Source of the DNA: Chloroflexota bacterium
GTDB lineage: Bacteria > Chloroflexota > Anaerolineae > B4-G1
NCBI GenBank assembly: GCA_034189605.1
Contig: JAXHUO010000001.1
Location: forward strand, 63,606 to 127,605
Length of the DNA: 64,000 nucleotides
Direction: 5' to 3'
Shown here: positions 1 through 64,000 of the stretch, one piece after another
How the letters are laid out: the number at the start of each line of letters is the position of its first letter
How positions within the stretch are numbered: the stretch's first letter is position 1
Made by a program: the position numbers and the translations under genes
The notes under the pieces: generated by a model
Told to the model about the DNA's origin: nothing
The model's database searches: none
Seen by the model: the letters and a program-made list of their open reading frames with translations, nothing else

Positions 1-1
1 T

Positions 2-217
2 GATTCGCGGGTAACCGAGGTCATGAACGAGTCCGAAATTGACTTCCTGCTGGACCCGTCCACTTACCTGGGCATTGCCCCGCAAAAGACGCGGGAACTG
101 GTGGCTCTCAGCCGAGAAGAAAGAGAAAAGGACCGGAAGATTACTTCTGGTCCCGGAGCGGGATTAAAATTCCGCTCGGAACAACAAGCCGGTGCATCTT
201 TCTTAGGCGAAAAGTAG
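2..217 (+). CDS. 3' end of a fumarate-lyase-superfamily gene (adenylosuccinate lyase / carboxymuconate cycloisomerase-like), 5' part outside the window
   Basis: The frame is open from the window edge. The translated tail SEIDFLLDPSTYLGIAP resembles the conserved C-terminal DPxxYLGxA segment of this lyase family. By-eye recall only. Confidence 0.3.
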   Translation, partial: DSRVTEVMNESEIDFLLDPSTYLGIAPQKTRELVALSREEREKDRKITSGPGAGLKFRSEQQAGASFLGEK

Positions 218-249
218 ATACGGCGGGCGGTGGTAATCACCTGGAATGA

Positions 250-534
250 CAGGGGAGCGCGTCCCCCGCTAGTTCATCCCGCCGCCTGCGGGAGGGATTT
301 CCCGCGAACAATGTCACAGGAGGCGCCAGCAACGTCAGTTTTGGCATGCCGGTGCGTCCCACGCTCAACGCGAACTTTTTCGCCGTGGCGGTGGTGTTGG
401 GTATGAACGCCCCGGTCACGGATGCGACACGCCCGGAAGTGCGCTTTGCATTGCTCTCAGCCGACATTTTTCTGGGGCAAGACAGACGCACGCGGCGTTA
501 TATGCGATACTACCGCTCGACGCGGTCGGGATGA
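250..534 (+). pseudogene. C-terminal remnant of a pterin-binding (MeTr/AcsE/MetH-type) methyltransferase domain
   Basis: The frame opening after the stop at 247-249 reads GGASNVSFGMPVRPTLNANFFAVAVVLGMNAPVTD...ADIFLGQD. This matches the SN(I/V)SFG(L/M)PxRxxLNxxF and AD(V/I)LxGxD signatures of Pterin_bind domains. The roughly 200 N-terminal residues of such a domain are missing. Confidence 0.5.
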
Positions 535-696
535 TTCCCCGAGAAGAATCTCCTTATTACGGTGGTGGAGACCCTTCGCTTTGCTCAGGGTGACAGGGCG
601 GGTTTTGCGCTATTGTGTAGAGTTTGGGTAGTGATCTGCTACGAACGCTTGTGCTTGGTGAGTGATCTGGTAGAATTACTGTGAGGAGAACCAAAG

Positions 697-1371
697 TTGC
701 GAGCCAAGATAATTGCTTGTGAGACTGTGGGGGAGGAGATCAGGGGCCTGATCCCTGATGATATACCTTGCAAGTTTCTGGAGTTTGGCCTTCACCTCAC
801 ACCGGAGAACCTCAATCTGGCCCTGCAAAGAGAGATTGATGAAACCCAGGAGGAGGTGGACACAATCCTGTTTGGCTATGGGATGTGCTCGAAGGGAACC
901 ATTGGCTTGGAAGCGCGGGATTTCCGGCTTGTAATTCCCAGGGTGGATGACTGCATCGCTCTTTTCCTGGGTTCCAGAGTTGAGTATGCACAACAGTGTC
1001 GGAAAGCGCCAGGAACCTTTTACCTGACCAAGGGATGGATAGAGTGTGGGGATGACCCTTACACAGAATACCTGAAACTGAGAGAAAAATACGGCGATAA
1101 AAAGGCCTACCGGATTGAGAAAACGTTCATCAGGAACTATACCCGGTTGGCGTTGATCAACACGGGGAACTATGATCTGGAAAAATACCGGAAATATGCA
1201 AGGAAGATGGCCGAGTTATTTGGCCTGATGTTTGAAGAGATTCCCGGGGCCAACGTGCTGATACGGAAACTGATAACAGGCGATTGGGATGAGGAATTTG
1301 TCATCGTTGAGCCTGGCGGAAGAGTGCGATATGACATGTTTTTTGACGGTTTACGAGATGCCGACGTTTAG
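697..1371 (+). CDS. DUF1638 domain protein
   Basis: 224-aa ORF with a TTG start preceded by GAGGAG at 683-688. The sequence pattern (IIACETVGEEI..., FGYGMCSKG, RVDDCIALFLGS, FYLTKGW) matches my recollection of DUF1638. A TTGTGC-16-TAGAAT promoter-like pair lies at 649-676. Confidence 0.6.
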   Translation: MRAKIIACETVGEEIRGLIPDDIPCKFLEFGLHLTPENLNLALQREIDETQEEVDTILFGYGMCSKGTIGLEARDFRLVIPRVDDCIALFLGSRVEYAQQCRKAPGTFYLTKGWIECGDDPYTEYLKLREKYGDKKAYRIEKTFIRNYTRLALINTGNYDLEKYRKYARKMAELFGLMFEEIPGANVLIRKLITGDWDEEFVIVEPGGRVRYDMFFDGLRDADV

Positions 1372-1393
1372 ATAGATTGTCCTCACCAACCAA

Positions 1394-2326
1394 CTATCCC
1401 ATTGCCTTTCCCCGGCACTCTTCTATCCCCCCATACCCATGCCGCTCCATATATTCCCGCAGTCCCCCGCACACCTCCCGGAAGACCTCCATCCCCCGGT
1501 AGTGGATGGCTGATCCGATGCCTACGGCAGTGGCTCCCACCAGGAGCATCTCCACCACGTCCCGCCCGGTCGTCACCCCGCCCATCGCTACCACCGGCAC
1601 GTCTACCGCCCGGCACAAGTCGCGCACGCAGCGCACGGCGATGGGGCGTATGGCCGGGCCGCTCACGCCACCTGTCTCGTGGGATAACACCGGGTGGCGG
1701 GTATCCACGTCCAGGATCAGTCCTGGTCCCAGGCTGTTGATGGCGGTGATGCCATCGGCGCCGGCTTCGACCACCGCCTGAGCGATTTCCACGACGTCGG
1801 TCACATTGGGCGAGAGTTTCACCAGCACCGGAATCTCGGTGTTTTGCTTCACCCTGCGCGTGACCTGAGATGCGACGTAGGGATCGGCGGCGAACATGAG
1901 CCGGTAGCGGTCATCTATGTTGGGGCAGGAGATGTTGACTTCAATGAGGTCGGGTTCCGCTTCGGAGATGAAGCGGGCCACGGTACCAAAGTCGTAGATG
2001 GTCTCGGCAAAGATGCTGGCGATGACCGGTACTCCTAGAGGGGTCAGTCTCTCCTTCGCGGCCCGGATCTCCTCCACCATCACCTCGACGCCCGGATTGG
2101 AAAGGCCCACGGCGTTGATCAGCCCCGGTCCCCAGTCCAGGATCGTCGGGTTGGGGTAGCCGGGGCGGGGCTTGAGGCTGCACGATTTGGTGGTGACGGC
2201 CCCTGCGCCAGCACTCGCCACCCGCTCCAGTATCTCGTGGGTCAGTCCCAGTACCCCCGAGGCCAGGATCGTCGGATTGGACAGGGTGACCCCGCACAGA
2301 TTGACAGTCAAGTCGGGCATAGCCAT
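1394..2326 (-). CDS. pyrD: dihydroorotate dehydrogenase, class 1 catalytic subunit
   Basis: 310 aa. LSNPTILASG...TTKS...NAVGLSNPG...NISCPN...GGVSGPAIRPIA are classic PyrD class-1 motifs. It is the last gene of the pyr operon. Confidence 0.9.
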   Translation of the reverse strand: MAMPDLTVNLCGVTLSNPTILASGVLGLTHEILERVASAGAGAVTTKSCSLKPRPGYPNPTILDWGPGLINAVGLSNPGVEVMVEEIRAAKERLTPLGVPVIASIFAETIYDFGTVARFISEAEPDLIEVNISCPNIDDRYRLMFAADPYVASQVTRRVKQNTEIPVLVKLSPNVTDVVEIAQAVVEAGADGITAINSLGPGLILDVDTRHPVLSHETGGVSGPAIRPIAVRCVRDLCRAVDVPVVAMGGVTTGRDVVEMLLVGATAVGIGSAIHYRGMEVFREVCGGLREYMERHGYGGIEECRGKAMG

Positions 2327-2379
2327 CGAATTACGAGTTTACGAATCTACGAATCTACGGATTTACGAACCCACGAATC

Positions 2380-2958
2380 CTAAAGATAGGCCAAAACTTG
2401 GGTGTATTGGGCCGGTGTGATATGGCCAGTTTCTTTCAGTTCATCCAGGATATCGGTCAGCCGGAGGACGGCGTGTAGCCGGTAGCCGCGCTGAGCCAGA
2501 TCCTCTGCGCCCCCCTGTTCCCGGTCTATCAGCACCAGCACGTCGCGCACGGTGAGCCCGGCTGCCTCCAGCGGCTGGACGGCTTCCAGTTTGCTGTCGC
2601 CCCGGGTGATCAGATCATCCACCAGCAGGGCCGTCTCCCCTGGTTCGAAGATTCCTTCAATGGCGCGGCGGGTGCCGTGTGTTTTGACCTCCCGGCGCGG
2701 GTAGATCAGCGGGCGGTCCATTTCCAGTGCCAGCGCTACCCCGATGGGCAGGCCCGCGTAGGGGATGGCGGCGAAACAGTCAAAGACGAGCCCCCGAGCG
2801 ACCCTGGTCATCGCGCGAGCCGCTTCACGCAGCAGCGGCGGGTGGCCCACCAGTAGCCGCAGGTCAATGTAGATGGGGGAGGTGAGCCCAGATTTGAGGG
2901 TGAAGGTGCCGAACTGGATGCAGCCAGTGTTGAATAGTTGGGTGGTTAGTTGGTTCAT
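2380..2958 (-). CDS. pyrE: orotate phosphoribosyltransferase
   Basis: 192 aa with FGTFTLKSGLTSPIYIDLR and the PRPP loop LLVDDLITRGDS. It overlaps the pyrF stop by 4 nt. Confidence 0.9.
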   Translation of the reverse strand: MNQLTTQLFNTGCIQFGTFTLKSGLTSPIYIDLRLLVGHPPLLREAARAMTRVARGLVFDCFAAIPYAGLPIGVALALEMDRPLIYPRREVKTHGTRRAIEGIFEPGETALLVDDLITRGDSKLEAVQPLEAAGLTVRDVLVLIDREQGGAEDLAQRGYRLHAVLRLTDILDELKETGHITPAQYTQVLAYL

Positions 2959-3890
2959 CGGGTGGTCTCCCGGAATTGGTTGATTTGGTCGCGCAGGGCC
3001 AATGCGGCGGAGCGGGCGGCTTTGGCAAAGTCGGGGCCGGAGGAGGCGTAGAGGATGGAGCGGGAGGAGTTGATGACCGGGCCGATGGCGCTAGTGGTTC
3101 GACTGTGCTCGCCACCGGCGGTGGGGCCGTATGTGGTTGCAGCCTCCAGGTTCCCACCTTGGGCACCCACGCCGGGGATGAGGAATGGCAGGTGGGGGGC
3201 CATTTCCCGCAGGCGGGCCAGTTCTTCGGGGTAGGTGGCCCCGACAACCAGACCGCAACTGCCCGGATGCTCGGCGTTCCACCGTACCGCCAGCCGGGTG
3301 ACCTCTTCGTAGAGAACACCGCCTTGAACAGGTGGGTCTGGAGAGGCTCCCTCCCCGCGTGAGGGAGGGCCGGGGTGGTGGTTTTTGGCACAGGCTTTTT
3401 CCTGCCGGTGCACCAGCAGATCCTGTAAATCCGTGGCGGAAGGGTTTGATGTGCGGGCCAGGAGGAAGATGCCCCGGTCGGCTTGCTGCAGGAATGGTCG
3501 CAGGCTATCCAACCCCAGGTATGGATTGGCTGTGACCGCGTCCACGCCTAGCGTCTCGAACGCGGCGCGGGCGTAGGCGGCGGCGGTATGTCCTACGTCG
3601 TTGAATTTGGCATCGAGTATGACGGGCAGGTGGTTGGGAATGTACGAGATGAGGTCCTGGAGCGCGCGCAGACCCACGCTTCCCTCGGCCAGCCAGAAGC
3701 CCAGGTTGGGCTTGTAGGCGCAGGCCAGGTCGGCGGTGGCCTCGACGATGGCGCGGCCGAAAGTGAGGAATGGGTCATCTGAAACCAGCGCGACCTCGGG
3801 CAGCCGCTCCATCACCGGATCAAGGCCCACGCAGAGCCAACTCTGGTTGCGGAGTTGGGCTTGTCGCAGTTTCTCAATGAATGTGGTCAT
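2955..3890 (-). CDS. pyrF: orotidine 5'-phosphate decarboxylase, type 2
   Basis: MTTFIEKLR...LCVGLDP...VILDAKFNDVGHT...DAVTANPYLG is the typical long-form PyrF. I place the start at the internal ATG (3888-3890), 11 nt after the pyrB stop, rather than at the ORF-track start 3950, which would overlap pyrB. Confidence 0.85.
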   Translation of the reverse strand: MTTFIEKLRQAQLRNQSWLCVGLDPVMERLPEVALVSDDPFLTFGRAIVEATADLACAYKPNLGFWLAEGSVGLRALQDLISYIPNHLPVILDAKFNDVGHTAAAYARAAFETLGVDAVTANPYLGLDSLRPFLQQADRGIFLLARTSNPSATDLQDLLVHRQEKACAKNHHPGPPSRGEGASPDPPVQGGVLYEEVTRLAVRWNAEHPGSCGLVVGATYPEELARLREMAPHLPFLIPGVGAQGGNLEAATTYGPTAGGEHSRTTSAIGPVINSSRSILYASSGPDFAKAARSAALALRDQINQFRETTR

Positions 3891-3901
3891 CACCTGTGCC
3901 C

Positions 3902-4840
3902 CTACAGTTGCTGGCCCAACACCAGCGCCAGCAATGACATTCGCGCCCATACCCCGTTGGCGGCCTGGCGGAAGTAGGCCGCGCCGGGCAAGTCGTCTAC
4001 GTCGGTCGCGATTTCGTCCACGCGGGGCAGCGGGTGCATGATGGTGACGTCGGGGTTGGTGCGCTCAATCAGTGCCCGGTCTACGACGTAACTTCCTCGC
4101 AGTTGCTCATACTCTGCCGGGTCGGTGAAGCGTTCACGTTGGATGCGGGTGACGTAGAGCACATCACACGCTGGCAGCGCGGCCACCAGGTCGTCGGTCT
4201 TGTGCAGCGTGAGTCCCTGCTGCTGCAGTTCACCACTGATTTCTACGGGCAGCGCCAACGCCGGGGGCGAGATGAGAGTGAGCGTTACATCCCAGTGGAC
4301 CAGTGCGCGGGAGAGTGAGTGGACGGTGCGTCCGTGTTTGAGATCTCCAGCCAGTCCGACCCGCAATCCATCTATCTGGCCTCGTTCGCGCTGGATGGTA
4401 TAGAGATCGAGCAACGCCTGGGTGGGGTGCTCGCCCATGCCATCTCCGGCGTTGATGAGCGGGACCGTCGCGCCTGCGGCGGCTTTCTGCGCCGAACCGA
4501 CCGCTGGGTGGCGCTGGACTATGACGTCGGCGTATCCTGATATGACGCGCGCAGCGTCGGCCGGTGTCTCGCCTTTGGCGGCTGAGGAACTCTTTGCTGC
4601 CGCCGCGACGGAGATCACGTCGCCCCCTAGCCGGTGCATGGCAGATTCGAAACTGAGGCGCGTGCGGGTGCTGGGCTCGTAGAACAGCGTGGCGAGCGTA
4701 TAGTTGTGCAGCAGATTCAGTTTGGGCTCCTCCTGGCACCAATCCTCGAATCGGGCCGCTTGCTCCAGGATCAGCAGGATTTCACCTTTGCTGAGGTCGC
4801 CGATGGCGACGATATCCCGTCCTGTGAGTGGATTGGGCAT
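3902..4840 (-). CDS. pyrB: aspartate carbamoyltransferase catalytic subunit
   Basis: MPNPLTGRDIV...FYEPSTRTRLSFE...HPTQALLD...HPLPRV motifs. ATG at 4838-4840 is preceded by AGGAGGA. The 70-aa N-terminal extension in the ORF track has no ATCase counterpart. Confidence 0.9.
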   Translation of the reverse strand: MPNPLTGRDIVAIGDLSKGEILLILEQAARFEDWCQEEPKLNLLHNYTLATLFYEPSTRTRLSFESAMHRLGGDVISVAAAAKSSSAAKGETPADAARVISGYADVIVQRHPAVGSAQKAAAGATVPLINAGDGMGEHPTQALLDLYTIQRERGQIDGLRVGLAGDLKHGRTVHSLSRALVHWDVTLTLISPPALALPVEISGELQQQGLTLHKTDDLVAALPACDVLYVTRIQRERFTDPAEYEQLRGSYVVDRALIERTNPDVTIMHPLPRVDEIATDVDDLPGAAYFRQAANGVWARMSLLALVLGQQL

Positions 4841-4864
4841 GTCTTCCTCCTGTTGGTGTGATAT

Positions 4865-4897
4865 AAAAAAAGACCTTTGGACGGGTGTCCAAAGGTC
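4865..4897 (-). terminator. intrinsic terminator acting as a leader attenuator upstream of pyrB
   Basis: The minus strand reads GACCTTTGGAC-ACCC-GTCCAAAGGTC followed by TTTTTTT: a perfect 11-bp stem, a 4-nt loop and 7 U. It ends about 25 nt upstream of the pyrB ATG. Confidence 0.75.
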
Positions 4898-5030
4898 GGG
4901 GAAAACGGTGTGAGCGGGGATGAGTGCGCTCTCCCCGTGTGTGCCATGGCTGCAAACTGACTGTGGGCCGTTCTCCAGACATCGGGCAGGAGTATACCGC
5001 GAATGAGGAAAAGTGTCAAGCCAAGAAATT

Positions 5031-5180
5031 TGGTGATTACACAAGTTCACTGATACCTCAGACCTCCAAGGTTTTTGGTAAGTGATGTCTCAAAGCACCG
5101 CGTGTCGAGGGCACAATGCGGGCTGTTTTATTGCAGGGAGTGAAACCTCGGAGTTCTTTCGGATATGTGGGTAATCACCA
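5031..5180 (+). mobile_element. MITE-like 150-bp element, copy A
   Basis: Perfect 10-bp terminal inverted repeats TGGTGATTAC / GTAATCACCA, plus subterminal inverted repeats (AGACCTCCAAGGTTT / AAACCTCGGAGTTCT). A second copy, about 90 percent identical by eye, lies inverted at 61646-61797. Confidence 0.7.
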
Positions 5181-5219
5181 GAAGAAGCCTGCTTGCTTTG
5201 CTGCGGTATCTTGAGTAGA

Positions 5220-6878
5220 ATGTGGTCAATGATTCAGCGATCAAAGTTGTGCATTATTCTCATACTCATCCTGGCCGCAGCCCTTCGCTTCTACGGCCTC
5301 AATTGGGACAGCGGTATTGGCGCGCACCCGGACGAGCGGTACATCGTGGGGGTGGCGGAGAGCCTGCGCTGGCCCGAGCAAGTGAACCCCTTTGACGTTG
5401 CCCCTGGCTATCCCTACGGCCATCTGCCGCTATATCTGCTGGCACAGGCAGCGGCTTTGATCCCTGCCGCCGATCCGCTCCTGGTGGGGCGGGCGCTGGC
5501 GGCGCTTTTTGACCTGGGTACGGTGGCGCTGACCTTTGCGTTGGGCCGGTGGGTCTACGGGGAGCGCGCCGGCCTGCTGGCAGCGGCCTTTGTCGCGCTG
5601 ATGGTCTTGCACGTGCAGCAGGCTCACTTTTACACCACCGACGTGCCGCTGGCCTTTTTTGTCCTGGGTACACTGTTCTTCGCCGTCCGCCTGGCCGAGG
5701 GTGGACGGCCGCACCAGGCCTGGCTGGCGGGCGCGTGGGCCGGGTTGGCCGTGGGCACCAAGTTCAGCGCGGTGCTGCTGGTATTGCCACTGGGCGCGGC
5801 ATTGATGGTCAGCCCGGCACTGGCTCTTCCAGCCCGGCGCTGGGCTCGTTGGCGGCGCGGTCTGGAATGTGGCGGCGCGGCGCTGGTGGCCTTTGCGCTC
5901 ACCAATCCCTTTGCGCTCCTAGAGTTTCCCACATTCTGGCGCAACGTGGCGGAGCAAGGGGCCATCACGCGCGGTTTGCTGGACGTGCCCTACACCCGCC
6001 AGTTTCACGCTACCTGGTCCTATTTTTACCCGCTGGTGCAGCAGTTGCGTTGGGGGATGGGGTGGCCGCTAGGACTGGCTGCCTTTGGCGGGTTGGCCTG
6101 GGCGGTGTGGCGGGCGATGCGGGAGCCACCACGCCGGGCGGAGTGGGTGCTGCTGGCGTGGACGGTGCCTCATTTTGCCTTCGTCGGTGCGCTTTACGCC
6201 AAATTCCCCCGCTACCTCTTGCCCCTGACACCACTGTTGGCTCTCTACGCGGCTCGTCTGCTGGTTGACCTGCTCCACCAGCAACGGTGTGCCGCCTCTT
6301 CCCTCTACCCATTCCTCATCTACTCTCTACTTTGGTGCCTGGCCTTTGTCAGTCTCTACCACTCCCCGCACCCCTGGCTGACCGCCTCAGAATGGTTCTA
6401 CGATCACGCTGGCCGAGGGACAGTCGTGGCCGTCGAGCAGTGGGATCACCCGCTGCCGCTGGACGCGGCGGGGATCCACGACTATGACGTGCGGGAACTG
6501 CCTATTTTCGACGAGGACACGCCGGAGAAGTGGGCGATGGTAGAGCAGGCGTTGGCAGAGGCTGACTATGTGGTCATCGCCAGCCGGCGTGGATACGCGA
6601 CCTTGGCGCGCTGGTCAGCCCGTTATCCTCTCACAGCCCGCCATTACCACCTGCTCTTCGAGGGCGGGTTGGACTTTGAGCCGGTGGTTTGCTTGGGACG
6701 TTATCCGCGCCTGGGGCCGCTGGCGCTGGTTGACGATCCGACCGCTGGTCTGGGCTTCTCGCTGCCTGACCTCTGTCAGCCTGGATCGCCGTTTGTGCTG
6801 CGCCTGGGCCGGCTGGATGAGAGTTTTGTCGTCTACGACCACCCGCAGGTGGTCATCTTCCGTCGCTCCGAACCCTAG
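5220..6878 (+). CDS. GT39/ArnT-like polytopic membrane glycosyltransferase (PMT family)
   Basis: Multi-TM protein with FYGLNWDSGIGAHPDERYIV near the N-terminus, as in GT-C glycosyltransferases. The start is uncertain (ATG 5220 or ATG 5229). A TTGCTT-17-TAGAAT pair at 5193-5220 would make the 5229 start leaderless. Confidence 0.7.
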   Translation: MWSMIQRSKLCIILILILAAALRFYGLNWDSGIGAHPDERYIVGVAESLRWPEQVNPFDVAPGYPYGHLPLYLLAQAAALIPAADPLLVGRALAALFDLGTVALTFALGRWVYGERAGLLAAAFVALMVLHVQQAHFYTTDVPLAFFVLGTLFFAVRLAEGGRPHQAWLAGAWAGLAVGTKFSAVLLVLPLGAALMVSPALALPARRWARWRRGLECGGAALVAFALTNPFALLEFPTFWRNVAEQGAITRGLLDVPYTRQFHATWSYFYPLVQQLRWGMGWPLGLAAFGGLAWAVWRAMREPPRRAEWVLLAWTVPHFAFVGALYAKFPRYLLPLTPLLALYAARLLVDLLHQQRCAASSLYPFLIYSLLWCLAFVSLYHSPHPWLTASEWFYDHAGRGTVVAVEQWDHPLPLDAAGIHDYDVRELPIFDEDTPEKWAMVEQALAEADYVVIASRRGYATLARWSARYPLTARHYHLLFEGGLDFEPVVCLGRYPRLGPLALVDDPTAGLGFSLPDLCQPGSPFVLRLGRLDESFVVYDHPQVVIFRRSEP

Positions 6879-9241
6879 AACGACTGCTGCTCAGTACGGG
6901 AGATTATCTCATCCTGCAACGTTTTGCCGAGATCGCAAAAATAGTCGCTGTAGCCGGCCACGCGCACGATGAGATTCCGATACTGCTCCGGGTTCTTTTG
7001 CGCGGCGCGCAACGTGGCGCCATCCACGACGTTGAACTGCACGTGGTGGCCGTCCAGTTTGAAATAGGCTCGTATCAGATGGACCAACTTGTCCAGGTCG
7101 TCGTCATCCTTGAGCAACTGGGGCGTGAATTTCTGGTTGAGCAGCGTGCCACCGGTGCGGACGTGGTCCATCTTGGCCGCTGATTTGAGGACTGCCGTCG
7201 GGCCGTGCCGGTCTGCTCCCTGCACGGGGGAGATGCCTTCAGAGAGGGGCGACCAGGCCCTGCGTCCATCCGGTGTGGCCCCGGTCACTGATCCAAAGTA
7301 CACGTGAACCGTGGTCGGCAGCAGGTTGATGCGATAGGTTCCCCCCTTTGTGTTCTTGCGACCGTCTATAGCGTCAAAGTAGGCCTCGAACAGAGCCACC
7401 ATCACATCGTCGGCATAGTCGTCGTCGTTACCATACTTGGGCGTTTTGTTCAATAACATCTGGCGCACCCTCTCGTGGCCCACAAAATCGTCTTTGAGCA
7501 CGGCCAGTACTGTTTCCATCGCCAAGGTCTTTTCATCAAAGGCATGGTATTTGAGGGCGGTCATGGCGTCGGTGAGCGTGCCTATGCCCACACCCTGGAT
7601 ATACGTCGTATTGTAACGCGCGCCACCGTCGTGATAATCTTTGCCTGTGGTGATACAGTCGTCAATCAATAACGAGAGGAAAGGCGCAGGCATATACCTG
7701 GCGTACAGCCGCTCAATGACATTGTTCCCGTGGGCCTTGATGTTCACAAAGTGATTTAACTGCTTTTTGTAGGCCTCGAGCAGTTCCTCGAATGAGGTAA
7801 ATTGTGTAGGGTCTCCTGTTTCCAGCCCGATCCTGTGGCCTGTCCGGGGATCAATGCCGTTGTTCAGAGTGATCTCGAACACCTTGGGCATATTAAAGTA
7901 GCCCGTCAGGTTGTAATTCTCCTTTCCAAACGCGCCGACCTCTACACAACCACTGGAACCGCCGTTCCGCGCATCTGCAACAGACTTGCCCTGCCGGACC
8001 AGTTCCTGTACGATCAGGTCGCTGTTGAACACCGATGGCTGTCCAAAGCCTGTGCGGATGACGCGGGCTGCTCTTTTGACAAACCTGTCGGGGTTCTTTT
8101 TGCTGACTTGAACGGAAGAACTGGGCTGCAACAGCCGCATTTCCTCTATCACGTCCAGGAGCAGATAAGTGACCTCGTTGACGGCGTCGGAGCCATCTTC
8201 TTTCAGACCGCCCGTGTTGATCTGGGCGAAATCGGTGTAAGTGCTGCTTTCCGCCGCGGTGACCCCCACCTTGGGCGGCGCGGGTTGGTTGTTGAATTTG
8301 ATCCAGAAGCATTGCAACAACTCTCTAGCCTGCTCGCGGGTGAAATTTCCCGTTTCCAGACCTCTCTTGTAAAACGGATATAGATGCTGATCCAGCCGGC
8401 CTGGGTTGAAGGCGTCCCAGGGGTTCAGTTCCGTCGTTACGCCGAGGTGGACGAACCAATAGTACTGCAATGCCTCCCATAAATCCCGGGGTGCGTGCGC
8501 CGGTACGTGTGAGCAAACCTCGGCTATGCGCTCCAGTTCCTGTTTTCTCTGCAGGTCGGTCTCCTGCTGCGCCAACTCTCTGGCTTTTTCCGCGTGCCGT
8601 TCCGCAAAGCGGATCAGGGCATTTGCGCAGATGAGCATGGCCCTGAGTTGTTCTTGCTTGTCGTATGCTTCCGGGTCATTCAAGTAATCCAGGTTTTTCA
8701 GATTCTGCTGAATGTCTTGCCCAAAGTCGAGGCATCCTTTGTGGTAGATCTTGTCATCCAGGACGGTGTGACCAGGAGACCGTTGCTCCATGAACTCGGT
8801 AAAGACACCGGCCTGATACGCAGCCTTCCATTCCTCTGTCATTTCCTGAAAGATGAGTTCGCGCATCGTCTTACCCCGCCAGAAGGGGATGATGGTTTCC
8901 TCATAGACCTGCCGGGCCTGGGGACTGACGGCAAAGGATATCTTTTCTCGGGAGTTGAGGATATCCAGGTCTTCCAGGCTATGGCAACAGAGTTCCGGGT
9001 AGGTTGGCGTCGCTTTGGGAACCGGGCCTTTTTCGCCGATGATCAGTTCGCCTGCGTTGATACAGATCGTCTTGTGTTCCATCACATACTTGAACGCCAG
9101 GGCGCGGCGGACGGGCGCGGACACTGGCCCCAGGTTTTGTTGGTAGAATTCGGTCAACAGTTCCGCTCTCTCGGTCGAGAGAGTGGGCCTGGCATCCAGA
9201 CTTTGCTGCCTCAGTCGGGCGACTCTTTCACCCATGAGCAT
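6875..9241 (-). CDS. glycyl radical enzyme, PFL2/glycerol-dehydratase family, substrate unknown
   Basis: 788 aa. C-terminal glycyl radical motif RVAGYSDYFCDL and thiyl loop GGSSGCVEVGAFG. The stop overlaps the convergent GT39 stop by 4 bp. Confidence 0.85.
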   Translation of the reverse strand: MLMGERVARLRQQSLDARPTLSTERAELLTEFYQQNLGPVSAPVRRALAFKYVMEHKTICINAGELIIGEKGPVPKATPTYPELCCHSLEDLDILNSREKISFAVSPQARQVYEETIIPFWRGKTMRELIFQEMTEEWKAAYQAGVFTEFMEQRSPGHTVLDDKIYHKGCLDFGQDIQQNLKNLDYLNDPEAYDKQEQLRAMLICANALIRFAERHAEKARELAQQETDLQRKQELERIAEVCSHVPAHAPRDLWEALQYYWFVHLGVTTELNPWDAFNPGRLDQHLYPFYKRGLETGNFTREQARELLQCFWIKFNNQPAPPKVGVTAAESSTYTDFAQINTGGLKEDGSDAVNEVTYLLLDVIEEMRLLQPSSSVQVSKKNPDRFVKRAARVIRTGFGQPSVFNSDLIVQELVRQGKSVADARNGGSSGCVEVGAFGKENYNLTGYFNMPKVFEITLNNGIDPRTGHRIGLETGDPTQFTSFEELLEAYKKQLNHFVNIKAHGNNVIERLYARYMPAPFLSLLIDDCITTGKDYHDGGARYNTTYIQGVGIGTLTDAMTALKYHAFDEKTLAMETVLAVLKDDFVGHERVRQMLLNKTPKYGNDDDYADDVMVALFEAYFDAIDGRKNTKGGTYRINLLPTTVHVYFGSVTGATPDGRRAWSPLSEGISPVQGADRHGPTAVLKSAAKMDHVRTGGTLLNQKFTPQLLKDDDDLDKLVHLIRAYFKLDGHHVQFNVVDGATLRAAQKNPEQYRNLIVRVAGYSDYFCDLGKTLQDEIISRTEQQSF

Positions 9242-9351
9242 AGCGTCATCCTCCCACTTTCATTCACAATTGTACTACTGGATTCTAGACGATTTTGAGC
9301 AAAGAGCAAATAGTGTCCTGCCCTGGACGCGTTGCGCTTGCCATCGGGTCA

Positions 9352-9380
9352 TTGCGGGAGTTGCATCCCAGTGGTATAAT
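9352..9380 (+). promoter_or_regulatory. sigma-70-like promoter TTGCGG-17-TATAAT
   Basis: -35 at 9352-9357 and -10 at 9375-9380. The GTG start of the next gene lies only 8 nt after the -10, implying a leaderless or near-leaderless mRNA if both calls are right. Confidence 0.4.
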
Positions 9381-9388
9381 CCTCTCTC

Positions 9389-10381
9389 GTGAAGAGACAA
9401 TGGAAGTTATGGGGTGGGTTGATCATCAGCGGGGTGGCACTGGTCCTGGCCCTGGCTGGCATCGAGTGGGACCAGGTGGGTCTGGCGCTGCGGCGGGCCG
9501 ACTGGCGTTATCTCGTGCCGGCCGCTGTCTCGCTCCTGGCCTACCTTCTGACGCGCTCGATCCGTTGGCGTATCCTTCTGGGGCCAAAAGTTCGCCTGGC
9601 TGAGGCCTTTGCCGTGACCAACATCGGCTATCTGGTCAGCAACCTGCTCCCCTTCCGCCTGGGCGACCCGGCGCGGGCAGTGGCGATCGGGCTGGGGGGC
9701 AAGGCAAAGATAAGCGCGGCGCTCTCCACCATCGTCGTCGAGCGCGTGTTGGATATGCTGATGGTGGTGTTATTGCTGGCGGTCACGATGCCCTTTGTTG
9801 GACAGTCCGGGTGGATGAGAGAGACCGGCATACTGGCTGGGGTGGGGGCGCTGGTTGTGCTGGCCGTGCTCGTCGCCCTGGCCCTGTGGCCCGACCAGGG
9901 ACACCGTTTCCTGCGCGGTTTACTTTCCCATCTCCCGCGTGTTGACGCCGAGCGGTGGATGCAGGTCTTGGGTGGTCTCCTGGACGGGCTGGCTGCGCTG
10001 CGCTCTGGGCGGCGGGCGCTCGGTCTGTGTTTGTGGTCGCTCATCGCCTGGGCTTTTTGCGTTGGCTATTATTATGGTATGATCCGGGCCTTTCTCGATT
10101 CGCCTACGTTGCTCATGGCTACCTTTCTCACGTGTGCCATAGGGCTGGGTATGGCGGTTCCGGCTTCGCCCGGGGCGATGGGGGTCTTTCACGCTTTCGC
10201 CCGGTATGCACTGGTATTGCCTTTTGGTGTGGATGCTGCCGATGCCGTCGTCATCGCTTTTGCCGCGCATACCTACCAGTATATCATAATGATCCTGCTG
10301 GGCTTGTGGGGCCTGACCCGGCAGAATCTCTCCCTCGGTCGGCTACGGGCCGACGTGACAACTACTTTGACAGAGGAGTGA
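9389..10381 (+). CDS. LPG-synthase-TM / UPF0104 flippase-like integral membrane protein
   Basis: 330 aa, about 8 TM segments. The N-terminal WKLWGGLIISGVALVLAL...IEWDQV...L pattern is typical of the lysylphosphatidylglycerol-synthase TM-region family, which is often found next to glycosyltransferases. Confidence 0.6.
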   Translation: MKRQWKLWGGLIISGVALVLALAGIEWDQVGLALRRADWRYLVPAAVSLLAYLLTRSIRWRILLGPKVRLAEAFAVTNIGYLVSNLLPFRLGDPARAVAIGLGGKAKISAALSTIVVERVLDMLMVVLLLAVTMPFVGQSGWMRETGILAGVGALVVLAVLVALALWPDQGHRFLRGLLSHLPRVDAERWMQVLGGLLDGLAALRSGRRALGLCLWSLIAWAFCVGYYYGMIRAFLDSPTLLMATFLTCAIGLGMAVPASPGAMGVFHAFARYALVLPFGVDAADAVVIAFAAHTYQYIIMILLGLWGLTRQNLSLGRLRADVTTTLTEE

Positions 10382-10385
10382 AATA

Positions 10386-11465
10386 GTGACCAATCCTTCG
10401 ACAGGCTCAGGACACCGTACCTCGACAGGCTCAGGACAGCCCTTTCTCGTCACAGGTGGAGCCGGCTTTATCGGCTGTAACTATGTCCACCGGCTGTTGG
10501 CGCGGGGTGAACCGGTGACAGTCTACGATAACCTGTCCCGCCGGGGCACCGAGGCCAACGTGGCCTGGCTGCGCGAGTTGCACGGCGAGCACAGTTTTCG
10601 GCTCGTGGTGGGTGACGTGCGCGATTACGGGACGTTGGCCGAAGCGGCGCGAGGCGTCGGCGTCATCGTGCACCTGGCCGGCCAGACGGCGGTCACCACT
10701 TCGGTGGAGGACCCCCGCTCCGATTTTGAGCACAACGCGCTGGGTACCTTTAACGCGCTGGAGGCGGCGCGACACGCGGGCACCAATCCCATATTCCTCT
10801 ATGCCTCCACCAACAAGGTCTATGGCGGGATGGAGGAGGCGGTGGTGATCGAGCAAGAGACCTGCTACGCTTATCGGGATTTCCCGCTTGGCATCCCGGA
10901 GACACAGCCGCTCGACTTCTGCTCGCCCTACGGCTGTTCCAAGGGGGCTGGCGACCAATACGTGCGCGACTACACCCGCATCTATGACTTGCCGGCGGTG
11001 GTTTTTCGCCAGTCATGCATCTATGGGCCACGGCAGATGGGGGTCGAGGATCAGGGCTGGGTGGCCTGGTTCATCATCGCCGCTGTCACCGGCCAGCCCA
11101 TCACCATCTACGGTGACGGCAAGCAGGTGCGCGATGTGCTCTTTGTGGATGATTTGCTGAACGCTTATGATGCGGCCATCGCCCACATTGACGTCGCAGC
11201 CGGGCAGGTGTATAACGTTGGAGGAGGGCCGGTCAATACGATGTCGGTGTGGGCTGAGTTTGGGCCTATCCTGGAGCGGCTGCTGGGTCATCCTATCATC
11301 GTGCCCTATCGCGAATGGCGGCCGGGCGACCAGCGCATCTATGTCTCTGACATCCGCAAGGCTGGGCGTGAGTTGGGCTGGCGTCCTCGTATGGGTGTCG
11401 AGGAAGGTATCCGGCGATTGTATGAATGGGTCGCCGCCAACCACTTGTTGTTTGAAATGGGGTGA
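10386..11465 (+). CDS. NAD-dependent sugar epimerase/dehydratase (SDR extended family, CDP-paratose 2-epimerase-like)
   Basis: FLVTGGAGFIGCNY Rossmann motif and YGCSKGAGDQY catalytic YxxxK. The N-terminal 18 aa are encoded by a 24-bp direct repeat (TCGACAGGCTCAGGACA twice). Confidence 0.8.
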   Translation: MTNPSTGSGHRTSTGSGQPFLVTGGAGFIGCNYVHRLLARGEPVTVYDNLSRRGTEANVAWLRELHGEHSFRLVVGDVRDYGTLAEAARGVGVIVHLAGQTAVTTSVEDPRSDFEHNALGTFNALEAARHAGTNPIFLYASTNKVYGGMEEAVVIEQETCYAYRDFPLGIPETQPLDFCSPYGCSKGAGDQYVRDYTRIYDLPAVVFRQSCIYGPRQMGVEDQGWVAWFIIAAVTGQPITIYGDGKQVRDVLFVDDLLNAYDAAIAHIDVAAGQVYNVGGGPVNTMSVWAEFGPILERLLGHPIIVPYREWRPGDQRIYVSDIRKAGRELGWRPRMGVEEGIRRLYEWVAANHLLFEMG

Positions 11466-11539
11466 CAAGGTGACAGGGGTAGAATTTCGAGTTCCCTTGT
11501 CTCCCGCCCACATCATAAATCTTGTAAAGGTGTGTTCTA

Positions 11540-12697
11540 GTGAAGATACTAGTTGTTCTCACTTACTACCGTCCCCACACCAGCGGTCTGACCATCTATG
11601 CCGAGCGGCTGGCGCGGGGGCTGGCGGCACGGGGACATCAGGTCACCGTGCTGACCTCTCGCTTTGATCGCTCTCGTCCTATTGAGACGTTGGAGGATGG
11701 CGTGCGGGTGGTGCGCGCGCCGGTACTCTTCCGTATCAGCAAAGGGGTCATCATGCCGACTTTTGGCTGGCTGGCGACGCAACTGGTGCGGGAGCACGAC
11801 GTCGTCAGTCTGCACCTGCCGCAGTTCGACGCGGCCGGCGTGGCGGCGCGGGGTCGCTTGATGGGTAAGCCTACGACGCTGACCTACCATTGTGACCTGC
11901 AACTCCCACCTGGCCGGTTCAACCGGCTGGTCAACCAGGTGGTGTACTTGATGAATCGGTTGGCCGGGATCTTTTCCGGCCGGGTGGTCGCCTATACACA
12001 GGACTTTGCCGCTCACTCCCCTTTCCTGAAAACGTTCCGCGACAAACTGGAGGTCATTCCGCCGCCAGTGGAACTGCCGGAGGTGGGACCAGGGGCGGTG
12101 GCGGCCTTTGCCAAGATGCACAATCTGGACGGGAGCAGGCCGGTGATTGGGATGGCGGCGCGGCTGGCGGCCGAGAAGGGGATCGAGGTGTTGCTGAACG
12201 CGCTGCCACGTGTGTTGGAGGTCTATCCCAAGGCGCGGGTGCTTTTCGCCGGTCAATATCGGGATGTATTGGGCGAGGAGGCTTATGCCCGGCGGCTGGC
12301 TCCGTTGTTCCACCAGTATGAGGAGCAATGGGAGTTCCTCGGCGTGCTGAATCCGTTACGGATGGCGGCTTTTTACCCCAATCTGGACGTCGTCGTCGTG
12401 CCCAGCCTCAATTCAACCGAGTCGTTCGGGCTGGTGCAGGTGGAGGCGATGTTGTGTGGCACGCCCTCGATTGCCAGCGACCTGCCGGGGGTGCGCCAGC
12501 CGGTGCTGCAGGCGGGGATGGGGGAGGTAGTACCGATAGGGGATAGCAAAGGTTTGGCGGAGGCCATCCTGCGTGTGGCTGACAATCACGCCGATTACGT
12601 GCGCCCCAGGGAGGAGATCGCAGAGCGGTGGAGCACCGAGCGCACGGTGGCGCAGTACGAGGCGCTCTTCGAGCGGATACTGGAGGAGATGGGATGA
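11540..12697 (+). CDS. GT4-family glycosyltransferase
   Basis: 385 aa. KILVVLTYYRPHTSGLTIY N-terminus and C-terminal ESFGLVQVEAMLCGTPSIASD (EX7E-type GT-B motif). Confidence 0.85.
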   Translation: MKILVVLTYYRPHTSGLTIYAERLARGLAARGHQVTVLTSRFDRSRPIETLEDGVRVVRAPVLFRISKGVIMPTFGWLATQLVREHDVVSLHLPQFDAAGVAARGRLMGKPTTLTYHCDLQLPPGRFNRLVNQVVYLMNRLAGIFSGRVVAYTQDFAAHSPFLKTFRDKLEVIPPPVELPEVGPGAVAAFAKMHNLDGSRPVIGMAARLAAEKGIEVLLNALPRVLEVYPKARVLFAGQYRDVLGEEAYARRLAPLFHQYEEQWEFLGVLNPLRMAAFYPNLDVVVVPSLNSTESFGLVQVEAMLCGTPSIASDLPGVRQPVLQAGMGEVVPIGDSKGLAEAILRVADNHADYVRPREEIAERWSTERTVAQYEALFERILEEMG

Positions 12698-12798
12698 CAG
12701 GGGGGCGGGGGGACGAGGACACCGGGGCCGACCCGATGCCGGAGATGCTCAAGCCGGTCTCCTCGACGTGCGGCGCTTCTTCGAGTGGGAGGTTCACG

Positions 12799-15255
12799 TT
12801 GAATGTATTATCAATCACAAAACGTTACTTGGTTCTACTCTTGTTTGCTTTGTTGGTTGTTCTTATAGGTGTTCAAAGTGTATCGTCGCAAGTACCAAAT
12901 GTACCAAATACTGTTACTTCATTTCCCGTAAGTACACCTTCACCTGAAGTTACCACCTGTCGTCCTGGCAGTGGATGGAGATGGACAAAGGGACCATCAA
13001 AGCCCGAGATTGCAGAGCAGGTTCAGCAAACACTTGGTCAGATGGGAATAGAAGTCTTGGTTGAGGCTAATGGTTATGGCGAAACCGACTCATGTGGCAC
13101 ATTCAATATGTTTGGGATTGATTTCGCCATAACCGTGAGAAGTGAGAATCAGATTAGTGAGACAGACCAGCAAGAACTCACTGACAGGATATATCCAATA
13201 CTAGTGAGGTTTGGGAAGCCTAACCTTGGAAACGCAAGAGTTACATTCCTTCCTAGCAACATAGTGCTTACCATCAAACCTCCTGTGTCAATTTCGCCCA
13301 GTACGGTCGCTAGCCAATCCCCCGCATCAACCCTCGACGCCGTTTGGCATCAAGTCACGACGGCGGATTCGCCTCTTGGTAGATATACGCATGGACTTGC
13401 ATACGACAATCACCGTAACGTTGCGGTTCTTTTCGGTGGAGACAGTACAGGTTCTTCCCGACTGAGCGATACTTGGGAGTTTAATGGAACGAATTGGACA
13501 CAAATCACCCCCACGCAATCGCCACCTGGCAGGGCAAATATTGATCAGACTCTAGTTTATGACTCCAACCGTAGAAGAACGGTTCTCTTTGGTGGTTTGG
13601 GCGCTAGCAACTACCTCAGCGATACTTGGGAATACGATGGCACAACATGGACACAAGTTGAAGCCGGCTTATCACCTCAGAGACGCGATTCATACGCTAT
13701 GGTATTTGACAGTCATCGTGGGGTTGTAGTTCTATTTGGTGGTTATGGTAGCTCCGGCTCTCCCTTCAGCGACACTTGGGAGTACAACGGAGCATGGCAA
13801 CAAGTGAGTACATCGCAATCACCGAACGGAAGGTTTCATCATGCGATGGCTTACGATGAGAGTCGCAATGTAACGGTTCTATTCGGAGGACTAGACGGTG
13901 ACAGTACAAAGTTAGAGGATACCTGGGAGTATGACGGAACTACTTGGCATGAAATCACTCCTACTCAATCACCGCCTGCAAGAGATAACCACAGCATGAC
14001 GTATGACAGTGCGCGTGATGTGATAGTCTTGTTCGGCGGCATGGGTGACAGTGGGCCAATTAGCGATACCTGGGAATATGATGGGACAACATGGCGGCAG
14101 ATAACAACCACTCAATCGCCTGCCCCCAGAACGGAGGTGTCTCTCACTTATGATCGACAACAAGACGCGGTTCTATTCTTCGGCGGCGGATACTGGAGTG
14201 GTGGGATATTGACTGTTTTTACCGAAACGTGGGAATACGTCGGCCCATCGCACCGCGTTTTCCTGCCAACTGTTATGTGTTCGTATGCACCAAGTGAAGT
14301 TTTCAACCGAAAGGTTTGTGTGGTTGTATACGATCCTATTCTGAACAATGGGCAGAATCTAAGCACTTATCTGGGTTGGAATAATCATGCAGATCTAACT
14401 CAAGGAACAATTGATTTCTTTGGACAGGCCACAAACAACAGGTTAAATTACAGCGTGATCTACACCTCAATCATCACTGACGGCTGGCCTGAGAAGATAG
14501 ATGGATTTCGCTATACCGAAGAAGAATACCTTGCTGTGATCAACGGTCAGAGTCCGCCTCATTCGCCAGATACAGTTGATTACAACAAAATTGTCAATTC
14601 TCCTATACTTGATATTTGTGGAAAAGCAAACCGTGGTGAAATAGATGAGGTGTGGATTTACAACGGTCCCGCCTTTGGCTTCTATGAATCCACACTCGTC
14701 GGTCCTGGTGCATACTGGTACAATTCTCCACCGGTTTCAGGACCTCACGATTGCAACAGACTAATTCCCATCATGGGGCCGAGTCCTGAGCGTAACCTTG
14801 ACTGTGCAGTTCACAATTTTGGTCACCGGACCGAATCGACAATGACGGAAGTTTATGGGAGTTGGCAACAGAACAGGACAGCACATAATTGGGAGAGATT
14901 TGCTCTAGTAGAAGCGTTATCCCCTGACTACTTTTACAGTGGGTGTGGGAACATTCACTACCCACCCAACGGGACGAGTGATTATGACTATGGTAACACT
15001 TCTACTGTCCTCTCGAATTGCGACGATTTCGCAAACTATCCCGATCTAGGCGACCCCGCTGAGACGGCCAAATCTGTCACTTGTTCAGATTGGGGTTGCA
15101 CACAAATTAATTACCTTGCGTACTGGTTCGGACATCTACCGTCTAACAATGGTTGTGGTCCCGACACAGTCGCAAATGATTGGTGGGAATACTTTGTCGA
15201 TCCTGCTCTTGCGTTGAATCCGTCCTCGCCCTGCCAATCTAGCTTCTACAAGTGA
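12799..15255 (+). CDS. secreted Kelch-repeat beta-propeller protein with an uncharacterised C-terminal domain
   Basis: At least six repeats of the type DTWE(Y/F)(D/N)GT(T/N)WTQ(I/V)..TQSPP.R. Signal-anchor LVLLLFALLVVLIGVQSVSSQ. I prefer the TTG start at 12799 (GGGAGG 7 nt upstream). The ORF-track start 12628 overlaps the GT4 gene in G+C-rich DNA. The C-terminal ~330 aa (contains HNFGH) has no family I recognise. Confidence 0.7.
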   Translation: MNVLSITKRYLVLLLFALLVVLIGVQSVSSQVPNVPNTVTSFPVSTPSPEVTTCRPGSGWRWTKGPSKPEIAEQVQQTLGQMGIEVLVEANGYGETDSCGTFNMFGIDFAITVRSENQISETDQQELTDRIYPILVRFGKPNLGNARVTFLPSNIVLTIKPPVSISPSTVASQSPASTLDAVWHQVTTADSPLGRYTHGLAYDNHRNVAVLFGGDSTGSSRLSDTWEFNGTNWTQITPTQSPPGRANIDQTLVYDSNRRRTVLFGGLGASNYLSDTWEYDGTTWTQVEAGLSPQRRDSYAMVFDSHRGVVVLFGGYGSSGSPFSDTWEYNGAWQQVSTSQSPNGRFHHAMAYDESRNVTVLFGGLDGDSTKLEDTWEYDGTTWHEITPTQSPPARDNHSMTYDSARDVIVLFGGMGDSGPISDTWEYDGTTWRQITTTQSPAPRTEVSLTYDRQQDAVLFFGGGYWSGGILTVFTETWEYVGPSHRVFLPTVMCSYAPSEVFNRKVCVVVYDPILNNGQNLSTYLGWNNHADLTQGTIDFFGQATNNRLNYSVIYTSIITDGWPEKIDGFRYTEEEYLAVINGQSPPHSPDTVDYNKIVNSPILDICGKANRGEIDEVWIYNGPAFGFYESTLVGPGAYWYNSPPVSGPHDCNRLIPIMGPSPERNLDCAVHNFGHRTESTMTEVYGSWQQNRTAHNWERFALVEALSPDYFYSGCGNIHYPPNGTSDYDYGNTSTVLSNCDDFANYPDLGDPAETAKSVTCSDWGCTQINYLAYWFGHLPSNNGCGPDTVANDWWEYFVDPALALNPSSPCQSSFYK

Positions 15256-15267
15256 GGGAGACAAACG

Positions 15268-16047
15268 ATGATAGGCCGTATCCAATACTATTTATCTTCA
15301 ATTCCTACTATTTTGGGGCAGGTTGAGAACTGGTACATGCTTCTTCCGATCTTGTTACGCAAGCAACCAGTAGTGATAGGATTGAGAAACGGATGTAAGT
15401 TCCAAGTGCGAAGCCTGATGGATGTGTGGATCGTTAAAGAGACATGTCTAGACCGCGATTATGAATCAAACAGTGTTCAGATCAAAGACGGTTGGACTGT
15501 GATTGACATAGGTGCAGGAATTGGCGAATTTGCGATACTGGTCGCCAAAGAGCACCCCAGCAGCCAAGTTTACGCTTATGAACCATTTCCAGAGTCATTT
15601 GTTCTATTTCAAGAGAATTTGAACTTGAACATGACGGAGAATATAAGAGCTTTTCAGATGGCAGTTGGCTCAAAATCAGGCAAGATGATGCTTGCTACAA
15701 CAGGAGAGGCAGTGCAACATACAACTACACATAGCACTGTATCAGGCAGCGCGACCTCTATGATTGAAGTTCAAGGGCTTTCACTTGATGATTTGTTCCA
15801 AATAAGTGGTATAGGGCATTGCGATTTTCTGAAAATTGACTGTGAAGGTTGTGAGTTTGAAATACTATTCAATGCAAGTCAGGTAACCTTAAGGAATATT
15901 GACCACATTTGTCTCGAGTATCACGATGGTGTTACGGAGTTTTCGCACCAGGACCTTGCTCAGTTCTTTGAAAAGAGAGGCTTTCAAGTGAGACTGACGC
16001 GCAATCCCGTTCATCGCCACTTGGGATTCTTGCACGCTTTCCACTGA
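15268..16047 (+). CDS. FkbM-family SAM-dependent methyltransferase
   Basis: VIDIGAGIGEFAILVAKE...VYAYEPFPESF...FLKIDCEGCEFEIL is characteristic of FkbM methyltransferases. Confidence 0.8.
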   Translation: MIGRIQYYLSSIPTILGQVENWYMLLPILLRKQPVVIGLRNGCKFQVRSLMDVWIVKETCLDRDYESNSVQIKDGWTVIDIGAGIGEFAILVAKEHPSSQVYAYEPFPESFVLFQENLNLNMTENIRAFQMAVGSKSGKMMLATTGEAVQHTTTHSTVSGSATSMIEVQGLSLDDLFQISGIGHCDFLKIDCEGCEFEILFNASQVTLRNIDHICLEYHDGVTEFSHQDLAQFFEKRGFQVRLTRNPVHRHLGFLHAFH

Positions 16048-16096
16048 AATCAAAGGTCAATGCTAGTTTGCAAGTAAGATCTGAAAGGAGTACACA

Positions 16097-19000
16097 ATGA
16101 TATACGGTTCGAGAGTGTCTATCATTCGATGGCTTACCTTGACTTTTCTCTTATGTGGTTTGGGGGTCGGGTTTTTTGATCACGCAAGAACGGCAATTGC
16201 GACTGCAAGGCCGGTGGAGACTACATCAGGAGTCCTAGAGATAGTATTTCAGGATGCCGTTGAGCCTCTGCCTACTATGGTTCCTTATTGGTTGCACATT
16301 TTGCACACCCCGATGCTCACGGCGACTACACCTTCTACACTCACGCCCCCGCTTGAACTTCAGTACTTGCCCAGTGGGGGAAGTGTCTCTCCAGAAATGC
16401 ATCGTTCAAAGGCCCTGTTGACATTACCAGACCTGAATGTGAGATTCATTGAGAGCACCCCGGCTTATGAGTATGATGGGAAACAGAAGTGGCCGGATCC
16501 AGGCGATACTGTAGCATTCACCGCTCACATTGCCAATCGGGGAACTGTGGATATAGGGTCATTTGCATATTCTTGGTCAATTGATGGAGTTATCCAGGAA
16601 CAGTCAACACATCCGGGACTTTCTGTGGGCGAAGAAGACTCACTAACGGTTTCTTGGACCTGGGAACTTGGAACGCATACTGTAATGGTCTCGCTTGACC
16701 CCACAGACGCCATCACAGAAGTCTCGGAGAGCAACAACACCATCACGGACCGCACCGACGCCTTAGCCCTGGGTATTTGGGTAGAACAGAGCTTTTATGA
16801 TTTCTTCAACGCCAATGTAATCACTGCTGGATGGGGTGGAAATTCTTATGATGATTGGATTCAGCGTCATGTACAGATATGGAATGACATGCTTGCCACG
16901 GCAGGTATGCTCGACCGCGTGCGTGCTGCCAAGATCGTCGTCGTGCCCGACGGTGGTCTAAACTGTAATACGAACCGGCCAACTGTTGACTCAACCGTTG
17001 ACCTTATGTGGGGTTTTCCCTCTGAACAGGTTGGAGTGCCTTCGCCTGCAAATTGCACATGGTGGACTCCGCGCTATAGGGACGATCCGTCCACTTGGGA
17101 TCGAGATATGGGATTGATCCATGAACTCAACCATGCGCGCTACCATATTGACTTGTATGGATTTAACATGTACATTCATGCCCGTCCCTTGGCTGACAGC
17201 ATCGACGCTGGCGCACAGACACTACGTTTGACCGATCCCCCCGATTTTGTGGAGTTCGCCCCCCCCGTCTACTTTGCCATGGATGGCGAACTGCTGTACT
17301 GCACCGCTAGAGATGGAGACACTTTTAACGACTGCACGCGGGGCATTGAGGGTACAACGGCTCGCGCACACAACAGCGATGCAGCAGTATACGCTGCAAC
17401 CGTGCGCGTGCAAGATGGTCTCGGCAATGTCTTGGTAGGCACCGAGGCTTTACCTGTGAATGGCGCAAACGGTGCAATGGTTTACCTGGAGCCCTACTAC
17501 TACGAGGATATAATGGATAGCGGGTCAGGCTACGGAGAGTACTCCGCATATGTGTGGAATCGCATTGCTGGACAGCGAGCCCGTTGCGGGAACTATAATG
17601 CGCCCTGCAATATCGGTGAGTTCCTGGATGAGATCCCAACTCGCAACATACTTGAGGTACGTTGGCCAGATGGGCAACCGGTGCCCGATGCAGCCGTCGA
17701 GATATACCAAGCACAGTCCTACCCGATTTGGTATGGCAAACAGTATGTCAACACACCTGATGTGTGGTTGGTCACAGATGAGAATGGTCAGGCGGAATTA
17801 GGAGCATTTCCGTTCAGTAACTCGGAACACATCGTGCATGGCTGGAACCATAGCAATGGGGTGTTGCTCCTCAAAGTAGCAGCAGAGGGGCTGGTCAGTG
17901 TGCAATTCCTGGACGTCACAGCATTCAACCTGGCTTACTGGAAAGGCGTTACAAATCCGACGTACCCAATAACCCTGACCCACAGCATGACAGTCGATGT
18001 ATCTCCACCACAGGTGACCTTCGCAGCTACTCCCCGCCAGGGGCATCTGTCTTTGTCTGCTACCTTTGTGCCTAATAGCACAGGCGGAGCGATCACCCAC
18101 TACCTTTGGGACTTTGGAGATGGCACAACCAGTGCACTAGCGTCGCCTATGCATATGTATGAGCAACCAGGTGTTTATACTGTGACGTTGACCGTCAGTG
18201 GTCCCGGTGGGGGTGATCGGGTTACTATGCCCAGCTATATCGAAGTCGACATACCATACTCAGTGTACTTGCCACTTGTGTTGAGGAACCATGCTGGTGG
18301 TACAGTTAGTAGTATTGACTCACTCGTGGTAGCCCAAGGCAGCGCAAACTCTGTCTCAGTAGTTAACGCGGAGACTGGAACCCCCTTGCACACACCGATC
18401 TCAGTAGGGCAATTTCCCATGTGGCTAACTGGGACTCCCGGTGATAATCGTATCTTTGTTGCCAACGAGTATTCGGATTCAGTGTCGATTATGGATCAGC
18501 AGACTTACACTGTGCTTGACACGATATCTGTCGGCGACGGTCCGCGTTGTATAGCCGTTGCATCGGACCTGCAGCGTGGATATACAGTTAACAATGGCTC
18601 CTGCGACGTGTCAGTTATTGATCTGCAAACCAATGGTGTGATCGCAACATTGGCAGTAGGTGCCCATCCAGAAGCCATTGCTATCTCCTCGAATACCGGG
18701 CTCGCGTATGTGGTAGCCAACACGCCTGGCAAGATTGTTCTGATAGACACCTCCACCAACCAAGTTGCAGATTGGTTTCACATTGGCAGACAGCCACAGG
18801 CCGTCGTCGCCATTGCCACCAGTCCTAGTGGTCAGTATCTCTACGTCGTTGATTCTCTCGGTCGGGCACTCTACACCGTAGATGCAAGTAGCTACCAGAT
18901 CGTTGACTTTCTGGCTATCCCTGGACTACCACACCGCATCTTAGTCACATCCGATGGGAGCAAGGCATATATTGCCAACTATGCACGCAACCAATTGTCT

Positions 19001-19207
19001 GTTGTCGATCTCTCAGAACATAGGGTCATAGAGGATATTGATGTCCAAGCATCACAATGGGCTATGGATGTATCTGAAGATGGAAGCCAACTATTCGTGC
19101 CACTATATGACTCGGATGAAATCGTCGCAATCGATACAGCCACTGACACTGTTGTGCGCAGGTTTGTTCTAAGTGGACATCCCACCGCAGTCTATCTAAT
19201 CGAGTAG
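16097..19207 (+). CDS. large secreted multidomain protein: CARDB, HExxH metalloprotease-like region, PKD, YVTN-type beta-propeller
   Basis: N-terminal signal-anchor. CARDB-like FTAHIANRGTVDIGSF...VSESNN. HELNH at MGLIHELNHARYH. PKD signature WDFGDGTTS...YEQPGVYTVTLTV. C-terminal repeats (VSVVNAETGT, VSIMDQQTYTV, VSVIDLQTNGV, IVLIDTSTNQV, LSVVDLSEHRV) typical of YVTN propellers. Confidence 0.75.
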   Translation: MIYGSRVSIIRWLTLTFLLCGLGVGFFDHARTAIATARPVETTSGVLEIVFQDAVEPLPTMVPYWLHILHTPMLTATTPSTLTPPLELQYLPSGGSVSPEMHRSKALLTLPDLNVRFIESTPAYEYDGKQKWPDPGDTVAFTAHIANRGTVDIGSFAYSWSIDGVIQEQSTHPGLSVGEEDSLTVSWTWELGTHTVMVSLDPTDAITEVSESNNTITDRTDALALGIWVEQSFYDFFNANVITAGWGGNSYDDWIQRHVQIWNDMLATAGMLDRVRAAKIVVVPDGGLNCNTNRPTVDSTVDLMWGFPSEQVGVPSPANCTWWTPRYRDDPSTWDRDMGLIHELNHARYHIDLYGFNMYIHARPLADSIDAGAQTLRLTDPPDFVEFAPPVYFAMDGELLYCTARDGDTFNDCTRGIEGTTARAHNSDAAVYAATVRVQDGLGNVLVGTEALPVNGANGAMVYLEPYYYEDIMDSGSGYGEYSAYVWNRIAGQRARCGNYNAPCNIGEFLDEIPTRNILEVRWPDGQPVPDAAVEIYQAQSYPIWYGKQYVNTPDVWLVTDENGQAELGAFPFSNSEHIVHGWNHSNGVLLLKVAAEGLVSVQFLDVTAFNLAYWKGVTNPTYPITLTHSMTVDVSPPQVTFAATPRQGHLSLSATFVPNSTGGAITHYLWDFGDGTTSALASPMHMYEQPGVYTVTLTVSGPGGGDRVTMPSYIEVDIPYSVYLPLVLRNHAGGTVSSIDSLVVAQGSANSVSVVNAETGTPLHTPISVGQFPMWLTGTPGDNRIFVANEYSDSVSIMDQQTYTVLDTISVGDGPRCIAVASDLQRGYTVNNGSCDVSVIDLQTNGVIATLAVGAHPEAIAISSNTGLAYVVANTPGKIVLIDTSTNQVADWFHIGRQPQAVVAIATSPSGQYLYVVDSLGRALYTVDASSYQIVDFLAIPGLPHRILVTSDGSKAYIANYARNQLSVVDLSEHRVIEDIDVQASQWAMDVSEDGSQLFVPLYDSDEIVAIDTATDTVVRRFVLSGHPTAVYLIE

Positions 19208-19466
19208 GCACATTCGCAAGAGGATGGGGGAACTGAAGGTAGATTGTCCAAATGCGCCTGTTGTTACCTTGACAATGTTAAGTTAACATAACGTCGCCGC
19301 GAGGCCGACGGGAGCCTTGAGTTTGGCCCGCGAATCTGTGCCTAATGTCACTCTGTTTCGCGGCTTGGGCAAGCCCGGAAGTGGCTTCTTGCGGAACGCC
19401 TGTTCGATTCAACATTGTCAGGCTACTCTTGGGGCATTGATTTGACCAGATTGATTGTGAATTGGT

Positions 19467-20345
19467 ATGCCTATGCAAGTTGTGGATGATCTATTCTGGC
19501 GACACCTATGTGACTTACCCGCCTTCCGCGCCCTGCTGCGGGCGGTGGAGGCCCGCTTCTACGCCGACCTGCCGCTCCCGCGCCCCGTGCTCGACCTGGG
19601 CTGTGGCGATGGCCACTTTGCCTCGGTTGCCTTCGATGAGCCGTTGGATGTGGGTTTTGACCCCTGGTGGGGGCCGCTGACCGAAGCGCGCGAGCGGGGG
19701 GCCTACCGGTTGTTGGCACAGGCCGATGGGGCGCGGATGCCCTACCCCGATGAAACCTTTGCCGCCGTCGTGAGCAACTCGGTGCTGGAACATATCCCCG
19801 AGGTGCAGCCGGTGCTGGCGGAGGTGGCGCGGGTGCTGCGGCCGGATGGTGTTTTTTACTTTTGTGTGCCCGGCCCCAATTTTCTGCCCTTTCTCTCCAT
19901 CGGGCGGGCGCTGGATTGGTTGTGGCAGCGTGGCATGCAACTTGTGACTTTACGCACTTGCCAACCTGCAAACTTGCAAACTTGCCCACCTGCCCACTTG
20001 CCCACCTGCCCACTTGCCGACTTGTACCGCCGCTTCTTCAACCGCATCTGCCGGCACCACCATTGTGACGGGGCCGATGTGTGGGCGCGACGATTGGAGG
20101 CTACGGGGTTGCGATTGGTCCGCTGGTGGCCCTACTTCTCTCGCCGGGCACTGACGGTCCTGGAGTGGGGTCACTACCTGGGGCTGCCCTCGCTGGTATG
20201 CAAGAAACTGACCGGGCGCTGGGTACTGTACCCTTCCGGGCCCGGACTGCGGCTCGTGGAGCGATTGGTGCGGCCGTTTTATGAGGAGCCGCTGCCACAA
20301 CAAGGCGCGTACCTGTTTTTCGTGGCGCGCAAGCCGGGGGCGTGA
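19467..20345 (+). CDS. class I SAM-dependent methyltransferase (Methyltransf_11-like) carrying an in-frame tandem-repeat insertion
   Basis: VLDLGCGDGHF motif I and VVSNSVLEHIPE...LRPDGVFYF. The internal segment QLVTLRTCQPANLQTCPPAHLPTCPLADL is encoded by the ACTTGC(A/C) repeat at 19939-20026. Confidence 0.75.
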   Translation: MPMQVVDDLFWRHLCDLPAFRALLRAVEARFYADLPLPRPVLDLGCGDGHFASVAFDEPLDVGFDPWWGPLTEARERGAYRLLAQADGARMPYPDETFAAVVSNSVLEHIPEVQPVLAEVARVLRPDGVFYFCVPGPNFLPFLSIGRALDWLWQRGMQLVTLRTCQPANLQTCPPAHLPTCPLADLYRRFFNRICRHHHCDGADVWARRLEATGLRLVRWWPYFSRRALTVLEWGHYLGLPSLVCKKLTGRWVLYPSGPGLRLVERLVRPFYEEPLPQQGAYLFFVARKPGA

Positions 20346-20358
20346 GGGAGGATGGGAG

Positions 20359-22926
20359 ATGGATAGGCGCTTCTCCTCGTTGATGCTCTTAGCCACAGCG
20401 CTGGCGTTGGCCGGGCTGGGACACTACTATTTGCTCTACCAGCGCATTTATATCTGGGATGCCGTTCTGTTCTACGTCGTGGCGGCGCTGCTGCTAGCCC
20501 TGGCCTGGAGGGCAGCGGGTGTGGGGCCCGACCGGAGTTGGGCGGTCGTGCGGTCCGCTCTGCAACGGCTAGGCCTGGCGCTGCGTGACTTGTTTTTGAT
20601 GGAGACGACCCGGTCACTGGTCACGGCCCTGGCCGTGGCGAATGGGTTGGCTGCACTGGCTGCTTTCCTGATCCCTCCGCCAGTAGGCTTGCTGGTGGCA
20701 TTGCCGCTGTGGGGGGTAGGGGTGGCGGCGTTGGTATCTCTCATCCGTCGTTTGCGCCCGGCGAGGCCCCGGCCAGTTCCAGAGGTGAGGGACGTGCCCC
20801 CCCCGGTGATAGCCGGCCTTGAGGTGGTCCAACCCAGGCGATACGCGCTCCCCCTGGCAGCCACCGGCTGGCTGCTGCTGTTGGTGGGAGCGGTGGTGCT
20901 GACATTCCCAGACACGCTTGGGCCGCTGCGGGTCGTCGGTGACTGGCTGCAGCCCGGTCTGGCCGAACTGCACGTTGGTGTGCCGTTGCCGCCGGACGTG
21001 TGGCCGGTAGGACTCCTGCTATCGTGTGTGGGGGTGATTCTGATTGCCTGGACGCGGGGTGGGGTGGACAGGCTGACCGGCGCACCGTCTCTTGGTGAGG
21101 CCGTGCCGGTACTGCGGGCTGTCTCCCGTCCCTCGTGGCCCTGGCTCGCGCTGGCGCTCGTTGGTGACCTGGTCTGGCTGGGTGTGGTCTACTCTGCGGT
21201 GGAGAGTTCCACCAGTTGGGCCGTCGTGCCACTGTGGCTGGCCACGCTGGCCGCCCAGGCCGCCTGCTGGTGGCGTGTGGATCGCGCCCGGGGTGTTTCG
21301 GCTCTGCCCGCCCGGGTGGAGCGCCGCACGTGGCTCCTCCTATTGGCGCTGCTGGTCGCGTTCGGTCTGACGCTCTATCGCCTGGGCGATGTGCCGAATA
21401 GTATGTGGGGAGACGAAGGAGCGTTCTGGTGGTGGGTGCGCGACCTGGCGAAAGGGGTGCCTGCTAACCCCTTTGATCTGGGTGTGTACGGTGCTTTCCC
21501 GGTGATCGGCTCGCTCTACCAGAGTATATGGGTGAGGTTGTTCGGACCTACTATATGGGCCTGGCGACTTGGGTCGGTGGTGGCCGGGACGCTTACGCTG
21601 GTGCCGCTGTTCTTTTTGGCACGCAAGTTGCTGGGGGATCGGGTGGCCTGGTCGGCGGTTGCACTGATGATCGGCATGCCCTATTTCCTGGCCTATGCGC
21701 GTATAGGATTCAACAGTATTCAGCCCCTCCTGCCGATCACGTTGGGTCTGTGGTTGTTGATCGAAGCGCTGCAGCGACATAGTCGCCTGTTGGCTTACCT
21801 GTCCGGTCTGGCTTGTGGGATGGCTTCCCTGACTTATATGTCCGGGCACGTTGGCCTGCTGTTGGTGATGCTGGTCTGGTTGTTTCTCTTTGTCAGCCGC
21901 AGGTCGCTGCGTCGCCCGTTGCTTAGCCTGGCTCTCTGTCTGGTATTGGGTTGGTTCTTCACCGCCGGGCCGTTCCTGCTCGGCTCTGTACTAGGCGGCC
22001 GGCCATTGGGTTGGAAGGTTCCGGAGAGTTTTATCGGGAACACCATGTACGGGGAGGCGGTTTTCTCGCCAGATGAACTCACGCGGCTGTACCCGCTGTG
22101 GCAGTTTGGAGAGCAACGAGTCTTTTTCGAGCCCCGGTTGTACGCGCTGCTGTTCGGACGGGGGATGGTGCGCACCTGGTTGAGCATAGTGACGGGCGGA
22201 ATTGCCACACAGCACTATCTCACGGGGCCCCTAGCGGGGCCGGCCCCGATCTTTTTCCTGGCCGGGCTGGCCTGGGTATTGGGCCAATGCCGCCGGTTGC
22301 CGGCCGTATTGTGGGCGTTATGGGTACTGGTGTGTACGCTCCTGCTCAGTGTGCTCAACACCTTTCCGCCGCGCCCTGCCCACATGGCGACGGTCATCCC
22401 CGCGCTGGCCGTGCTATCGGCGACTGGTATCTGGCTGCTGAGCGATTTGCTGCGCCGGTTTGTGCGCCCGCGTTGGGCCGACTGGATCGGGATTGTGCTG
22501 ACCGTGGTGCTGGTGTTATGTGGCCTGCGCGCTTACTTTGTGGTGATGCCGCAGGAGCACGTGCCGAACCTGGAGAACGTAATGTTCTGGGCGGCGCAGG
22601 AGATGGAGCGCGGCTCCAACCTGCTGTTCATCGTGGACGAGCCCTACTCGCCAGAGTTTCGGGTGTGGGGGATTGACCAGTTCGACCTGGGGGTAGAGTA
22701 CCATAGCGTGCCATCTGACGAGGTGCACCGCGCCGATTTCCGCGCCCTGTGCGGCCTGTCGTGCCGCGTGTTCTTCCTGCCGGAGCGCTCCGATGAGATA
22801 TTGGCACAGTTGCAAGCGCAGTTGGGCGCAGGGTCGGTGCAGACGCACGTCAATCGAGAGGGACAGCCGATTGGGTTAGAGTTCGTGCCATTGGTTCAGG
22901 AAGCAGACGTACCGGCGCCGGAGTAG
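20359..22926 (+). CDS. GT39/ArnT-like polytopic membrane glycosyltransferase, large form
   Basis: More than 15 predicted TM helices. YRLGDVPNSMWGDEGAFWWW resembles the first extracytoplasmic loop of GT-C enzymes. Start placed at ATG 20359 (GGGAGG upstream) just after the preceding stop. Confidence 0.65.
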   Translation: MDRRFSSLMLLATALALAGLGHYYLLYQRIYIWDAVLFYVVAALLLALAWRAAGVGPDRSWAVVRSALQRLGLALRDLFLMETTRSLVTALAVANGLAALAAFLIPPPVGLLVALPLWGVGVAALVSLIRRLRPARPRPVPEVRDVPPPVIAGLEVVQPRRYALPLAATGWLLLLVGAVVLTFPDTLGPLRVVGDWLQPGLAELHVGVPLPPDVWPVGLLLSCVGVILIAWTRGGVDRLTGAPSLGEAVPVLRAVSRPSWPWLALALVGDLVWLGVVYSAVESSTSWAVVPLWLATLAAQAACWWRVDRARGVSALPARVERRTWLLLLALLVAFGLTLYRLGDVPNSMWGDEGAFWWWVRDLAKGVPANPFDLGVYGAFPVIGSLYQSIWVRLFGPTIWAWRLGSVVAGTLTLVPLFFLARKLLGDRVAWSAVALMIGMPYFLAYARIGFNSIQPLLPITLGLWLLIEALQRHSRLLAYLSGLACGMASLTYMSGHVGLLLVMLVWLFLFVSRRSLRRPLLSLALCLVLGWFFTAGPFLLGSVLGGRPLGWKVPESFIGNTMYGEAVFSPDELTRLYPLWQFGEQRVFFEPRLYALLFGRGMVRTWLSIVTGGIATQHYLTGPLAGPAPIFFLAGLAWVLGQCRRLPAVLWALWVLVCTLLLSVLNTFPPRPAHMATVIPALAVLSATGIWLLSDLLRRFVRPRWADWIGIVLTVVLVLCGLRAYFVVMPQEHVPNLENVMFWAAQEMERGSNLLFIVDEPYSPEFRVWGIDQFDLGVEYHSVPSDEVHRADFRALCGLSCRVFFLPERSDEILAQLQAQLGAGSVQTHVNREGQPIGLEFVPLVQEADVPAPE

Positions 22927-23226
22927 ATGGGAGGGGTATTGACAGCTGGAGGGCTTTGAGCCACTGGCGCGCTAAAAGCACTGAGAACACCACGCTCCCC
23001 GCCCCTGTCTCGGGGGCATCCCATGCAGCAGGTGATCGTTCTGTGCGCTAGACCCATTTGCGCCGTGCCAGCAAATGTGATAAGATACGTCATCGTAGGG
23101 TTCTCATCAGAGAGGGGCGGTGAGTTTGTACAAGTAATGGCGCACTTTGTCTATCATGGGACAGGTGCGCTTTTGTGTCTGGAACGTGTCTGAGAATCCA
23201 AAAGACATCTCTCCTGGCAACGTCCG

Positions 23227-23275
23227 CCGGGGCATAAAGTGCCCCGGCTACGGAGCAGCGCCCGGTGAACCGGGC
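23227..23275 (+). repeat. REP-like double-hairpin unit
   Basis: CCGGGGCAtaaaGTGCCCCGG - CTACGGAGCAGC - GCCCGGtgaaCCGGGC. This is the same architecture as units at 27406, 27530, 27654 (+) and 28325, 38441 (inverted). Confidence 0.8.
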
Positions 23276-23391
23276 TTTTAGAGTGATTCATCGCCTGCTG
23301 CTCCGTGGCCCAGCGGCTTTATCGCTGGGCGGTCGCGGCGCTCGTCGTGCCTTTCACGTTTTTCAGACATACTCTTGGAAGGGAGTTGTCT

Positions 23392-26145
23392 ATGGACCAA
23401 CGCGAGTATCGCACCCTGATCCTGGCGGGTTTGCTGCACGATATTGGCAAACTGTTCAACAAACCCAAACCGGAGAAAGCCAAGTCACACGCCGTGTATG
23501 GGTACGAGTTTCTACAGCAAAACGATATCGCTTCCCTGCTGCGGCAAGAACGATTTGCTGCTGACGTAGACTTTGATGCACTGTGCGACATGGTGCTGCA
23601 CCACGACCCCCGTGCCTCTGACCAGCCGCCGCGTGTGTCCGCTGATCTCCTGCGCATCATTCGCCTCGCCGACGGCTACTCCGCTGGTGAACGCTCCCTG
23701 ACCCATCTCTATGGCCAGCCGTCTACCGGCGACCTGCCCCTCGATAGCATTTTCACCCGCCGCGACCTGGGCCGTCCCCTCTCCGATTCCAGACCCTTTT
23801 ACAAACCCGCCGTCCTATCTCCCCATGCCGCCTTCCCCGACCCGGACGTCGCGTCCTTGACCGAGGATGACTACTGGGCCGTCAAGGAGGGCTTTGCCGC
23901 CGCTTACCGTTACGCCCTGAGCAAAGCCCGCGATTGGGCCGAGATTGAAGCCTGGACCTACAGTCTCTTTGAGCGTTACACCTGGGCCGTGCCCAGCGCC
24001 CTTCACAAGACCCCCCGTGACGTCTCGCTCTTTGATCACGCCCGCACCAGTTGTGCCCTTGCTGCCGCCGTCTACCTCTATCGCCACGCCAGCAAGGAGG
24101 ACAGGAACCGCAAAACATTCCTCCTCATCAAGGGCGACGTATCAGGAGTGCAAGACTATATCTACAGCGTGGCCAACGTTGGGCCTGGCGGCGTCGCCAA
24201 GCGATTGCGAGCCCGCTCCTTCTTTATCACCGCCCTTACCGAAATCGTCGCCCATTGCCTGCGGGATGAGTTGATGGACGATTGTGCGCTGCCCATCGCC
24301 GCTACCATCTTTGCCGGTGGCGGGCAGTTCGTTCTCCTGGCCCCCAACCTGAAATCAGCAGTGAACAATCTCGCGCGCATCGAAAGAAAAGTCAACCGTT
24401 GGTTGTGGACCGAATTCCAGGGCGACCTGGCTGTTATCTTTGGCGTCGAAGAGGTGGCGACCACCGAACTGGCCATCAAACCCCGCAAGAAAGGCCGGAA
24501 CATCTGCGATGTACTGAGAGACCTGGACGATAAAATCCGAGATGCCAAGAATCGGCGACTGGACTGTCTGCTCCAGATGGATGGCCGATGGCAGCCGGAC
24601 GCCTTTCTGTGGGCGCCTAAAGATAAAAACTACCAGCATGGAGCCTGCCCAAGCTGTGATCGGCTCCCGGCCCGAGCGGACAGTGAAGATGGCGAGGAGA
24701 ATATTGACCGCTGCTTGTGCCAGCGCTGCTTCGACGACCGTCGTCTCTCCGAGCGCATCGTAGACGCCCACTATATCGCCTACTGGCGTGGCGACCTGCC
24801 GTACGAGGCCGACCCCGACTGGCTGAATCGCCGCCGGCTGACATTCTTTGACGGGGACGGGCGCCGCCACGTCGTCCTGCTCGCGAATCTGGATGAACTG
24901 TCGAGGTTCAAGACCTCACCCTACCAACTCGACGGCTTCGGCTACGACGTCGCTGCTCAGAACGAGTCCCACGATACGCACATCCCCCTCATCCGTCACT
25001 TTGCTAACCACGTACCCCACTTTGACTCTCCCCAGGCCCTGGCTGCCTTTTGCACCGCCGGGCGCAGCTGCCTGCAAGGCCGCTATGATGATGACGACAC
25101 CTGCGGCATCCAGGTGCGGCCCGATGGTTCCCACGTGGGGGCGGGCGACTTTCCCATTCTACAGACCTTTGGCTGCATCTCCGCCGCCTCCGCCGAGTGG
25201 CCCGACGGCACCCTCGGCGCCCAGTTCCTGGGCGTCCTCCGCGCCGATGTGGATCACCTCGGACGTCTCTTTACCGCTAGTTTCGAAGAGGAGATCAAGC
25301 ACTCCCAGAAAGCGCCTCCGGAGCAGCGACCGGTCCGCAGCCTTTCCCGCCTGGCCACCCTCAGCCGTATGACCGACCTCTTCTTCAGCGGCTGGGTCAA
25401 CCAGACTTTGGAACACCCTCCAGAGGGCAAGCCCTACGACCGCATCTACACCGTCTACGCCGGCGGCGATGACCTGTGCCTGGTCGGGCCGTGGGACGTG
25501 CTCATTGACTTTGCCCGCTACATGGCGGCCGAGTTCCAGCGCTACGTCGCTGGTAACCCCAACGTCACCCTCTCGGCGGCTGTCACCGTCACCAAACCAA
25601 AGTTCCCCATCGCCACCTCCGCCCACAGGACCGGCGAGCTGTTGAGGGCCGCCAAGAACGCCGGGCGCAACCGGTTCAATCTCTTTGGCGTCATCACCCG
25701 CTGGCGCAAAGAACCCGACGATTGGGTTGATCTGGACAATGCCTTGCGGAAACAACTGAAGGAGCAGAGCAAGCATGCCAATTTGCTCCTCAGTGAACTC
25801 TGGCCGTGGGCCGAACTGCTGGACGAGGAACTGTGCCGTTGGCGGGAGGCCAGGCCGGCCCGCTACCCGGTCTCGACCGGCTTCGCCCACCGGTTGCTGG
25901 GCTATGCCGAGATGGCGCGCCGCTGGGAACAAAAAGAGCGGATCGGCGCTGAGGATTTGCTGTATCTGGCACGGCTGGCCTACGACCTGGGTCGCAACGT
26001 GATCGAGAGCGACGCTGTGCCTGATGATACGAAGCGAAGACTGAACAGGCTGACGCAACTTGCCAACCGGGAGGTGATGGCAGGCATGCGGCTGCCCATC
26101 ACCTATGCATTATACCGCAATCGAGAAAGGAGTCGGGAGCGATGA
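23392..26145 (+). CDS. cas10: Cas10/Csm1, type III large subunit with HD and GGDD motifs
   Basis: N-terminal HD (LLHDIGKL), zinc-finger CPSCD...CLCQRC, and cyclase palm YAGGDDLCLVGPW. ATG at 23392 is preceded by GGAAGGGAG. The stop overlaps the csm2 start (ATGA). Confidence 0.9.
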   Translation: MDQREYRTLILAGLLHDIGKLFNKPKPEKAKSHAVYGYEFLQQNDIASLLRQERFAADVDFDALCDMVLHHDPRASDQPPRVSADLLRIIRLADGYSAGERSLTHLYGQPSTGDLPLDSIFTRRDLGRPLSDSRPFYKPAVLSPHAAFPDPDVASLTEDDYWAVKEGFAAAYRYALSKARDWAEIEAWTYSLFERYTWAVPSALHKTPRDVSLFDHARTSCALAAAVYLYRHASKEDRNRKTFLLIKGDVSGVQDYIYSVANVGPGGVAKRLRARSFFITALTEIVAHCLRDELMDDCALPIAATIFAGGGQFVLLAPNLKSAVNNLARIERKVNRWLWTEFQGDLAVIFGVEEVATTELAIKPRKKGRNICDVLRDLDDKIRDAKNRRLDCLLQMDGRWQPDAFLWAPKDKNYQHGACPSCDRLPARADSEDGEENIDRCLCQRCFDDRRLSERIVDAHYIAYWRGDLPYEADPDWLNRRRLTFFDGDGRRHVVLLANLDELSRFKTSPYQLDGFGYDVAAQNESHDTHIPLIRHFANHVPHFDSPQALAAFCTAGRSCLQGRYDDDDTCGIQVRPDGSHVGAGDFPILQTFGCISAASAEWPDGTLGAQFLGVLRADVDHLGRLFTASFEEEIKHSQKAPPEQRPVRSLSRLATLSRMTDLFFSGWVNQTLEHPPEGKPYDRIYTVYAGGDDLCLVGPWDVLIDFARYMAAEFQRYVAGNPNVTLSAAVTVTKPKFPIATSAHRTGELLRAAKNAGRNRFNLFGVITRWRKEPDDWVDLDNALRKQLKEQSKHANLLLSELWPWAELLDEELCRWREARPARYPVSTGFAHRLLGYAEMARRWEQKERIGAEDLLYLARLAYDLGRNVIESDAVPDDTKRRLNRLTQLANREVMAGMRLPITYALYRNRERSRER

Positions 26146-26573
26146 AAGTGGATCCAGATTTCATAAGAGGGGGCTACTTTGAGATGAAGAACGGTAAACG
26201 GGTAGTCCGGGCCGACCTGATCGCTGAACATGCCCAGGCCTATGGCGAGTTCTTTGCCAAGAACAGGAATGCCCAGGTCTCTAGTAGTCAGTTGCGGGCC
26301 TTTTACAGCGACGTCAAGGCTCTGGAGCAAAAGATCACCCAGGGCGGTGGAGGGGCGTTCGACCGGTATTACTATCTGATCAAGATGCTCAAGTCGAAGG
26401 CCTCCTATGTCCAGGGCAAGCGGTCCGGTGGGCGGGTCTCGGAGGCATTTCGTGACTATGTTCACAAGTGCGTTGACGCGATCGAGACGGAGGATGACTT
26501 TAAGGCGTTTCTAAAGTTCTTCGAAAGCACAGTGGGTTTCTACTACGGAGCCGGAGGGGAGCGAATCAGATGA
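26142..26573 (+). CDS. csm2: Csm2 (Cas11 small subunit, type III-A)
   Basis: 143-aa helical protein in the canonical position, with SSSQLRAFYSDVKAL and KMLKSKASY segments typical of Csm2. Translationally coupled on both sides. Confidence 0.8.
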   Translation: MKVDPDFIRGGYFEMKNGKRVVRADLIAEHAQAYGEFFAKNRNAQVSSSQLRAFYSDVKALEQKITQGGGGAFDRYYYLIKMLKSKASYVQGKRSGGRVSEAFRDYVHKCVDAIETEDDFKAFLKFFESTVGFYYGAGGERIR

Positions 26574-27334
26574 GCGAGAAAATGCAACTCAAAGATTACC
26601 TGACACTGCGCGGCACGCTGCGCTGCGTCACCGGGCTGCGCATCGGCGGCGCGGCCGAGACGATTGAGATCGGCGGGCTGGATAACCCGATTATCAAACA
26701 TCCGCTGACGGGACTGCCCTATGTCCCAGGATCATCTCTCAAGGGAAAGGTGCGGGCGCTTTTGGAACTGCGATTGGACAAGATTGACCCCCGCCCCAAA
26801 GTGGATGGACGCCGCAACCGCGACTACGGCGAGGTGCATCGTCCCGGTGGCTATGGCTGCGAGGGCGAGGACTGCCCCATCTGCCGCATCTTCGGCTCCA
26901 ACGCTGGAGAGGGTGAGGTTGGCCCTGCCCGGCTCATTGTGCGTGATGCTTATCTGACCAATGAGTGGGAGGAGAAAATTCAGGACTGGCTGCTGGAGGG
27001 AAAGCCGGTCACCGAGATCAAGTACGAAAACACGATCAACCGCATCACTGCCATGGCCAACCCGCGCCAGATGGAGCGTGTGCCTGCGGGGATGGAGTTC
27101 GCCTTCGAGATCGGCTATCGCGTCTTTGATACCGGCGACGGCGGCGCGACCGATCGGCGGCTGTTCCAGCGCGTGATTGAGGGGCTGCGGCTGGTCCAGT
27201 CCGACACACTGGGTGGTTCCGGCAGCCGGGGCTATGGCAAGGTCGCCTTCCAAAATTTGATGCTGACTGGCCTGGAGGGCGACGTCCTGGCCCGGGCTGA
27301 TACACTCGATGGGTTGCGTGTTGAACTGTCCTGA
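26570..27334 (+). CDS. csm3: Csm3 (Cas7-family RAMP backbone subunit)
   Basis: LRGTLRCVTGLRIGG...IGGLDNPIIKHPLTGLPYVPGSSLKGKVRALLE and C-terminal GGSGSRGYGKV G-rich loop. Contains a Cys-rich insertion CEGEDCPICRIFG. Confidence 0.9.
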   Translation: MSEKMQLKDYLTLRGTLRCVTGLRIGGAAETIEIGGLDNPIIKHPLTGLPYVPGSSLKGKVRALLELRLDKIDPRPKVDGRRNRDYGEVHRPGGYGCEGEDCPICRIFGSNAGEGEVGPARLIVRDAYLTNEWEEKIQDWLLEGKPVTEIKYENTINRITAMANPRQMERVPAGMEFAFEIGYRVFDTGDGGATDRRLFQRVIEGLRLVQSDTLGGSGSRGYGKVAFQNLMLTGLEGDVLARADTLDGLRVELS

Positions 27335-27389
27335 TGGGTGATCCATCAGCACGGTTGACCGGTTACGATGATCCATCGGTCAGATAGGG

Positions 27390-27735
27390 TATGAAGCATT
27401 TCCGACCGGACATAAAGTGTCCGGTCTACGTAGCAGCGCCCGATGAATCGGGCTTGGGAACGCGGCGACTTTATCGCCGCGTGGTTCCGGTGCAGGGCAT
27501 GGAGGGTTCGATCAGATCGGTATTTCCGACCGGACATAAAGTGTCCGGTCTACGTGGCAGCGCCCGATGAATCGGGCTTGGGAACGCGGCGACTTTATCG
27601 CCACGCGGTTCCGGTGCAGGGCATGGAGGGTTCGATCAGATCGGTATTTCCGACCGGACATAAAGTGTCCGGTCTACGTAGCAGCGCCCGATGAATCGGG
27701 CTTGGGAACGCGGTGGCTTTCGCCGCGTGGCCAGT
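27390..27735 (+). repeat. three tandem 124-bp REP-like units (each three hairpins)
   Basis: The unit start CCGGACATAAAGTGTCCGG recurs at 27406, 27530 and 27654 (period 124). Each unit also has GCCCGAtgaaTCGGGC and GCGGCGActttaTCGCCGCG hairpins. Confidence 0.9.
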
Positions 27736-27759
27736 TGAAACATAAAGGAGCATAGGGTG

Positions 27760-28290
27760 ATGCCTTATTGGCAACTGTTCTATCATCTGGTCTGGTCAAC
27801 CAAGAATCGCCAACCTCTGCTGACCCCCTTGGTCGAGAAGCACATATACGGTTATCTGACCGGTAAGGCCGTTGGGCTCAAGGGTGTTGTCTACGCCATT
27901 GGTGGCACCATAGATCACGTTCATATGGTCGTGGCTATCCCTCCTGCCATTTCAGTGTCCAAGTTTGTTGGCCATGTTAAGGGCGTTGCCTCGACCAGAT
28001 TCAACAAGTCTGGCGTCAGTGACGTACGCTTTGAGTGGCAAGACGAATATGGCGCTTTCTCTTTCGACGCCAAGCGTTTGCCCAACTACATCGCCTACGT
28101 CAAGCGTCAAAAAGAACATCACGCGGCAGGTGCGACCATCCCCATCTTGGAGCGTATGACCTCGGAGAATGTGGGACCGCGTTTGGTGCGGGAGGACGCA
28201 TCGCTTTACGTGACAGAGATGGACACCTGGCGAGCAGGGTTGATAAAGTCATACCCTGTTACAGAAGAGGGCTTTGGTCAAGAATGTTGA
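27760..28290 (+). mobile_element. REP-associated tyrosine transposase (RAYT, IS200/IS605 Y1 HUH family)
   Basis: YHLVWSTKNRQP, HUH motif DHVHMVVAIPP and catalytic-Tyr region NYIAYVKRQKEHH. AAAGGAG RBS lies 9 nt before ATG 27760. It is flanked by inverted REP-like units. Confidence 0.85.
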
Positions 28291-28319
28291 GATTGCCTAT
28301 CCAGCGTGTCATTGGCGGC

Positions 28320-28625
28320 GTATCAAGTCCGATTTATCGGACGTTGCTCCGTAGCCGGGCGACTTTATCGCCCGGCGGTTCCGGCCAGCACGGCTCATCG
28401 CCCGGCGGTTCCGGCCAGCGCGGCTCATCGCCCGGCGGTTCCGGCCAGCACGGCTCATCGCCCGGCGGTCTTGGCCAGCATGGCTCATCGCCCGGCGGTT
28501 CCAGCCAGCACGGCTCATCGCCCGGCGGTTCCAGCCAGCACGGCTCATCGCCCGGCGGTTCCAGCCAGCGCGGTTCATCGCCCGGCGGTTCCGGCCAGCA
28601 CGGCTCATCGCCCGGCGACCCAGGT
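28320..28625. repeat. inverted REP-like unit followed by about nine 30-bp tandem repeats
   Basis: TCCGAtttaTCGGA - CGTTGCTCCGTAG - CCGGGCGActttaTCGCCCGG, then GGCTCATCGCCCGGCGGTTCC(G/A)GCCAGC(A/G)C repeated with a 30-bp period to about 28620. Confidence 0.9.
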
Positions 28626-28708
28626 CAGATTCACAACCCCCGGGTCTCGGAGACCACCAGCGCCACCATCTCACGGTGGTGCAAGCCACCTGAAACGAGG
28701 TCACACGC

Positions 28709-29758
28709 ATGATGAAAACCTACAAACTGACCATCCGCCCCCTCACCTCATTCCGCACGCCACTCCAATCTGATACCATCTTCGGCCACTTGATGTGGGC
28801 GCTGCGCTACACCGAGGGGGAGGATACACTGGTGCAATTTCTGGCCCGCTACCGCGACGGCGATCCGCCGCTGCTCGTCTCGGCCGGCTTCCCGGAAGGT
28901 ACCCTCCCTGTGCCGGTGCTTGGGCCTGAACCGAAAGATCCAAAAGAGAGAGAGCGCAACCCGGCCAACGAGGTCGTGGGGGCCATGTTGCACAAGGCAT
29001 TGGAGGATGGTCGCTACCTGCCGCTCCCGCAATGGCACCAGTTGGCCCAGAATGTGTCGGCACGAACCTTGAAGGGGTTGCTCAGTGATGCCCGGACGAG
29101 ACTGCGAGAACTGAAGAAGGAGGAGCAGGAGCACCTCGTCACCCGTACTGCTGTGGACCGCATCACCGGCAGTGCGCGTAAAGGGCGGCTCTTTGTCGCC
29201 GAGGAGACCTTTTACGGCCCTGGCCGCAAATTCGAGATTTGGCACAAACTGGACGAGAGCGACGACAAGTTGCTCGAACGGCTGGCCCGGTGGTGGCGCT
29301 GGATCCAACGCAACGGCTTTGGACGCGGCAAGTCCACTGGCCACGGCGCGTTCCGCATCGTGGGCCAGGGGCTGGTCGAGGCGGGCGCGGAACTGCCCCA
29401 GGTGGCGAACCCTAACGGATTTGTCACCCTCTCTGCCTGGGTGCCCCGCTCCGGCGACTCTACCAACCCGGGCGACCCCACCGGCGTCACCTACCGCACC
29501 CGCGTCAAGCGCGGCAAACTGGCTGAGGCCTTGGCGCTGTCCAGTCCGTGGAAAAAGCCGCTCCTGATGCTGGAGCCGGGTGCTGTGGCTCGCTTATCCA
29601 AAAAAGATGGAGGGTTACGTGGGTGGTATGGTGGCCTGGTCGCGGGGGTGCACTGGCCAACCCCCGATGTACCAGATGGTGAAAGGGATATTATGCAGGA
29701 CATCGTGCAGTACGGCTATGCCTTCCCGCTGCCGGTGCACATTGAGGAGGGGGCGTGA
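28709..29758 (+). CDS. csm4: Csm4 (Cas5-family RAMP)
   Basis: YKLTIRPLTSFRTPLQSDTIFGHLMWAL N-terminus and GFGRGKSTGHGAF G-rich loop are typical of Csm4. Confidence 0.85.
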   Translation: MMKTYKLTIRPLTSFRTPLQSDTIFGHLMWALRYTEGEDTLVQFLARYRDGDPPLLVSAGFPEGTLPVPVLGPEPKDPKERERNPANEVVGAMLHKALEDGRYLPLPQWHQLAQNVSARTLKGLLSDARTRLRELKKEEQEHLVTRTAVDRITGSARKGRLFVAEETFYGPGRKFEIWHKLDESDDKLLERLARWWRWIQRNGFGRGKSTGHGAFRIVGQGLVEAGAELPQVANPNGFVTLSAWVPRSGDSTNPGDPTGVTYRTRVKRGKLAEALALSSPWKKPLLMLEPGAVARLSKKDGGLRGWYGGLVAGVHWPTPDVPDGERDIMQDIVQYGYAFPLPVHIEEGA

Positions 29759-31086
29759 TGGCCGAGTACTGTTTTCAACTGACCCCGCTCACCCCCATCC
29801 ACGTCGGCACGGGCGAGAGCCTGGAGCCCTTTGAATACGTCATCGCCGGTGACATGCTCTATTGCTTCACCCTCGACGACTTCCTGCTGGCGCTAGACCG
29901 CGACGATCAGGCTCTCTTCGTCCAGGTCGTCGAGCGCAGCGTCCCCGCCACGCGTCACTTTGTCGCCGAGCACGTGGGCGTGGCTGTGAGCGTGGCCCGC
30001 TTCACCGCTACCGTCTCCCCCGCCGCCCGCGCTCTCTACGACGGGCGCATGGAGGGCGGCGTGGCCCACCCTGAGGTCTTTGCCTGCATCCGCACCGGCG
30101 ACCTTCCCTACGTCCCCGGCTCCTCTCTCAAGGGCGCGCTCCGCACCGCGCTGCTCTACCACGCGATGGACAAGGACAACCCCACCCGCGACGCCCGCCG
30201 CTTGGAGCAGGCCGTTTTTGGCTTCCGCACCGTCCAGCAGGACCCCTTCCGCGCCTTTAAAGTGGGCGACGGCAACCCGCTGCAGACCCTCACCCGCGTG
30301 CGGGCGGTGGCCGTCAACACCCGCCGGGCCGGGCGCTGGTCCGAGGATGTGGCCGTGTTGGTGGAGTCGATTCCGGGAACGTTGTCGGATAGCGTGGAGG
30401 AGGCTTCCCAGCACCCCGTTACCTTTGACGCAGATTTCTACCATTACCACGAGCGCGCTTTTCGCCTCAGCCCGAGCGTGGTGCTGGCCGCCTGCCGCGA
30501 CTTCTACGGCACACATCTGGCTGCCGAACGGGACTATGCCCGTGACCTCGCACCGACCGCGGCCGCCTACGATACGCTGGCCGCCCGCGCCGAGAGCCTG
30601 CCCGACCACGCTTGCCTGGTGCGGCTGGCCTGGGGCAGCGGGCGCGATGCCACCACCGTGGCCTACGGCCTGCGGGATGGACGTAGCCCCGCGTCCCGCC
30701 GCCTCACCGCCGACGGCTTCCCGCTGGGCTGGGCTGAACTGGCGGTATTCGACGCCGACGGGCAGCCGGTTGGAGTGGGAGAAACGCCGGTTGCCGTAGG
30801 CGCGCCGCCGAAGCGACAGCCCCTGGACACACGGCCCCGCAGCCTGCACGACCTGCGGGAGGGGATGGTGCTGGAGGGAACCGTCAAGCGCACGGTCAAC
30901 TACGGCGCGTTCGTGGACATCGGCGTGGGACGGGACGGATTGATCCACGTCTCCAAACTGGCAGATGGTTTTGTGGAGCGGGTGGAGGCGATCGTGCGAT
31001 CCGGGGATCGAGTGCGCGTCCAGATCCTGGACGTGGATATAAAACGTCGCCGCATCGGCCTGAAACTGGTGGAGGCCTTGCATTAA
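29758..31086 (+). CDS. csm5: Csm5 (Cas7-like RAMP) fused to a C-terminal S1 RNA-binding domain
   Basis: N-terminal FQLTPLTPIHVGTGE and GDLPYVPGSSLKGALRTALLYH (Csm5 signatures). From about 30850 the sequence reads LREGMVLEGTVKRTVNYGAFVDIGVGRDGLIHVSKLADGFVE...GDRVRVQILDVDIKRRRIGLKL, a canonical S1/OB fold of the type found at the Tex C-terminus. Confidence 0.8.
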   Translation: MAEYCFQLTPLTPIHVGTGESLEPFEYVIAGDMLYCFTLDDFLLALDRDDQALFVQVVERSVPATRHFVAEHVGVAVSVARFTATVSPAARALYDGRMEGGVAHPEVFACIRTGDLPYVPGSSLKGALRTALLYHAMDKDNPTRDARRLEQAVFGFRTVQQDPFRAFKVGDGNPLQTLTRVRAVAVNTRRAGRWSEDVAVLVESIPGTLSDSVEEASQHPVTFDADFYHYHERAFRLSPSVVLAACRDFYGTHLAAERDYARDLAPTAAAYDTLAARAESLPDHACLVRLAWGSGRDATTVAYGLRDGRSPASRRLTADGFPLGWAELAVFDADGQPVGVGETPVAVGAPPKRQPLDTRPRSLHDLREGMVLEGTVKRTVNYGAFVDIGVGRDGLIHVSKLADGFVERVEAIVRSGDRVRVQILDVDIKRRRIGLKLVEALH

Positions 31087-31147
31087 GCTCTACAACTTGC
31101 AACCCTGCATACTTGCACACTTGCACGCTTGCACCCTGGCGCTAACA

Positions 31148-32131
31148 ATGACCGACACAATCCAGCTTCCCAATCTGCATATTGCCCTCTTCCGCTTCAC
31201 CCTGGAACCACGTACCCCCCTCCACCTCCCCCCCTACAAAGGCAGCGTACTCCGGGGCGGCTTTGGCCACGTCTTCAAGCGCACCGTCTGTGTCCAGCCC
31301 CGGGTGCGGACCTGCGCTACCTGCCTGCTGGCCGAGACTTGCGCCTACGCCTACCTCTTCGAGACGCGGCCCCCGCCGGGGAGCCAGGTGCTGCGCACCC
31401 ACGAGGCCGTCCCCCGCCCCTTTGTCATCCGGCCACCGCTGGACAGGCGCACCGAGATTCCCGCCGGCGAACCTTTGACCTTTGGGCTGGTGCTGGTGGG
31501 ACGGGCGATGGGTTACCTGCCCTACTTTTTGGTCGTCTTTCGGGAATTGGGGGAGGCGGGGTTAGGGCGAGGACGGGGGAAGTATATATTGCGGGAGGTG
31601 CGGGCGGTGCACCCGCTGAGCGGAGAGGAGCGGCTGGTCTACGATGGGGAGACACTGCTCGGGACCGGGCTGGAGGTGGCGGCGGAAAAAGTGGCCGCCT
31701 GGGCGGAGGAACTGCCATTCGACCGGTTGACGGTACGTTTCCTGACCCCGGCGCGGCTCAAACACGGGGGAGAGTTTATGCGGGCCGGGGTGGACTTTCA
31801 CGTCCTGGTGCGGGCGCTCCTGCGGCGGCTCTCCTCGCTTTCCTACTTTCACTGTGGGGAGCGGTGGGAGACCGACTATCCCGGCTGGGTGGAGCGGGCG
31901 GAGCAGGTGGAGGTGGCCGAGACGCACCTGAGTTGGGTGGAGTGGGAGCGATACTCGGGGCGGCAGGCGCACCGTATCAAGATGGGAGGTGTGGTGGGCA
32001 GTGTGACCTACGCGGGCGACCTGGCCCCTTTCCGGCCCCTCCTGGCGTTGGGGATGCTGGCACACGTGGGGAAGGGGGCGGTGTTTGGCAATGGACTGTA
32101 TACAATGGCAAATGAACAAATGAACAAATGA
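31148..32131 (+). CDS. cas6: Cas6-family pre-crRNA endoribonuclease (Cys-rich PF10040-like variant)
   Basis: LHIALFRFTLEP...PYKGSVLRGGFGH..., CxxC cluster CATCLLAETCAY, and C-terminal G-rich loop HVGKGAVFGNGLY. It lies immediately upstream of the array. Confidence 0.75.
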   Translation: MTDTIQLPNLHIALFRFTLEPRTPLHLPPYKGSVLRGGFGHVFKRTVCVQPRVRTCATCLLAETCAYAYLFETRPPPGSQVLRTHEAVPRPFVIRPPLDRRTEIPAGEPLTFGLVLVGRAMGYLPYFLVVFRELGEAGLGRGRGKYILREVRAVHPLSGEERLVYDGETLLGTGLEVAAEKVAAWAEELPFDRLTVRFLTPARLKHGGEFMRAGVDFHVLVRALLRRLSSLSYFHCGERWETDYPGWVERAEQVEVAETHLSWVEWERYSGRQAHRIKMGGVVGSVTYAGDLAPFRPLLALGMLAHVGKGAVFGNGLYTMANEQMNK

Positions 32132-32415
32132 CAAATGAACAAATCGAGCATCGGGGGGGGGGGTACTTGTGGAGGTGCTCGAAAAGTGAGGGGATGTGCC
32201 CGCCAGATGTGGGGGGTGGGAGGTGAGGGACTGCAAGATGTGGGGGGTGGAGATGAACCACGTTCGAGCGTCCCCCCTGTTTTGGGGCCGGGCGCGATGC
32301 TCGAAAAATACAAAGTGGGACGTAAATCCCAGGAAAGGGGGCAAAATGAGGCTAAAATGGGGCACGTGTGGGGGAAAAATGGTCAAAAACGCCCCGTGAG
32401 GTGCCGGATAGGGCA

Positions 32416-33650
32416 GTGGAAATGACCTTCCCGATGAGTAGGGGATTGCTACGTAGCCGTCTTGGCCGTAGTCGGGGTCCCCGTAGCACATTGAACACAC
32501 AGTGGAAATGACCTTCCCGATGAGTAGGGGATTGCTACTTGTGCAACGACAGCACTGTCTCAATGCGGTCGGATTGAAGTTGTGGAAATGACCTTCCCGA
32601 TGAGTAGGGGATTGCTACAGTGCCACCCGGAACATCCGGGTCCTCGAATCCAATGGCTGCTACCGGTGGAAATGACCTTCCCGATGAGTAGGGGATTGCT
32701 ACTCCGTCGCCGGTGGTTATGACCGCGGTGTTATCGCGGGGGCCGCAGGTGGAAATGACCTTCCCGATGAGTAGGGGATTGCTACACCAGAGATGCTAAA
32801 ACGGCCCAGTACCCCCACTGCACGTTGTCGGCCGTGGAAATGACCTTCCCGATGAGTAGGGGATTGCTACTGATATACATGCCAATCAAGTTGACGTAGC
32901 CCGTCAATGGTGGAAATGACCTTCCCGATGAGTAGGGGATTGCTACCCATTTTTCACCTCCAAAAATTTTTGGTGGTGGCCCTCAGGGTGGAAATGACCT
33001 TCCCGATGAGTAGGGGATTGCTACGAAGTACCCCATCCGCCCGTGCATTTCGGCGAGCGCAGTGGAAATGACCTTCCCGATGAGTAGGGGATTGCTACCT
33101 GATCCGGTCATCAAAGTCATTGGTGGGAGGCGTAAACTCGTGGAAATGACCTTCCCGATGAGTAGGGGATTGCTACAGCAGGCTCGCCCAGGTGTTCGAT
33201 GGCAGAAGCCATCGTGGAAATGACCTTCCCGATGAGTAGGGGATTGCTACATTGAATTGGACACTCGTTGTTTGCGCACTTCCCACGCTTGCGTGGAAAT
33301 GACCTTCCCGATGAGTAGGGGATTGCTACTGCATCACGCAGTTGACCACCTCAAACTCTGTCCACTCCTCGAAGGTGGAAATGACCTTCCCGATGAGTAG
33401 GGGATTGCTACCAGTTGGGTTCTACAACCTCAGAAAACTCCTGAGTGTAAAAGTGGAAATGACCTTCCCGATGAGTAGGGGATTGCTACCACAGTTGCGG
33501 CGGCTGTGGCCTGGAGAAGGTTAATTAGCAGTGGAAATGACCTTCCCGATGAGTAAGGGATTGCTACGTTCACGGTGACGTGGCCCAGCGGTAAGACTTT
33601 TTTTGAAAAAAAAGTGGAAATGACCTTCCCGATGAGTAGGGGATTGCTAA
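32416..33650 (+). CRISPR. CRISPR array, 16 repeats of 37 bp, 15 spacers of 37-49 bp
   Basis: Repeat GTGGAAATGACCTTCCCGATGAGTAGGGGATTGCTAC starts at 32416, 32502, 32582, 32666, 32749, 32834, 32910, 32988, 33062, 33140, 33214, 33293, 33375, 33453, 33531 and 33614. The last two repeats are mutated (G to A at 33556, terminal C to A at 33650), so the leader is on the cas6 side. The 3' octamer ATTGCTAC fits a Cas6-generated 8-nt crRNA tag. Confidence 0.97.
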
Positions 33651-33840
33651 TTAGGACACTTGTCCGGTAAGCCGCCCAATATGATTGAGTATCTTCTTAA
33701 AAAGTTGGGGAAATTGACGAGACCAAGATTACCACGGATATAGAAATTCACGATAGTATCTGCTCTCTCGTCTGCGGTGGTCTTTATCGTATATTTCTGC
33801 ATCCGGGGTAATCCTACTGTCCCAGAATGTTGAGATGATA

Positions 33841-34098
33841 CCTGGCGACTTTATCGCCAGGCGGTCTACGGCCGGCGCGGGTGGCGCCTCCTCCTCGCCA
33901 ATACGCTCGCCGGCCGGTCTACGGCCAGCGCGGGTGGTGCATCCCCCTCGCCAATACGCTCGCCAGCCAGCCCCGCCGGGGTCAAGTGCCCCGGCTACGC
34001 AGTCACCCCCCCGTAAACGGGGTTCCTGAGCCCGATTTATCGGGCGGGGGCTTTGTAGCCTGGCGACTTTATCGCCAGGCGGTCTACTTCCTCGCCAA
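33841..34098. repeat. REP-like hairpin cluster
   Basis: CCTGGCGACTTTATCGCCAGGCGGTCTAC at 33841 and 34059. Also CCGGGGtcaaGTGCCCCGG, CCCCGtaaaCGGGG, GCCCGAtttaTCGGGC, and a duplicated CTCGCCAATACGCTCGCC. Confidence 0.85.
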
Positions 34099-34106
34099 CG
34101 GAAGGT

Positions 34107-34145
34107 GTGGAAATGATCCTCCCCGATGAGTATGGTGATTGCTAC
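34107..34145 (+). repeat. orphan degenerate CRISPR repeat
   Basis: GTGGAAATGATCCTCCCCGATGAGTATGGTGATTGCTAC matches the array repeat at both ends, with internal substitutions and a 2-nt insertion. It lies about 460 bp past the last array repeat. Confidence 0.7.
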
Positions 34146-34402
34146 ATCCGCTGTTTTCGTGTACAATCGGGTTGCTCATTGAGTGGACTTGTCGGTTCGG
34201 AGATCCTTTGGAGGCGGATTCGCACCGATTTTACTGTGCCAGGAGGTAACTACTCGGGCATACAGCACAACAACGCCGCATTTGTCATTGCGAGGAGCGT
34301 AGCGACGAAGCAATCTCCTATGATGCTACTTGGGGATTGCTTCGGGCAAAAAAACGCCCTCGCAATGACATAGGCTGAGTAGTTACGCCAGGAGTTTGTG
34401 AG

Positions 34403-36511
34403 ATGAAAATGGATGCCACTGAAAGGTCCTTGCTGGAAACTCATTCCATCCCGGCAATCGCCCGGCGCGAGTCGGCAGAGGAGACAGGCCAGGGATTGGT
34501 GGAATATGCGCTTATCCTGGTCCTGGTTGCGGTTGTCGTCGTGGTAGTTTTGACGTCTGTAGCGCCGCGTGTCTCTGAACTCTTCCAGGCAGCGATAACA
34601 GCCATCAGTGATGCCCCTTCCTACCTGCAGATCGGTTTGATTGTGGCCTTGCTCATCCCTCTGGTTGTTTGGTTGGTTCGCCTGGCCCCGCAACTCCCCA
34701 AGGTGCTTGGGACCGACGTTCGCCAACTCGAATTGACCGCCAGGGATTACCGGCGCGTCGAGTCGGAGATCACGGTTGCTCTTCTGGAAACCGGCCGGGC
34801 CAGGCGAAAGGACGTTGGCTTGAGCGCGGGCCTGTGGGACCTTTCGGTTCAGAGATACGTGGAGCAGCATAGAGAGGCGCGGATTCATTACGACGATCGC
34901 CGGCGCGCGATCGTCGCCGCCAACGCGGATGCGCTTGGCTCCTTGGGCCGATTGTGGCCTCGCTTGGAACTGTCTCCCCCTCAGTCTGAGGTGGAGCGTA
35001 TAGTTATTGAGGCCCTCGGTCTGCTCGCTCGGGCCCTGTCGGGGATTATAGTCGCTGTCCCTCAGGATATCCTCCAGGATAGGGGCCGGCTATACGTTTT
35101 GGACCTGGCCCCGTGGGACTCGCCACTGCCCTCCCAGTTGCCGGTACTGGTCTGGCTGGCCGCCGCGGTCCCGGGGATGGGAGAGATCGAGCAACTCAGC
35201 CGCCGGTTGCTTTCCCAATTTGGAGCGGTCAGGCGCGTTGCCGTCTTGATTGACCTGGCGGGCGATGACCCGGCCCGGCGCACGTCCATGCCCGAGTTGC
35301 TCGAAAAACTGCGGCAGGTCTTTGCCTACGACTTTGTCCCGCTGGGACAGGAGGAAATCGCTCGGATACTGATTGCCAGAAAACCCCGCGCTGCCCTGGC
35401 CCACCTGGTGCTCCCGCACGTCAACCTGATCTCCATTTCCCCGTTCGTTCTGACCGGCCCGGCCCCGGATACGATGTTTTTTGGCCGTGAGTTAGAGATG
35501 CGCAAGATCGCCGAGCGCATCGCCTCCAATTCTTATGTTCTGATCGCCGGCCGCCGTTTTGGCAAATCATCGGTTCTCCTGCGCCTGCACCGGGTCCGTC
35601 TGCCCGCTGCTGGCTTTCGCACTATCTACCACGATTGCTCCACCACCCCCACCGCCCAGGCCCTTCTCTCAGCCACGATTCGTGACTGGAGGCCAGAGCC
35701 CCCCTCGGATTCCCCTCTGACCTTTGCGGATCTGCTGCGCTCTCCGCCCGACGATAGCCCCCTTGTCCTACTCCTGGACGAGGCGGACAAACTTGTCCCC
35801 GCTGACCGTGCGGACGGCTGGCGACTGTTTAACATGTTACGAGCGCTGTCCAACTCTGGCCGGGCCCAGATCGTCCTCAGCGGCGAGCGCACGCTGCGCG
35901 ACGCGCTGCGTGACCCCGGCAGCCCGCTGTTCAATTTCGCCAACGAGGTACTCCTCGGTCCTCTCGACCGCCGCGCCGCGGAGGAACTGGTCACCCGGCC
36001 GCTGCAGCAACTGGAGATTGATCTGGTGGATGAGGCGGCGATTGTGCGCCGCATCTATGATTTTACCTCCGGTCACCCCAACGTCGTCCAACGGCTGTGT
36101 CACCGCTTGATCGAACGGCTCAACGAGCGAGGCACGCGCCGCGTCACGTTGGACGATGCGAACGCGGTTATCAAAGACCCCGGCTTTCTGCGCAACGACT
36201 TTCTCAGTACCTATTGGGAGGCCGCTACCTCCCTGGAGAAAATTATCTCCCTGTTGATGGCCGACGACGAGGATTTGCATACCTTGCGCGCTGTGCGGCG
36301 GGCCTTGCTGGAACGCTGTGACCTGCGGCCCAGGGCCCACGAGGTGGACGCCGCCTTGCAACGGCTGGTGGACCTGCGCTTTCTCCTGAGGCGTGCTCCC
36401 GCCGGCTACGAGTTTGCCGTGGAAGCCTTCCCTCTGGTGGCGGCCGGGACGATGACCCTGGACGATATGCTGGAGATCCTTGCTGAAGAGTACCAGGAGC
36501 AGAGAGAATGA
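34403..36511 (+). CDS. membrane-anchored P-loop ATPase (Arch_ATPase/ATPase_2-like) with a Flp-pilin-like N-terminal segment
   Basis: aa 29-50 GQGLVEYALILVLVAVVVVVVL (Flp-type G/xxxEY hydrophobic motif), a second TM at aa 74-95, and an unassigned alpha/beta region at aa ~225-345. Then FFGRELEMRKI...LIAGRRFGKSSVL (Walker A) and LVLLLDEADKL (Walker B), with a winged-helix-like tail. The stop overlaps the next start (ATGA). Confidence 0.65.
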   Translation: MKMDATERSLLETHSIPAIARRESAEETGQGLVEYALILVLVAVVVVVVLTSVAPRVSELFQAAITAISDAPSYLQIGLIVALLIPLVVWLVRLAPQLPKVLGTDVRQLELTARDYRRVESEITVALLETGRARRKDVGLSAGLWDLSVQRYVEQHREARIHYDDRRRAIVAANADALGSLGRLWPRLELSPPQSEVERIVIEALGLLARALSGIIVAVPQDILQDRGRLYVLDLAPWDSPLPSQLPVLVWLAAAVPGMGEIEQLSRRLLSQFGAVRRVAVLIDLAGDDPARRTSMPELLEKLRQVFAYDFVPLGQEEIARILIARKPRAALAHLVLPHVNLISISPFVLTGPAPDTMFFGRELEMRKIAERIASNSYVLIAGRRFGKSSVLLRLHRVRLPAAGFRTIYHDCSTTPTAQALLSATIRDWRPEPPSDSPLTFADLLRSPPDDSPLVLLLDEADKLVPADRADGWRLFNMLRALSNSGRAQIVLSGERTLRDALRDPGSPLFNFANEVLLGPLDRRAAEELVTRPLQQLEIDLVDEAAIVRRIYDFTSGHPNVVQRLCHRLIERLNERGTRRVTLDDANAVIKDPGFLRNDFLSTYWEAATSLEKIISLLMADDEDLHTLRAVRRALLERCDLRPRAHEVDAALQRLVDLRFLLRRAPAGYEFAVEAFPLVAAGTMTLDDMLEILAEEYQEQRE

Positions 36512-38367
36512 GCCTTGTCCCGTTCAGGACCGGCGGCCCATTGACCGATGAACACGCTGCCATTTACGTCGAACGCAGAGCCGACCGCGACGCGCTGACC
36601 CATTTGCACGCGATGGACTACCTGCTGGTCATCGAGCCGCGCCAGCAGGGCAAGACCAGCCTGATCAACCACCTGATGCGCCACCCGGCCTTGTCCGGTC
36701 TGTCCTTTGTTTACGTGGACGTGGCTACGCCCGACCGTTCGACCGAGGCGGCCTGGTATCGGACGTTCTGCCCCCGTTTCTTGCGCCAACTGCGCGACTT
36801 TATCCCGCGTGACCAGTGGCCTGCCATCCCTCAGAACAGCACCGGCTGGCGCGAGTTCCTGGGCGACGTGGCCGCGCTTGCCGCTGCCGCCCACCGGCGG
36901 GTGGTCGTTGCCCTGGACGAGATCGGCGCCGTGACGTTCCCCGGCGCGACCGGGTTCTTTAGCGTCCTGCGCGACGTGTACAACTCGCGCCAGGCTGAGA
37001 CCGAGTTTAAGCAGTTGACCTTTCTGCTGACCGGGGCCTTCCATCCGCGCGATCTGATCACGGACAACAGGATCTCGCCCTTCAACGTCGCCCAGCGCGT
37101 GCGCCTGGCCGACTTTACCCTGGCGCAGGTGCACCAATTGGTTGGCGCAGGGGATTGGGCAGGTGAGCAGGCCAGGAGGTTGGCCGAACGGATCCATTAT
37201 TGGACAGACGGCCAGCCCTATCTGACCCAATTGCTCTGTTCCTACCTGGATGGCGGCGCGAGCCCTCTGGACGTGGATGGCGGCGTCGAGCGGTTGCGCC
37301 GCGAGGACGAAAATCACCTGCCCCCGCTGTTGGCCCGGCTCGACCGTGACGAAAGGCTGCGGGAGTACGTTGAACGCATCCTGGCGGGTGAGCGCATCAA
37401 GTTTTACCCGCGCGAAAACCGGCGACAGGCACAATTAGAGTTGCTGGGTCTTGTCAAGGCTGATGTGGAAGGGTATTGCATCGTCCGCAACCGTCTCTAC
37501 GTACAGACACTGGGTGCACTCGATGAGACGTCTGCCGGAATATCTGCCCCGAGCAGGGAAGGCGGGGTGGCGCCAGCTCATAGAGTCCGCTCTTCAGCTG
37601 TTGTCCCCCAGGAACTGAGCGGGGAGATGAGAAAGGGCAACGTCGTTCTTTTTGTCGGTGCGGGTCTCTCCATCGGCGCTGGGCTGCCCGGTTGGGGCGC
37701 ACTCGTGCGTCCACTGGCGGAAGACATCGGCTACGAGGGGCACGACTTGCTCAAAGCGGCCCAGTATTATGAGAATCGCAGGGGACGGCATGCCCTGATC
37801 TCCTACCTGCGGGACCGGTTGGATACGACCGGCATTGAGCCGACCGGGAACCACGAGCTCCTCGTTCGGCTACCGGTCAATATTGTGTTCACCACTAACT
37901 TTGATGATTTGCTGGAGCGGGCCTACCGCAAGGCCGGGCGACCGGTCAACCTGGTGGTGGGGGCGGCGGAACTGCCATTCTGGGACGAGGCGCGGGTCAA
38001 TCTGGTCAAATTACACGGCACCCACGACCGCCCGGCCACGTTCACCATCACGGAGCGGGACTATAACACCATCTACCGTAACAACCCCCTCGTCGTGCAG
38101 CAACTCAACGCCTTGCTGGCGATCAAGACCTTTCTGTTCGTTGGCTACAGCGTGAGCGATCCCGACTTTAACCAGATCTATGACCAACTGAGCGTTGACC
38201 TGGGCTGGCACCGCCGCCGCCCGTATCTGGTCACCTTTGGTGGGGATGAACTCGTGGTGGAGAACCTGAAGCGGCGTGGTTACCACCTGATCAGCCTGTC
38301 GGGTGAGGGGGAGCGCAACGCCCGGCTGGCAGAATGGCTACAGGTCTTGCTGGAGAGCAGCCGGTGA
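36508..38367 (+). CDS. AAA-like (AAA_35-type) NTPase fused to a C-terminal SIR2_2 domain
   Basis: N-terminus: YVERRADRDAL...LLVIEPRQQGKTSL (Walker A), VVVALDEIG (Walker B). From about 37630: VLFVGAGLSIGAGLPGW, FTTNFD, LVKLHGT, FVGYSVSDPDF, the four hallmark blocks of SIR2_2 (PF13289-type) NADase domains. Confidence 0.8.
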   Translation: MSLVPFRTGGPLTDEHAAIYVERRADRDALTHLHAMDYLLVIEPRQQGKTSLINHLMRHPALSGLSFVYVDVATPDRSTEAAWYRTFCPRFLRQLRDFIPRDQWPAIPQNSTGWREFLGDVAALAAAAHRRVVVALDEIGAVTFPGATGFFSVLRDVYNSRQAETEFKQLTFLLTGAFHPRDLITDNRISPFNVAQRVRLADFTLAQVHQLVGAGDWAGEQARRLAERIHYWTDGQPYLTQLLCSYLDGGASPLDVDGGVERLRREDENHLPPLLARLDRDERLREYVERILAGERIKFYPRENRRQAQLELLGLVKADVEGYCIVRNRLYVQTLGALDETSAGISAPSREGGVAPAHRVRSSAVVPQELSGEMRKGNVVLFVGAGLSIGAGLPGWGALVRPLAEDIGYEGHDLLKAAQYYENRRGRHALISYLRDRLDTTGIEPTGNHELLVRLPVNIVFTTNFDDLLERAYRKAGRPVNLVVGAAELPFWDEARVNLVKLHGTHDRPATFTITERDYNTIYRNNPLVVQQLNALLAIKTFLFVGYSVSDPDFNQIYDQLSVDLGWHRRRPYLVTFGGDELVVENLKRRGYHLISLSGEGERNARLAEWLQVLLESSR

Positions 38368-38370
38368 CCG

Positions 38371-38690
38371 CGCGGCGACGAGATCGCCGCGCTACAGAGT
38401 TGCACCCCGTAAACGGGAAAGACCCGTCGCCGAAGCGGCCAAGCCCGATTTATCGGGCGCTGCTTCGTAGCCGGGGCACTTTATGCCCCGGCGATGCCGA
38501 CTGGCAATCCCCCCGGGCACTTTACCCCGGCGATGCCGACTGGCAATCCCCCCGGGCACTTTACCCCGGCGATGCCGGCAGGCGATCACCCCGGGCACTT
38601 TACCCCGGCGATGCCGACTGGCAATCCCCCCGTGCACTTTACCCCGGCGATGCCGACTGGTGATCACCCCGGGCACTTTGCCCCGGCTTG
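38371..38690. repeat. REP-like hairpin cluster plus about five 39-bp tandem repeats
   Basis: GCGGCGAcgagaTCGCCGC directly after the stop. CCCCGtaaaCGGG. The inverted double-hairpin unit GCCCGAtttaTCGGGC-GCTGCTTCGTAG-CCGGGGCActttaTGCCCCGG. Then CGATGCCGACTGGCAATCCCCCCGGGCACTTTACCCCGG repeated about five times. Confidence 0.9.
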
Positions 38691-38745
38691 GGTCAACAAT
38701 CCCCTTTTCGCTTGTGTGCAGATGGCACTGGCGCTGCTAATCCAT

Positions 38746-38836
38746 CGCCGCCTCTTCCAGGGCCGCGCGGCATTAGCAGATGCTCCCCCTGCCTGCGTGA
38801 GCAGGGGTTGTCGTTTTGGGGTGGAGGCGGTATAAT
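38746..38836 (+). promoter_or_regulatory. duplicated promoter cassette, copy 1 (TTGTCG-17-TATAAT)
   Basis: -35 at 38808-38813 and -10 at 38831-38836. The whole ~90-bp segment recurs at 39490-39581. Confidence 0.6.
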
Positions 38837-38887
38837 GTCAGCAAGAAGGTGCTTGCTGTTCATCAAATAGGGTGGGGTGGAAACGGA

Positions 38888-39316
38888 ATGGACAATCCCG
38901 ATCAGGTGAAAGAGGCCAGCGCGTCGTACTCTATGCCGGTGACTGACCTTAGTCATCCTATCATTCTGGAGCGCGATGGACAACCGGTGGCTGTGTTGAT
39001 GGGCATTGAGGAATACGAGCGTTACCAGGCTCTGTTGGAGGAACACCAGGGGGTATCCGCGCTTAAAGCCCGTCGTGCGGCAGACCGCGCTGTGTTTGGC
39101 GACCTGGTCGGCTGCGCGCTGAGCAGTGGGGATCCGGAATGGGCTCCTGCTCCTGAACCGCGTTGGCGCGTACCCTATAGGAGTTTCGATGGAACGTTGC
39201 TGGCTGTGGTGGAGGTGGACGCGCGCACGCGGGCCGTATCGCTCACAGATGAGGAACGCACCGCACTCCTGGAACAGGTTGAACGTCTGGTGACCGCCAA
39301 CGATGTCTCTGCTTGA
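38888..39316 (+). CDS. hypothetical protein with a Phd/YefM-like antitoxin N-terminal segment
   Basis: PIILERDGQPVAVLMGIEEYERYQALLE resembles the Phd/YefM fold. The rest is unassigned and no adjacent toxin ORF is seen. Start placed at ATG 38888, 52 nt after the -10. Confidence 0.45.
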   Translation: MDNPDQVKEASASYSMPVTDLSHPIILERDGQPVAVLMGIEEYERYQALLEEHQGVSALKARRAADRAVFGDLVGCALSSGDPEWAPAPEPRWRVPYRSFDGTLLAVVEVDARTRAVSLTDEERTALLEQVERLVTANDVSA

Positions 39317-39489
39317 ACCGCCCGCTCACATCCAGCAGGTAACGGTGGATGGGAGGACAGCGTTTCTGAGCCAGGAGTGAGCAGGTTGGCGATCGCAGTC
39401 AGTGGCGGATTGAGCGGTGCCGCCGTGCTTGGGCGAGGTGCTGATGATCTCCCTCTCCCGTAGGAGAGGGCCAGAGTGCAGGCTTGCCG

Positions 39490-39581
39490 CGCCGCCTCTT
39501 CTAGGGCCGCGCGGCATTAGCAGATGCCCCCCCCTGCCCGCCTGGGCAGGGGTTGTCGTTTTAGGAGGAGGGCTGTATAAT
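39490..39581 (+). promoter_or_regulatory. duplicated promoter cassette, copy 2 (TTGTCG-17-TATAAT)
   Basis: -35 at 39553-39558 and -10 at 39576-39581. The GTG start of the next gene is 54 nt downstream. Confidence 0.6.
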
Positions 39582-39634
39582 AGCAGTGGAGGTCAAGTAT
39601 ATAACTGCCAGCATCCAGCAAACAGGAGGTCGCT

Positions 39635-40495
39635 GTGAAAAGAACTCTACGACTAATCACTGGTATAGGCTTTTGCCTGGCAATGCTGGCGCTTCCCGCC
39701 CGTGCCCAGGTTCCGCTCCAGATTTATCCTGACCAGAGTGTAGGCGTTCTTTCTGAGGATCCCATTGATGGCGATCGTTGGAGCACGAGTGTCTTTCCCT
39801 TTGGCAATTACGTCGGGCCGATCTCTGGTGACGACGTTTTCTGTCGCACCTACCTGCGTTTCCCGCTGGACGGGTTGCCTGCTGGCGCGACGGTTCAATC
39901 GGCCACGCTCTACGTCTACGTGGATGACTTTTGGCCAGAACTGGGTAGCGCGCCCATGTCAATCTACCCGGTGACGGCGACCTGGACACCCGATAGCGTG
40001 GACTGGTACGACATGGGCGCCTGGCCTGCCTTGGGTGGGGCTGTGGCGACGACGGACGTCTCCTCGGATGGCGGCTGGTTCACCTGGGACGTGACGGGGC
40101 TGGCGCAGGGTTGGGTGGACGGCACGCCCAACCATGGCCTGGCGGTGGCAGCCGCCAACCTGGGATCGGCTGAGAGCAACTGGGCCACAGCCCGCCGCCT
40201 GACCGCCGGCGACCCGGCGACTCGCCCCTACCTGGAGGTTACCTTCTTCGAGCCTACGCCTACCCCCACGCCACAGACATCCCCACTGCCCACATCCACG
40301 CCCAAGCCTACGCCCAAGCCCAAGCCTCCTCCTCCTGCGGCCACACCGGTTCCCACTCCCACCCTCATCCCCACGCCCGAACCGATCCTGCTGCCGGTCT
40401 CCGGCCTGGCTGCGGTCCCAGCCCATCTCTGGCCGCCGTTGCTTGGGTTGGCGCTGCTGGTAACAGGCTTTGTATTGTTCCGCCACAGGCGATAG
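39635..40495 (+). CDS. secreted DNRLRE-domain protein with Pro/Thr linker and an LPXTG-like C-terminal sorting signal
   Basis: Signal peptide LAMLALPARAQ. YLRFPLDGLPAG...LYVYV...IYPVTATW...WFTWDVTGLAQGW...PNHGLAV. The tail LPVSG plus a hydrophobic stretch plus RHRR. Confidence 0.65.
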   Translation: MKRTLRLITGIGFCLAMLALPARAQVPLQIYPDQSVGVLSEDPIDGDRWSTSVFPFGNYVGPISGDDVFCRTYLRFPLDGLPAGATVQSATLYVYVDDFWPELGSAPMSIYPVTATWTPDSVDWYDMGAWPALGGAVATTDVSSDGGWFTWDVTGLAQGWVDGTPNHGLAVAAANLGSAESNWATARRLTAGDPATRPYLEVTFFEPTPTPTPQTSPLPTSTPKPTPKPKPPPPAATPVPTPTLIPTPEPILLPVSGLAAVPAHLWPPLLGLALLVTGFVLFRHRR

Positions 40496-42079
40496 GTGGT
40501 GTCCTTGGGCCGTCGCTGGGGCGTATTGTTGGGGCTGATTGTATTGTCGTTGGGTCTGGTGGGGCTGGCGGCCCCGCCACCCCGCACCATACAACTCTGG
40601 CCCGATCACACCGTCGGCGTGACCTCCAGCCTGTTAGAGGGGATGCTGGCTCACGCTGACCAACAGGTGCTCCCTTTTGGCGTCCAGCGTACCTCTGCCG
40701 ACGACGTCGTGCGGGCGCGCACCTACCTGCACTTTCCGCTCGACGTGTTCCCCCCGGGTGCCCAAGTTGTACGCGCCACGCTGCACGCGTACGTGGATGG
40801 CGTCTCAAATGCGGGAGAGGCGGCGTTCGGTGCGTATCGCGTCCTCGAACCGTGGGAGGAGCAGGGCTGGACCGGTGAACCGGCCACCTGGCCCGTGCTT
40901 CTCACTGTGCCCATCGCGGCCACGGTGGCCAGTTTTGACGTGGTGACGCCGGCGCTGCGGGTGTCCACCCCCACCACCACGCCGGTCATAACCCCGACGG
41001 ACACGTCCGCGCTGTTCTCCAGGCCCGCCGGCCATGGGCTGATTCAGAGCACGATGGTGGTCATTGCTCCGTCGAGCGTGAACGTGACCCAGGGGTCTAT
41101 GACGACGGTGGATATCCGCGTCGAGGACGTGACAGACCTCTATAGCGTCGAAGTGTACATGACTTTTGACCGGGCGGTGTTGGAGGTAGTGGATGCCGAC
41201 CCGGACGCGCCCGACGTGCAGATTCAGCCCGGCGACTTTCTCAACCCAGATTTTGTAGATGAGAACATAGTTTATCAGGACGACGAGGGTGTGGATGGGG
41301 AGGTTTACTTTGCCATTTATCAAGAAGACCCGGCAGCACCCGTCAGCGGCAGTGGGGTATTGGCTACGATTACTTTCCAGGGAAAAGCGGTCGGGACTTC
41401 GGCCATTGATCTTGCTGATGTTTTTTTGGGCGACTATGACGATGGAACCATCGCCGCTGGCCTCCAGGATGGAAGTGTCACTGTAATCGGGCAAGGCGCA
41501 CCTACTCCCACGACGGGCCCCACTCCCACATCCACGTCTACCTCTACGCCGGGCCCCAGCCCCACTCCTACTCCCACTTCCTCTACCTCTTCACTGCCTA
41601 CTCCTCCCCCTGGGTCCGATCTTACACCCACATCTCCTACCTCACCATTGCCCACTCCCACTTCTCCACCTCCCGCCTCTCCATCTCCTACCTCTCAATC
41701 ACCCGCCGTTCCATCGCCCACCGTGCCGGGTTCTGTGCTTCAACGTGGAGCAGGGACCTGGCTCACCTGGGACGTCACTGTGCTGATGCGAGCCTGGCAG
41801 GCGGGCGAGGTGCCCAACCACGGGCTCGCCCTGGCCCCCGCGCCCGACCCCGACGCCGACCCTGATACGACGGGCGACCTGCTCGTGGCACGCTGGCTCC
41901 CCGCCGACGACCCCGGCACGAGGCCCTATCTCGTCGTCGAGTTTGAGGTACATCCGGTCACCCCCACACCCGTGCCGATCCTCCCGCCGGCTGGTGGTCC
42001 TGTGAGGTGGTGGGGGGCGGGGCTGCTGTTCGTCGGGGTGGCGATCCTGGCACTGGGCCTGGCGCTGCGGAGACGGTGA
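40496..42079 (+). CDS. secreted protein with split DNRLRE domain, cohesin-like domain, Pro/Thr/Ser linker and an LPXTG-like tail
   Basis: YLHFPLDVFPPGAQVVRATLHAYVD...YRVLEPWEE. Cohesin-like VNVTQGSMTTVDIRVEDVTDLYSVEVYMTFDRAVLEVV...GSGVLATITFQGKAVGTSAIDL. WLTWDVTVLMRAWQAGEVPNHGLAL. The tail LPPAGG plus a TM plus RRR. Confidence 0.65.
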   Translation: MVSLGRRWGVLLGLIVLSLGLVGLAAPPPRTIQLWPDHTVGVTSSLLEGMLAHADQQVLPFGVQRTSADDVVRARTYLHFPLDVFPPGAQVVRATLHAYVDGVSNAGEAAFGAYRVLEPWEEQGWTGEPATWPVLLTVPIAATVASFDVVTPALRVSTPTTTPVITPTDTSALFSRPAGHGLIQSTMVVIAPSSVNVTQGSMTTVDIRVEDVTDLYSVEVYMTFDRAVLEVVDADPDAPDVQIQPGDFLNPDFVDENIVYQDDEGVDGEVYFAIYQEDPAAPVSGSGVLATITFQGKAVGTSAIDLADVFLGDYDDGTIAAGLQDGSVTVIGQGAPTPTTGPTPTSTSTSTPGPSPTPTPTSSTSSLPTPPPGSDLTPTSPTSPLPTPTSPPPASPSPTSQSPAVPSPTVPGSVLQRGAGTWLTWDVTVLMRAWQAGEVPNHGLALAPAPDPDADPDTTGDLLVARWLPADDPGTRPYLVVEFEVHPVTPTPVPILPPAGGPVRWWGAGLLFVGVAILALGLALRRR

Positions 42080-42100
42080 GTGTCATAAAGGAGTGGTCAA

Positions 42101-42856
42101 GTGGATGAGCGTTTGCAGAAAATCCTGGCCCGTGCGGGCTTTGGCTCTCGCCGCGCCTGCGAGGAAATGATCCGCCAGGGCCGGGTGGCGGTCAACGGAC
42201 AGGTGGCCCAGTTGGGCCAGAAGGCTGATCCAGACCGCGATCGGATCACCCTGGACGGGAAGCCGGTACAGGTGAAGCATCATTACACCTACGTCGTCCT
42301 CCACAAACCCCGGGGGGTCCTCTCCGATGAGGGGGACGGCTCGGGTCGTCTTTCCACCGTGCGCGACCTGGTGTCGCTACCGGGCCGCCTCTTTCCGGTG
42401 GGCAGGCTGGACCTGCGGAGCGAGGGGTTGATGCTCATCACCGACGATGGCGACCTGACCTACCGGCTCACGCATCCCCGCTTCGGCCACGAGAAGGAGT
42501 ACCGCGTTTTAGTCGAGGGTGAACCGGACAAAGCGACGCTGTCCAGGTGGCGGCGCGGTGTGTTCCTGGATGGAAAGCGCACAGCGCCGGCCGGGGTGAC
42601 TGTCGCCAGGCTGGATAAAGGTGTTACCTGGCTGCGGGTGACCCTGCGTGAGGGGCGCAAACGGCAGATTCGGCGCGTGGCGGCGATGCTGGGCCACCCG
42701 GCGCAACGAGTCATCCGCGTGCGCATCGGCCCGCTGCGTCTGGGAGATTTGAAACCAGGGCAGTGGCGCAAACTCACCGGCGCAGAGGTGAGAGCCCTGC
42801 GCTTGGCGGTGCGGAAGCCAGAGACAAAGGGCCAAAGGAGCAGGAGACGGGGTTGA
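42101..42856 (+). CDS. rluB: 23S/16S rRNA pseudouridine synthase, RsuA/RluB family
   Basis: S4 domain RLQKILARAGFGSRRACEEMIRQGRVAVNG and catalytic GRLDLRSEGLMLITDDG. Confidence 0.85.
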   Translation: MDERLQKILARAGFGSRRACEEMIRQGRVAVNGQVAQLGQKADPDRDRITLDGKPVQVKHHYTYVVLHKPRGVLSDEGDGSGRLSTVRDLVSLPGRLFPVGRLDLRSEGLMLITDDGDLTYRLTHPRFGHEKEYRVLVEGEPDKATLSRWRRGVFLDGKRTAPAGVTVARLDKGVTWLRVTLREGRKRQIRRVAAMLGHPAQRVIRVRIGPLRLGDLKPGQWRKLTGAEVRALRLAVRKPETKGQRSRRRG

Positions 42857-43569
42857 AGCCATCCACGATTGCCATTGATGGCCCGGCCGCCTCGGGCAAG
42901 AGCACCATCGCCGAGTTGCTCGCCCAGCGGTTGGGTTACCTGTACTTTGACACCGGCGTGATGTATCGCGCCGTGACCTGGGCTGCGCTTTCGCGCTCTA
43001 TTCTCATTGAGGACGAACCGGCGGTGACATCGTTGGCGGAGCGACTTGACATTGACGTTACTCCGCCGACGGCGGATGACGGTCGCCAATACACCGTCCT
43101 TGCCGACGGAGTGGACGTCACCTGGGCCATCCGCACGCCGGAGGTGGACGCCAACGTATCGCCCGTCTCGGCCTACCCGGGCGTGCGACGGGCGCTCGTC
43201 GCGCAGCAGCGGCGGGTGGCTGCGGGAAGGCAGGTGGTGATGGTGGGGCGCGACATTGGCACCGTCGTTCTGCCCAACGCTGACCTCAAACTCTATCTGG
43301 ATGCGAGCGTCGAAGAGCGGGCGCGACGCCGCTGGCTGGAGGTGCGGGAGCGAGGTGAGGAGGCTGAGTGCGAGGTGGTGCTGGCTTCGATGCGCCGCCG
43401 TGATGAGATTGATAGCCACCGGGCGGCCTCACCGCTGCGTGTGGCCGACGGCGCTATTGTCGTGGACACGACCGACCTGGGTGTCGAGGAGGTGTTGGCG
43501 GAGGTGGAGCGATTGGTGGAGAATGGAGAATGGAGAGTAGAGAATAGAGATTGGAGATGGGAGGTGTGA
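42853..43569 (+). CDS. cmk: cytidylate kinase
   Basis: IAIDGPAASGKSTIAELLAQRLGYLYFDTGVMYRAVT P-loop region. I prefer the TTG start 42853, which overlaps the rluB stop, over the ORF-track start inside rluB. The last ~16 codons lie in the GAGAATGGA-type tandem repeat. Confidence 0.8.
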   Translation: MKPSTIAIDGPAASGKSTIAELLAQRLGYLYFDTGVMYRAVTWAALSRSILIEDEPAVTSLAERLDIDVTPPTADDGRQYTVLADGVDVTWAIRTPEVDANVSPVSAYPGVRRALVAQQRRVAAGRQVVMVGRDIGTVVLPNADLKLYLDASVEERARRRWLEVRERGEEAECEVVLASMRRRDEIDSHRAASPLRVADGAIVVDTTDLGVEEVLAEVERLVENGEWRVENRDWRWEV

Positions 43570-44795
43570 TTTCCGCGGTTGGGCCGTGTGGTCTGGCCGG
43601 GCGAGTCGGCCTGCAGCCAGGGGATGAACTGGTCGCTATCAACGGCCACTACCTGCGGGACGTCATTGACGTACGGTTCTACTCCGCCGAGGAACACCTG
43701 GCGCTACGGGTGCGACGGGGCGGGGAAGAGTTCCCCCTCGAGGCTGGGCGACGGTACGACGAACCGCTGGGCCTGGAGTTTGTCCATCCCACCTTTGACG
43801 GTGTCCGCCGCTGCAACAACCGTTGCGAGTTCTGCTTCATCGCTCAGATGGAGCCTGGGCTGCGCCGCTCCCTGTACGTCAAGGACGACGACTACCGCCA
43901 CTCCTTTCTCTTCGGCAACTATATCACGTTGACCAACCTGGACAAGGGCGACTGGGAACGCATCGGCGAGCAGCACATCAGCCCGCTCTATGTCTCAGTC
44001 CACGCCACCGCCCTCGACTTGCGCCGTCGCCTTCTGCGTAACCCCGCTGCCCCCGACGTGATGGCCCAACTCCGCCGCCTGGCAGGCCTGGGGGTTGAGG
44101 TGCACACGCAGATCGTGGTGCTGCCTGGTCTCAACGATGGTCCCCACCTGAACCGCTCCATCGGTGACCTGGCCGGCCTGTATCCGGCAGTGCGCTCGGT
44201 CAGCATTGTGCCGGTGGGCCTGACGAGATATCACCGGGGCGGCTGTCGCGTACACACGGACGCCGAGACGCGGGTCGTCCTTGAGAATGTGACCGGCTGG
44301 CAGGCGCGGCTGCGGGAGCAACTGGGGGTCAACTTTGCCTACCTCTCCGACGAATGGTACCTTCGCCTGGGCCAACCCATCCCGGAGGCTGATCACTACG
44401 ATGGACTGGACCTGACCGAGAACGGCGTAGGACTGGTGCGCCGGTTCTTGGAGGTTGGAGACTGGAGATTGCCACTGCCAATCTCTAATCTCCAATCCCT
44501 CACTCTGGTGACGGGCACGCTGTTCGCTCCGGTGCTACGGCACGTGACGACAGAGTTTGCAAATGTGGAGGTCGTGCCGGTGGTCAATCGCTTCTTCGGC
44601 CAGACGGTGACGGTGGCGGGACTGCTGACGGGACGGGACGTGGTGGCGCAATTGCGGGAGCGAGACCTGGGCGATGTGGTGATGCTCCCTCCGGCGATGT
44701 TCGGCGGGCCGGAGGGCCAATCGCTGGACGAGATATGGCCGCAAGAGGTGGGGGAGGCGCTGGGGCGGGAGGTAGTGGTGGAGAAAAATCCGTAA
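43557..44795 (+). CDS. DUF512 protein (PDZ domain plus radical-SAM-like Cys cluster)
   Basis: GGVISAV...GLQPGDELVAINGHYLRDVID (PDZ) followed by RRCNNRCEFCFI. The start is ambiguous within the repeat (43551/43557/43566). Confidence 0.7.
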   Translation: MGGVISAVGPCGLAGRVGLQPGDELVAINGHYLRDVIDVRFYSAEEHLALRVRRGGEEFPLEAGRRYDEPLGLEFVHPTFDGVRRCNNRCEFCFIAQMEPGLRRSLYVKDDDYRHSFLFGNYITLTNLDKGDWERIGEQHISPLYVSVHATALDLRRRLLRNPAAPDVMAQLRRLAGLGVEVHTQIVVLPGLNDGPHLNRSIGDLAGLYPAVRSVSIVPVGLTRYHRGGCRVHTDAETRVVLENVTGWQARLREQLGVNFAYLSDEWYLRLGQPIPEADHYDGLDLTENGVGLVRRFLEVGDWRLPLPISNLQSLTLVTGTLFAPVLRHVTTEFANVEVVPVVNRFFGQTVTVAGLLTGRDVVAQLRERDLGDVVMLPPAMFGGPEGQSLDEIWPQEVGEALGREVVVEKNP

Positions 44796-44826
44796 ATTCT
44801 GCCAATCTGTGCTCCAAGGAGTGGTT

Positions 44827-46182
44827 ATGGGAAAATGTTTGATCGTCATTGGTGGGGTAGCCGCGGGGATGAGCGCGGCTGCCAAGGCAAAGCGTCTGAA
44901 CCGCGAAATGGAGGTCGTCGTCTACGAGAAGAGTCTGTACATCTCTTATGCAGCCTGTGGGATGCCCTACTTTATCGCGGGGGACATTGCCGATTATCGT
45001 CACCTCCTCGCGCGCACCCCGGAGCAGATGGCGAAGCAGGGGGTGGAAGTGCACCTCCGCCACGAGGTGACAGGCATTGATCCAGACGCGCGTACGGTGA
45101 CCGTGCGCGATCTGGAGAGAGAGCGCGAGTTCACCCAAGGGTACGACTATCTGGTTATCGCCACTGGCGCGCGCCCGGCGTATCCTCCCTTGCCCGGCTC
45201 CGACCTGGAGGGGGTTTTTGTACTTCGCTCGTTGGAGGAGGGACGGGCCGTAAAGCGTTTCCTCGCCAGGCGCGGGGAGCGCAAGCCGCAGCGGGCGCTT
45301 GTCCTCGGCGGCGGCTACGTCGGTGTGGAGATGGCCGAAACCTTCCGCCGGCTGGGGCTGGAAGTTAAGATGGCGATCCGTTCCGGCCAGGTGCTGCGCA
45401 CCGCGCTCGACGACGACGTGCGGGCGCTGCTGGAAGAGGAACTTGCACGCCAGGGGGTGGAGGTGGTGACAGGCCAACCCATCGCCTTCGAGGGTAGTCG
45501 CCAGGTGGAGGCCGTGACTTTTGGGGACGATGCCGGGTATTGTCCGTGCGACGTGGTCCTGCTGGGCATCGGCGTGCGGCCCGAGGTAGCGCTGGCGCAG
45601 GCGGCCGGGGTGGCCCTGGGTGCGACGGGCGCCATCGCCACCGATAGTCACATGCGCACCAACCTGCCCGGCGTATACGCAGCGGGCGACTGCGCCGAAA
45701 CGTTCCACCTGGTCACCGGCGAACCGGCCTACATCCCGCTGGGCAGCACGGCCAACAAACAGGGGCGCGTGGCTGGGACGAATGTCGCCGGAGGCGAGGC
45801 GACATTTGATGGGGTGGTGGGTACGATGGTGATGCGGGCCTTTGATCTGGCGGTGGCCCGTACCGGGCTCACGGCGACCCAGGCCCAGGCTTTGGGGTAC
45901 ACCGTGCGTGCGCCGCTGATCAAGGCTATGGATAGTTCACACTATTTCCCAGGCGCCGCGCCCATCCACGTCAAACTGGTGGTGGATGGGGAGACCGGCC
46001 GCCTGCTGGGTGGGCAAATCGCTGGGCGACGCGGAGTGGCCAAGCGCGTAGACGTGCTGGCGACTGCGCTTCATCACCGGCTTACCGTGACTGACCTGCA
46101 ACGGCTGGATTTGAGTTACGCGCCGCCCTTTGCGCCGGTGTGGGATCCCATCCTGGTGGCGGCTAACGTGGCGGCGAGATGA
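44827..46182 (+). CDS. CoA-disulfide reductase / NADH oxidase family flavoprotein
   Basis: IVIGGVAAGMSAAAKAKR FAD motif and redox Cys in SYAACGMPYF. Second dinucleotide fold ALVLGGGYVGVEMAE. GDC motif YAAGDCAE. ATG 44827 follows AAGGAG. Confidence 0.8.
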   Translation: MGKCLIVIGGVAAGMSAAAKAKRLNREMEVVVYEKSLYISYAACGMPYFIAGDIADYRHLLARTPEQMAKQGVEVHLRHEVTGIDPDARTVTVRDLEREREFTQGYDYLVIATGARPAYPPLPGSDLEGVFVLRSLEEGRAVKRFLARRGERKPQRALVLGGGYVGVEMAETFRRLGLEVKMAIRSGQVLRTALDDDVRALLEEELARQGVEVVTGQPIAFEGSRQVEAVTFGDDAGYCPCDVVLLGIGVRPEVALAQAAGVALGATGAIATDSHMRTNLPGVYAAGDCAETFHLVTGEPAYIPLGSTANKQGRVAGTNVAGGEATFDGVVGTMVMRAFDLAVARTGLTATQAQALGYTVRAPLIKAMDSSHYFPGAAPIHVKLVVDGETGRLLGGQIAGRRGVAKRVDVLATALHHRLTVTDLQRLDLSYAPPFAPVWDPILVAANVAAR

Positions 46183-46320
46183 CAGGGGCTGTCTGTGCCG
46201 ATGACGGATTCTAGTGAATGTCTCATATTCCTCTAACGCTATGTGCACCAAAGTGCGCTATGATGGTAATGTGACTCGGTCGAGCCAAGTCACTCGGGAG
46301 GTATTCCTTGGCCGGTATGA

Positions 46321-46422
46321 CCAGACCTCCGAGGTTTTGATGGTTGTTTGACCCGCAAGGTAAGCCGCATGTTGCTGGAAGGTCCCAAAAGAGCGCTATT
46401 TCGTAAACCTCGGAGGTCTTGG
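46321..46422. repeat. hairpin element with CCAGACCTCCGAGGTTTT / AAACCTCGGAGGTCTTGG arms
   Basis: 18-bp inverted arms at 46321-46338 and 46405-46422. The arm sequence is related to the subterminal repeats of the MITE at 5031/61646 and to the arms at 54130/54215. Confidence 0.6.
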
Positions 46423-46499
46423 AGTTTTCTACGTTCCTGAACGCCTGCGCAGATTGAAGAAAGGGGGTGATGCTGAGAATCTGAATGGTTCGGAGGAAG

Positions 46500-46736
46500 A
46501 AAGCGCCTGGCCCGGACTGGTCTCAATTGGGCTCAACGACAGGTCCGGGTGACGAGGAGGCGGTTCCCTGCCCAGAAGATGAGGACAAGGCAGGGTTAAC
46601 TGTCCCAGTTGGGACAGGAAAATCGAAAACTCGGCGGATGCCGCCCGGGGCCAGCCATGCCCCGTAATCTTCCTCCTCCTGAGATGCAAGCCTGTTCACA
46701 AAACCACCGGGCAACCGGTGGCACAAAAAGGCAGGC
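46500..46736 (+). ncRNA. glmS ribozyme: glmS glucosamine-6-phosphate-activated ribozyme
   Basis: Hallmark blocks in the correct order directly upstream of glmS: A-GCGCC cleavage-site region (46501-46507), P1 arms CCCGGAC/GTCCGGG, GACGAGGAGG (46551-46560), ATCGAAAACTCGGCGGATGCCGCCCGG (46622-46648), CCGTAA, and a distal CCACCGG-GCAA-CCGGTGG hairpin. The 3' boundary is approximate. Confidence 0.8.
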
Positions 46737-46777
46737 CGTGGCCACCAAACTAACCAACCAACTAACAGGAGGACCCT

Positions 46778-48622
46778 ATGTGTGGCATAGTAGGCTATGT
46801 GGGGCCGCGTCACGCGACCCCTATCATCCTTGAAGGTTTGAAACGTCTCGAGTACCGGGGCTATGACTCGGCTGGGCTGGCGGTTGTGCAGGCAGGCGGC
46901 ACCATCGGCGTGCGGCGCGAAGTCGGCAAACTGGCTGGCCTGGTGGAACTGGTGGCCGCCGACCCGGTGAGCGGACAGGTCGGTATAGGTCATACCCGCT
47001 GGGCCACCCATGGCGAGCCCAGCCGGCGCAACGCTCACCCCCACGTCGGCATCACCGGTCAGGTCGCCGTGGTCCATAACGGTATCATTGAGAACTTTGT
47101 GTCGCTGCGGCAGGAACTGGAGGCCGAGGGGCGCTGCTTCGCCTCGGAGACCGACACCGAGGTGGTGGTGCACCTGGTCGAGGGATACATGGCGGGCGGG
47201 GCTGACCTGGAGACGGCTGTGCGCCGGGCTCTGGCCCAGGTAAAAGGGGCCAGTGCCTTTGTTTTCCTCAACAGTCGCGAACCTGACCGGTTGGTGGCGG
47301 CCCGCCTCGGCAACGCTGGTGGCCTCACCATCGGGGTGGGGGAGGGAGAGATGTTTTTTGCCTCTGACATCCCGGCCATTCTGGAACACACCCGCGATAT
47401 GATTTTCCTTGAGGATCGGCAGTTGGCAGTGGTGACGCGGGATGGCGCGCGGGTGACCACGCTGGCCGGCGAACCAGTGACGATGGAGGTACACACTATC
47501 CCGTGGGACGCTGTGGCCGCAGCCAAGGGGCCGTACCGTCACTTTATGCAGAAGGAGATCTATGAGCAGGCCCGGTCCGTCACCGATACCATCCGGGGCC
47601 GGGCTGACTTTGACGCTGGGCGGGTGCGGCTGGAGCACCTGGAGTTGACGCCGGAGGACGCCCAGGCTCTGGAAAAGGTGATCATCGTCGCGTGCGGCAC
47701 CTCGGCTTATGCCGGGCTGGTGGGCAAGTTCATCATTGAGGCGCTGGCCCGTGTGCCGGTCGAAGTGGATTATGGTTCCGAGTTTCGCTACCGTGACCCC
47801 ATCATCAACGGCAATACCGCTGTGCTGGCCATCACTCAGAGCGGCGAGACTGTGGACACGCTGGCGGCGATGGAGGAAGCGCGGGCCAAAGGGGCGCGAC
47901 TGTGGACCGTTGTCAACGTCATTGGCAGCCAGGCGATGCGTGTCTCCGACGGTGCTATTCTGATGCACGCTGGCCCAGAGATCGGCGTGGCCTCGACCAA
48001 AGCGTTCACCGCCAGCCTGGTTGATCTCTATTTGCTGGGCATCTACCTGGGAGAGTTGCGCGGTACTCTGACTGGCGCGGGGTTGCGAGAGGCGGTGGAT
48101 CACCTGGCACGTCTGCCCGACCTGGTGGGGCGTGTGTTGGAGCACGGCAGCGAGTATGAGCAGTTAGCGAACCAGTTCTACGACCGGGAGCACTTTTTGT
48201 ACCTGGGGCGGGGCATCAACTACCCCATCGCCCTGGAGGGGGCGCTCAAACTGAAGGAGATTTCTTATATCCACGCCGAGGGTTACCCGGCCGGAGAGAT
48301 GAAGCACGGCCCCATCGCGCTGATTGACGAGGCGATGCCCGTCGTCACCATTGCCGTGCGCGATCACGTGTACGACAAGATGGTCAGCCAGATTGAACAG
48401 GTCAAAGCGCGGGGCGGCATTGTCATCGCGCTGGCGACGGAGGGGGATAGTGATATCGCCGCCAAGGCCGACTATGTGCTCTATGCCCCTGTGACCCCGC
48501 CGCTGCTCTCGCCGGTGATCAATGTCGTGCCTTTGCAACTGTTGGCCTATCATCTGGCAGTGCGGCGAGGCTGTGACGTGGATCAGCCCAGAAACCTGGC
48601 AAAGAGCGTCACCGTGGAATAA
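46778..48622 (+). CDS. glmS: glutamine--fructose-6-phosphate aminotransferase (isomerizing)
   Basis: MCGIVGYVG Ntn start, two SIS domains, and C-terminal DQPRNLAKSVTVE. Confidence 0.95.
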   Translation: MCGIVGYVGPRHATPIILEGLKRLEYRGYDSAGLAVVQAGGTIGVRREVGKLAGLVELVAADPVSGQVGIGHTRWATHGEPSRRNAHPHVGITGQVAVVHNGIIENFVSLRQELEAEGRCFASETDTEVVVHLVEGYMAGGADLETAVRRALAQVKGASAFVFLNSREPDRLVAARLGNAGGLTIGVGEGEMFFASDIPAILEHTRDMIFLEDRQLAVVTRDGARVTTLAGEPVTMEVHTIPWDAVAAAKGPYRHFMQKEIYEQARSVTDTIRGRADFDAGRVRLEHLELTPEDAQALEKVIIVACGTSAYAGLVGKFIIEALARVPVEVDYGSEFRYRDPIINGNTAVLAITQSGETVDTLAAMEEARAKGARLWTVVNVIGSQAMRVSDGAILMHAGPEIGVASTKAFTASLVDLYLLGIYLGELRGTLTGAGLREAVDHLARLPDLVGRVLEHGSEYEQLANQFYDREHFLYLGRGINYPIALEGALKLKEISYIHAEGYPAGEMKHGPIALIDEAMPVVTIAVRDHVYDKMVSQIEQVKARGGIVIALATEGDSDIAAKADYVLYAPVTPPLLSPVINVVPLQLLAYHLAVRRGCDVDQPRNLAKSVTVE

Positions 48623-48716
48623 AGTCCTACGTCCGATGTCCGACGTCGGACGTAGGACATCGAACGTGTGACATCGGACTTGGAACACAGGACATAGGAC
48701 TTGGGACATAGGACGT

Positions 48717-50504
48717 ATGTGTGGAATTTTCGGCATTGTTGTGAAACAGGAACAGCCCCTGGGTGACATTCTGACCGAGTCCGGGCGGCGGCTTTCATAT
48801 CGGGGCTACGACTCGGTTGGCTGCGCCACGCTGCGCGACGACGGCACAATTGACCTGCGCAAGGACGTGGGGAAGGTGGACGAGGTGGCAGAGCGGCTGC
48901 GGTTCTCCGAGATGGCCGGCCGGCGGGGCATCGTGCAACTGCGTTGGGCCACCTTCGGAGCGCCTTCGCAGGTCAACGCCCAGCCTCATCTGGACTCTGA
49001 CGGTGATCTGGTAGGCGCGCACAATGGCAACGTTGTCAACAACGTCGAACTGCGCGAGCAGTTTGCCGCCGAGGGGATGACCGTGCGCTCAACCAACGAT
49101 GGCGAGTCATGCGTCCACGCCGTCGAGCGGTACGTTGATCAGGGCCATGGCATGGTCGAGGCCATCCGTCGGGCCTATGACGATCTGGAGGGCGATTACG
49201 CCTTTGTCATTGGGCGGCTTGGCGAAGGGGCCCTCTATGCCATCAAAAAAGGATCTGGACTGGTGGCCGGCCTGGGAGAGGGCTTTACCTGCTGCTCGTC
49301 CGATCTGCCCTCCGTCCTGCCACTGACCCGGCGTATCCTGCGCGTGCACGATGGCGAGATTGTCATCCTGCGCCCTGATGGAGTCGAGTTACGGCGTGTG
49401 TCCGACGGGGGCCTGGTCATGCGCGAGGTGGAGTTATGCACCGAGGATATGGACGTGGCCGAGAAAGGGGGTTACCCGCACTTTATGCTCAAAGAGATCC
49501 ACGAGCAGCCAGAGGTGGCGAGAGACCTGCTGCATCTGCTGGCGGCCTCCCCCCACGTGAGACCGATGGTCGAGGCACTGCGGCAGGCGCGCCATCTGTA
49601 CTTTGTGGGCTGCGGCACCAGTTACCATGCCTGCCTGCTGGGCGCGGTCTATGCTGCCCGGTTGGCAAGCCGCCCGGTTGTCCCTGTCCTGGCCCCCCAG
49701 TTCATCGCCCAGTATGGTCCTGCCCTGACTCCTGATGACGTGGCTCTCTTTGTCAGCCAGAGCGGCGAGACGAAGGATGTGCTCAACGCGCTGGAGGTGG
49801 CCGAGGCCCGTGGTGTAGTTCCTTTGGGACTGGTCAACGTGCTGGGCTCTGCGCTGATGCACCGCAGCCGCCACTACCTGCCCCTGGCCTGTGGTTATGA
49901 GATCAGCGTGCCAGCGACAAAGACCTTTGTCAACCAGGTGATAGCCTTCCTCTACCTGGCGCTGCGGATGGGCGAACAGTCCCCCACCGTGCTGGAACCT
50001 CTACCCGATCTCTTGCAGCAGGTACTTGAAATCGAGCCGCAGGTTGAGCGGGTGCTGCCCCTGCTGGAAGGCCAGGACGATCTCTACTGTCTGGGCTATG
50101 GTCTTACTTATGGCATCGCGCTGGAGGGAGCGCTGAAACTGAAGGAGATTACCTACGCTCACTGCGAGGGCATGTTATCTACCGAGTTCAAACATGGCCC
50201 GCTCTCGGCGGTGAGTGATGGATATCCGGTCCTCTTTGTCGTCGAGCCGGAGGACGTGGGGCTGCTGGTGAGCGCGATCAATGAGGTGACCTGTCGTGGA
50301 GGGCGGGCTATCGTCGTGGCGGAGGAGGACGCGCGTCTGCGCGCCAACGCACACGATTTGATCGTGCTGCCCCAATCCGGTTCCCTGCTGGCGCCCATCC
50401 TGGCGACGCTGCCGTTGCAACTGCTATCCTATCGTATGAGCATAGCGCGCGGCTATGACCCCGACTTTCCGCGCAACCTGAGCAAGACGCTGACGGTGGA
50501 TTGA
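48717..50504 (+). CDS. second GlmS-like glutamine amidotransferase/SIS-domain paralog
   Basis: MCGIFGIV Ntn start, HNGNVVN, two SIS domains (GCGTSYHA, SQSGETKD), and C-terminal DFPRNLSKTLTVD. Clearly diverged from the upstream copy. Confidence 0.85.
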   Translation: MCGIFGIVVKQEQPLGDILTESGRRLSYRGYDSVGCATLRDDGTIDLRKDVGKVDEVAERLRFSEMAGRRGIVQLRWATFGAPSQVNAQPHLDSDGDLVGAHNGNVVNNVELREQFAAEGMTVRSTNDGESCVHAVERYVDQGHGMVEAIRRAYDDLEGDYAFVIGRLGEGALYAIKKGSGLVAGLGEGFTCCSSDLPSVLPLTRRILRVHDGEIVILRPDGVELRRVSDGGLVMREVELCTEDMDVAEKGGYPHFMLKEIHEQPEVARDLLHLLAASPHVRPMVEALRQARHLYFVGCGTSYHACLLGAVYAARLASRPVVPVLAPQFIAQYGPALTPDDVALFVSQSGETKDVLNALEVAEARGVVPLGLVNVLGSALMHRSRHYLPLACGYEISVPATKTFVNQVIAFLYLALRMGEQSPTVLEPLPDLLQQVLEIEPQVERVLPLLEGQDDLYCLGYGLTYGIALEGALKLKEITYAHCEGMLSTEFKHGPLSAVSDGYPVLFVVEPEDVGLLVSAINEVTCRGGRAIVVAEEDARLRANAHDLIVLPQSGSLLAPILATLPLQLLSYRMSIARGYDPDFPRNLSKTLTVD

Positions 50505-50506
50505 AG

Positions 50507-51769
50507 ATGCGCGTTGTCATGGTTGGCCCCTTTGGGTTGCGGCCCCGGACCACGATGGCGGTGCGGGCGTTGCCGATGGCCCAGGCGTTGGCGGCGCGTG
50601 GTCATACCGTGATTCTACTTCTTCCTCCCTGGCAGAACCCAGAGGATGCTGGGCGCTGCTGGGATGAGGATGGTGTTGTAATTGAGAACATCTCCCTGCC
50701 GCTGCGCATCCCCGGTATCTTTCACCTGCTGACTGCTCTCCGGCTGGCCCGCCGGGCGCTGGCACTCTCCCCCGACGTGGTGCATCTCTTCAAGCCCAAA
50801 GCCTACAGCGGGCTGACCCACTGGCTGCTGGCCCGCCTCCCCCGTCGGTGTCGTCCCCGTCTCGTCGTGGACACCGATGACTGGGAAGGGGCTGGCGGCT
50901 GGAACGAAATCGGCGGCTACTCCCCAGCCCAGCGCCGCTTCTTCGCCTGGCAGGAACATTGGGGCCTGACTCACGCCAGCGCGGTCACCGTCGCCAGCCG
51001 CACGCTGGAGAGCCTGGTCTGGGCGCTGGGAGTGCCACGCGAACAAGTCTTCTACATCCCCAACGGTGTCCCGCCTTCCTCATCCTCCATTCTCCATTCT
51101 CCATCCTCCACTCTCCATTCTCCATCCTCCATTCTCCATTCTCCATTCTCCATTCTTCTGTACACCCGTTTTTTCGAGTTCCCAATCTCCCGCGTCATCG
51201 AGTTGCTGCACCGCGTGCGGGAGCGAGTGCCGGACGCACGGTTGTTCGTTGTAGGCAAAGGCCTCTTCGGCGAGGAGGAAGAACTATTCCGTCTGGCTGC
51301 TCAATCCGGCCTGATCATACAGCGAGATGTGTCCATCCCCTTGTCCCCTTGTCCCCCTGTCTCCTTGTCATCTCCCGAGGCATCTGCCGACGTACTCTAC
51401 GCGGGATGGGTTCCCTCCGACACACTCTCTACCTACTTTGCGCAAGCCGATGTTGCCATATACCCATTCGACGACACGCTCGTCAACCGGACCAAGTGTG
51501 CGGTCAAGTTGCGCGATCTACTGGCGGCCGGGGTGCCGGTCGTGGCCGAGGCGGTGGGGCAGAACACAGAGTACATTCGCCACGGCGAGACCGGCTGGCT
51601 GGTACCCCCCGGGGACGTGCCATCTTTCGCCGGGGCGGTGGTGCGGCTGCTGGAGGACACACACTTGCGGGAACGGCTGGGCCAGGCGGCCGCCCGTGAC
51701 TTGCGGGATAGATTTGCCTGGGACCGGCTGGTGGAGATGGTCGAACGGGCCTATGGGGTGGGGCGGTGA
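50507..51769 (+). CDS. GT4-family glycosyltransferase with two in-frame tandem-repeat insertions
   Basis: MRVVMVGPFGLRPRTTM...; C-terminal GT-B motif VKLRDLLAAGVPVVAEAVGQNTEYI..GETGWLV. The inter-domain linker is encoded by repeats at 51078-51156 and 51333-51372. Confidence 0.8.
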   Translation: MRVVMVGPFGLRPRTTMAVRALPMAQALAARGHTVILLLPPWQNPEDAGRCWDEDGVVIENISLPLRIPGIFHLLTALRLARRALALSPDVVHLFKPKAYSGLTHWLLARLPRRCRPRLVVDTDDWEGAGGWNEIGGYSPAQRRFFAWQEHWGLTHASAVTVASRTLESLVWALGVPREQVFYIPNGVPPSSSSILHSPSSTLHSPSSILHSPFSILLYTRFFEFPISRVIELLHRVRERVPDARLFVVGKGLFGEEEELFRLAAQSGLIIQRDVSIPLSPCPPVSLSSPEASADVLYAGWVPSDTLSTYFAQADVAIYPFDDTLVNRTKCAVKLRDLLAAGVPVVAEAVGQNTEYIRHGETGWLVPPGDVPSFAGAVVRLLEDTHLRERLGQAAARDLRDRFAWDRLVEMVERAYGVGR

Positions 51770-54078
51770 GGCTCGCTGGCTTGATGGTGATGCGCTCCCG
51801 TGCCCGGCCATCCCAACGCGATGCGGCCGCGCTCGGGTTCTACCCGTAGTATCTCCACCTCGATCACGCCACCTACCTTTAACCGCGTGCCCGTAGGCAT
51901 TTGACTGCGGTGCAGCAAGCCGTCGTGTTTGACCCCCACATCCACGAACGCGCCAAAGTCCACCACGTTCCGCACCGTGCCCTTCAGTAGCAGGCCTGGC
52001 TGCAGGTCGTCCATTGTCAGCACATCGCTGCGCAGGATAGGAACGGGCAAGTCTTTGCGCGGGTCACGACCAGGGCGAATCAACTGTTCGAGGATATCGG
52101 TCAGCGTGGGAACACCTGTGCCCAGTTCGGCGGCTAGCACACTCAAGGGTTGCCGGGCCTGCAATTCGGCCAGCCCGTCCTCCCGCTCGGCGGGCTCCGC
52201 CTGGGGGGTCAACCCGGCACGTTTCAGCACGGCTTCGGCGATGGGGTAACTCTCCGGGTGAATAGCGCTACCGTCCAGCGGGTTGTCGCCGCCGTGGACG
52301 CGCAGAAACCCCACTGCTTGCTCAAAGGTCTTTGATCCGATGCCGGGCACACTCCTGAGCGCCATCCGGTTGGGGAATGGCCCGTTTGCATCGCGGTGGG
52401 CCACGATGCGCGCCGCCAATTTGGGACCGATGCCGGCAACGTGCGTCAAGAGCGCCGGTGACGCGGTGTTCACGTCCACGCCCACGCTGTTCACCACGCT
52501 CTCCACCGCGCCGGCCAACGCTGCATTTAGTTGAGCCTGGTTTACGTCGTGCTGGTACAAACCAACGCCGATGGACTGTGGGTTTATCTTGACCAGTTCA
52601 GCCAGTGGATCTTGCACCCGCCGGGCGATGGAAACCGCACCGCGTATACTGACGTCCATGCCGGGCAATTCCGCGCGGGCCAGCGGACTGGCACTGTACA
52701 CGCTAGCCCCGGCCTCACTGACGATAATATACCGTAGGGGCAGGCCTTGTGCCTGCCCTTCGTATGCCTGCCCTTCGTATGCCTGCCCTTCGTATGCCTG
52801 CCCTTCGTATGCCTGCCCTTCGTATGCCTGCCCTTCGTATGCCTGCCCTTCGTGTGCCTGCCCCTCGTGTGCCTGCCCCAAAGCGTGGATCAGTTCGGCG
52901 ACGAGTTGCTCGGTCTCGCGTGAGGCTGTGCCATTGCCGATAGCGATCAGCGTGACGTGGTGCTGGGCGATGAGCACCGCGAGGGTGTGCAGGGTGGCAT
53001 CCCATTGTTTCTGTGGTTCGTGCGGGTAAATCGTGGCCGTGTCCAACACTTTGCCGGTGGGATCCACGACCGCAACTTTGCAGCCGGTGCGAAAGCCAGG
53101 GTCAATCCCCAGCACGGTGTGTCCGGCCAGTGGCGGCTGGTTGAGCAGGGCGCGCAGATTGGCCGCGAAGACGGAGATGGCGTGAGCCTCGGCTTGCTCG
53201 GTCAGGAAACGGCGCACATCGCGCTCAATCGCCGGGAGCAGGAGCCGTTGGGCACCGTCGTCCGCAGCCAACGCGAGTTGGCCTGCCAGGGGGGAGCGCC
53301 GGTCGGGGCGGAAGGTTGAACCGATAGCCGCCCGCCAGTCGCGCTCAGGAATGTCAACGTGCACCCGTAGCACCTTCTCGGCTTCACCGCGATTGATCGC
53401 CAGCACCTGGTGGGGGCGCAGCCGGTTGACCCGCCATTCGAAGTCGTAGTAGACTTGATAGACGCCGCGTGGATCTTTGCCCTTCTCGGCCTTTTCGGAG
53501 CGCAGCATACCCCACTGGAGCGCCTTTTCACGGGTGAGCCGCCGGACTTGGGGGTGATCGCTGATGGTCTCGGCGACGATGTCGCGCGCCCCGACCAGCG
53601 TTTCTTCCACGGTCGGCACGTCGGGTGTGAGGAAGGGCGCCGCGATTTGGGCCACGGTCTGCCTCGTGCGGGCCTGTTGCAGGATGAGATCGGCCAGCCC
53701 CTGCAGCCCCTTTTCCCGGGCGACGCTAGCGCGGGTACGACGTTTGGGCTTGTACGGCTGGTACAGGTCTTCCAGCGTTGTGCGCGTGTCAGCGGCCAGC
53801 AACTGCTGGTGCAGTTCGGGGGTCAGTTTGCCCTGCGCTTCGATAGAGGCGACGATAGTCTGTCGCCGTTTGTCCAGCGCCTGTAATCTGGCCAGCAACG
53901 TGCTCAGTTGGCGCAATTGTTCCTCGTCCAGCCCGCTGGTCATCTCCTTGCGGTAGCGGGCGATAAAGGGCAGAGTGTTGCCCGCGTCGAGCAGTTCGAT
54001 CGTGGCCGCCACCTGTGCGGGGCGCAGGTTCAGTTGGGTGCTTATGCGCTGGGTGTAGTTCATGTGCATCTGTCTCAT
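51751..54078 (-). CDS. tex: Tex-like transcription accessory protein (S1 domain) with an in-frame repeat insertion
   Basis: [10 protein letters not shown] near the N-terminus, YqgF/RuvC-like and HhH regions, and C-terminal S1 ([26 protein letters not shown]). Contains (EGQA[HY]) repeats. The 3' end overlaps the convergent GT4 by 19 bp. Confidence 0.9.
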
Positions 54079-54129
54079 TCAGCAGTGTGGCTGCAGGAGG
54101 ACGTCGTAGGTATCCGTTCAGGGGATAGG

Positions 54130-54232
54130 CCAGAAACCAGGTTTTTGATGCTCCACAAGCAAAGTGGTATTGCTTGGAGGTGCTTTTCCGCTGCCAGGGG
54201 GGGCTTCCTGTGCGAAAAACCTGGTTTCTTGG
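54130..54232. repeat. hairpin element with CCAGAAACCAGGTTTTT / AAAAACCTGGTTTCTTGG arms
   Basis: 17-18-bp inverted arms at 54130-54146 and 54215-54232 enclose a second hairpin (CTCCACAAGCAA...TTGCTTGGAG). It lies between the caspase-TIR stop and the tex start. Confidence 0.6.
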
Positions 54233-54314
54233 TTCCCACCCGCTTACTCATCATTCGTCCTACCTGCGCGGCAGCAGCCCTTGCAGTGCTTGTACCAGCC
54301 GGCCACCCCTGGTA

Positions 54315-55571
54315 CTATGCGGCTTTGAGCGGTTTCTGCAATTCCTCAACCAGACGGTCAAAGTTGTACTCGCCGAGGTACGGATCGGTAAGATTCAACG
54401 TATTCAGCATCCTTAACCCTGATCTCACCCGCTGATTAGGCCGTCCGTCATCACCGACCAGGTCTTTGTCAATGATCACTGGTAGCACGCGGGCCTGGCG
54501 TTCCTCAACCCCCAACGTCTGGGCTATCGTGTTCTGAAAGTGCGCCCAGTTGTCGGCCAGGTATGCCTTCGACAACACGACCACAGTGCGCCTGGATCGT
54601 TCTATGGCGCGCTCTATGCCCACGACCAGCGCCACGCCGGGGTCCTCGACAGCGCCAGAGACGGCAACGCGCAGGTCCGCATCTTTCAGGCGCTTTGCCA
54701 GTGTCCTCCACACCCATCCCGCGTCCGGCTCCCTGTGCACATAACTGACATAGGCATCGTAGCGGAAGCCTTCCTCATCTTTGGGCACGATTCCCTTCTG
54801 ACCGCCCAGGTAGAGGGCGACGGGAAAGTTCTCCTCCAGTTCGGCCTTGAAAATGGGGTGCTGGTTGGATTGATCGCCGGTGACGCGGGGCTGGAGGTAT
54901 TCGAAAAGGTCAAAGATGTGGATGAGACCGTCGTCGCTGGGGATGCCGCCCCGCAGGCCGGCCAGCAGGTGTTGGGTGAAGAGGCTGTTTGGAGCGCCGG
55001 GTAGCACCCAGGAGTACTCGCTGCTGCGGGACGAGGCCAGGATGACCCGTCCCCGCCCTTCCTTGAGCGCGTCGTAGTAACTGTCCGAGAAGCCCGCTTT
55101 GATGGCTGGCGCGGTCGTCTCCTTGGGCTGGCCGATGCCGCCGGAGTGGCAGCAGTCGAAGACGACCACGACCTTGCGGGCCGGGATACCGCGCAAGGCC
55201 TCGGTGAACTCGTTCCCTGAGATGGCGGTCTTGTTCACGCGGTTGGGAACTACATCTACGGGCAGCAGGTACTCGCCAGCGTAGGCGCCAGACTCCACCC
55301 GCCCGCCATGGCTGGAGATGTAGAGGAAGGCGGTAGATTCGGGATTCGTAGATTCGGCAATGGTTTTGAGGGCGGCGCGGATGCGGCCGGCGGTGGCTTG
55401 CTTATCGAGCAGCAGCTGCACGTTGTCCGGCGGGTAGCCGCAGTGCTGCGGGGCAACCAGCAGGTCGCGGATGTCCTGGGCATCCTTGAGCACGGTTGGC
55501 GGAAGTTTATTGATCTGCTGGTAGTTGGCGATGCCGATCACGAGGGCGTGGGCGTTTTCCATTGCAGGCAT
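54315..55571 (-). CDS. caspase-like (peptidase C14) domain fused to a C-terminal TIR domain
   Basis: HALVIGIANY, catalytic dyad contexts YISSHGG (His88) and VVVFDCCHSGG (Cys140/141). From aa ~270, YDAYVSYVHREPDAGWV...ERAIERSRRTVVVLSKAYLADNWAHFQ (TIR). AAGGAG RBS. Confidence 0.85.
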   Translation of the reverse strand: MPAMENAHALVIGIANYQQINKLPPTVLKDAQDIRDLLVAPQHCGYPPDNVQLLLDKQATAGRIRAALKTIAESTNPESTAFLYISSHGGRVESGAYAGEYLLPVDVVPNRVNKTAISGNEFTEALRGIPARKVVVVFDCCHSGGIGQPKETTAPAIKAGFSDSYYDALKEGRGRVILASSRSSEYSWVLPGAPNSLFTQHLLAGLRGGIPSDDGLIHIFDLFEYLQPRVTGDQSNQHPIFKAELEENFPVALYLGGQKGIVPKDEEGFRYDAYVSYVHREPDAGWVWRTLAKRLKDADLRVAVSGAVEDPGVALVVGIERAIERSRRTVVVLSKAYLADNWAHFQNTIAQTLGVEERQARVLPVIIDKDLVGDDGRPNQRVRSGLRMLNTLNLTDPYLGEYNFDRLVEELQKPLKAA

Positions 55572-55633
55572 GAGGCTGTCTCCTTTTCTCCTCGTTTACG
55601 TAGGGCATGCTGTCATATTGCAGAACTACTGCA

Positions 55634-56551
55634 TCAGCGTGGGCAACCATACCAGGATCGCAGAAAACGATGGAACCGACCACTCGTCCAACCCGAGCAG
55701 CGCGCTTGCCAACCACGGCCTGGTGGGCCAAGACCACCTTCAGTCAAGACCAACGAAATACGATACTCCCCAGCCTGAGCGCCAACCAGAAAAAGCGCAA
55801 AGGCCACCGGATGGCTGGGGTGACACAGCAGGGCCTCCTGGACGCTGCGGAAAAAGCCGGTCTTGGTGACGCTAAATGGGTAGCGTAGGCCCTCCTCGCT
55901 CCCACTCTCCAGCCAGAGAGTGGCCAAAGCACCGAGATCACTCTTCATTCCCAGCACCGATACCGGCTGGAGGTCCGGGCAACCATCTTGTGGGAAGATC
56001 GTCTCCAGGGATGTCACGTCTGTAATGGCTAGGGAGGTCAGGATACTCTCATCGCCGACGGCCACGAGTGCGTACTGCTTGGTTCCAATCTCCAGTCCCA
56101 AGAGCACCGGCGGCGGGACTGCATCTGGCAGGCTGTCGGCCAAGTCATCGGTGGTTTCAATGGGGTTGACGGGTGCTAGCGGGTAAACCACCCTCCGGCC
56201 GATGTAGCCCCCGCCTTCCAGCAGGTTCCAGACTTCTTCCTCTTCAGGATCGTACTCGTAGGTCGCTTCTATCACCACGCGGGATTGGGTCGCAGGCGCA
56301 GGCACGCATATCACCTGCCCAGCATAGATCACACTGGGATTCCAGATGCGCCCCCGGTTGAGCCGCATCATCTCCGGGACCGTTGTGTTGTAACGCCGGG
56401 CGAGGCTGTATAACGTGTCTCCACGCCGTACGGTGTAGGTGGCAGGACAGCCGCCCTGTGCACGAGCCGGGCCGGGGAAGGCCGCTAGTGCCCCCACTAG
56501 CGACAATGTTATCACCAGGCGGAGTGCTATTGCCGTCAAACGGGACCTCAT
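55634..56551 (-). CDS. secreted LysM-domain protein
   Basis: Signal peptide MRSRLTAIALRLVITLSLVGALAAFPGPARAQ. LysM YTVRRGDTLYSLARRYNTTVPEMMRLN...IYAGQVICVP. The remainder is unassigned. Start at ATG 56551 is preceded by GGAGG. Confidence 0.75.
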   Translation of the reverse strand: MRSRLTAIALRLVITLSLVGALAAFPGPARAQGGCPATYTVRRGDTLYSLARRYNTTVPEMMRLNRGRIWNPSVIYAGQVICVPAPATQSRVVIEATYEYDPEEEEVWNLLEGGGYIGRRVVYPLAPVNPIETTDDLADSLPDAVPPPVLLGLEIGTKQYALVAVGDESILTSLAITDVTSLETIFPQDGCPDLQPVSVLGMKSDLGALATLWLESGSEEGLRYPFSVTKTGFFRSVQEALLCHPSHPVAFALFLVGAQAGEYRISLVLTEGGLGPPGRGWQARCSGWTSGRFHRFLRSWYGCPR

Positions 56552-56591
56552 GTGACACCTCCTCATCTTGGATACCTGACAACTTGCAGGT

Positions 56592-59500
56592 CTACCCCAC
56601 CTTGCTCCACGTATTCCCGTCGTGGAACCACAACTCTCCGGTCGCCGTGCCTACCAGCAGTTTGCCGTCGGCAGGGAGCACTGCGGTAATGATAGGTGCT
56701 GTGGTTCCGCCGCCAATCGGCTCGTGGGTCCAAATCCAGTTTTGCCCTTGAGGCGTTCCTTTGAACAACCCTGCTGTTGTGCCCGCATAGAGGTCTGTCC
56801 CCCGCGTTTTCAATGCCAGGACTGCTCCTTCTACCTTCTGGCCAACATCTACCCGAGACCATCCCTCTGTCAAGGGCGCTCCCAGGCGCCGCCTCCAGAT
56901 GCCGTGAGCGAGGGTGCCCGCGCACACAAAACCCCCGTTCACCGCCACCGCTGTGCTCAATGGTTTGATCCCATCACCGCCGATGCCAGGCGTTTCGATC
57001 CATCGGTTGAAACCAGCAACGTTGATACCGCGGTAACGAGGGGTCATCATATTCGCGGCATATACATAACGATCCCCGTTCGTAACACCGGCTGCCAGGT
57101 CCAGCGCCACGCCCGCACTGCCTGCGAGCGGCTGTTCGGGGCCTGATGAGGCGACTGGCAATCCACCTGGAATGTTAGAAGGTGTCTCGGCAGAAAGCGT
57201 TTCGACCTCACCGCCCCATTGTTGCCAATTCCCGGTAGCAGGATCCCCAAGCCAAACCTTCCCCGCCGTTCCTACGTAGAGTTTACCTGCATCCATCACC
57301 ATAGACAACGGAGCCTCTTCCTCTGGCCAAGCACCCAGAGCCGACCAGGTGTTTGTATTGATTGGCCGCTGGTAAACGCCGCCTTCCGTGGCCGCGTAGA
57401 CCGTGTTACGTGCCGAGTCATAGACCAGAGCCACTACCCCCTCGTTCTCGCTCAAATTCCAGCCGTTAGTGCTTTCTGTCAGGCTGCCGGTGCCCGCTTG
57501 ATACAAGAAGCGTCTTACGCCGGCGTCGGTCCCGACGAGAAAGTTTTTCTGTCCGCCTGTATCTTGGAAGTGTACTAGGGCCTGGACGCCACGCTCGGCC
57601 AGGATGCTACGCTGAGCGAAGGTGTTGATTATTTGGTCAACAGTCCCTTCGGGCAGGTTGCTTTGGCGGGCTGCGGCGATCAGTCCCTCCGCTGCAGTCT
57701 CAAAGTTCGCTACCCAGCCGTGCACACATTCGAAAGCCTTCAACGCCAGCCGGTCGGCCGGGTCATACCCCAAGATCTCCCGAACATCCCACAGCGCCCT
57801 GGCCCACACCATGCTGACATTGTAGACCTCCGGGCCATTGGGGTCAGTCTGGTTGTGCGGGTACAGGTTGGGGGCCGGCAGAATGTCCTCGCCAGCGATT
57901 GCATCTGACCGGCTGAGTGCCCAGCGAGTCCCCCAATTGCTGTAGGCTGCCCGCGCCCAGCGCTCCTGCCCATCCGGATCCCCTTGTGCGCCCAAAGAGC
58001 GGGCGAAATAGTTCGCGTACCCTTCCAAGAGGGCCCGCCCAAAGGGCACGTTTTCATCCTGCAAGTGCTCAAAAGGTTTGGGGTTTAACTTCCACATGAG
58101 ACCGTGGGTGACTTCGTGATAGATCACTTCTGGATCCCAACTGGGGTTATCAACCGTCTTGTTTTCCCAGTCAGCGCTTAATTGCAAGCCCGCGCCGGTC
58201 TGAAAACGAATGAGTTTGGCCCCTAGCGTGGCGGGGTTAAAGCACATGCGAAAATCCGGCCCGGCTTCTACGCGCGCGGACAGGAAGGGTGTTTCCGTGC
58301 TGCCGAGGTAGGGAAGCAAAGCATCGGCGCCGCAGGTAGAGGCAAAGTGCTGGAGCAGCCTGTAGGCATGGAAAGCGATATTGGCAATTTCACGAGGGTA
58401 TTGCGTCACGTCTGTTGATCGCAGTTGCATGAGATGGCTAACTGTGGTGGTCAAATCCTGCAGATCCTGAAATGCGTTGCTGACCTTCTCGGTGTCGCTT
58501 CGCGCATCGCCCGAGGAATGATAGATATTCACACCGTAGAGGATTGAATTCTCCGGGTGTCCCAACACCTGCCCGCTCACAGCATCCACAAATATCCGCC
58601 AGGCCTGGTCGCCGGAGGGAGATAGGCACATCACCTGATAGGCTACGTAGTATTGACCGGCGAAAGGCAAGAGCCACGGCAGTTCTTCATCCTCGCTACC
58701 GGCGTGGGAGACCACGCGCACATCCCACGTCAGATCACCTCCCTGTGCAAACTCGAGCCAGTGCCCCCGCACCTCACCCAACAATTCAGCCTCACAGTGT
58801 ACATCCATTGCGAGCCACTCTTGCAGATCCGGGATGTCGAGGCCCTGCTGCTCACTGTACTCTGCGAGAGCAAGCAAGAATTCTCTTAGTACGCGGTCGC
58901 ACATCGCCTGTGTCGCCAATTCTGGGGCGGTCTCTGACGCGCGCGCTGCAACCAAATCCTCCAACCAACGCCAGTAAAAGCCCACTGTGTCGGAGGCGTC
59001 GAGGTAGGCCGCCAAAACCTGCTCGGCCATCAGTTTGGCCTGCTCTGCGCTTAACTGCCTGGAAAAGGTGGTGTCGGGCGGAGGGCCGGGGAAATAGGAG
59101 TTGGTCACAGAAACTTTTGGGCTCCCCACCTTCAGGTGAACAACCACGTCCCCACCAAAGACCGGCCACTCGGCACCATCAGCAGACTGATACCACTGTT
59201 GGTACCGCACGTGGGCTGTGGGCATCTCCTGGACACGGACCTTCTGAGAGTAGTGTTGGGTCCCAGTGGTACTCGTTTCAAACTGTAGGCGACCTTTGGA
59301 CTTGGTTCCTCCATGCACCTGGATGCTGTCATACCGCAGTGCCTGCTCATCCAGACGTTTGCCAAACAAGGCTTTCCGTTGCAGGTCTCCGAATAACCAA
59401 TGGGAAGCCATCTCTTTGTACGCTTCGGCATCATCGCGGGGCAAATCGGCCTCCCGATCTGACAGAAAACCGGTGAGAAAAGCGGGTAAGCCGGTGTGCC

Positions 59501-59894
59501 GCGCCACCCGCACGCGCAAAGGGTACTCGGGCGCTGCGAGGTGCGCTCTGTGCTCTTCACGGTATGCCTGGAGCGCATCTCGTGAGGTCTTTACGGTGTC
59601 TGCATCCCGGAAGGCGGTCAGAAGACCGGAGATGGTGGGAGGCGGGGGCAGAAGCACCCCCACGCGTTCCTTCGCCAACTGCGCCTGGCCTTCCTGACGA
59701 TCTTGGGGTGCGCCCAACAACGCTTCCAGCAGGCGCAATAAGATGCTCAGCCAGGAGCGGAGCAACTGCCATAAGGCTAGCAGGCAGCCTTGCAGGGCTT
59801 TCAGGGCAGCCGGGCTTAGGGGTGGCTGGGACGGTGCGTACTCAGGCATTGCCGTTTGTTCCACAGCCAATTGTGGATCAGGTTCCCTCAACAT
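56592..59894 (-). CDS. 1100-aa thermolysin/fungalysin-like (M4/M36 gluzincin) metalloprotease domain fused to a C-terminal beta-propeller
   Basis: VIYHEVTHGLMW (HExxH) with downstream ALLEGYANYF (third-ligand Glu context). An N-terminal propeptide-like region. The C-terminal ~400 aa carry repeated W/G-rich blades (GVYQRPINTNTWSALG, GKVWLGDPATGNWQQWG, GLFKGTPQGQNWIWT, ELWFHDGNTWSKVG). Strong AAGGAGG RBS. Confidence 0.7.
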   Translation of the reverse strand: MLREPDPQLAVEQTAMPEYAPSQPPLSPAALKALQGCLLALWQLLRSWLSILLRLLEALLGAPQDRQEGQAQLAKERVGVLLPPPPTISGLLTAFRDADTVKTSRDALQAYREEHRAHLAAPEYPLRVRVARHTGLPAFLTGFLSDREADLPRDDAEAYKEMASHWLFGDLQRKALFGKRLDEQALRYDSIQVHGGTKSKGRLQFETSTTGTQHYSQKVRVQEMPTAHVRYQQWYQSADGAEWPVFGGDVVVHLKVGSPKVSVTNSYFPGPPPDTTFSRQLSAEQAKLMAEQVLAAYLDASDTVGFYWRWLEDLVAARASETAPELATQAMCDRVLREFLLALAEYSEQQGLDIPDLQEWLAMDVHCEAELLGEVRGHWLEFAQGGDLTWDVRVVSHAGSEDEELPWLLPFAGQYYVAYQVMCLSPSGDQAWRIFVDAVSGQVLGHPENSILYGVNIYHSSGDARSDTEKVSNAFQDLQDLTTTVSHLMQLRSTDVTQYPREIANIAFHAYRLLQHFASTCGADALLPYLGSTETPFLSARVEAGPDFRMCFNPATLGAKLIRFQTGAGLQLSADWENKTVDNPSWDPEVIYHEVTHGLMWKLNPKPFEHLQDENVPFGRALLEGYANYFARSLGAQGDPDGQERWARAAYSNWGTRWALSRSDAIAGEDILPAPNLYPHNQTDPNGPEVYNVSMVWARALWDVREILGYDPADRLALKAFECVHGWVANFETAAEGLIAAARQSNLPEGTVDQIINTFAQRSILAERGVQALVHFQDTGGQKNFLVGTDAGVRRFLYQAGTGSLTESTNGWNLSENEGVVALVYDSARNTVYAATEGGVYQRPINTNTWSALGAWPEEEAPLSMVMDAGKLYVGTAGKVWLGDPATGNWQQWGGEVETLSAETPSNIPGGLPVASSGPEQPLAGSAGVALDLAAGVTNGDRYVYAANMMTPRYRGINVAGFNRWIETPGIGGDGIKPLSTAVAVNGGFVCAGTLAHGIWRRRLGAPLTEGWSRVDVGQKVEGAVLALKTRGTDLYAGTTAGLFKGTPQGQNWIWTHEPIGGGTTAPIITAVLPADGKLLVGTATGELWFHDGNTWSKVG

Positions 59895-59926
59895 GGCAAG
59901 CCTCCTTTCGTGTATCCTTCAGCGGA

Positions 59927-61582
59927 TCACGGCCACACACTGTGCCACCAGGGGCCTTTCTGCCGGCGTAACACCATGCCGCCCGTATTCCACCGGCCGG
60001 CCAACAGCAGGGGCGCGCCAGCCCCAGTGTCCGGTGTCAACGCGACGTCGCAGTCCAGTATGCAAGGCAAGAGAAAGGAAGACAGTTCCTCAGGCGGGGC
60101 GGTCCCCAGGATGGAGCCTTGCATTACCCTGCCGAAACGGGTCGCTATGTACCAGGAATCCCCATCCACGAGGAGAGCCCCCACCGTGTGCTGGGTTTGC
60201 CAGAGCGATTGCGGGCTTGAATTCGATGCGGTCAAATCCAGCCGCAAGACTTGGTTCCATTCCTCTTCAGGTCCTTTTCTCCAGTTGTGAACCAGGATGA
60301 ACAGATCGTCGGCAGCAGAGGCATAGGCCAGTTCCAGATACTCGTACCACTTGTTGACCTCAGCCGGTTGTTGCCAGCAGATTCCCTCGTCAGCGCTGAG
60401 GTAAAGTCCGCCGGGGGTATCTAATTCACTCAGGTCGTCCGGATTGCCGGTGCCCACAATAACGTGATCCGGCGTGACTGCCATCGCCCCTACCACCAGG
60501 TTACCGGTCAGGGGAGCACCTTTTTCGCAGACGACCTCATCGCTCTGCATATCCAGACGCTGCCACGTATCACCGCCATCCCCGGAGCGGAAGAGGCCTC
60601 CGGCTCGATGAGCCACGTACACCCGATCTATGTTCTCCGGGTTTGCAGCCACCGCGATCAAATCCGGCCTCGGCACTTCCAAATCGCCCGTGGGGTCCCA
60701 GGTGGTGCCCGCATCGTCGCTGCGCAAGAGACCTACGTCGCTGGTTGCCGCATAAACTCTTGACGTGTTGCCAGCAAAGCCCTGGATGTCGGCCACCCAG
60801 TATTCTTGCTCAGAATGCTCGAAGCATAGCGAGGAGTCGTTGCTCGATTGCCAGGTGTCGCCGTCATTCACGCTCCGCCACGGCCCCAGAGGTTTACATC
60901 CCTCCTCGACGTTAGCGCCCCCAACCAGCAAGACGTCTCCGACGTTCATCAACTGCGTGGCGTAGGGAGCGTCCAGCCCCAGGGAGACCCACACGTCGCG
61001 CAGTTGAAAGGGAGGTAATTGCAGAAGCATGGAGAGGGTCAGCCAGAGGAGAAAAAGCGCTCCTGCCCCCCGGCGCAGTTCCCGCCGGTAGCGCCGCCCC
61101 CACCGCTTCCACTGTGTGAAATCGCGGACACCGCCTTTTTTCCATGGAGCAGGCACGGGGATCACGTCCTCAATGTCCCGTGTCAGCCGCTTAATCTGCT
61201 TTTCCCAATGCCGTTCGACAGTCAGATCGGCTTTCTCCAGGGAGGCGATTAGATCGGGCAGTTCACACGGCTTTAGCAACACCGGCAACAGTTTGCGCTG
61301 GCGGGCTGCCGGGTCCGTTGTACGCAGCAGCAGGGCCTCAAAACCGTTCCACTCGCTGGCGAGCCAATCCGGCGTCAATATCACAACCGTGCGGCGACTG
61401 CTCTCCACCGCCCGCTCGATATTCTCGATCCTGGGCATGCCGATGGTAAAGTCCCGGTAGTCAACGGCCGCGCGCAGGCCGGCCTGCTCCAGGCGGGGTA
61501 ACAGCCACTCGTTCACCCATTCCCGGTCTGCCTGGCTGTAACTGATGAAAACGTCGTATAGGTAATCAGACTGCTCGGCCAT
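59927..61582 (-). CDS. N-terminal TIR domain, single TM helix, C-terminal BNR/Asp-box beta-propeller
   Basis: YDVFISYSQADREWV...SRRTVVILTPDWLASEWNGFE (TIR). A basic stretch RWGRRYRRELRR, then TM GAGALFLLWLTLSMLLQLPPF. Asp-box repeats NDGDTWQ, DDAGTTWD, GDGGDTWQ, ADEGICWQ. Start at ATG 61582 (GAGGAA upstream). Confidence 0.8.
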   Translation of the reverse strand: MAEQSDYLYDVFISYSQADREWVNEWLLPRLEQAGLRAAVDYRDFTIGMPRIENIERAVESSRRTVVILTPDWLASEWNGFEALLLRTTDPAARQRKLLPVLLKPCELPDLIASLEKADLTVERHWEKQIKRLTRDIEDVIPVPAPWKKGGVRDFTQWKRWGRRYRRELRRGAGALFLLWLTLSMLLQLPPFQLRDVWVSLGLDAPYATQLMNVGDVLLVGGANVEEGCKPLGPWRSVNDGDTWQSSNDSSLCFEHSEQEYWVADIQGFAGNTSRVYAATSDVGLLRSDDAGTTWDPTGDLEVPRPDLIAVAANPENIDRVYVAHRAGGLFRSGDGGDTWQRLDMQSDEVVCEKGAPLTGNLVVGAMAVTPDHVIVGTGNPDDLSELDTPGGLYLSADEGICWQQPAEVNKWYEYLELAYASAADDLFILVHNWRKGPEEEWNQVLRLDLTASNSSPQSLWQTQHTVGALLVDGDSWYIATRFGRVMQGSILGTAPPEELSSFLLPCILDCDVALTPDTGAGAPLLLAGRWNTGGMVLRRQKGPWWHSVWP

Positions 61583-61605
61583 GCGTGGGTTCCTCACGTG
61601 TTATC

Positions 61606-61634
61606 AGTATATCACTTTTGGCAGGGAATTTCAA
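61606..61634 (-). promoter_or_regulatory. sigma-70-like promoter TTGAAA-17-TATACT for the TIR operon
   Basis: The minus strand reads TTGAAA (61634-61629), a 17-nt spacer, then TATACT (61611-61606). It lies just downstream of MITE copy C and about 24 nt upstream of the ATG. Confidence 0.5.
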
Positions 61635-61645
61635 CTCCTTCATGC

Positions 61646-61797
61646 TGGTGGTTACCTACATGTCCGAAAGACCTCCGAGGTTTCACTCCCTGCAACAAAA
61701 CAGCCCGCATTTTGCCCTCGACACGCGGTGCTTTGACACATCACTTGTCCAAAACCTCGGATGTCTGAGGTGTCAGTGAACTCGTAGGTGATCACCA
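61646..61797 (-). mobile_element. MITE-like element, copy C (inverted relative to copy A)
   Basis: The reverse complement aligns with 5031-5180 over its full length with few mismatches. The termini are TGGTGATCAC / GTAACCACCA. Confidence 0.7.
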
Positions 61798-61889
61798 ACT
61801 TCATTGACCAGCGACCTCGACCGCCAACTCGCTGGCCCAGGCCAGGTCGGCGGGGTCGTCGTCTTTCTGGATCAGCGGTCAGGTAACAC

Positions 61890-62125
61890 CGTAGAGTGTA
61901 TCATGCCGGGCGCAGAAGTGCAACTGACGGGCTGTTTTATCCCGCCTGATCCACAAAACAATAGGGCTATGCTGGTATTTATCCACGGCTGGGCGGCAAC
62001 CGTGGGCCACTTTTGGACGAGACCATGATGCTGGCCCTGCATGGCTGTAGCGCATTGTTGCTTGATCTGCGACATCACGGCCAGAGCAGGGGAACTTTTG
62101 CCCCGCGTGTGCCGTCTTTATGGTA
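61890..62125 (+). pseudogene. frameshifted remnant of an alpha/beta-hydrolase N-terminus
   Basis: One frame gives RAMLVFIHGWAATVGHFW, then a stop. A second frame continues LALHGCSALLLDLRHHGQSRG (the HGxxxxxxxW...DxRGHGxS pattern of alpha/beta hydrolases), then a stop. No intact ORF. Confidence 0.35.
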
Positions 62126-62171
62126 GAGTAAGCCGTTTTCCGAGAGAACTCTACGTCGAAGGAGGAGTGTT

Positions 62172-64000
62172 ATGAATACCCGATTTTCTGCTCCAAGCAA
62201 TCGTTGTCTCGTCACCGCAGTGCATCTTTTGATCATCCTGGCTGTCGTCGCTGGATTCGTGGCGCTGCAGTGGGTCACCACCCTGCCGGAGCGCGTGGAC
62301 GACCAGCAGACGGTCGTGGTGGGGCCAACCCGCTTTGCCCCGGATAGCGACGCTTCGGTGCGCGTGGTGGTGCAGGACTTTGGCGCTGGCCAACCTGTCG
62401 CCAACGCTCACGTAAAAGTGAGCCTCAAGCCAGCCACTGGCAGGGCCATCTCCCTCTTCGAGGGGCAGACCGACGAGAGCGGCAGCCTGCCGGTCCACTT
62501 CCACGTGCCCGCCGACGCGCCCGCCGAGGCGTCACTCGTCGTCGAGACCAAATCGGCGGTGGGAAAGGACCTGGTGGAACAGCCGGTGACCATCCAACGC
62601 GAGTACCGGCTGCTCCTCACCAGCGACAAGCCGCTCTATCAGCCTGGCCAGACCATCCACATGCGCGCTCTGGCTCTCAGCACCTTTGACCTGACCCCCG
62701 CCCGGGGCGCGACGGTGGACTTTTTGGTAGAAGACCCCAAGGGCAACAAGGTCTTTCGCCAATCTGTCGTCGCCTCCGACTTTGGCGTCGCATCTGCCGA
62801 TTTTACCCTGGCCGATCTGGTCAACCAGGGTAACTATAAACTTTGCGTCTCCATCGGCGACACCCGCTCCGAGAGAACGGTAGAGGTGCGTCCCTACGTC
62901 TTGCCCAAGTTTGGTGTGGACGTGTCCACCGATCGCTCTTTCTATGTCCCCGGTCAGCGCGTGGAAGGGGTAGTGCAGGCCGATTACTTTTTCGGCAAGC
63001 CTGTGGCAGAGGGAGAGGTGCAGATCGTCGGCAGCGTGTGGGACGTGGCACGCACGGTAGAGGTGGAGATCAGTGGCCAGACCGACGAGAACGGCACCTA
63101 TGAGTTTGGCTTTGACCTGCCCGCATATTTTGCCGGGTCGGGGCTGGATTCTGGGCAGGCCCAGTTTGTTCTGGAGGTGGCCGTCGTGGACCAGACCGAC
63201 CATCCCGAGCAGACGAGCATCGTGTTGCCCATTGCCGCCCAGCCGTTGGTCATAGAGGCGGTGGCTGAGAGCGGGGTGCTCAAGCCGGGAGTCGAGAACA
63301 TCATCTACGTTCTCACCTCCTACCCCGATGGCCGCCCCGCGCCAACGCAACTGCAGGTCCGCGTGGACGGTGGGGAAACGGTGGAACTCGCGAGCGGCGA
63401 GTTTGGGCTGACCGAGTTCACCTTCACGCCACAGTCTGGAGGCTACCACGTCCTTGACCTCTTTGCCCAGGACGAGGCCGGCCTTGCGGCCAGGCGACAG
63501 GTGGACTTTCAGGCCGAGTACGGGAGCGACAGTGTCCTACTACGCGCTGACCGAGCCGCCTACGTCGTCGGCGAGACGATGAGTCTGGTCGCCTTCACGC
63601 CGGTTGCATCCGGCGACGTCTACCTGGATATCGTCAAGGCCGGGCAGACCCTCTCCACCCGCTCGGCCCGGGTGCGGGACGGCAGGGCCGAGTTTGCCGT
63701 GGACGTGAGCCCTGATCTGTACGGCACGCTGGAACTGCACGCCTACAAGGTGCTGCTCGACGGCACCATCGTGCGGGACACACGCATCCTGGTCGTGGAC
63801 GAACCTAATGCCATCGCCATCGCCGTCACTGCCGACGAGGACACTTACCTGCCGGGCCAGATGGCGACGATTGATTTCCAGACCACCGATGCAATGGATG
63901 GTGGGGGCCTGCAAACGGCGCTGGGGGTGGCGATTGTGGACGAATCGGTCTTTGCCCTGCAGCGCCAGGACCCCGGCTTTGCCAAACTGTACTTTTTGCT
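62172..64000 (+). CDS. bacterial alpha-2-macroglobulin-like protein (MG domains), 3' end outside the window
   Basis: My own translation from ATG 62172 (AGGAGGAG RBS) stays open to the window end. It shows an N-terminal TM anchor and repeated MG-type modules (LLLTSDKPLYQPGQTIHMRAL, STDRSFYVPGQRVEG, ADRAAYVVGETMSL, ADEDTYLPGQMATI). It is not listed in the ORF track because no stop is reached. Confidence 0.75.
   Translation, partial: MNTRFSAPSNRCLVTAVHLLIILAVVAGFVALQWVTTLPERVDDQQTVVVGPTRFAPDSDASVRVVVQDFGAGQPVANAHVKVSLKPATGRAISLFEGQTDESGSLPVHFHVPADAPAEASLVVETKSAVGKDLVEQPVTIQREYRLLLTSDKPLYQPGQTIHMRALALSTFDLTPARGATVDFLVEDPKGNKVFRQSVVASDFGVASADFTLADLVNQGNYKLCVSIGDTRSERTVEVRPYVLPKFGVDVSTDRSFYVPGQRVEGVVQADYFFGKPVAEGEVQIVGSVWDVARTVEVEISGQTDENGTYEFGFDLPAYFAGSGLDSGQAQFVLEVAVVDQTDHPEQTSIVLPIAAQPLVIEAVAESGVLKPGVENIIYVLTSYPDGRPAPTQLQVRVDGGETVELASGEFGLTEFTFTPQSGGYHVLDLFAQDEAGLAARRQVDFQAEYGSDSVLLRADRAAYVVGETMSLVAFTPVASGDVYLDIVKAGQTLSTRSARVRDGRAEFAVDVSPDLYGTLELHAYKVLLDGTIVRDTRILVVDEPNAIAIAVTADEDTYLPGQMATIDFQTTDAMDGGGLQTALGVAIVDESVFALQRQDPGFAKLYFL

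Follow-up and report, generated by a model that had tools for sequence, protein, structure and literature searches.

A recurrent, apparently undescribed Csm5 variant carrying a C-terminal S1 domain in type III-A CRISPR loci

Related type III effectors and the csm5::S1 locus

[quoted passage not shown] In S. epidermidis Csm5 must recruit the host S1-domain exonucleases PNPase and RNase R: the predicted disordered C-terminal region of the subunit recruits and stimulates PNPase, RNase R is bound as well, and the two enzymes jointly trim the crRNA 3' ends (PMC9762709). At the far end of the Cas7 filament, divergent RNA-contacting modules have been described in types III-E, III-Dv and III-D2 (PMC13294483). 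In a type III-B complex, target binding strictly requires that the seed at the crRNA 3' end be exposed, a result that was obtained with the Cmr complex and not with a Csm complex (PMC8376896). S1 fusions were reported by Makarova et al. in 2011, in the part of their text concerned with the Csx10/all1473 type III variant, which is now classified as III-D (PMC3150331).

The locus described here lies in a window of 64,000 nucleotides, that is, the whole stretch of DNA that was analysed. Its csm5::S1 gene codes for the Csm5 subunit of a type III-A (Cas10-Csm) effector with a canonical RAMP body, to which a predicted ssRNA-binding S1 domain is added via a Pro-rich tether of about 16 residues. The joining of an S1 OB-fold to a type III effector component is common to this gene and to the III-D variant as presented in the 2011 text. 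However, that variant is characterized there by the signature genes csx10 and all1473/csx19 and by a Cas10 without an HD domain, while the present locus is a plain III-A system with an HD-Cas10. Membership in the III-D S1-fusion variant was ruled out by the presence of csm2-csm5 equivalogs together with the HD-Cas10, and no other RAMP genes were found at the locus beyond the csm set. In comparison with S. epidermidis Csm5 (PMC9762709), the same end of the subunit is the interface to RNA metabolism, as is proposed for csm5::S1, but there a disordered peptide borrows host enzymes by transient contacts, whereas here a folded S1 domain is attached covalently and no nuclease is implied. Cmr1 of type III-B and the INS domain of Cas7.4 (III-E/III-Dv/III-D2) share with the S1 module the topological position at the crRNA 3' end and a proposed contact with guide-target RNA; their folds are unrelated to S1 and they are rigid parts of their complexes, whereas the csm5::S1 module is a tethered, generic predicted ssRNA binder.

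The original prediction had taken the fusion to be undescribed. As far as the literature is concerned this could be maintained, since our search found no paper pairing Csm5 with an S1 or OB domain or with a C-terminal extension, and neither the 2025 classification paper nor the 2018 accessory-gene survey has Csm5-S1 in its main text. The statement has to be qualified, because S1 fusions are known in another type III variant and the fusion proteins themselves are already deposited in public databases, under "Csm5" or "S1 RNA-binding domain-containing protein". Csm5-S1 is apparently an undescribed, recurrent variant.

Operon, gene model and domains

The genes of the intact type III-A operon are arranged in the order cas10-csm2-csm3-csm4-csm5::S1-cas6 on the plus strand, beside a CRISPR array of 16 repeats. 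The cas10/csm1 gene (23305..26145; TIGR02578, 512.6 bits) carries the HD, Csm1_B and second palm domains (PF01966 for HD, PF18211, PF22335). It is followed by csm2 for the small subunit (26142..26573; PF03750, 64.4 bits; TIGR01870, 49.8 bits), csm3 for the Cas7 backbone subunit (26570..27334; TIGR02582, 217.9 bits) and csm4, a Cas5 (28709..29758; TIGR01903, 83.9 bits). Downstream of csm5::S1 there is a long form of cas6 (31097..32131; about 328-344 aa, with an alternative start at 31129; PF10040, 68.8 bits) and then the array (32416..33650, plus strand), in which the 37-nt repeat GTGGAAATGACCTTCCCGATGAGTAGGGGATTGCTAC occurs 16 times, the last two copies being degenerate, with spacers of 37-49 nt. 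The order cas10-csm2-csm3-csm4-csm5 with cas6 and an array was also observed in the related loci L001-L004, L084, L081, L087 and L090, and cas6 orthologues stand after csm5::S1 in L001-L005, L084 and L090. The array repeat is identical in L085, and related repeats adjoin cas6 in L001 and L004. Since the operon is conserved and the arrays are spacer-rich in the window and in the relatives, the csm5::S1 systems look active as judged from their sequences. Because an IS200-like insertion separates csm3 and csm4 in the window operon, it is not certain that the operon is expressed in this genome.

The csm5::S1 gene is one continuous ORF (29755/29758..31086, plus strand) of 442 aa counted from the ATG at 29758, which shares bases with the csm4 stop (TGATG). 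Inside the end of csm4, at 29744..29753 of the plus strand, the gene is preceded by the strong Shine-Dalgarno sequence GAGGAGGGGG. Within the ORF three parts could be distinguished: the Csm5 RAMP body (aa 1-341, 29758..30780), a Pro-rich flexible linker (aa 342-357, 30781..30828), and the S1 OB-fold RNA-binding domain with the stop codon (aa 358-442, 30829..31086). TIGR01899 (Csm5) recognized the product with 64.9 bits against a cutoff of 38.3, the alignment covering only positions 3-134 of the 364 in the profile, and PF03787 (RAMP) gave 45.7 bits. For the S1 domain, PF00575 gave 61 bits where 22 are required, its positions 3-71 of 74 aligning with aa 367-435, i.e. nt 30856-31062, which agrees with the earlier placement of the S1 domain at about 30850-31083. 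The two profile searches suggested in the original prediction, PF00575 and TIGR01899, were therefore both above cutoff, the Pro-rich linker quoted in it, GETPVAVGAPPKRQPLDTRPRS, was found in the protein, and the fusion of Csm5 with S1 that it had proposed was borne out by the profiles, the structure model, the fold search and the conservation.

The AlphaFold2 model of the protein had a mean pLDDT of 86.8, with a confident body (aa 1-341). In Foldseek it matched 28 Csm5 chains of solved Csm complexes (E 2e-15 to 2.5e-9, TMt 0.55-0.72), the best one being 6mur_F (E 2e-15, TMt 0.65), with 6ldn, 6ifk_H, 7uzz_E and 8x5d_N among the others. These canonical subunits of T. onnurineus (6MUR_F/6LDN), S. 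thermophilus (6IFK_H), S. epidermidis (7UZZ_E) and M. tuberculosis (8X5D_N), matched with E values of 2e-15 to 1e-11, have the RAMP body, the fold and the position after csm4 in common with csm5::S1, but they end a few residues past the last RAMP strand, whereas in csm5::S1 a tether of 16 aa and an S1 domain of 85 aa follow. Among the best 150 of at least 1708 Csm5 representatives, the nearest non-fused relatives (P0121, P0122 and P0124) end 5-12 aa past the PLGW strand. The csm5::S1 product is presumed to join the Cas10-Csm complex and to cap the crRNA 3' end.

The linker was disordered in the model (pLDDT below 50). Across the family its sequence identity is just 30%, while its length stays within 13-22 aa (mode 16). 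Being disordered and variable in sequence yet constant in length within these bounds, the tether has the look of a flexible spacer whose reach is constrained. The residues behind it (aa 358-442) were modelled as a five-stranded antiparallel OB beta-barrel with pLDDT 83-90 (strands at aa 371-380, 383-387, 393-397, 418-427 and 432-441). The canonical RNA-binding positions of S1 domains are occupied by Y382, F385, H397, D425 and R430, which we take to be equivalent to F19, F22, H34, D64 and R68 of the PNPase S1 domain on the basis of a hand alignment to the E. coli sequence. Y/F382 and F385 are each retained in 55 of the 56 family members, H397 in 52 and R430 in 45 (with Lys in four more), while D425, the counterpart of PNPase D64, is variable (25 of 56). 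The dN/dS values were 0.14-0.34 for the S1 part and 0.17-0.25 for the Csm5 body. Identity to the window protein in the distant clade P0067/P0089/P0115 is 57-65% for the S1 domain but only 29-31% for the body. The dN/dS values show that purifying selection acts on the S1 part as it does on the body; together with the kept RNA-binding residues and the higher identity of S1 than of the body in this clade, they indicate a domain that is functional rather than decaying.

The S1 domain had been labelled Tex-like, and as a statement of similarity this is correct: the best solved single-domain match was the S1 domain of P. aeruginosa Tex (PA5201; 2OCE/3BZC/3BZK), with 73 bits and, in 3BZK, 53% identity and an rmsd of 0.9 Å over 76 residues, while the S1 domains of ribosomal protein S1 and PNPase were 39-43% identical with an rmsd of 1.0-1.6 Å. 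The csm5::S1 domain shows the complete S1 signature, including the conserved aromatic, His and Arg residues. The label does not extend to family membership. Tex carries Tex_N, YqgF-like, HHH and HHH_9 domains before its S1, whereas profile search found no Tex_N, YqgF, HHH or HHH_9 domain in the csm5::S1 product, which consequently is not a Tex family member. The host tex gene itself is in the window (51751-54078, minus strand), where Tex_N, YqgF-like, HHH, HHH_9 and S1 were all found; its S1 domain is 39-42% identical to that of csm5::S1 and has a 6-aa deletion, so that the domain was not copied recently from the tex gene of this host. Many of the nearest short matches listed are HHH_9+S1 fragments, i.e. 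Tex C-termini. Among the matches listed, such fragments are 47-55% identical to the csm5::S1 domain and the multi-S1 proteins P0114, P0064 and P0065 48-49%, in an S1-only database search whose candidates (at least 70 short ones) form an unfair census of possible donors. By sequence identity Tex C-termini and multi-S1 proteins thus appear about equally near, and the comparison does not single out Tex as the origin of the domain.

Recurrence of the fusion

The survey of Csm5 homologues for C-terminal extensions that had been recommended was carried out on the best 150 of at least 1708 Csm5 representatives; it revealed that the S1 domain is recurrent, and also a cold-shock domain and basic tails. 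Within this set the same fusion, with the same length, was present in P0001-P0053 (54-90% identity) and in the loci L001-L004 and L084, the clusters coming mostly from Chloroflexota/Anaerolineae MAGs. S1 domains that differ strongly from that of the window (22-29% identical to it) occupy the same position in P0168, from a Desulfobacteraceae MAG, and in P0221, whose full III-A locus also includes Card1, cas1 and cas2. In P0051 a cold-shock domain, another OB fold that binds ssDNA as well as RNA, stands in place of S1 at the Csm5 C-terminus; this variant is known from one 1962-bp contig at 3.5x coverage, and for this reason may be a chimera. K/R/E-rich (basic) tails were seen on many other Csm5 relatives. 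P0054 also has a C-terminal module on Csm5. The 559-aa Csm5 of S. marcescens (9ZS2) gave no S1 match, and no extension is discussed in the corresponding paper.

Proposed role of the S1 domain at the crRNA 3' end

S1 domains are mainly ssRNA binders, and a lone S1 domain has no nuclease activity. The S1 domain on Csm5 would probably give the complex an extra RNA-holding arm. From the position of Csm5 and the tether it follows that the domain would be held a few nanometres from the crRNA 3' end and the 5' side of the bound target transcript. Pairing with the target starts from this end in the type III complex for which the matter has been studied. There it could serve as a sequence-unspecific "fishing arm" for ssRNA, gripping the flanking single-stranded part of the transcript and raising the local RNA concentration and the residence time at the seed end, and as a result rare or structured target transcripts would be captured better. 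Such a role would be analogous to that of the Csm5 capping domain, Cmr1 and the INS domain of III-E/III-D. We regard it as an even proposition that a tethered, sequence-unspecific ssRNA arm at the crRNA 3' end aids the capture of target transcripts.

The same data fit equally well with binding of the crRNA 3' tail, which leads to a second explanation. The S1 domain may bind the 3' tail that the repeat leaves on the intermediate crRNA after Cas6 cleavage, either presenting it to the host 3'-5' exonucleases or shielding it from them, and in this way would replace or modify the recruitment of PNPase and RNase R by Csm5, as had been suggested from the sequence. The original prediction had offered an RNA-capture arm as the alternative, and these two ideas are still the most favoured ones. 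It is attached at the same C-terminal end that recruits PNPase in S. epidermidis Csm5, at a subunit located at the crRNA 3' end, and because the spacers are long and variable (37-49 nt), 3' trimming is to be expected. On the other hand, the S1 domain by itself is devoid of nuclease activity, tail binding and target binding are not told apart by the present data, and the eLife authors rate the functional value of maturation as probably nominal (PMC9762709), so that it is less evident why a dedicated domain should be selected for strongly and repeatedly. Taken as a whole, this explanation is possible but rather doubtful.

An adaptor function is unlikely. Here the Tex-like S1 domain would dock the Csm complex on RNA polymerase, the ribosome or the degradosome, or would bind the ssDNA of the transcription bubble and so place the HD nuclease of Cas10. 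Tex, the best solved match, is a transcription accessory factor, the HD domain is kept in this Cas10, and the cold-shock domain of P0051 binds ssDNA too. However, RNA rather than DNA is the chief ligand of S1 domains, no partner gene is conserved beside the fusion in the loci compared, and the independent fusions carry very different S1 domains, so that a conserved protein-protein interface is improbable.

It is very improbable that the fusion is an artefact or relic, whether produced by a frameshift, by faulty gene calling or assembly, or by a recent neutral joining without function. The short S1 proteins P0267-P0271, which seem to stand alone and share 76-88% identity with the domain, and the truncated copy in L086 might point to it, but these are contig-end fragments or a truncated remnant rather than separate genes (the end of the contig cuts P0267, and P0268 is found in L086 behind what is left of a truncated csm5). 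Moreover, a single ORF of 435-448 aa is kept in more than 50 protein clusters and in five species-level genomes, the loci are conserved, the dN/dS of the S1 part is well under 1 and the architecture recurs in other lineages. The frameshift or assembly error named in the original prediction as the result that would overturn it is ruled out, since csm5 and S1 form one ORF whose length is unchanged in the relatives (P0001-P0053, L001-L004, L084).

Returning to the RNA-capture arm, we tentatively suggest, as a possibility only, that the Csm5 C-terminus may be a general docking point for interchangeable nucleic-acid-binding modules forming a hitherto unnoticed type III-A "capture arm", which would tune the sensitivity to rare transcripts or would free the complex from host PNPase and RNase R, enzymes that carry S1 domains themselves. 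On this view the modules are S1 domains, which would have been acquired repeatedly, together with the cold-shock domain and the basic tails.

The general picture of the working principle of type III systems is left unchanged by Csm5-S1. Type III immunity needs to find transcripts that are possibly rare, and the Csm5 end is among the less understood parts of the complex; a natural, conserved S1 fusion that recurs at this end offers a clean handle on whether added RNA affinity there governs the capture of targets, the sensitivity of signalling or the trimming of crRNA. For engineering, an S1 or CSD arm placed on Csm5 may lead to more sensitive type III-based RNA diagnostics.

The fused gene and its operon

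A type III-A operon was identified on the plus strand of the window by ORF and profile searches, comprising cas10/csm1 (23305-26145; HD, Csm1_B and palm2 domains, TIGR02578 512.6 bits), csm2 (26142-26573), csm3 (26570-27334), csm4 (28709-29758), the csm5::S1 ORF (29758-31086) and cas6 (31097-32131), together with a CRISPR array (32416-33650) of 16 repeats of 37 nt. The csm5::S1 ORF encodes 442 aa without interruption; its ATG is preceded by the Shine-Dalgarno sequence GAGGAGGGGG and overlapped by the csm4 stop codon (TGATG). The protein matched the Csm5 profile TIGR01899 (64.9 bits, cutoff 38.3), the RAMP profile PF03787 and, at aa 367-435, the S1 profile PF00575 (61 bits). The original prediction of a Csm5 joined to an S1 domain in one ORF was confirmed at the coordinates it gave, and the Pro-rich linker it had quoted is present.

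The fusion of Csm5 with S1 is real, and it is both conserved and recurrent. Database searches returned more than 50 clusters (54-90% identity), all of 435-448 aa and all with RAMP and S1 parts. In the one-genome-per-species collection full-length relatives were found in four Anaerolineae/Anaerolineales/Chloroflexota MAGs (loci L001-L004), while at a further locus, L005, the contig end cuts the gene and leaves a partial copy (aa 242-441). The gene order cas10-csm2-csm3-csm4-csm5::S1-cas6, with 0-2.8 kb between csm4 and csm5::S1, is kept among the relatives. In case of six orthologues the dN/dS values (Nei-Gojobori) were 0.17-0.25 for the Csm5 body, 0.14-0.34 for the S1 domain, and higher and noisy for the linker. 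The short "stand-alone" S1 proteins, candidates for separate S1 genes, proved to be contig-end fragments or a truncated remnant. Since the architecture is shared by all these clusters, the operon order is conserved, the fragments are accounted for and dN/dS is low, it could be excluded that the fusion stems from a frameshift or assembly error or is a neutral relic; neither the split genes nor the missing profile support that had been named as grounds against the fusion were encountered.

Surroundings of the operon

An additional gene lies between csm4 and csm5::S1 in L001, L003 and L004 (1.7-2.0 kb) and in the related locus L084 (7177-10008; 943 aa product, weak TPR match), and is absent from the window and L002. 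Between csm3 and csm4 of the window (27334-28709) an IS200-like Y1 transposase is encoded (27757-28290, +; PF01797, 77.5 bits), which may be a REP-associated RAYT and is flanked by tandem repeats of 124 nt x 2.6 copies (27398-27720) and 30 nt x 8.4 copies (28367-28617). Since the csm3-csm4 spacing is only 0-219 nt in L001-L004 and L084, the insertion is specific to the window genome; it may alter the expression of csm4, csm5 and cas6. Five copies of the 15-nt palindromic hairpin GGCGACTTTATCGCC are present in the window, where none is expected by chance, all on the plus strand: those at 27464, 27588 and 28358 flank the transposase, and those at 33844 and 34062 follow directly after the CRISPR array. 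The hairpin resembles a REP-type element tied to the transposase. Between cas6 and the first repeat a 96-aa ORF (32135-32425, +) without family match overlaps the putative leader of the array; the weak similarity seen at the equivalent place in L004 may just reflect leader conservation.

Defence-island-like genes surround the locus at 34403-39316 and 54315-61597. These encode an nSTAND1 NTPase (34403-36511), an AAA_35 + SIR2_2 protein (36508-38367), a Phd/YefM antitoxin-like ORF (38816-39316) and, on the minus strand, a caspase (Peptidase_C14)-TIR protein (54315-55571), an 1100-aa ORF without Pfam match (56592-59894) and a TIR-domain protein (59927-61597). The ORFs scanned at 12.6-61.6 kb of the window included neither cas1/cas2 nor a CARF or Card1-type effector; Card1 is encoded in the related loci L081 and L087.

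Fold, origin and recurrence of the S1 domain

From 56 family members an AlphaFold2 model was built (mean pLDDT 86.8), in which a confident Csm5 body (aa 1-341) is followed by a disordered linker (aa 342-357, pLDDT <50) and a five-stranded S1 barrel (aa 358-442, pLDDT 83-90). In Foldseek searches of the PDB the body matched 6mur_F (E 2e-15) and the Csm5 chains of other solved complexes (6ldn, 6ifk_H, 7uzz_E, 8x5d_N), and the barrel matched the S1 domain of P. aeruginosa Tex (3bzk; 53% identity, rmsd 0.9 Å), followed by ribosomal S1 and PNPase S1 domains (39-43% identity). Every testable feature of a Csm5 and of an S1 domain was observed in the protein. In the family alignment Y/F382 (55/56), F385 (55/56), H397 (52/56) and R430 (45/56) are conserved; we take them to correspond to the classic RNA-binding residues of S1 domains. 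Linker sequences share only 30% identity within the family, yet their length is held at 13-22 residues. Since the closest Csm5 relatives lacking S1 end 5-12 residues past the last RAMP strand (PLGWAEL), the S1 domain is a clean C-terminal appendage. Of the solved Csm5 chains, the unusually long S. marcescens Csm5 (559 aa; PDB 9ZS2_J / 9ZS4) is closest in sequence; it gave no S1 match and is a further case of Csm5 size variation; the paper describing it is silent about the extra length (bioRxiv 10.64898/2026.03.30.715313).

A sequence search of the PDB likewise placed Tex (73 bits in one domain) before the best ribosomal S1 domain (45 bits), so the label "Tex-like" is fair as a description of similarity. 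It would extend to similarity only, canonical Tex C-termini (HHH_9+S1 fragments, 47-55% identical to the Csm5 S1) and multi-S1 proteins (48-49%) both being candidate donors. The fused protein itself is not a Tex, lacking the Tex-specific domains. The window happens to include the complete Tex gene of the host (51751-54078, minus strand; Tex_N, YqgF, central region, HHH_3, HHH_9, S1). The S1 of this Tex is only 39-42% identical to that of Csm5 and lacks 6 aa of canonical Tex; thus a recent local copy was ruled out.

P0067, P0089 and P0115 form a distant Csm5 clade that occurs in a III-A locus with Card1; their S1 domains share 57-65% identity with that of the window, their bodies 29-31%. In a further representative, P0123, the values are 55% and 39%. 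These S1 domains scored 92-103 bits against that of the window, cellular S1 domains in the set at most 77. When the Csm5 body alone was used in an exhaustive search, 1708 representatives were obtained, and among the best 150 of these S1 was present in four full-length ones: P0036 (the family of the window), P0123, P0221, from a complete III-A locus that also has Card1, cas1 and cas2, and P0168, from a Desulfobacteraceae MAG. Since the S1 domains of P0221 and P0168 are only 22-29% identical to that of the window, their sequences suggest separate acquisition. The C-terminal module differs even within the window's own family: in P0051 (L089 605-1891; one 1962-bp contig, 3.5x coverage) a cold-shock domain (PF00313, 55 bits) replaces S1, and P0054 (L090 2979-4289), its operon intact, ends in an approx. 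50-aa segment (GDWSKGTVKVELPAGEQGYLKISRK...) without assigned family. Tails rich in K/R/E occur in neighbouring clades and in many further Csm5 proteins.

Between the window and the distant-clade locus L081, Cas6 (31097-32131 and 10604-11701, respectively) is 51% identical, while identity is only 25-31% for Cas10, Csm2, Csm4 and the Csm5 body, and 40% for Csm3. The S1 domain (approx. 60%) shares this excess conservation, which may stem from an exchange of modules or from a common constraint tied to the repeat or the crRNA 3' handle.

Proposed role and relation to known systems

Csm5 caps the Csm3 filament, bound to the crRNA 3' end (bioRxiv 10.64898/2026.03.30.715313), and its variable capping domain is the sole part contacting target RNA (PMC10289348). 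[quoted passage not shown] From the demonstrated architecture, fold, conservation and context we infer, as the best-supported function, that the S1 domain would be an arm, tethered at the crRNA-3' head of the complex, that binds ssRNA without sequence specificity. The conserved RNA-binding surface, the flexible tether of fixed length, the apparent swap for another ssRNA-binding OB fold and the independent acquisition in other lineages argue for it. The favoured task of such an arm, with about an even chance, would be to capture or retain the target transcript.

In S. epidermidis the disordered C-terminal region of Csm5 recruits and stimulates PNPase, Csm5 additionally binds RNase R, and both enzymes trim the 3' ends of crRNAs and aid immunity if few target transcripts are available (PMC9762709). 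The main rival explanation, that the S1 domain handles the crRNA 3' tail and replaces or modifies exonuclease recruitment, appears rather unlikely; a putative role as protein adaptor or ssDNA binder is improbable.

S1 fusions are mentioned for a III-D-like variant by Makarova et al. 2011 (PMC3150331). The window locus does not belong to that variant, since csx10 and all1473 are absent and its Cas10 has an HD domain; the protein is a type III-A Csm5 and not a new kind of system. The fusion had been thought undescribed, and no description was found in the searchable open-access papers; the proteins themselves are, however, already in public databases under generic names. Nucleic-acid-binding domains added to Cas subunits are unsurprising in themselves; the Csm5-S1 fusion offers a direct experimental handle on the role of the Csm5 end in type III complexes.

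Follow-up and report, generated by a model that had tools for sequence, protein, structure and literature searches.

The two genes at positions 34403-38367 of the window (the whole stretch of 64,000 nucleotides that was analysed) probably make up a STAND (NLR-like) conflict module of their own, one that works independently of the type III CRISPR-Cas locus next to it. The upstream product is a membrane-tethered nSTAND1-like STAND NTPase, and its downstream partner is an AAA_35 STAND NTPase with a C-terminal SIR2 domain. Judged by sequence comparison, the pair is a member of a family of paired genes for NLR-like ATPases that is widespread and has no name, and the two proteins are functionally coupled. 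PADLOC returned nothing for gene 1 and just SIR2-domain matches for gene 2, so that no named system was matched, in agreement with the sequence-only reading of this DNA, which had not recognised the arrangement. A literature search found no published description of an nSTAND1-like + AAA_35 pair.

The gene pair and its two NTPases

Gene 1 (34403..36511, 702 aa) and gene 2 (36508..38367, 619 aa) are both located on the + strand, and neither is a chance ORF, as the strong homologues of their products show. Their start and stop codons overlap by ATGA (36508..36511, +), an arrangement suggesting translational coupling; the junction reads ...GAG AGA GAA TGA / ATG AGC..., and a GGAG sequence is present ~8 nt 5′ of the gene 2 ATG. 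A promoter-like TTGCTA-17-TACAAT (34139..34167, +), a consensus match only, lies ~235 nt 5′ of gene 1 and is weak evidence that the pair may constitute an independent transcription unit.

The gene 1 protein matches the Pfam families AAA_22 (41 bits) and nSTAND1 (40.2 bits; cutoff 27.1) and has relatives in 1,051 clusters at 50% identity (E<=1e-30). The folds closest to its AF2 model (pLDDT 82.7) are the STAND-type ATPases SSO1545 (2fna) and PAB2304 (2qen). On the basis of fold matches, the NTPase core followed by C-terminal helical/winged-helix modules was assigned to aa ~350-702 (35450..36508, +). The columns of its Walker A (GRRFGKSS, aa 383-390), Walker B (LLLDEAD, aa 456-462) and GxP (SGHPN, aa 556-560) motifs are invariant in alignment A1.

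Two hydrophobic helices near the N-terminus (aa ~28-60 and ~70-99) form a helical hairpin in the model. The first belongs to a Flp/Fap type IVb pilin-like segment (aa ~27-70, TM helix 1; 34481..34612, +), composed of a G/XXXXEY-type motif, GQGLVEYALILVL, which is invariant in 6/6 orthologues, and the hydrophobic helix. The Flp_Fap Pfam match is weak; with aa 1-135 as a query, 314 matches were obtained, nearly all of them short PF04964 Flp pilins, and the hairpin appears to be derived from a Flp pilin. TM helix 2 (YLQIGLIVALLIPLVVWLVRLAPQLP, aa ~72-99; 34616..34699, +), distinguished by hydropathy, orthologue conservation and a model helix at aa 73-94, is predicted to bring the chain back into the cytoplasm.

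Between the hairpin and the NTPase lies a constant region (aa 113-345; 34739..35437, +) common to paralogues with other N-termini. It is modelled as a wHTH-like H-E-H-H-E-E unit, helices and an alpha-beta-beta-beta-alpha-beta unit. The model of this domain (aa 105-350; pLDDT 84.6, pTM 0.83) gave no Foldseek match at E<=0.001 in PDB or BFVD, the top match being HindIII (E=0.035). The sequence-only reading had noted an unassigned domain of ~120 aa here; a folded region without a Pfam match does exist, but it spans aa 113-345 and not just aa 225-345. The latter segment was rejected as a private sensor, since it belongs to the constant core of the family and shares 50-70% identity among proteins with unrelated N-termini.

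Gene 2 matches AAA_35 (82.6 bits, aa 15-333) and SIR2_2 (93.3 bits, aa 459-580) in Pfam. Its constant AAA_35 NTPase core (aa 1-335; 36508..37512, +), delimited by Pfam, homologues and motifs, carries Walker A (PRQQGKTS, aa 44), Walker B (ALDEIG, aa 135) and GxP (DGQPY, aa 234) motifs. The C-terminal part is a predicted ThsA-like SIR2 NADase cassette (aa 366-617; 37603..38358, +), assigned from PADLOC (ThsA, 1e-45) and PDB sequence matches (ThsA structures 6lhx and 7uxt, ~1e-26; also KomC and DSR2). It contains the blocks GAGLS (aa 384), TTNFD (aa 462), KLHG (aa 501) and GYSVSD (aa 546). In alignment with the PDB SIR2 matches, TTNFD corresponds to TTNYD and KLHG to KMHG, and the catalytic residues Asn464 (TTNFD, nt 37897-37899) and His503 (KLHG, nt 38014-38016) align with N112 and H152 of ThsA. 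Thus the ATGA overlap, the membrane-anchored P-loop ATPase with GRRFGKSS and LLLDEAD, and the AAA_35-like NTPase with all four SIR2_2 blocks, as claimed from the letters alone, were each found, and the SIR2 catalytic residues are kept on proper alignment.

Paralogous cores and exchangeable cassettes

The two NTPase cores match in their Walker A, Walker B and GxP motifs and are, from sequence profiles, distant paralogues: hhalign of A1 against A2 aligned gene 1 aa 344-591 with gene 2 aa 2-261 (94.9% probability, E=4.6e-8). Across the family these cores are constant, while the ends are swapped cassette-wise, with one cassette at the outer end of each protein. The N-terminal cassettes of gene 1 include kinase, TIR, FHA, REC, caspase, EAD7, GAF and HAMP/PAS domains, the position being occupied here by the Flp-pilin-derived TM hairpin. 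The C-terminal cassettes of gene 2 include caspase, Mrr, patatin, TIR, PNP and bDLD1, represented here by the ThsA-like SIR2, which recurs in other architectures at 71-81% identity. Paralogues carry TIR, caspase, patatin, Mrr, metallophosphatase, PNP, CHAT, EAD7, EAD8, bDLD1 and TCAD9. Several SIR2-bearing homologues have lost the catalytic Asn/His, so not every member of the family would have an NADase output. Repeat-type sensors usual in STAND receptors (TPR, WD40, LRR) are absent from both proteins. The kinase, FHA, REC, GAF and HAMP/PAS cassettes of gene 1 resemble ordinary signal-transduction inputs.

Such signalling domains among many of the N-terminal cassettes are compatible with a different role for the same heteromeric NTPase mechanism: a module through which filamentous multicellular bacteria would signal in regulated cell death, kin recognition or development, and which would respond at the membrane to an endogenous or neighbour-cell trigger and not to phage. 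The family occurs mainly in MAGs of Chloroflexota (Anaerolineae, Chloroflexia), the viral contigs searched yielded no relative, and the EAD, bDLD and TCAD adaptors recur in the conflict systems that Kaur et al. described for "multicellular bacteria". Most neighbourhoods are not defence islands: the genes beside the pair elsewhere are mostly ordinary (signalling, glycosyltransferases), and PADLOC matches among them are sparse (no single model matched more than 2-3 of 117 members). However, the effectors (SIR2, TIR, caspase, patatin, Mrr, PNP) are those of proven anti-phage systems, an AbiEii or type III R-M system lies in a few pair neighbourhoods, and the window's own copy has a CRISPR/toxin-antitoxin setting. 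We regard this role as credible but unlikely.

Conservation of the pair and its CRISPR neighbourhood

Pairing of the two cores was observed at ~60 distinct loci besides the window, as an nSTAND1-core gene followed by an AAA_35-core gene. In a gene-1-based genome scan, a same-strand AAA_35-core gene adjoined in 16 of 17 informative loci; in a gene-2-based metagenome scan, an nSTAND1-core gene lay directly 5′ in 24-25 of 27 informative distinct loci. Overall, automatic scoring covered 38 of 43 informative pairs, and exact-protein look-ups revealed the arrangement again in five independent contexts. Some contigs carry 2-4 tandem pairs.

That the genes are two independent single-gene STAND systems that merely adjoin, with gene 2 acting on its own as an Avs-like SIR2 NTPase next to an unrelated membrane NTPase from gene 1, is improbable. 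STAND defence proteins (Avs) are as a rule single-gene, two AAA_35 genes (L031 and L059) have no detectable partner, and more remote AAA_35 proteins stand alone or pair with another paralogue. Against this, gene order and strand are conserved, and the exact 4-nt overlap is present in 22 of the 38 partner pairs elsewhere, spanning different phyla and cassette combinations. The gene 1 core always runs to the C-terminus of its protein, and the gene 2 core always starts from residue 1. In P0077 and P0114 both cores are fused in operon order, although these come from metagenome assemblies, in which a single-base error at the overlap could generate such fusions.

The pair is situated downstream of a CRISPR array of 16 37-nt repeats (32416-33650), to which a 17th, decayed copy at ~34107 can be added; Cas10 (HD + GGDD), Csm2, RAMPs and Cas6 of the type III (Csm) locus are encoded upstream. 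The window's copy has a CRISPR/toxin-antitoxin neighbourhood. The pair is bracketed by two REP-like hairpin clusters that belong to a single family, one between the array and gene 1 (33841..34087) and one downstream, together with a 39-nt x 5.4 tandem array (38405..38687); exact copies of GCCCGATTTATCGGGC and CCCCGTAAACGGG are found at 34009-34045 and 38405-38458. The sequence-only reading was right about this bracketing and about a type III locus that keeps the Cas10 GGDD and has no CARF/SAVED gene, no such family being detected in any large ORF within the window.

From this gene content and the position of the pair directly 3′ of the array it had proposed an ancillary type III effector. In such a role, a cyclic oligoadenylate made by Cas10 once target RNA is bound would be sensed by a domain of gene 1 or gene 2, and SIR2 would deplete NAD+; SIR2 effectors are known from other signalling-based defence systems. 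Yet none of the ~60 other pair loci lies beside cas homologues or CRISPR-like arrays, and among the 25 Pfam families that recur most often in 117 neighbours none is a Cas family. Homologous pairs are therefore common away from CRISPR loci, the finding that the same reading had named as speaking against its proposal. Neither protein has a CARF/SAVED match in Pfam. The gene 1 pre-NTPase model (aa 105-350), including aa ~225-345, showed no significant structural likeness to CARF/SAVED by Foldseek (Cap4 SAVED/CARF, E=0.44, TM 0.21), and this region is part of the constant core of CRISPR-unlinked paralogues. Moreover, a REP cluster, the decayed repeat and the promoter-like site separate the array from the pair. 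The proposal is thus largely refuted and very improbable, and the adjacency looks like a coincidence of the window's genome without a functional link.

Related systems and proposed mechanism

In Avs5 (AVAST type 5), a STAND NTPase is likewise joined to a SIR2 NADase effector. Here, unlike in Avs5, SIR2 sits at the C-terminus, repeat and sensor domains are missing, and an obligate pair of different NTPases is encoded, one of them membrane-anchored; PADLOC gave no Avs match for either protein. By sequence the closest SIR2 is that of Thoeris ThsA (a SIR2-SLOG NADase), with conserved catalytic Asn and His, but the match is limited to the SIR2 half, the window has no SLOG domain or adjacent ThsB/TIR gene, and control of the gene 2 SIR2 would be via the NTPase and not a gcADPR-type signal. 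SIR2-HerA and DSR1/DSR2 also use a SIR2 NADase in defence. The former is a two-gene SIR2 + ATPase system as well, but HerA is an FtsK/HerA-type hexameric ATPase and not a STAND NTPase; the DSR1/DSR2 matches of gene 2 cover the SIR2 part alone, far under family cutoffs (65 bits vs 1400). A functional analogy may be drawn with plant paired (sensor/helper) NLRs, which are linked paralogous STAND/NLR genes with a presumed hetero-complex that divides input from execution. Plant NLR pairs are usually arranged head-to-head and have LRRs, and they share no direct homology with the window's pair past the STAND fold.

Kaur, Iyer, Burroughs and Aravind (eLife 2021, PMC8195603) predicted nSTAND1 and MNS-clade STAND conflict systems and a two-gene nSTAND2 system. 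These share with the pair the NTPase clades, EAD7/8, bDLD1, TCAD9, TIR, caspase, kinase and FHA domains, and a phyletic bias toward multicellular bacteria; the nSTAND2 operon also has one STAND NTPase per gene. Canonical nSTAND1 proteins in their tables have C-terminal TM/beta-propeller, TPR or FGS sensors and no MNS/AAA_35 gene after them, whereas the window's family has no sensor and is heterotypic (nSTAND1-like + AAA_35). Among the terms searched in the text and supplements, no "nSTAND1+SIR2" or "MNS-STAND+SIR2" architecture was found.

For the self-contained conflict module we infer hetero-oligomerisation, a trigger, an NADase output and a role in defence. Translational coupling would supply the nSTAND1-like and AAA_35 NTPases in fixed proportion, and the TM hairpin would position gene 1 at the inner face of the membrane. 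A trigger would be sensed via gene 1, with the N-terminal module or the constant wHTH/alpha-beta region as the sensor, and would induce NTP-dependent co-oligomerisation of both NTPases. This would gather the SIR2 domains and switch on NAD+ hydrolysis, much as in the SIR2-STAND protein Avs5, whose NADase is activated by filament assembly, oligomerisation leading to NAD+ hydrolysis and abortive infection (PMC11897194). The outcome would be cell arrest or death, as abortive infection or programmed cell death, and a role in defence and one in cell death, kin recognition or development are not mutually exclusive.

Domain composition of the two overlapping genes

Two predicted genes on the forward strand, gene 1 (34403..36511, 702 aa) and gene 2 (36508..38367, 619 aa), share the tetranucleotide ATGA at positions 36508-36511, and a GGAG sequence is located just 5′ of the second start. 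An earlier inspection of the DNA without database searches (the sequence-only reading) had reported this overlap together with a set of motifs, all of which were found where they had been placed, and its domain-level interpretation was correct: Pfam AAA_22 and nSTAND1 (aa 357-665) were recognized in gene 1, AAA_35 (aa 15-333, above cutoff) and SIR2_2 (aa 459-580) in gene 2. The nSTAND1 profile PF20703 matched gene 1 with 40.2 bits (cutoff 27.1), a weak match that fits a divergent subfamily.

STAND proteins are recognized by a P-loop NTPase with Walker A and B motifs, a helical domain with a GxP motif and a winged-helix domain. The pair has these features, with the motifs GRRFGKSS, LLLDEAD and SGHPN in gene 1 and PRQQGKTS, ALDEIG and DGQPY in gene 2, and judged by these residues both NTPases are apparently catalytically competent. 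Neither protein matches a repeat family that could form a C-terminal sensor (TPR, WD40, LRR etc.); gene 1 ends with the helical/winged-helix modules of its core and gene 2 with the SIR2 domain.

The AF2 model of gene 1 (pLDDT 82.7, pTM 0.72, graded good) is composed of a disordered leader (aa 1-30), a helical hairpin (aa 28-94), a confidently folded region (aa 113-345), the NTPase (aa ~350-600) and C-terminal helical/winged-helix modules (aa 600-702). Foldseek matches of this model were limited to the NTPase part, the top folds being the STAND-type archaeal ATPases SSO1545 (2fna) and PAB2304 (2qen), followed by ORC/Cdc6/RFC. When aa 1-135 served as the query, short Flp/Fap type IVb pilins made up nearly all of the 314 matches, and the membrane anchor was therefore assigned as Flp pilin-derived, with a G/XXXXEY-type prepilin motif. 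The motif GQGLVEYALILVL in its first helix is invariant across 6/6 orthologues, and a second conserved TM helix brings the chain back to the cytoplasm.

The region preceding the NTPase was also modelled separately (aa 105-350; pLDDT 84.6, pTM 0.83), which revealed a wHTH-like unit, helices and an alpha-beta-beta-beta-alpha-beta unit. A Foldseek search of this model against PDB and BFVD gave no match at E<=0.001; the best structural match was HindIII (E=0.035), while Cap4 SAVED/CARF was matched at E=0.44 and TM 0.21. Weak matches to HindIII, Shedu nuclease, RPB5 and resolvases give a hint of a restriction-endonuclease-like alpha/beta fold in the model, but this was left unassigned because conserved acidic/Lys catalytic residues are absent from the alignment of the region. 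A CARF/SAVED identity of aa 225-345 was rejected, as this stretch had no Foldseek match at the above threshold and lies within the constant core, i.e. the region kept across homologues. Being part of that core, the pre-NTPase region cannot be a sensor private to the CRISPR-adjacent copy.

The SIR2 domain of gene 2 (aa 366-617) recurs in quite different architectures at 71-81% identity and aligns with the structures of ThsA, KomC and DSR2. In the alignment with PDB sequences both catalytic residues are kept, N464 (TTNFD) and H503 (KLHG) corresponding to TTNYD and KMHG of ThsA (6lhx), and by this Asn/His pocket gene 2 is a predicted member of the SIR2 NADase effectors. Among its AAA_35-SIR2 homologues, P0124, P0126, P0127 and P0133, and also P0123 and P0151, have the catalytic Asn replaced by Ala/Thr and/or the His by Tyr/Phe, and the SIR2 domains of these proteins may be inactive or have been put to another use. 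The closest orthologue of gene 2, P0122, has an additional C-terminal caspase domain. The possibility that gene 2 is a truncated form was rejected, since no caspase remnant is present downstream and P0123 and P0126 are equally two-domain proteins.

Predicted mode of action and conservation of the pair

We infer that the NTPases of gene 1 and gene 2 co-assemble. A trigger would be sensed via gene 1, either by its N-terminal domain or by the constant wHTH/alpha-beta region, and would permit NTP-dependent oligomerization, bringing the SIR2 domains together and switching on NAD+ hydrolysis, with growth arrest or death of the cell as the end result. A precedent is Avs5, in which filament formation activates NAD+ hydrolysis (PMC11897194). 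Taken as a whole, this scheme of a co-assembling STAND pair seems probable to us. Its main rival, in which the identical machine serves developmental or kin-related cell death and not phage defence, is unlikely but deserves some weight.

Five unrelated neighbourhoods of close orthologues found by exact-protein look-ups (L001, L004, L005, L007 and L008) share the two-gene arrangement, and the partners overlap by 4 nt in the last four. In L001, the closest long-contig orthologue, a gene encoding Schlafen/AlbA_2 and HATPase_c_4 domains (12107-13546) is inserted between the partners, and an AbiEii toxin gene is located just upstream. HMMs built for both cores were then used for wider scans. The genome scan, conducted via gene 1, yielded 18 loci, mostly from Chloroflexota MAGs, plus Blastocatellia and Thermoanaerobaculia, and an AAA_35-core gene was adjacent on the same strand in 16 of the 17 informative ones. 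The metagenome scan via gene 2 yielded 63 loci; among 27 informative distinct close relatives an nSTAND1-core gene was found directly upstream in 24 (25 with one ORF-start artefact counted). Automatic scoring overall identified the pair in 38 of 43 informative cases, 22 of them with an overlap of exactly 4 nt.

The family is defined by an nSTAND1-like core at the C-terminus of gene 1 and an AAA_35 core opening gene 2, the second gene coming directly after the first on one strand, as a rule with 4 nt shared, while the outer ends vary; this organization is also present in the window. In P0077 and P0114 both cores are fused in operon order. Profile-profile comparison of the two cores (94.9% probability, E=4.6e-8), which places Walker A, Walker B and GxP in register, shows them at the level of sequence profiles to be distant paralogues. 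The pair is shown to be conserved as a unit and made from a translationally coupled operon; set beside these counts and fusions, the alternative that gene 1 and gene 2 are two independent genes is hardly likely.

Two to four tandem pairs with differing outer domains are present per metagenome contig in L034, L040 and L043 (1-15163), and these are reminiscent of NLR gene clusters. In L062-L083 (e.g. L062 2451-5674), where the AAA_35 genes are more distant, the upstream position is taken by a second AAA_35-like paralogue and not by an nSTAND1-like gene, again in many cases with 4 nt shared; the AAA_35 NTPase clade may thus tend to occur in tandem pairs in general.

Both families are modular. The constant core of gene 1 spans residues ~240-702 (BLAST coordinates), starting at ~115-150 in some relatives, and is 50-70% identical among proteins with differing N-termini; these N-termini are protein kinase, TIR, FHA, receiver, GAF, HAMP/PAS, caspase, CHAT, vWA and EAD7 domains. 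An exhaustive profile search (E<=1e-30) found 1,051 clusters at 50% identity, with proteins of 350 to 2,190 aa, and in almost all of the best 150 of the 1,051 clusters the core is located at the extreme C-terminus. The constant core of gene 2 (residues 1-335) is followed by SIR2, caspase, Mrr, metallophosphatase, patatin, TIR, PNP, CHAT or receiver domains, as well as by EAD7/8 and bacterial Death-like domain 1. The outer ends of the pair are shown to be exchangeable cassettes, of effector, adaptor and signalling types that belong to the repertoire of bacterial conflict systems. No gene 2 relatives were found on the viral contigs searched, so there is no sign of the module being phage-borne.

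The adjacent type III CRISPR locus and other neighbours

The type III locus near the pair encodes Cas10 (HD, GGDD), Csm2, three RAMPs (one S1-fused) and Cas6, and its array of 16 repeats occupies positions 32416-33650. The sequence-only reading had described this locus as lacking CARF/SAVED genes despite the GGDD motif of Cas10, which held across the large ORFs of the 64-kb window, none of which belongs to a CARF/SAVED family, and had proposed the pair as its ancillary effector. Pfam detected no CARF/SAVED or other cyclic-oligoadenylate sensor in gene 1 or gene 2. Of the 89 other loci fetched (about 60 distinct, many on short contigs), none gave a cas homologue or a CRISPR-like array when searched with the six Cas proteins of the window and a k-mer array detector. 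Cas families are likewise absent from the Pfam tables of L001-L009 and from the 25 most recurrent Pfam families of 117 neighbours of the genome loci, among which histidine-kinase ATPase, GAF, glycosyltransferases and TPR recur; in a look for defence-island context, PADLOC matches to these 117 neighbours, taken as raw counts, were sparse. Homologous pairs are thus common away from CRISPR loci, which that reading itself had named as refuting evidence; within the limits of this search the ancillary-effector role is not supported, and we regard it as highly improbable. An adjoining CARF-less type III locus is insufficient ground for calling a gene a CRISPR ancillary effector.

The array and the pair are separated by a REP cluster and a decayed repeat, and also by a MITE-like inverted repeat and a site resembling a promoter. 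The decayed CRISPR repeat (34107-34143; GTGGAAATGATCCTCCCCGATGAGTATGG...) is found ~450 bp past the final intact one, on the far side of the REP cluster. Either the array formerly reached to within ~270 nt of gene 1, or its trailer end was invaded by REPs. Directly 5′ of the gene 1 start, at 34269-34384, a 27-nt inverted repeat (…GTCATTGCGAGG … CCTCGCAATGAC…) resembles a MITE-like palindrome and probably falls within the promoter or 5′ untranslated region. Downstream of the pair there are a Phd/YefM antitoxin gene and then housekeeping genes.

REP-like clusters had been said to bracket the pair, and a single hairpin family is indeed present on both sides. The same family surrounds an IS200-like Y1 transposase gene (27757-28290) within the csm operon, where it separates the Csm3-like RAMP from the RAMP that follows (region 27340-28620). 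Three 124-nt tandem units with REP-like hairpins GCCCGATGAATCGGGC (at 27438, 27562 and 27686) precede the transposase gene, which is followed by a single hairpin (28327) and by a tandem array of 8.4 units of 30 nt (28367-28617); this looks like a RAYT with its REPs. Another gene of the locus (29755-31086) encodes a RAMP-family Csm subunit (Pfam RAMPs, aa 9-179) with a C-terminal S1 RNA-binding domain (aa 368-436), a fusion that is unusual for a type III subunit. A second conflict-type cluster of the window, on the minus strand at 54315-61597, encodes a caspase-TIR fusion (54315-55571), a LysM protein, a 1,100-aa ORF without Pfam match (56592-59894) and a TIR + Sortilin/Vps10-like protein (59927-61597).

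Relation to known systems and to paired NLRs

The two-ATPase arrangement had not been recognized as any named system in the sequence-only reading, and this assessment stands: PADLOC matched nothing in gene 1 and only the SIR2 domain of gene 2, so no named system fits. PADLOC v2 offers no model that describes the pair, no Avs models were among the PADLOC matches of either protein, and NCBIfam gave sub-threshold Dsr and PEP-CTERM ATPase matches only. Compared with Avs5 (AVAST type 5), the domain order is reversed (AAA_35 then SIR2), a sensor domain is missing and two genes are involved. The Thoeris ThsA profile (1e-45) matches gene 2 at positions 11-222/478, in the SIR2 half only and not in the part with the SLOG/STALD sensor; an adjacent TIR ThsB is absent, the nearest TIR genes being ~16 kb away on the other strand. 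Similarity to DSR1/DSR2 (~1,200 aa) is confined to the SIR2 region of gene 2 (Dsr2 65 bits, Dsr1 38 bits, versus a cutoff of 1400). Gene 1 shares its NTPase domain with canonical nSTAND1 proteins (Kaur et al. 2021) but lacks their C-terminal beta-propeller/TPR/FGS sensor.

The NTPase clades and adaptor domains concerned were catalogued by Kaur, Burroughs, Iyer and Aravind (PMC7159879, PMC8195603), whose predictions include a conceptually similar system in which two genes each encode an nSTAND2 NTPase. Rows of the nSTAND1 tables of PMC8195603 list effector-nSTAND1-TM/beta-propeller types (nSTAND1+TM+BetaPropeller) and no downstream MNS/AAA_35 gene, and the terms 'nSTAND1+SIR2' and 'MNS-STAND+SIR2' are absent from the supplements of that paper. 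Two-gene or paired systems go unmentioned in a 2026 survey covering 589 STAND clades. Literature searches on nSTAND1, AAA_35, PF14516, Npun2340, EACC1, paired NLR and Avs5/two-NTPase found no description of an nSTAND1-like/AAA_35 pair. Leipe et al. reportedly named the 'Npun2340/2341 family' in 2004 after two adjacent genes, and the name suggests that tandem MNS-clade genes were perhaps noticed long ago. Since the clades are known and no description of the pair was found, we place it as a STAND/NLR-like conflict system in a heterotypic, sensor-less and translationally coupled form. The copy in the window combines a pilin-derived membrane anchor with an intact C-terminal SIR2 domain of ThsA type.

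A bolder and rather unlikely extension is that the pair is a bacterial counterpart of plant 'paired NLRs', i.e. an obligate hetero-oligomer of paralogous STAND NTPases with divided labour. Gene 1 would be the input subunit, its Flp-pilin-derived hairpin residing among the Tad/Flp pilin pool or being processed by prepilin peptidase, and would report events at the envelope, for example the entry of a phage via pili or a perturbed membrane; gene 2 would be the executioner, its SIR2 domain collapsing NAD+. If this were true, cassette swapping would constitute a general plug-and-play platform for arbitrary inputs and arbitrary death effectors.

To our knowledge, the cases of bacterial NLR-like (STAND/Avs) immunity characterized to date are single-protein receptors. 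A conserved, coupled pair of differing STAND NTPases would provide a simple model, in prokaryotes, of heteromeric (sensor/helper-type) NLR signalling. Each NTPase of the pair has one swappable cassette and no classical repeat sensor, and the pair would reveal a combinatorial joining of inputs and death effectors. The Flp-pilin-derived anchor suggests an unexplored route for membrane tethering of an NLR-like machine, and the paired-NLR-like family is sizeable, uncharacterized and experimentally tractable.

Follow-up and report, generated by a model that had tools for sequence, protein, structure and literature searches.

A candidate conflict or cell-death module built on a membrane TIR receptor in Chloroflexota

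Four genes read in one direction on the minus strand of the window (the whole 64,000-nucleotide stretch of Chloroflexota DNA analyzed here), referred to below as G1 to G4, raise the question of whether a membrane TIR protein, its two neighbors, and a caspase fused to a second TIR domain act together, and toward what end. Judged by its domains, the gene set resembles an outside-in cell-death or immunity pathway, with a function and a trigger that we infer. In our tentative reading, filamentous Chloroflexota have here a conserved module for conflict or programmed cell death whose core is a membrane TIR receptor; we consider this reading nearly, although not quite, probable. A search of the literature found no description of this gene set.

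The locus and its four proteins

ORF calling of the window gave intergenic gaps of 32, 25, and 62 bp, the second becoming 40 bp with a better G3 start, as in the 32, 40, and 62 bp of the initial annotation, and a Shine-Dalgarno-like sequence occurs at each of the four starts. The good promoter noted at that stage corresponds to a promoter-like site upstream of G1 (61606..61634, minus strand; TTGAAA-17-TATACT, extended by an upstream TG; 10/12 match). However, this is a consensus match only and is weak evidence by itself, since the region holds five such sites versus 2.6 ± 1.7 in shuffled sequence, or only about twice the expectation. The divergent gene from 62172 carries MG2, MG3, and A2M_BRD domains, consistent with its description as alpha-2-macroglobulin-like, but this neighbor is not conserved at related loci. 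The flanks are housekeeping genes (Tex, GlmS, and a glycosyltransferase); genes for Cas10, nSTAND1, and SIR2 are found at a distance of 16-30 kb, with no tight defense island around the locus.

G1 (59927..61582, minus strand) encodes a single-pass membrane protein of 551 aa, as judged from the ORF call, Pfam, TM prediction, and an AF2 model. The longest ORF (59927-61597, 556 aa) begins with GTG, but translation most probably begins at the ATG at 61582, because the 551-aa form is database protein P0001 and has a GAGGA Shine-Dalgarno sequence. The N-terminal TIR (residues ~9-138, nt 61169-61558; Pfam TIR_2, 9.5e-26 over residues 16-138) is followed by one hydrophobic segment, the TM helix (residues 172-190, nt 61013-61069), which comes right after the Arg/Lys-rich stretch QWKRWGRRYRRELRR, and then by a BNR/Asp-box beta-propeller of the 7-blade type (residues 195-543, nt 59954-61000; Sortilin-Vps10/BNR, 2.9e-8), which confirms the architecture first proposed. 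The TIR is predicted to lie inside and the propeller outside, also as first proposed, given the positive-inside rule, the ectodomain cysteines conserved in the family alignment (41 sequences), and the AF2 model (pLDDT 90.4). In the same alignment, the canonical Glu, E82, is retained in at least 90% of sequences. Foldseek matched the G1 propeller to Ycf48, DAIP, and GH74, and the TIR to that of TLR1 (TM 0.75, rmsd 2.5 Å). Further, a profile of the G1 TIR matched Hydra TRR-2 best among solved structures (1e-15), followed by TLR1/2/6/10/15 and MyD88, with the bacterial AbTir at 2e-5; for both TIRs of the locus, those of animal TLRs and MyD88 are the nearest solved structures by sequence.

G2 (56592..59894, minus strand, 1100 aa) was delimited by ORF call, Pfam, family alignment, and AF2 into an N-terminal alpha/beta region (residues 1-195), FTP-like (residues 226-265) and PepSY-like (residues 391-445) propeptide modules, an M4/M36-like zincin (residues ~540-760; HEVTH at nt 58104-58118, and E624), and a C-terminal beta-propeller (residues 770-1098, nt 56601-57587). 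The Pfam matches of the window protein are all weak (PepSY, FTP, and Peptidase_M36, the last at 3.2e-4, below the Pfam cut-off); among eight orthologs, FTP and M36 were each found in six and PepSY in four. H593, E594, H597, and E624 are invariant across 50 family members, and profile matches in the PDB include the thermolysin propeptide and HTCS propellers. The AF2 model (pLDDT 82.8, pTM 0.87) was matched by Foldseek to the BT4673/BT4663 sensor propellers, and the propeller is homologous to the G1 ectodomain (hhalign 98%), both falling in a fold group with glycan and peptide sensors (Ycf48, GH74, DAIP, and Bacteroides HTCS sensors). Hence, the HExxH protease fused to a propeller, as initially described, stands, but a signal peptide or TM segment was found in 0/50 relatives. 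Since the signal peptide is absent throughout these relatives, an extracellular protease step is at best putative, as are the role and location given to G2 below. The domain families of G2 are themselves normally extracytoplasmic.

G3 (55634..56551, minus strand) is a predicted secreted or anchored protein, based on its Pfam LysM match, hydrophobic N-terminus, and alignment. Its longest ORF (55634-56566) spans 310 aa, while the ATG at 56551, after GAGGAGG, gives 305 aa. The LysM domain (nt 56300-56437; 3.9e-17) sits behind a signal or anchor segment, in agreement with the earlier description of a signal-peptide LysM protein. A conserved C-terminal domain of ~210 aa, with an invariant Cys and the ending ...WYGC in a 7-sequence alignment, had no solved relative detectable by sequence. 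LysM had suggested peptidoglycan or envelope-damage sensing; the domain is real, but three loci carry a G3 that lacks it, so peptidoglycan sensing is not the whole story.

G4 (54315..55571, minus strand, 418 aa; ORF call and Pfam) is a cytoplasmic caspase-TIR, as first reported, with a C14 caspase domain (residues 8-249, nt 54825-55550; Peptidase_C14, 8.4e-22) whose His88 and Cys140/141 are intact and a C-terminal TIR (residues 273-378, nt 54438-54755; TIR_2, 4.4e-14). The NCBIfam model caspase_w_EACC1 matched at 1.8e-33, below its cut-off. Across the family, the His/Cys dyad is kept in 68-70 of 71 sequences, and the catalytic Glu of the TIR in 65/67 (hmmalign) or 72/73 (MAFFT set), the window protein being the only one with Gln (Gln346, CAG, nt 54534-54536). 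Because the Glu is so widely kept, the TIR of this family is probably an enzyme rather than a pure adaptor.

A recurrent triad and a portable caspase-TIR

Is the quartet the conserved unit, as the initial annotation supposed? The order G1-G2-G3 recurs wherever the contig extends, with G3 directly after G2, at 22 loci from Anaerolineae, Caldilineales (Ca. Amarolinea), and one Acidobacteriota MAG, with G1 identities to the window down to 31%. Flanking genes vary from locus to locus, while synteny is kept between the related genomes of loci L006 and L008. This recurrence of an identical gene order in 22 independent loci is more than a chance arrangement, and the supposed linkage of the genes is borne out. 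A second TIR gene adjoins the triad in 19/22 loci: in 13 it is a caspase-TIR, on either side and either strand, and in six a small TIR, a TIR-TIR, a coiled-coil-TIR, or a TIR with a helical tail. It was not found within the available flanks of L001, L009, and L011, and the triad can thus occur by itself. The obligate unit is thus the triad, not the quartet.

A reverse survey of 80 metagenomic caspase-TIR loci (50-82% identity) yielded 50 with informative flanks, in which a gene with an N-terminal TIR lies within 1.5 kb (31 loci) or farther off in the locus (7), the triad is present (7), or nothing was found (5). The caspase-TIR therefore stands beside some TIR-bearing sensor in 45/50, and its relatives mostly adjoin NLR-like TIR-nSTAND1-WD40/FGE genes. 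All seven partners scanned with Pfam were TIR-STAND proteins, six with nSTAND1 plus WD40 or FGE-sulfatase and one with WD40 and no nSTAND1 match. The caspase-TIR is thus a portable effector, common to different TIR-bearing sensors. Such pairing, with one copy on the core and one on the effector, is the pattern that Kaur et al. (2020, PMC7159879) reported for adaptor domains without enzymatic activity. The logic of receptor, TIR partner, and death protease first proposed gains genuine support from the frequent second TIR gene and the TIR-STAND pairing, but the TIR of the caspase-TIR is probably not a pure adaptor.

The canonical Glu is present in 24/25 TIRs of the G1 class and in only 10/37 of the STAND-type partners, most of the remaining ones having an Asp or Glu one residue downstream, which may represent a shifted catalytic residue. 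Within single loci, the losses can be complementary: Glu in G1 with Gln in G4 in the window, and Val in G1 with Glu in the caspase-TIR in L003.

A proposed mechanism and its alternatives

In the mechanism we propose, G1, G2, and G3 most likely constitute a sensing unit for an envelope-level cue, the putative ligand being, for instance, a glycan, a piece of the cell wall, or a part of a phage. Ligand-driven clustering of G1 would bring its TIR domains together, and these would seed a mixed oligomer that includes the TIR of the cytoplasmic partner encoded alongside (here, G4), through a presumed TIR-TIR contact. This assembly would form active TIR NADase sites, proximity would activate the caspase, and the outcome would be a presumed cell death or arrest, which, if the mechanism is true, would protect the filament.

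An unlikely alternative dispenses with the TIR-TIR contact: as in Thoeris, the G1 TIR would cleave NAD+ into a signaling nucleotide that diffuses and switches on the G4 caspase. TIR-to-caspase-like signaling has precedent (Rousset et al., bioRxiv 10.1101/2024.10.24.620036; Yirmiya et al. 2025), the Glu of the G1 class would permit it, and the PADLOC "caspase" model matches the G4 protease domain (1.2e-19), albeit over model positions 2-156 of 453 only. However, the caspase is fused to a TIR with a conserved Glu and not to a known module for signal binding (for example SLOG, Macro, or the C-terminal domain of ThsE), the G1 TIR of L003 has Val in place of the Glu that its caspase-TIR keeps, and 27/37 sensor TIRs of the sister systems lack it. 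Because so many sensor TIRs lack this residue, we favor direct TIR-TIR coupling over a small-molecule signal. Similarly doubtful is a self-contained suicide receptor, in which the triad is complete, the G1 TIR itself depletes NAD+ (cf. SARM1, TIR-STING, and TIR-SAVED), and neighboring TIR genes are independent and merely colocated. The conserved G1 Glu, the three loci with a triad alone, the varying type, side, and strand of the partner gene, and the far greater frequency of caspase-TIRs away from triads would suit it; yet an adjacent TIR gene is found far above the expectation for scattered TIRs, the association of caspase-TIRs with TIR-bearing sensors points to functional pairing, and the L003 receptor has no canonical Glu.

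Quite improbable, in our view, is a triad without any role in immunity or death, that is, an envelope-maintenance or developmental module (wall remodeling, or signaling along the filament) in which the TIR is a scaffold or regulates metabolism, and wall material is the substrate or ligand of G2 and G3. The chromosomal site among housekeeping genes, LysM together with propellers resembling glycan sensors, the synteny of L006 and L008, and the lack of matches to phage families beyond LysM are compatible with it. Against this, TIR and caspase are a hallmark pair of conflict and cell-death systems, the swapping of caspase-TIR for other TIR partners suggests the rapid modular turnover typical of such systems, and the caspase-TIR is shared with NLR-like STAND sensors.

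Relation to known systems

The locus had been set apart from the characterized TIR systems, and PADLOC and NCBIfam models indeed gave only domain-level matches to G1-G4, type IV Thoeris included. That system, the closest characterized one, was missing from the original list of known systems. In it (Rousset et al. 2024/2025), the ThsB TIR is combined with the caspase-like protease ThsE, which N7-cADPR switches on. Both are bacterial systems of a TIR protein plus a C14/caspase-like protease, and they most likely share a logic of upstream TIR activity, protease executioner, and cell death. However, the Thoeris TIR is soluble, whereas that of G1 is membrane-anchored with a propeller outside; the Thoeris protease binds N7-cADPR through a non-TIR C-terminal domain, whereas that of G4 is fused to a second TIR; and G2 and G3 are two further obligatory genes here.

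For G2 alone, the order FTP-PepSY-zincin and the HExxH...E signature recall secreted M4/M36 (thermolysin/fungalysin) pre-pro-proteases, from which it differs by the missing signal peptide, the extra N-terminal domain, and the C-terminal propeller. DAIP, a Streptomyces propeller solved together with a fragment of thermolysin (5fzp, 6fhp), is the top Foldseek match of the G1 propeller, but, being no better than Ycf48 or GH74, this modeled likeness is a lead rather than evidence of protease binding.

With animal Toll/TLR-MyD88-caspase-8 pathways, the locus shares a single-pass receptor with a ligand-binding domain outside and a TIR inside, a cytoplasmic TIR-bearing partner, and a caspase at the end. 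Unlike those receptors, G1 has the opposite polarity, with an N-terminal TIR (type II topology), and a BNR propeller in place of LRRs; Death domains are absent, the caspase being fused straight to a TIR; and the TIRs keep the NADase Glu at the family level (the window G4 having Gln). The likeness is thus an analogy of layout plus one homologous domain, not an orthologous pathway.

A further comparison is with the EAD-coupled conflict systems of multicellular bacteria (Kaur, Burroughs, Iyer, and Aravind 2020/2021; PMC7159879, PMC8195603). There, the coupled domain is an adaptor and TIR is an enzymatic effector, whereas TIR itself is the coupled domain here, and the window locus lacks an NTPase core, its sensor being a receptor that spans the membrane and is accompanied by two constant accessory proteins. 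Nevertheless, in both, the sensor or core protein and an effector from the adjoining gene each carry a copy of a shared domain, caspases are among the effectors, and filamentous or multicellular bacteria are the hosts in which such systems are enriched; in addition, the "EACC1-associated" caspase model is the one closest to the G4 caspase, and nSTAND1 NTPases are used at the sister loci.

Organization of the operon and its products

As the initial annotation proposed, four co-directional minus-strand genes are present as open reading frames at 54315-61597, and profile searches bore out every domain assigned to them, if weakly for G2. The membrane TIR gene G1 (59927-61597) encodes 556 amino acids from a GTG; we prefer the ATG at 61582, which has a Shine-Dalgarno sequence (GAGGA) and yields a 551-aa product identical to database protein P0001. 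Behind it on the same strand lie G2, encoding a zincin-propeller protein (56592-59894, 1100 aa), G3, encoding a LysM protein (55634-56566, 310 aa, with a better ATG at 56551 preceded by GAGGAGG), and G4, encoding a caspase-TIR protein (54315-55571, 418 aa), at successive intergenic distances of 32, 25 or 40 (depending on the G3 start), and 62 bp. The sigma-70-like site upstream of G1 (61634-61606; 10/12 matches, extended TG) is weak evidence for a promoter, since such matches occur at only about twice the shuffled expectation. The 575-bp region between G1 and its divergent neighbour (61598-62171) also holds a 15-nt inverted repeat (61669-61683/61752-61766, 93% complementary) and several others, and Rfam returned no family match in the operon or its surroundings, this region included. 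The neighbour, which begins at 62172, is the alpha-2-macroglobulin-like gene (MG2, MG3, and A2M_BRD) singled out initially; it is present in the window and recurs in no other locus, and we therefore rejected it as a member of the system. A phage origin of the operon was rejected by a PHROGs search.

The G1 product matched Pfam TIR_2 (9.5e-26) as well as BNR/Sortilin-Vps10 families, and has a single hydrophobic helix (residues 172-190) whose N-terminal flank, QWKRWGRRYRRELRR, is kept as W.RWLRRYRR.LRR across 41 orthologues. The positive-inside rule predicts a cytoplasmic TIR and a C-terminal domain outside, where three nearly invariant cysteines of that domain (C229, C507, and C511) would fit an extracytoplasmic setting. 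An AlphaFold2 model built from 41 sequences (mean pLDDT 90.4) comprises the TIR (9-138), a long helix (155-187), and a beta-propeller (195-543). In Foldseek, the TIR matched that of human TLR1 (TM 0.75, rmsd 2.5 Å), and the propeller matched Ycf48 (TM 0.66-0.72), DAIP, GH74 xyloglucanases, and sortilin. DAIP and thermolysin suggest by analogy that the G2 zincin could be a binding partner of the G1 propeller; we retain this only as a lead, since the fit to Ycf48 and GH74 is just as good. About 60 full-length G1 orthologues were found, all in Anaerolineae or Chloroflexota metagenome bins.

At the sequence level, G2 carries the M4/M36 gluzincin signature, that is, an HExxH and a downstream Glu ligand following FTP/PepSY propeptide modules. 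Residues H593, E594, H597, and E624 are invariant in the 50 family members, which were assembled by an exhaustive representative search. The window copy itself gave weak M36, PepSY, and FTP matches (M36 at 20.5 bits, against a Pfam cut-off of 23.3), while among eight orthologues FTP and M36 were each matched in six and PepSY in four. A search of the single sequence against the PDB returned only noise; the family profile found the propeptide of thermolysin as well as periplasmic propellers from hybrid two-component sensors of Bacteroides. The AlphaFold2 model (pLDDT 82.8, pTM 0.87) likewise has a propeller that agrees with BT4673 and BT4663 in Foldseek, and because propeller matches dominate that list, the zincin domain is a sequence-based assignment. 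It took a profile-profile comparison to show that the propellers of G2 and G1 are homologous (hhalign 98%, E 1.4e-13); pairwise BLAST of the two was not significant. Relative to the secreted pre-pro-enzymes of the M4/M36 gluzincins, G2 lacks an N-terminal signal peptide; neither a signal peptide nor a TM helix was found in any of 21 locus orthologues or 50 representatives. The distance from the G1 stop to the G2 start is short (4-50 nt in most loci, maximum ~160 nt), so that no signal lies concealed upstream.

The G3 product consists of a signal or anchor helix, a LysM domain (Pfam 3.9e-17), absent in three loci, and a conserved C-terminal domain of ~210 aa with invariant Cys and a terminal WYGC; profile searches found solved relatives for the LysM part and none for the C-terminal domain. 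G4 matched Peptidase_C14 (8.4e-22) and TIR_2 (4.4e-14), and its C14 dyad, His88 with Cys140/141 (SSHGG and DCCHSGG), is intact and conserved across the caspase-TIR family.

Other features of the window are recorded here for context. Three plus-strand genes of defence or conflict type, 16-30 kb away from the operon, encode a Cas10/Csm1-like protein with an HD domain (23305-26145), an nSTAND1 NTPase (34403-36511), and a protein with AAA_35 and SIR2_2 (36508-38367). The minus-strand Tex gene (51751-54078) contains a near-perfect 15-nt tandem repeat (52750-52878, 8.6 copies, 98% matches) that adds about eight pentapeptides inside the YqgF-like domain. In a plus-strand glycosyltransferase gene (50501-51769), a 7/21-nt tandem repeat (51081-51156) codes for repeated SILHSP(F/S) units that separate the two domains of the enzyme. 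This gene is preceded by tandem plus-strand GlmS-like paralogues, each with a GATase and two SIS domains (46778-48622 and 48717-50504). Finally, the stretch at 14001-16000, which takes in the end of a Kelch-repeat gene and an FkbM-type methyltransferase gene, has a GC content of 0.46, relative to a window average of ~0.60, and may be a foreign insertion.

A conserved triad and its TIR-bearing partners

Loci containing G1, gathered by exact look-up and a scan of GTDB species genomes, were scanned with profiles of each part. As far as the contigs extend, the order G1-G2-G3 is kept in the 22 distinct loci that reach past G1, from Anaerolineae, Caldilineales (including Ca. Amarolinea aalborgensis), and one Acidobacteriota bin, at G1 identities to the window protein down to 31% and with flanking genes that vary from locus to locus. 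A caspase-TIR gene is present in 13 of these loci, where it follows the triad on its own strand, converges on it (L003), or lies upstream of it (L019 and L022). Another TIR protein takes its place in six: a small standalone TIR upstream of the triad (L004 and L026), a helical-tailed TIR encoded on the other strand (L016 and L025), a TIR-TIR protein (L020), or a coiled-coil-TIR protein accompanied by a second TIR-TM protein (L024). The remaining three (L001, L009, and L011) show no second TIR gene within the available flanks, so that the triad is paired with a neighbouring TIR gene in 19/22 loci. Hence, given a variable fourth gene and a constant G1-G2-G3, the conserved unit is the triad rather than the quartet initially put forward, and almost every triad has an exchangeable second TIR protein beside it.

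Several individual loci deserve mention. In the chromosome of Anaerolineae bacterium SSC4 (L016, CP059258.1; 11780-16745), a long-read assembly, G2 and G3 are split into many short frames, owing either to homopolymer errors or to decay of the system in this genome. In a triad locus that lacks a second TIR gene (L001:16131-19376, L002), a partner-switching set (STAS, anti-sigma kinase, and GAF-SpoIIE) follows G3 on the same strand. The second TIR-TM protein of L024 (16765-18693), which adjoins the triad, belongs to another TIR-TM-ectodomain family (P0078, P0079, P0092, P0093, and P0098), with a TM helix at about residue 165, an ectodomain of ~450 aa, and a TPR_11 match in two of the five. The existence of this family suggests that membrane TIR "receptors" may form a wider class in these bacteria.

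The caspase-TIR gene, for its part, is not confined to the triad. A metagenome scan with a caspase-TIR alignment recovered 80 loci at 50-82% identity to G4, 50 of them with informative flanks. A large gene with an N-terminal TIR lay within 1.5 kb in 31/50 and farther off in the same locus in 7/50; the triad was the neighbour in another 7/50, and neither was present in 5/50. Caspase-TIR is thus paired with a TIR-bearing sensor in 45 of the 50 informative loci. All seven partners submitted to a Pfam scan were TIR-STAND sensors, six with nSTAND1 plus WD40 or FGE-sulfatase and the seventh with WD40 and no nSTAND1 match. One or two such large genes usually adjoin caspase-TIR, as in metagenome loci L036, L045, L050-L054, L057, L060-L063, L070-L071, L074, L079, L085, L088, L100, L103, and L105. 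Caspase-TIR with TIR-STAND appears to be an undescribed system of two or more genes, commoner than the triad. Caspase-TIR is thus a portable effector that travels with two kinds of TIR-bearing sensor, the membrane receptor G1 in one case and STAND proteins of the cytoplasm in the other. NLR-like STAND sensors of this kind have been described in multicellular bacteria (Kaur et al., PMC7159879, PMC8195603) and are diversified by diversity-generating retroelements (PMC10907252).

Enzyme or adaptor: readings of the TIR pairing

Whether these TIRs act as enzymes or adaptors can be approached through the catalytic Glu. Aligned to TLR1 (SEWCHYE), the canonical residue is E82 in G1 (SEWNGFE), and its equivalent in G4 is Q346 (DNWAHFQ), encoded by a CAG (54534-54536) that is one base from GAG. 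The Glu is present in 24/25 G1-class receptor TIRs and in 72/73 caspase-TIRs, the window copy being the sole exception. L003 is the reverse of the window, with Val in G1 and Glu in G4; as read from the alignment, Glu losses within loci are complementary between G1 and G4. The STAND-type partner TIRs retain the canonical Glu in 10/37, with Thr in 16 (FTQFTDLL) and otherwise one of Gly, Ser, Ala, Ile, or Val. Of the 27/37 without it, most carry an Asp or Glu one residue downstream, so a register-shifted catalytic residue is possible in the sensor TIRs, which weakens the view that the STAND partners are catalytically dead.

The analysis shows which domains the proteins carry, their predicted topology, how the genes are conserved and paired, and how catalytic residues are distributed; the ligand, the physical contacts, the role of G2, and the outcome in the following scheme are inferred. 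G1, with G3 and somehow G2, would sense an envelope-level cue; the clustered G1 TIRs would recruit the partner TIR; and TIR assembly would switch on NADase chemistry and, by proximity, the caspase, leading to cell death or arrest within the filament. If sensor TIRs often lack the NADase residue and the effector TIR always keeps it, a diffusible nucleotide would not be the general mode of the sensors; direct TIR-TIR assembly, with active sites contributed by the effector or by both proteins, is then the simpler reading. Taken whole, this scheme is one we hold tentatively, at slightly under an even chance.

Other explanations bear on the same evidence. A diffusible signal could pass from G1 to G4, as in Thoeris, and the canonical Glu is indeed kept in nearly all G1-class TIRs; we consider such signalling unlikely. 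The triad might instead be a self-contained TIR suicide receptor, with caspase-TIR an independent, co-located gene. The caspase-TIR gene does come and go among triad loci, and a neighbouring TIR gene of some kind nearly always stays; we judge this explanation, too, improbable. An envelope or developmental role with no conflict function, for a set that joins a LysM protein to caspase and TIR domains, seems to us very improbable. The interpretation offered in the initial annotation is partly supported and, in one respect, strengthened: TIR sensors are generally paired with caspase-TIR.

It is possible, if doubtful, that the locus represents the first prokaryotic outside-in "Toll-like" death-receptor pathway, running from a TIR receptor through direct TIR-TIR assembly to a TIR-fused caspase. 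G1, a LysM co-receptor, and the zincin-propeller partner would then read an extracellular or envelope cue. Were this so, TIR would serve as a homotypic recruitment domain in bacteria, and membrane receptors would share one caspase-TIR effector with NLR-like TIR-STAND sensors, a bacterial counterpart to the TLR/NLR division of labour. To our knowledge, intracellular events are what the bacterial TIR systems characterised so far (Thoeris types, CBASS, pAgo, and Avs effectors) sense, and the TIR in them makes a signal or burns NAD+. A conserved membrane receptor with a sensor outside and a TLR-like TIR inside, coupled to a TIR-fused caspase partner, would extend bacterial TIR biology to the cell surface. 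TIR-TIR recruitment has long been considered the animal mode of TIR signalling, and the system would make testable whether it was already present in multicellular bacteria. Further, caspase-TIR with TIR-nSTAND1-WD40/FGE sensors, apparently undescribed, widens the range of systems available for testing the mechanism, and the findings bear on the prokaryotic roots of animal innate immunity, namely of its receptor, adaptor, and caspase parts.

Relation to known TIR and caspase systems

Literature searches turned up no account of the triad, the caspase-TIR/TIR-STAND pairing, or TIR-TM-ectodomain receptors in bacteria, and PADLOC and NCBIfam gave domain-level matches only. The G1-G4 system is a novel variant among bacterial TIR/caspase conflict systems. 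In a field where a survey lists 29 Thoeris types (Yirmiya et al. 2025), the closest characterised system is type IV Thoeris, in which a soluble TIR makes N7-cADPR, activating a caspase-like protease via a non-TIR C-terminal domain (10.1101/2024.10.24.620036). The window locus departs from this architecture. The C-terminal domain of G4 is a TIR rather than a dedicated non-TIR signal sensor, and the PADLOC caspase model aligns only at profile positions 2-156 of 453. As to a separate TIR protein that would make N7-cADPR on infection, the evidence points both ways: the G1 TIR has the canonical Glu (E82) but is predicted to be membrane-anchored, and ThsB models match it weakly (1.5e-4). Instead of a compact two-gene operon, there are four genes, whose core is a different three-gene set. 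Unlike CBASS TIR effectors, the locus encodes no CD-NTase, SAVED, or STING domain, and a PADLOC SAVED_TIR match was limited to the TIR (residues 8-83).

A further parallel is the EAD principle, in which one domain copy sits on a core protein and another on an effector encoded next door (Kaur et al., PMC7159879). TIR occurs in this way on G1 and G4, and likewise on TIR-nSTAND1 sensors and caspase-TIR. However, EAD coupling uses a small non-enzymatic domain, whereas the TIR here carries the NADase Glu in 72/73 caspase-TIRs and 24/25 receptors. EAD-coupled systems also have a STAND, MoxR-vWA, or GTPase core, and G1-G4 contain no NTPase domain; the sister caspase-TIR loci, unlike the window locus, do have nSTAND1.

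Relative to animal TLRs, which are type I proteins with an N-terminal LRR and a C-terminal TIR, G1 has an N-terminal TIR and a C-terminal BNR propeller. The TIR is nevertheless of the TLR type, with Hydra TRR-2 (1e-15), TLR1/2/6/10/15, and MyD88 as its best solved-structure matches and AbTir at 2e-5; the G4 TIR, too, is nearest to animal TLR-type TIRs among solved structures. Signalling by TIR-TIR contact to a TIR-bearing adaptor, as in TLRs, would fit the indirect evidence of gene pairing (19/22 and 45/50 loci) and of canonical Glu loss in many sensor TIRs. The locus resembles animal TLR-MyD88-caspase pathways in layout, with the polarity reversed and without Death domains.
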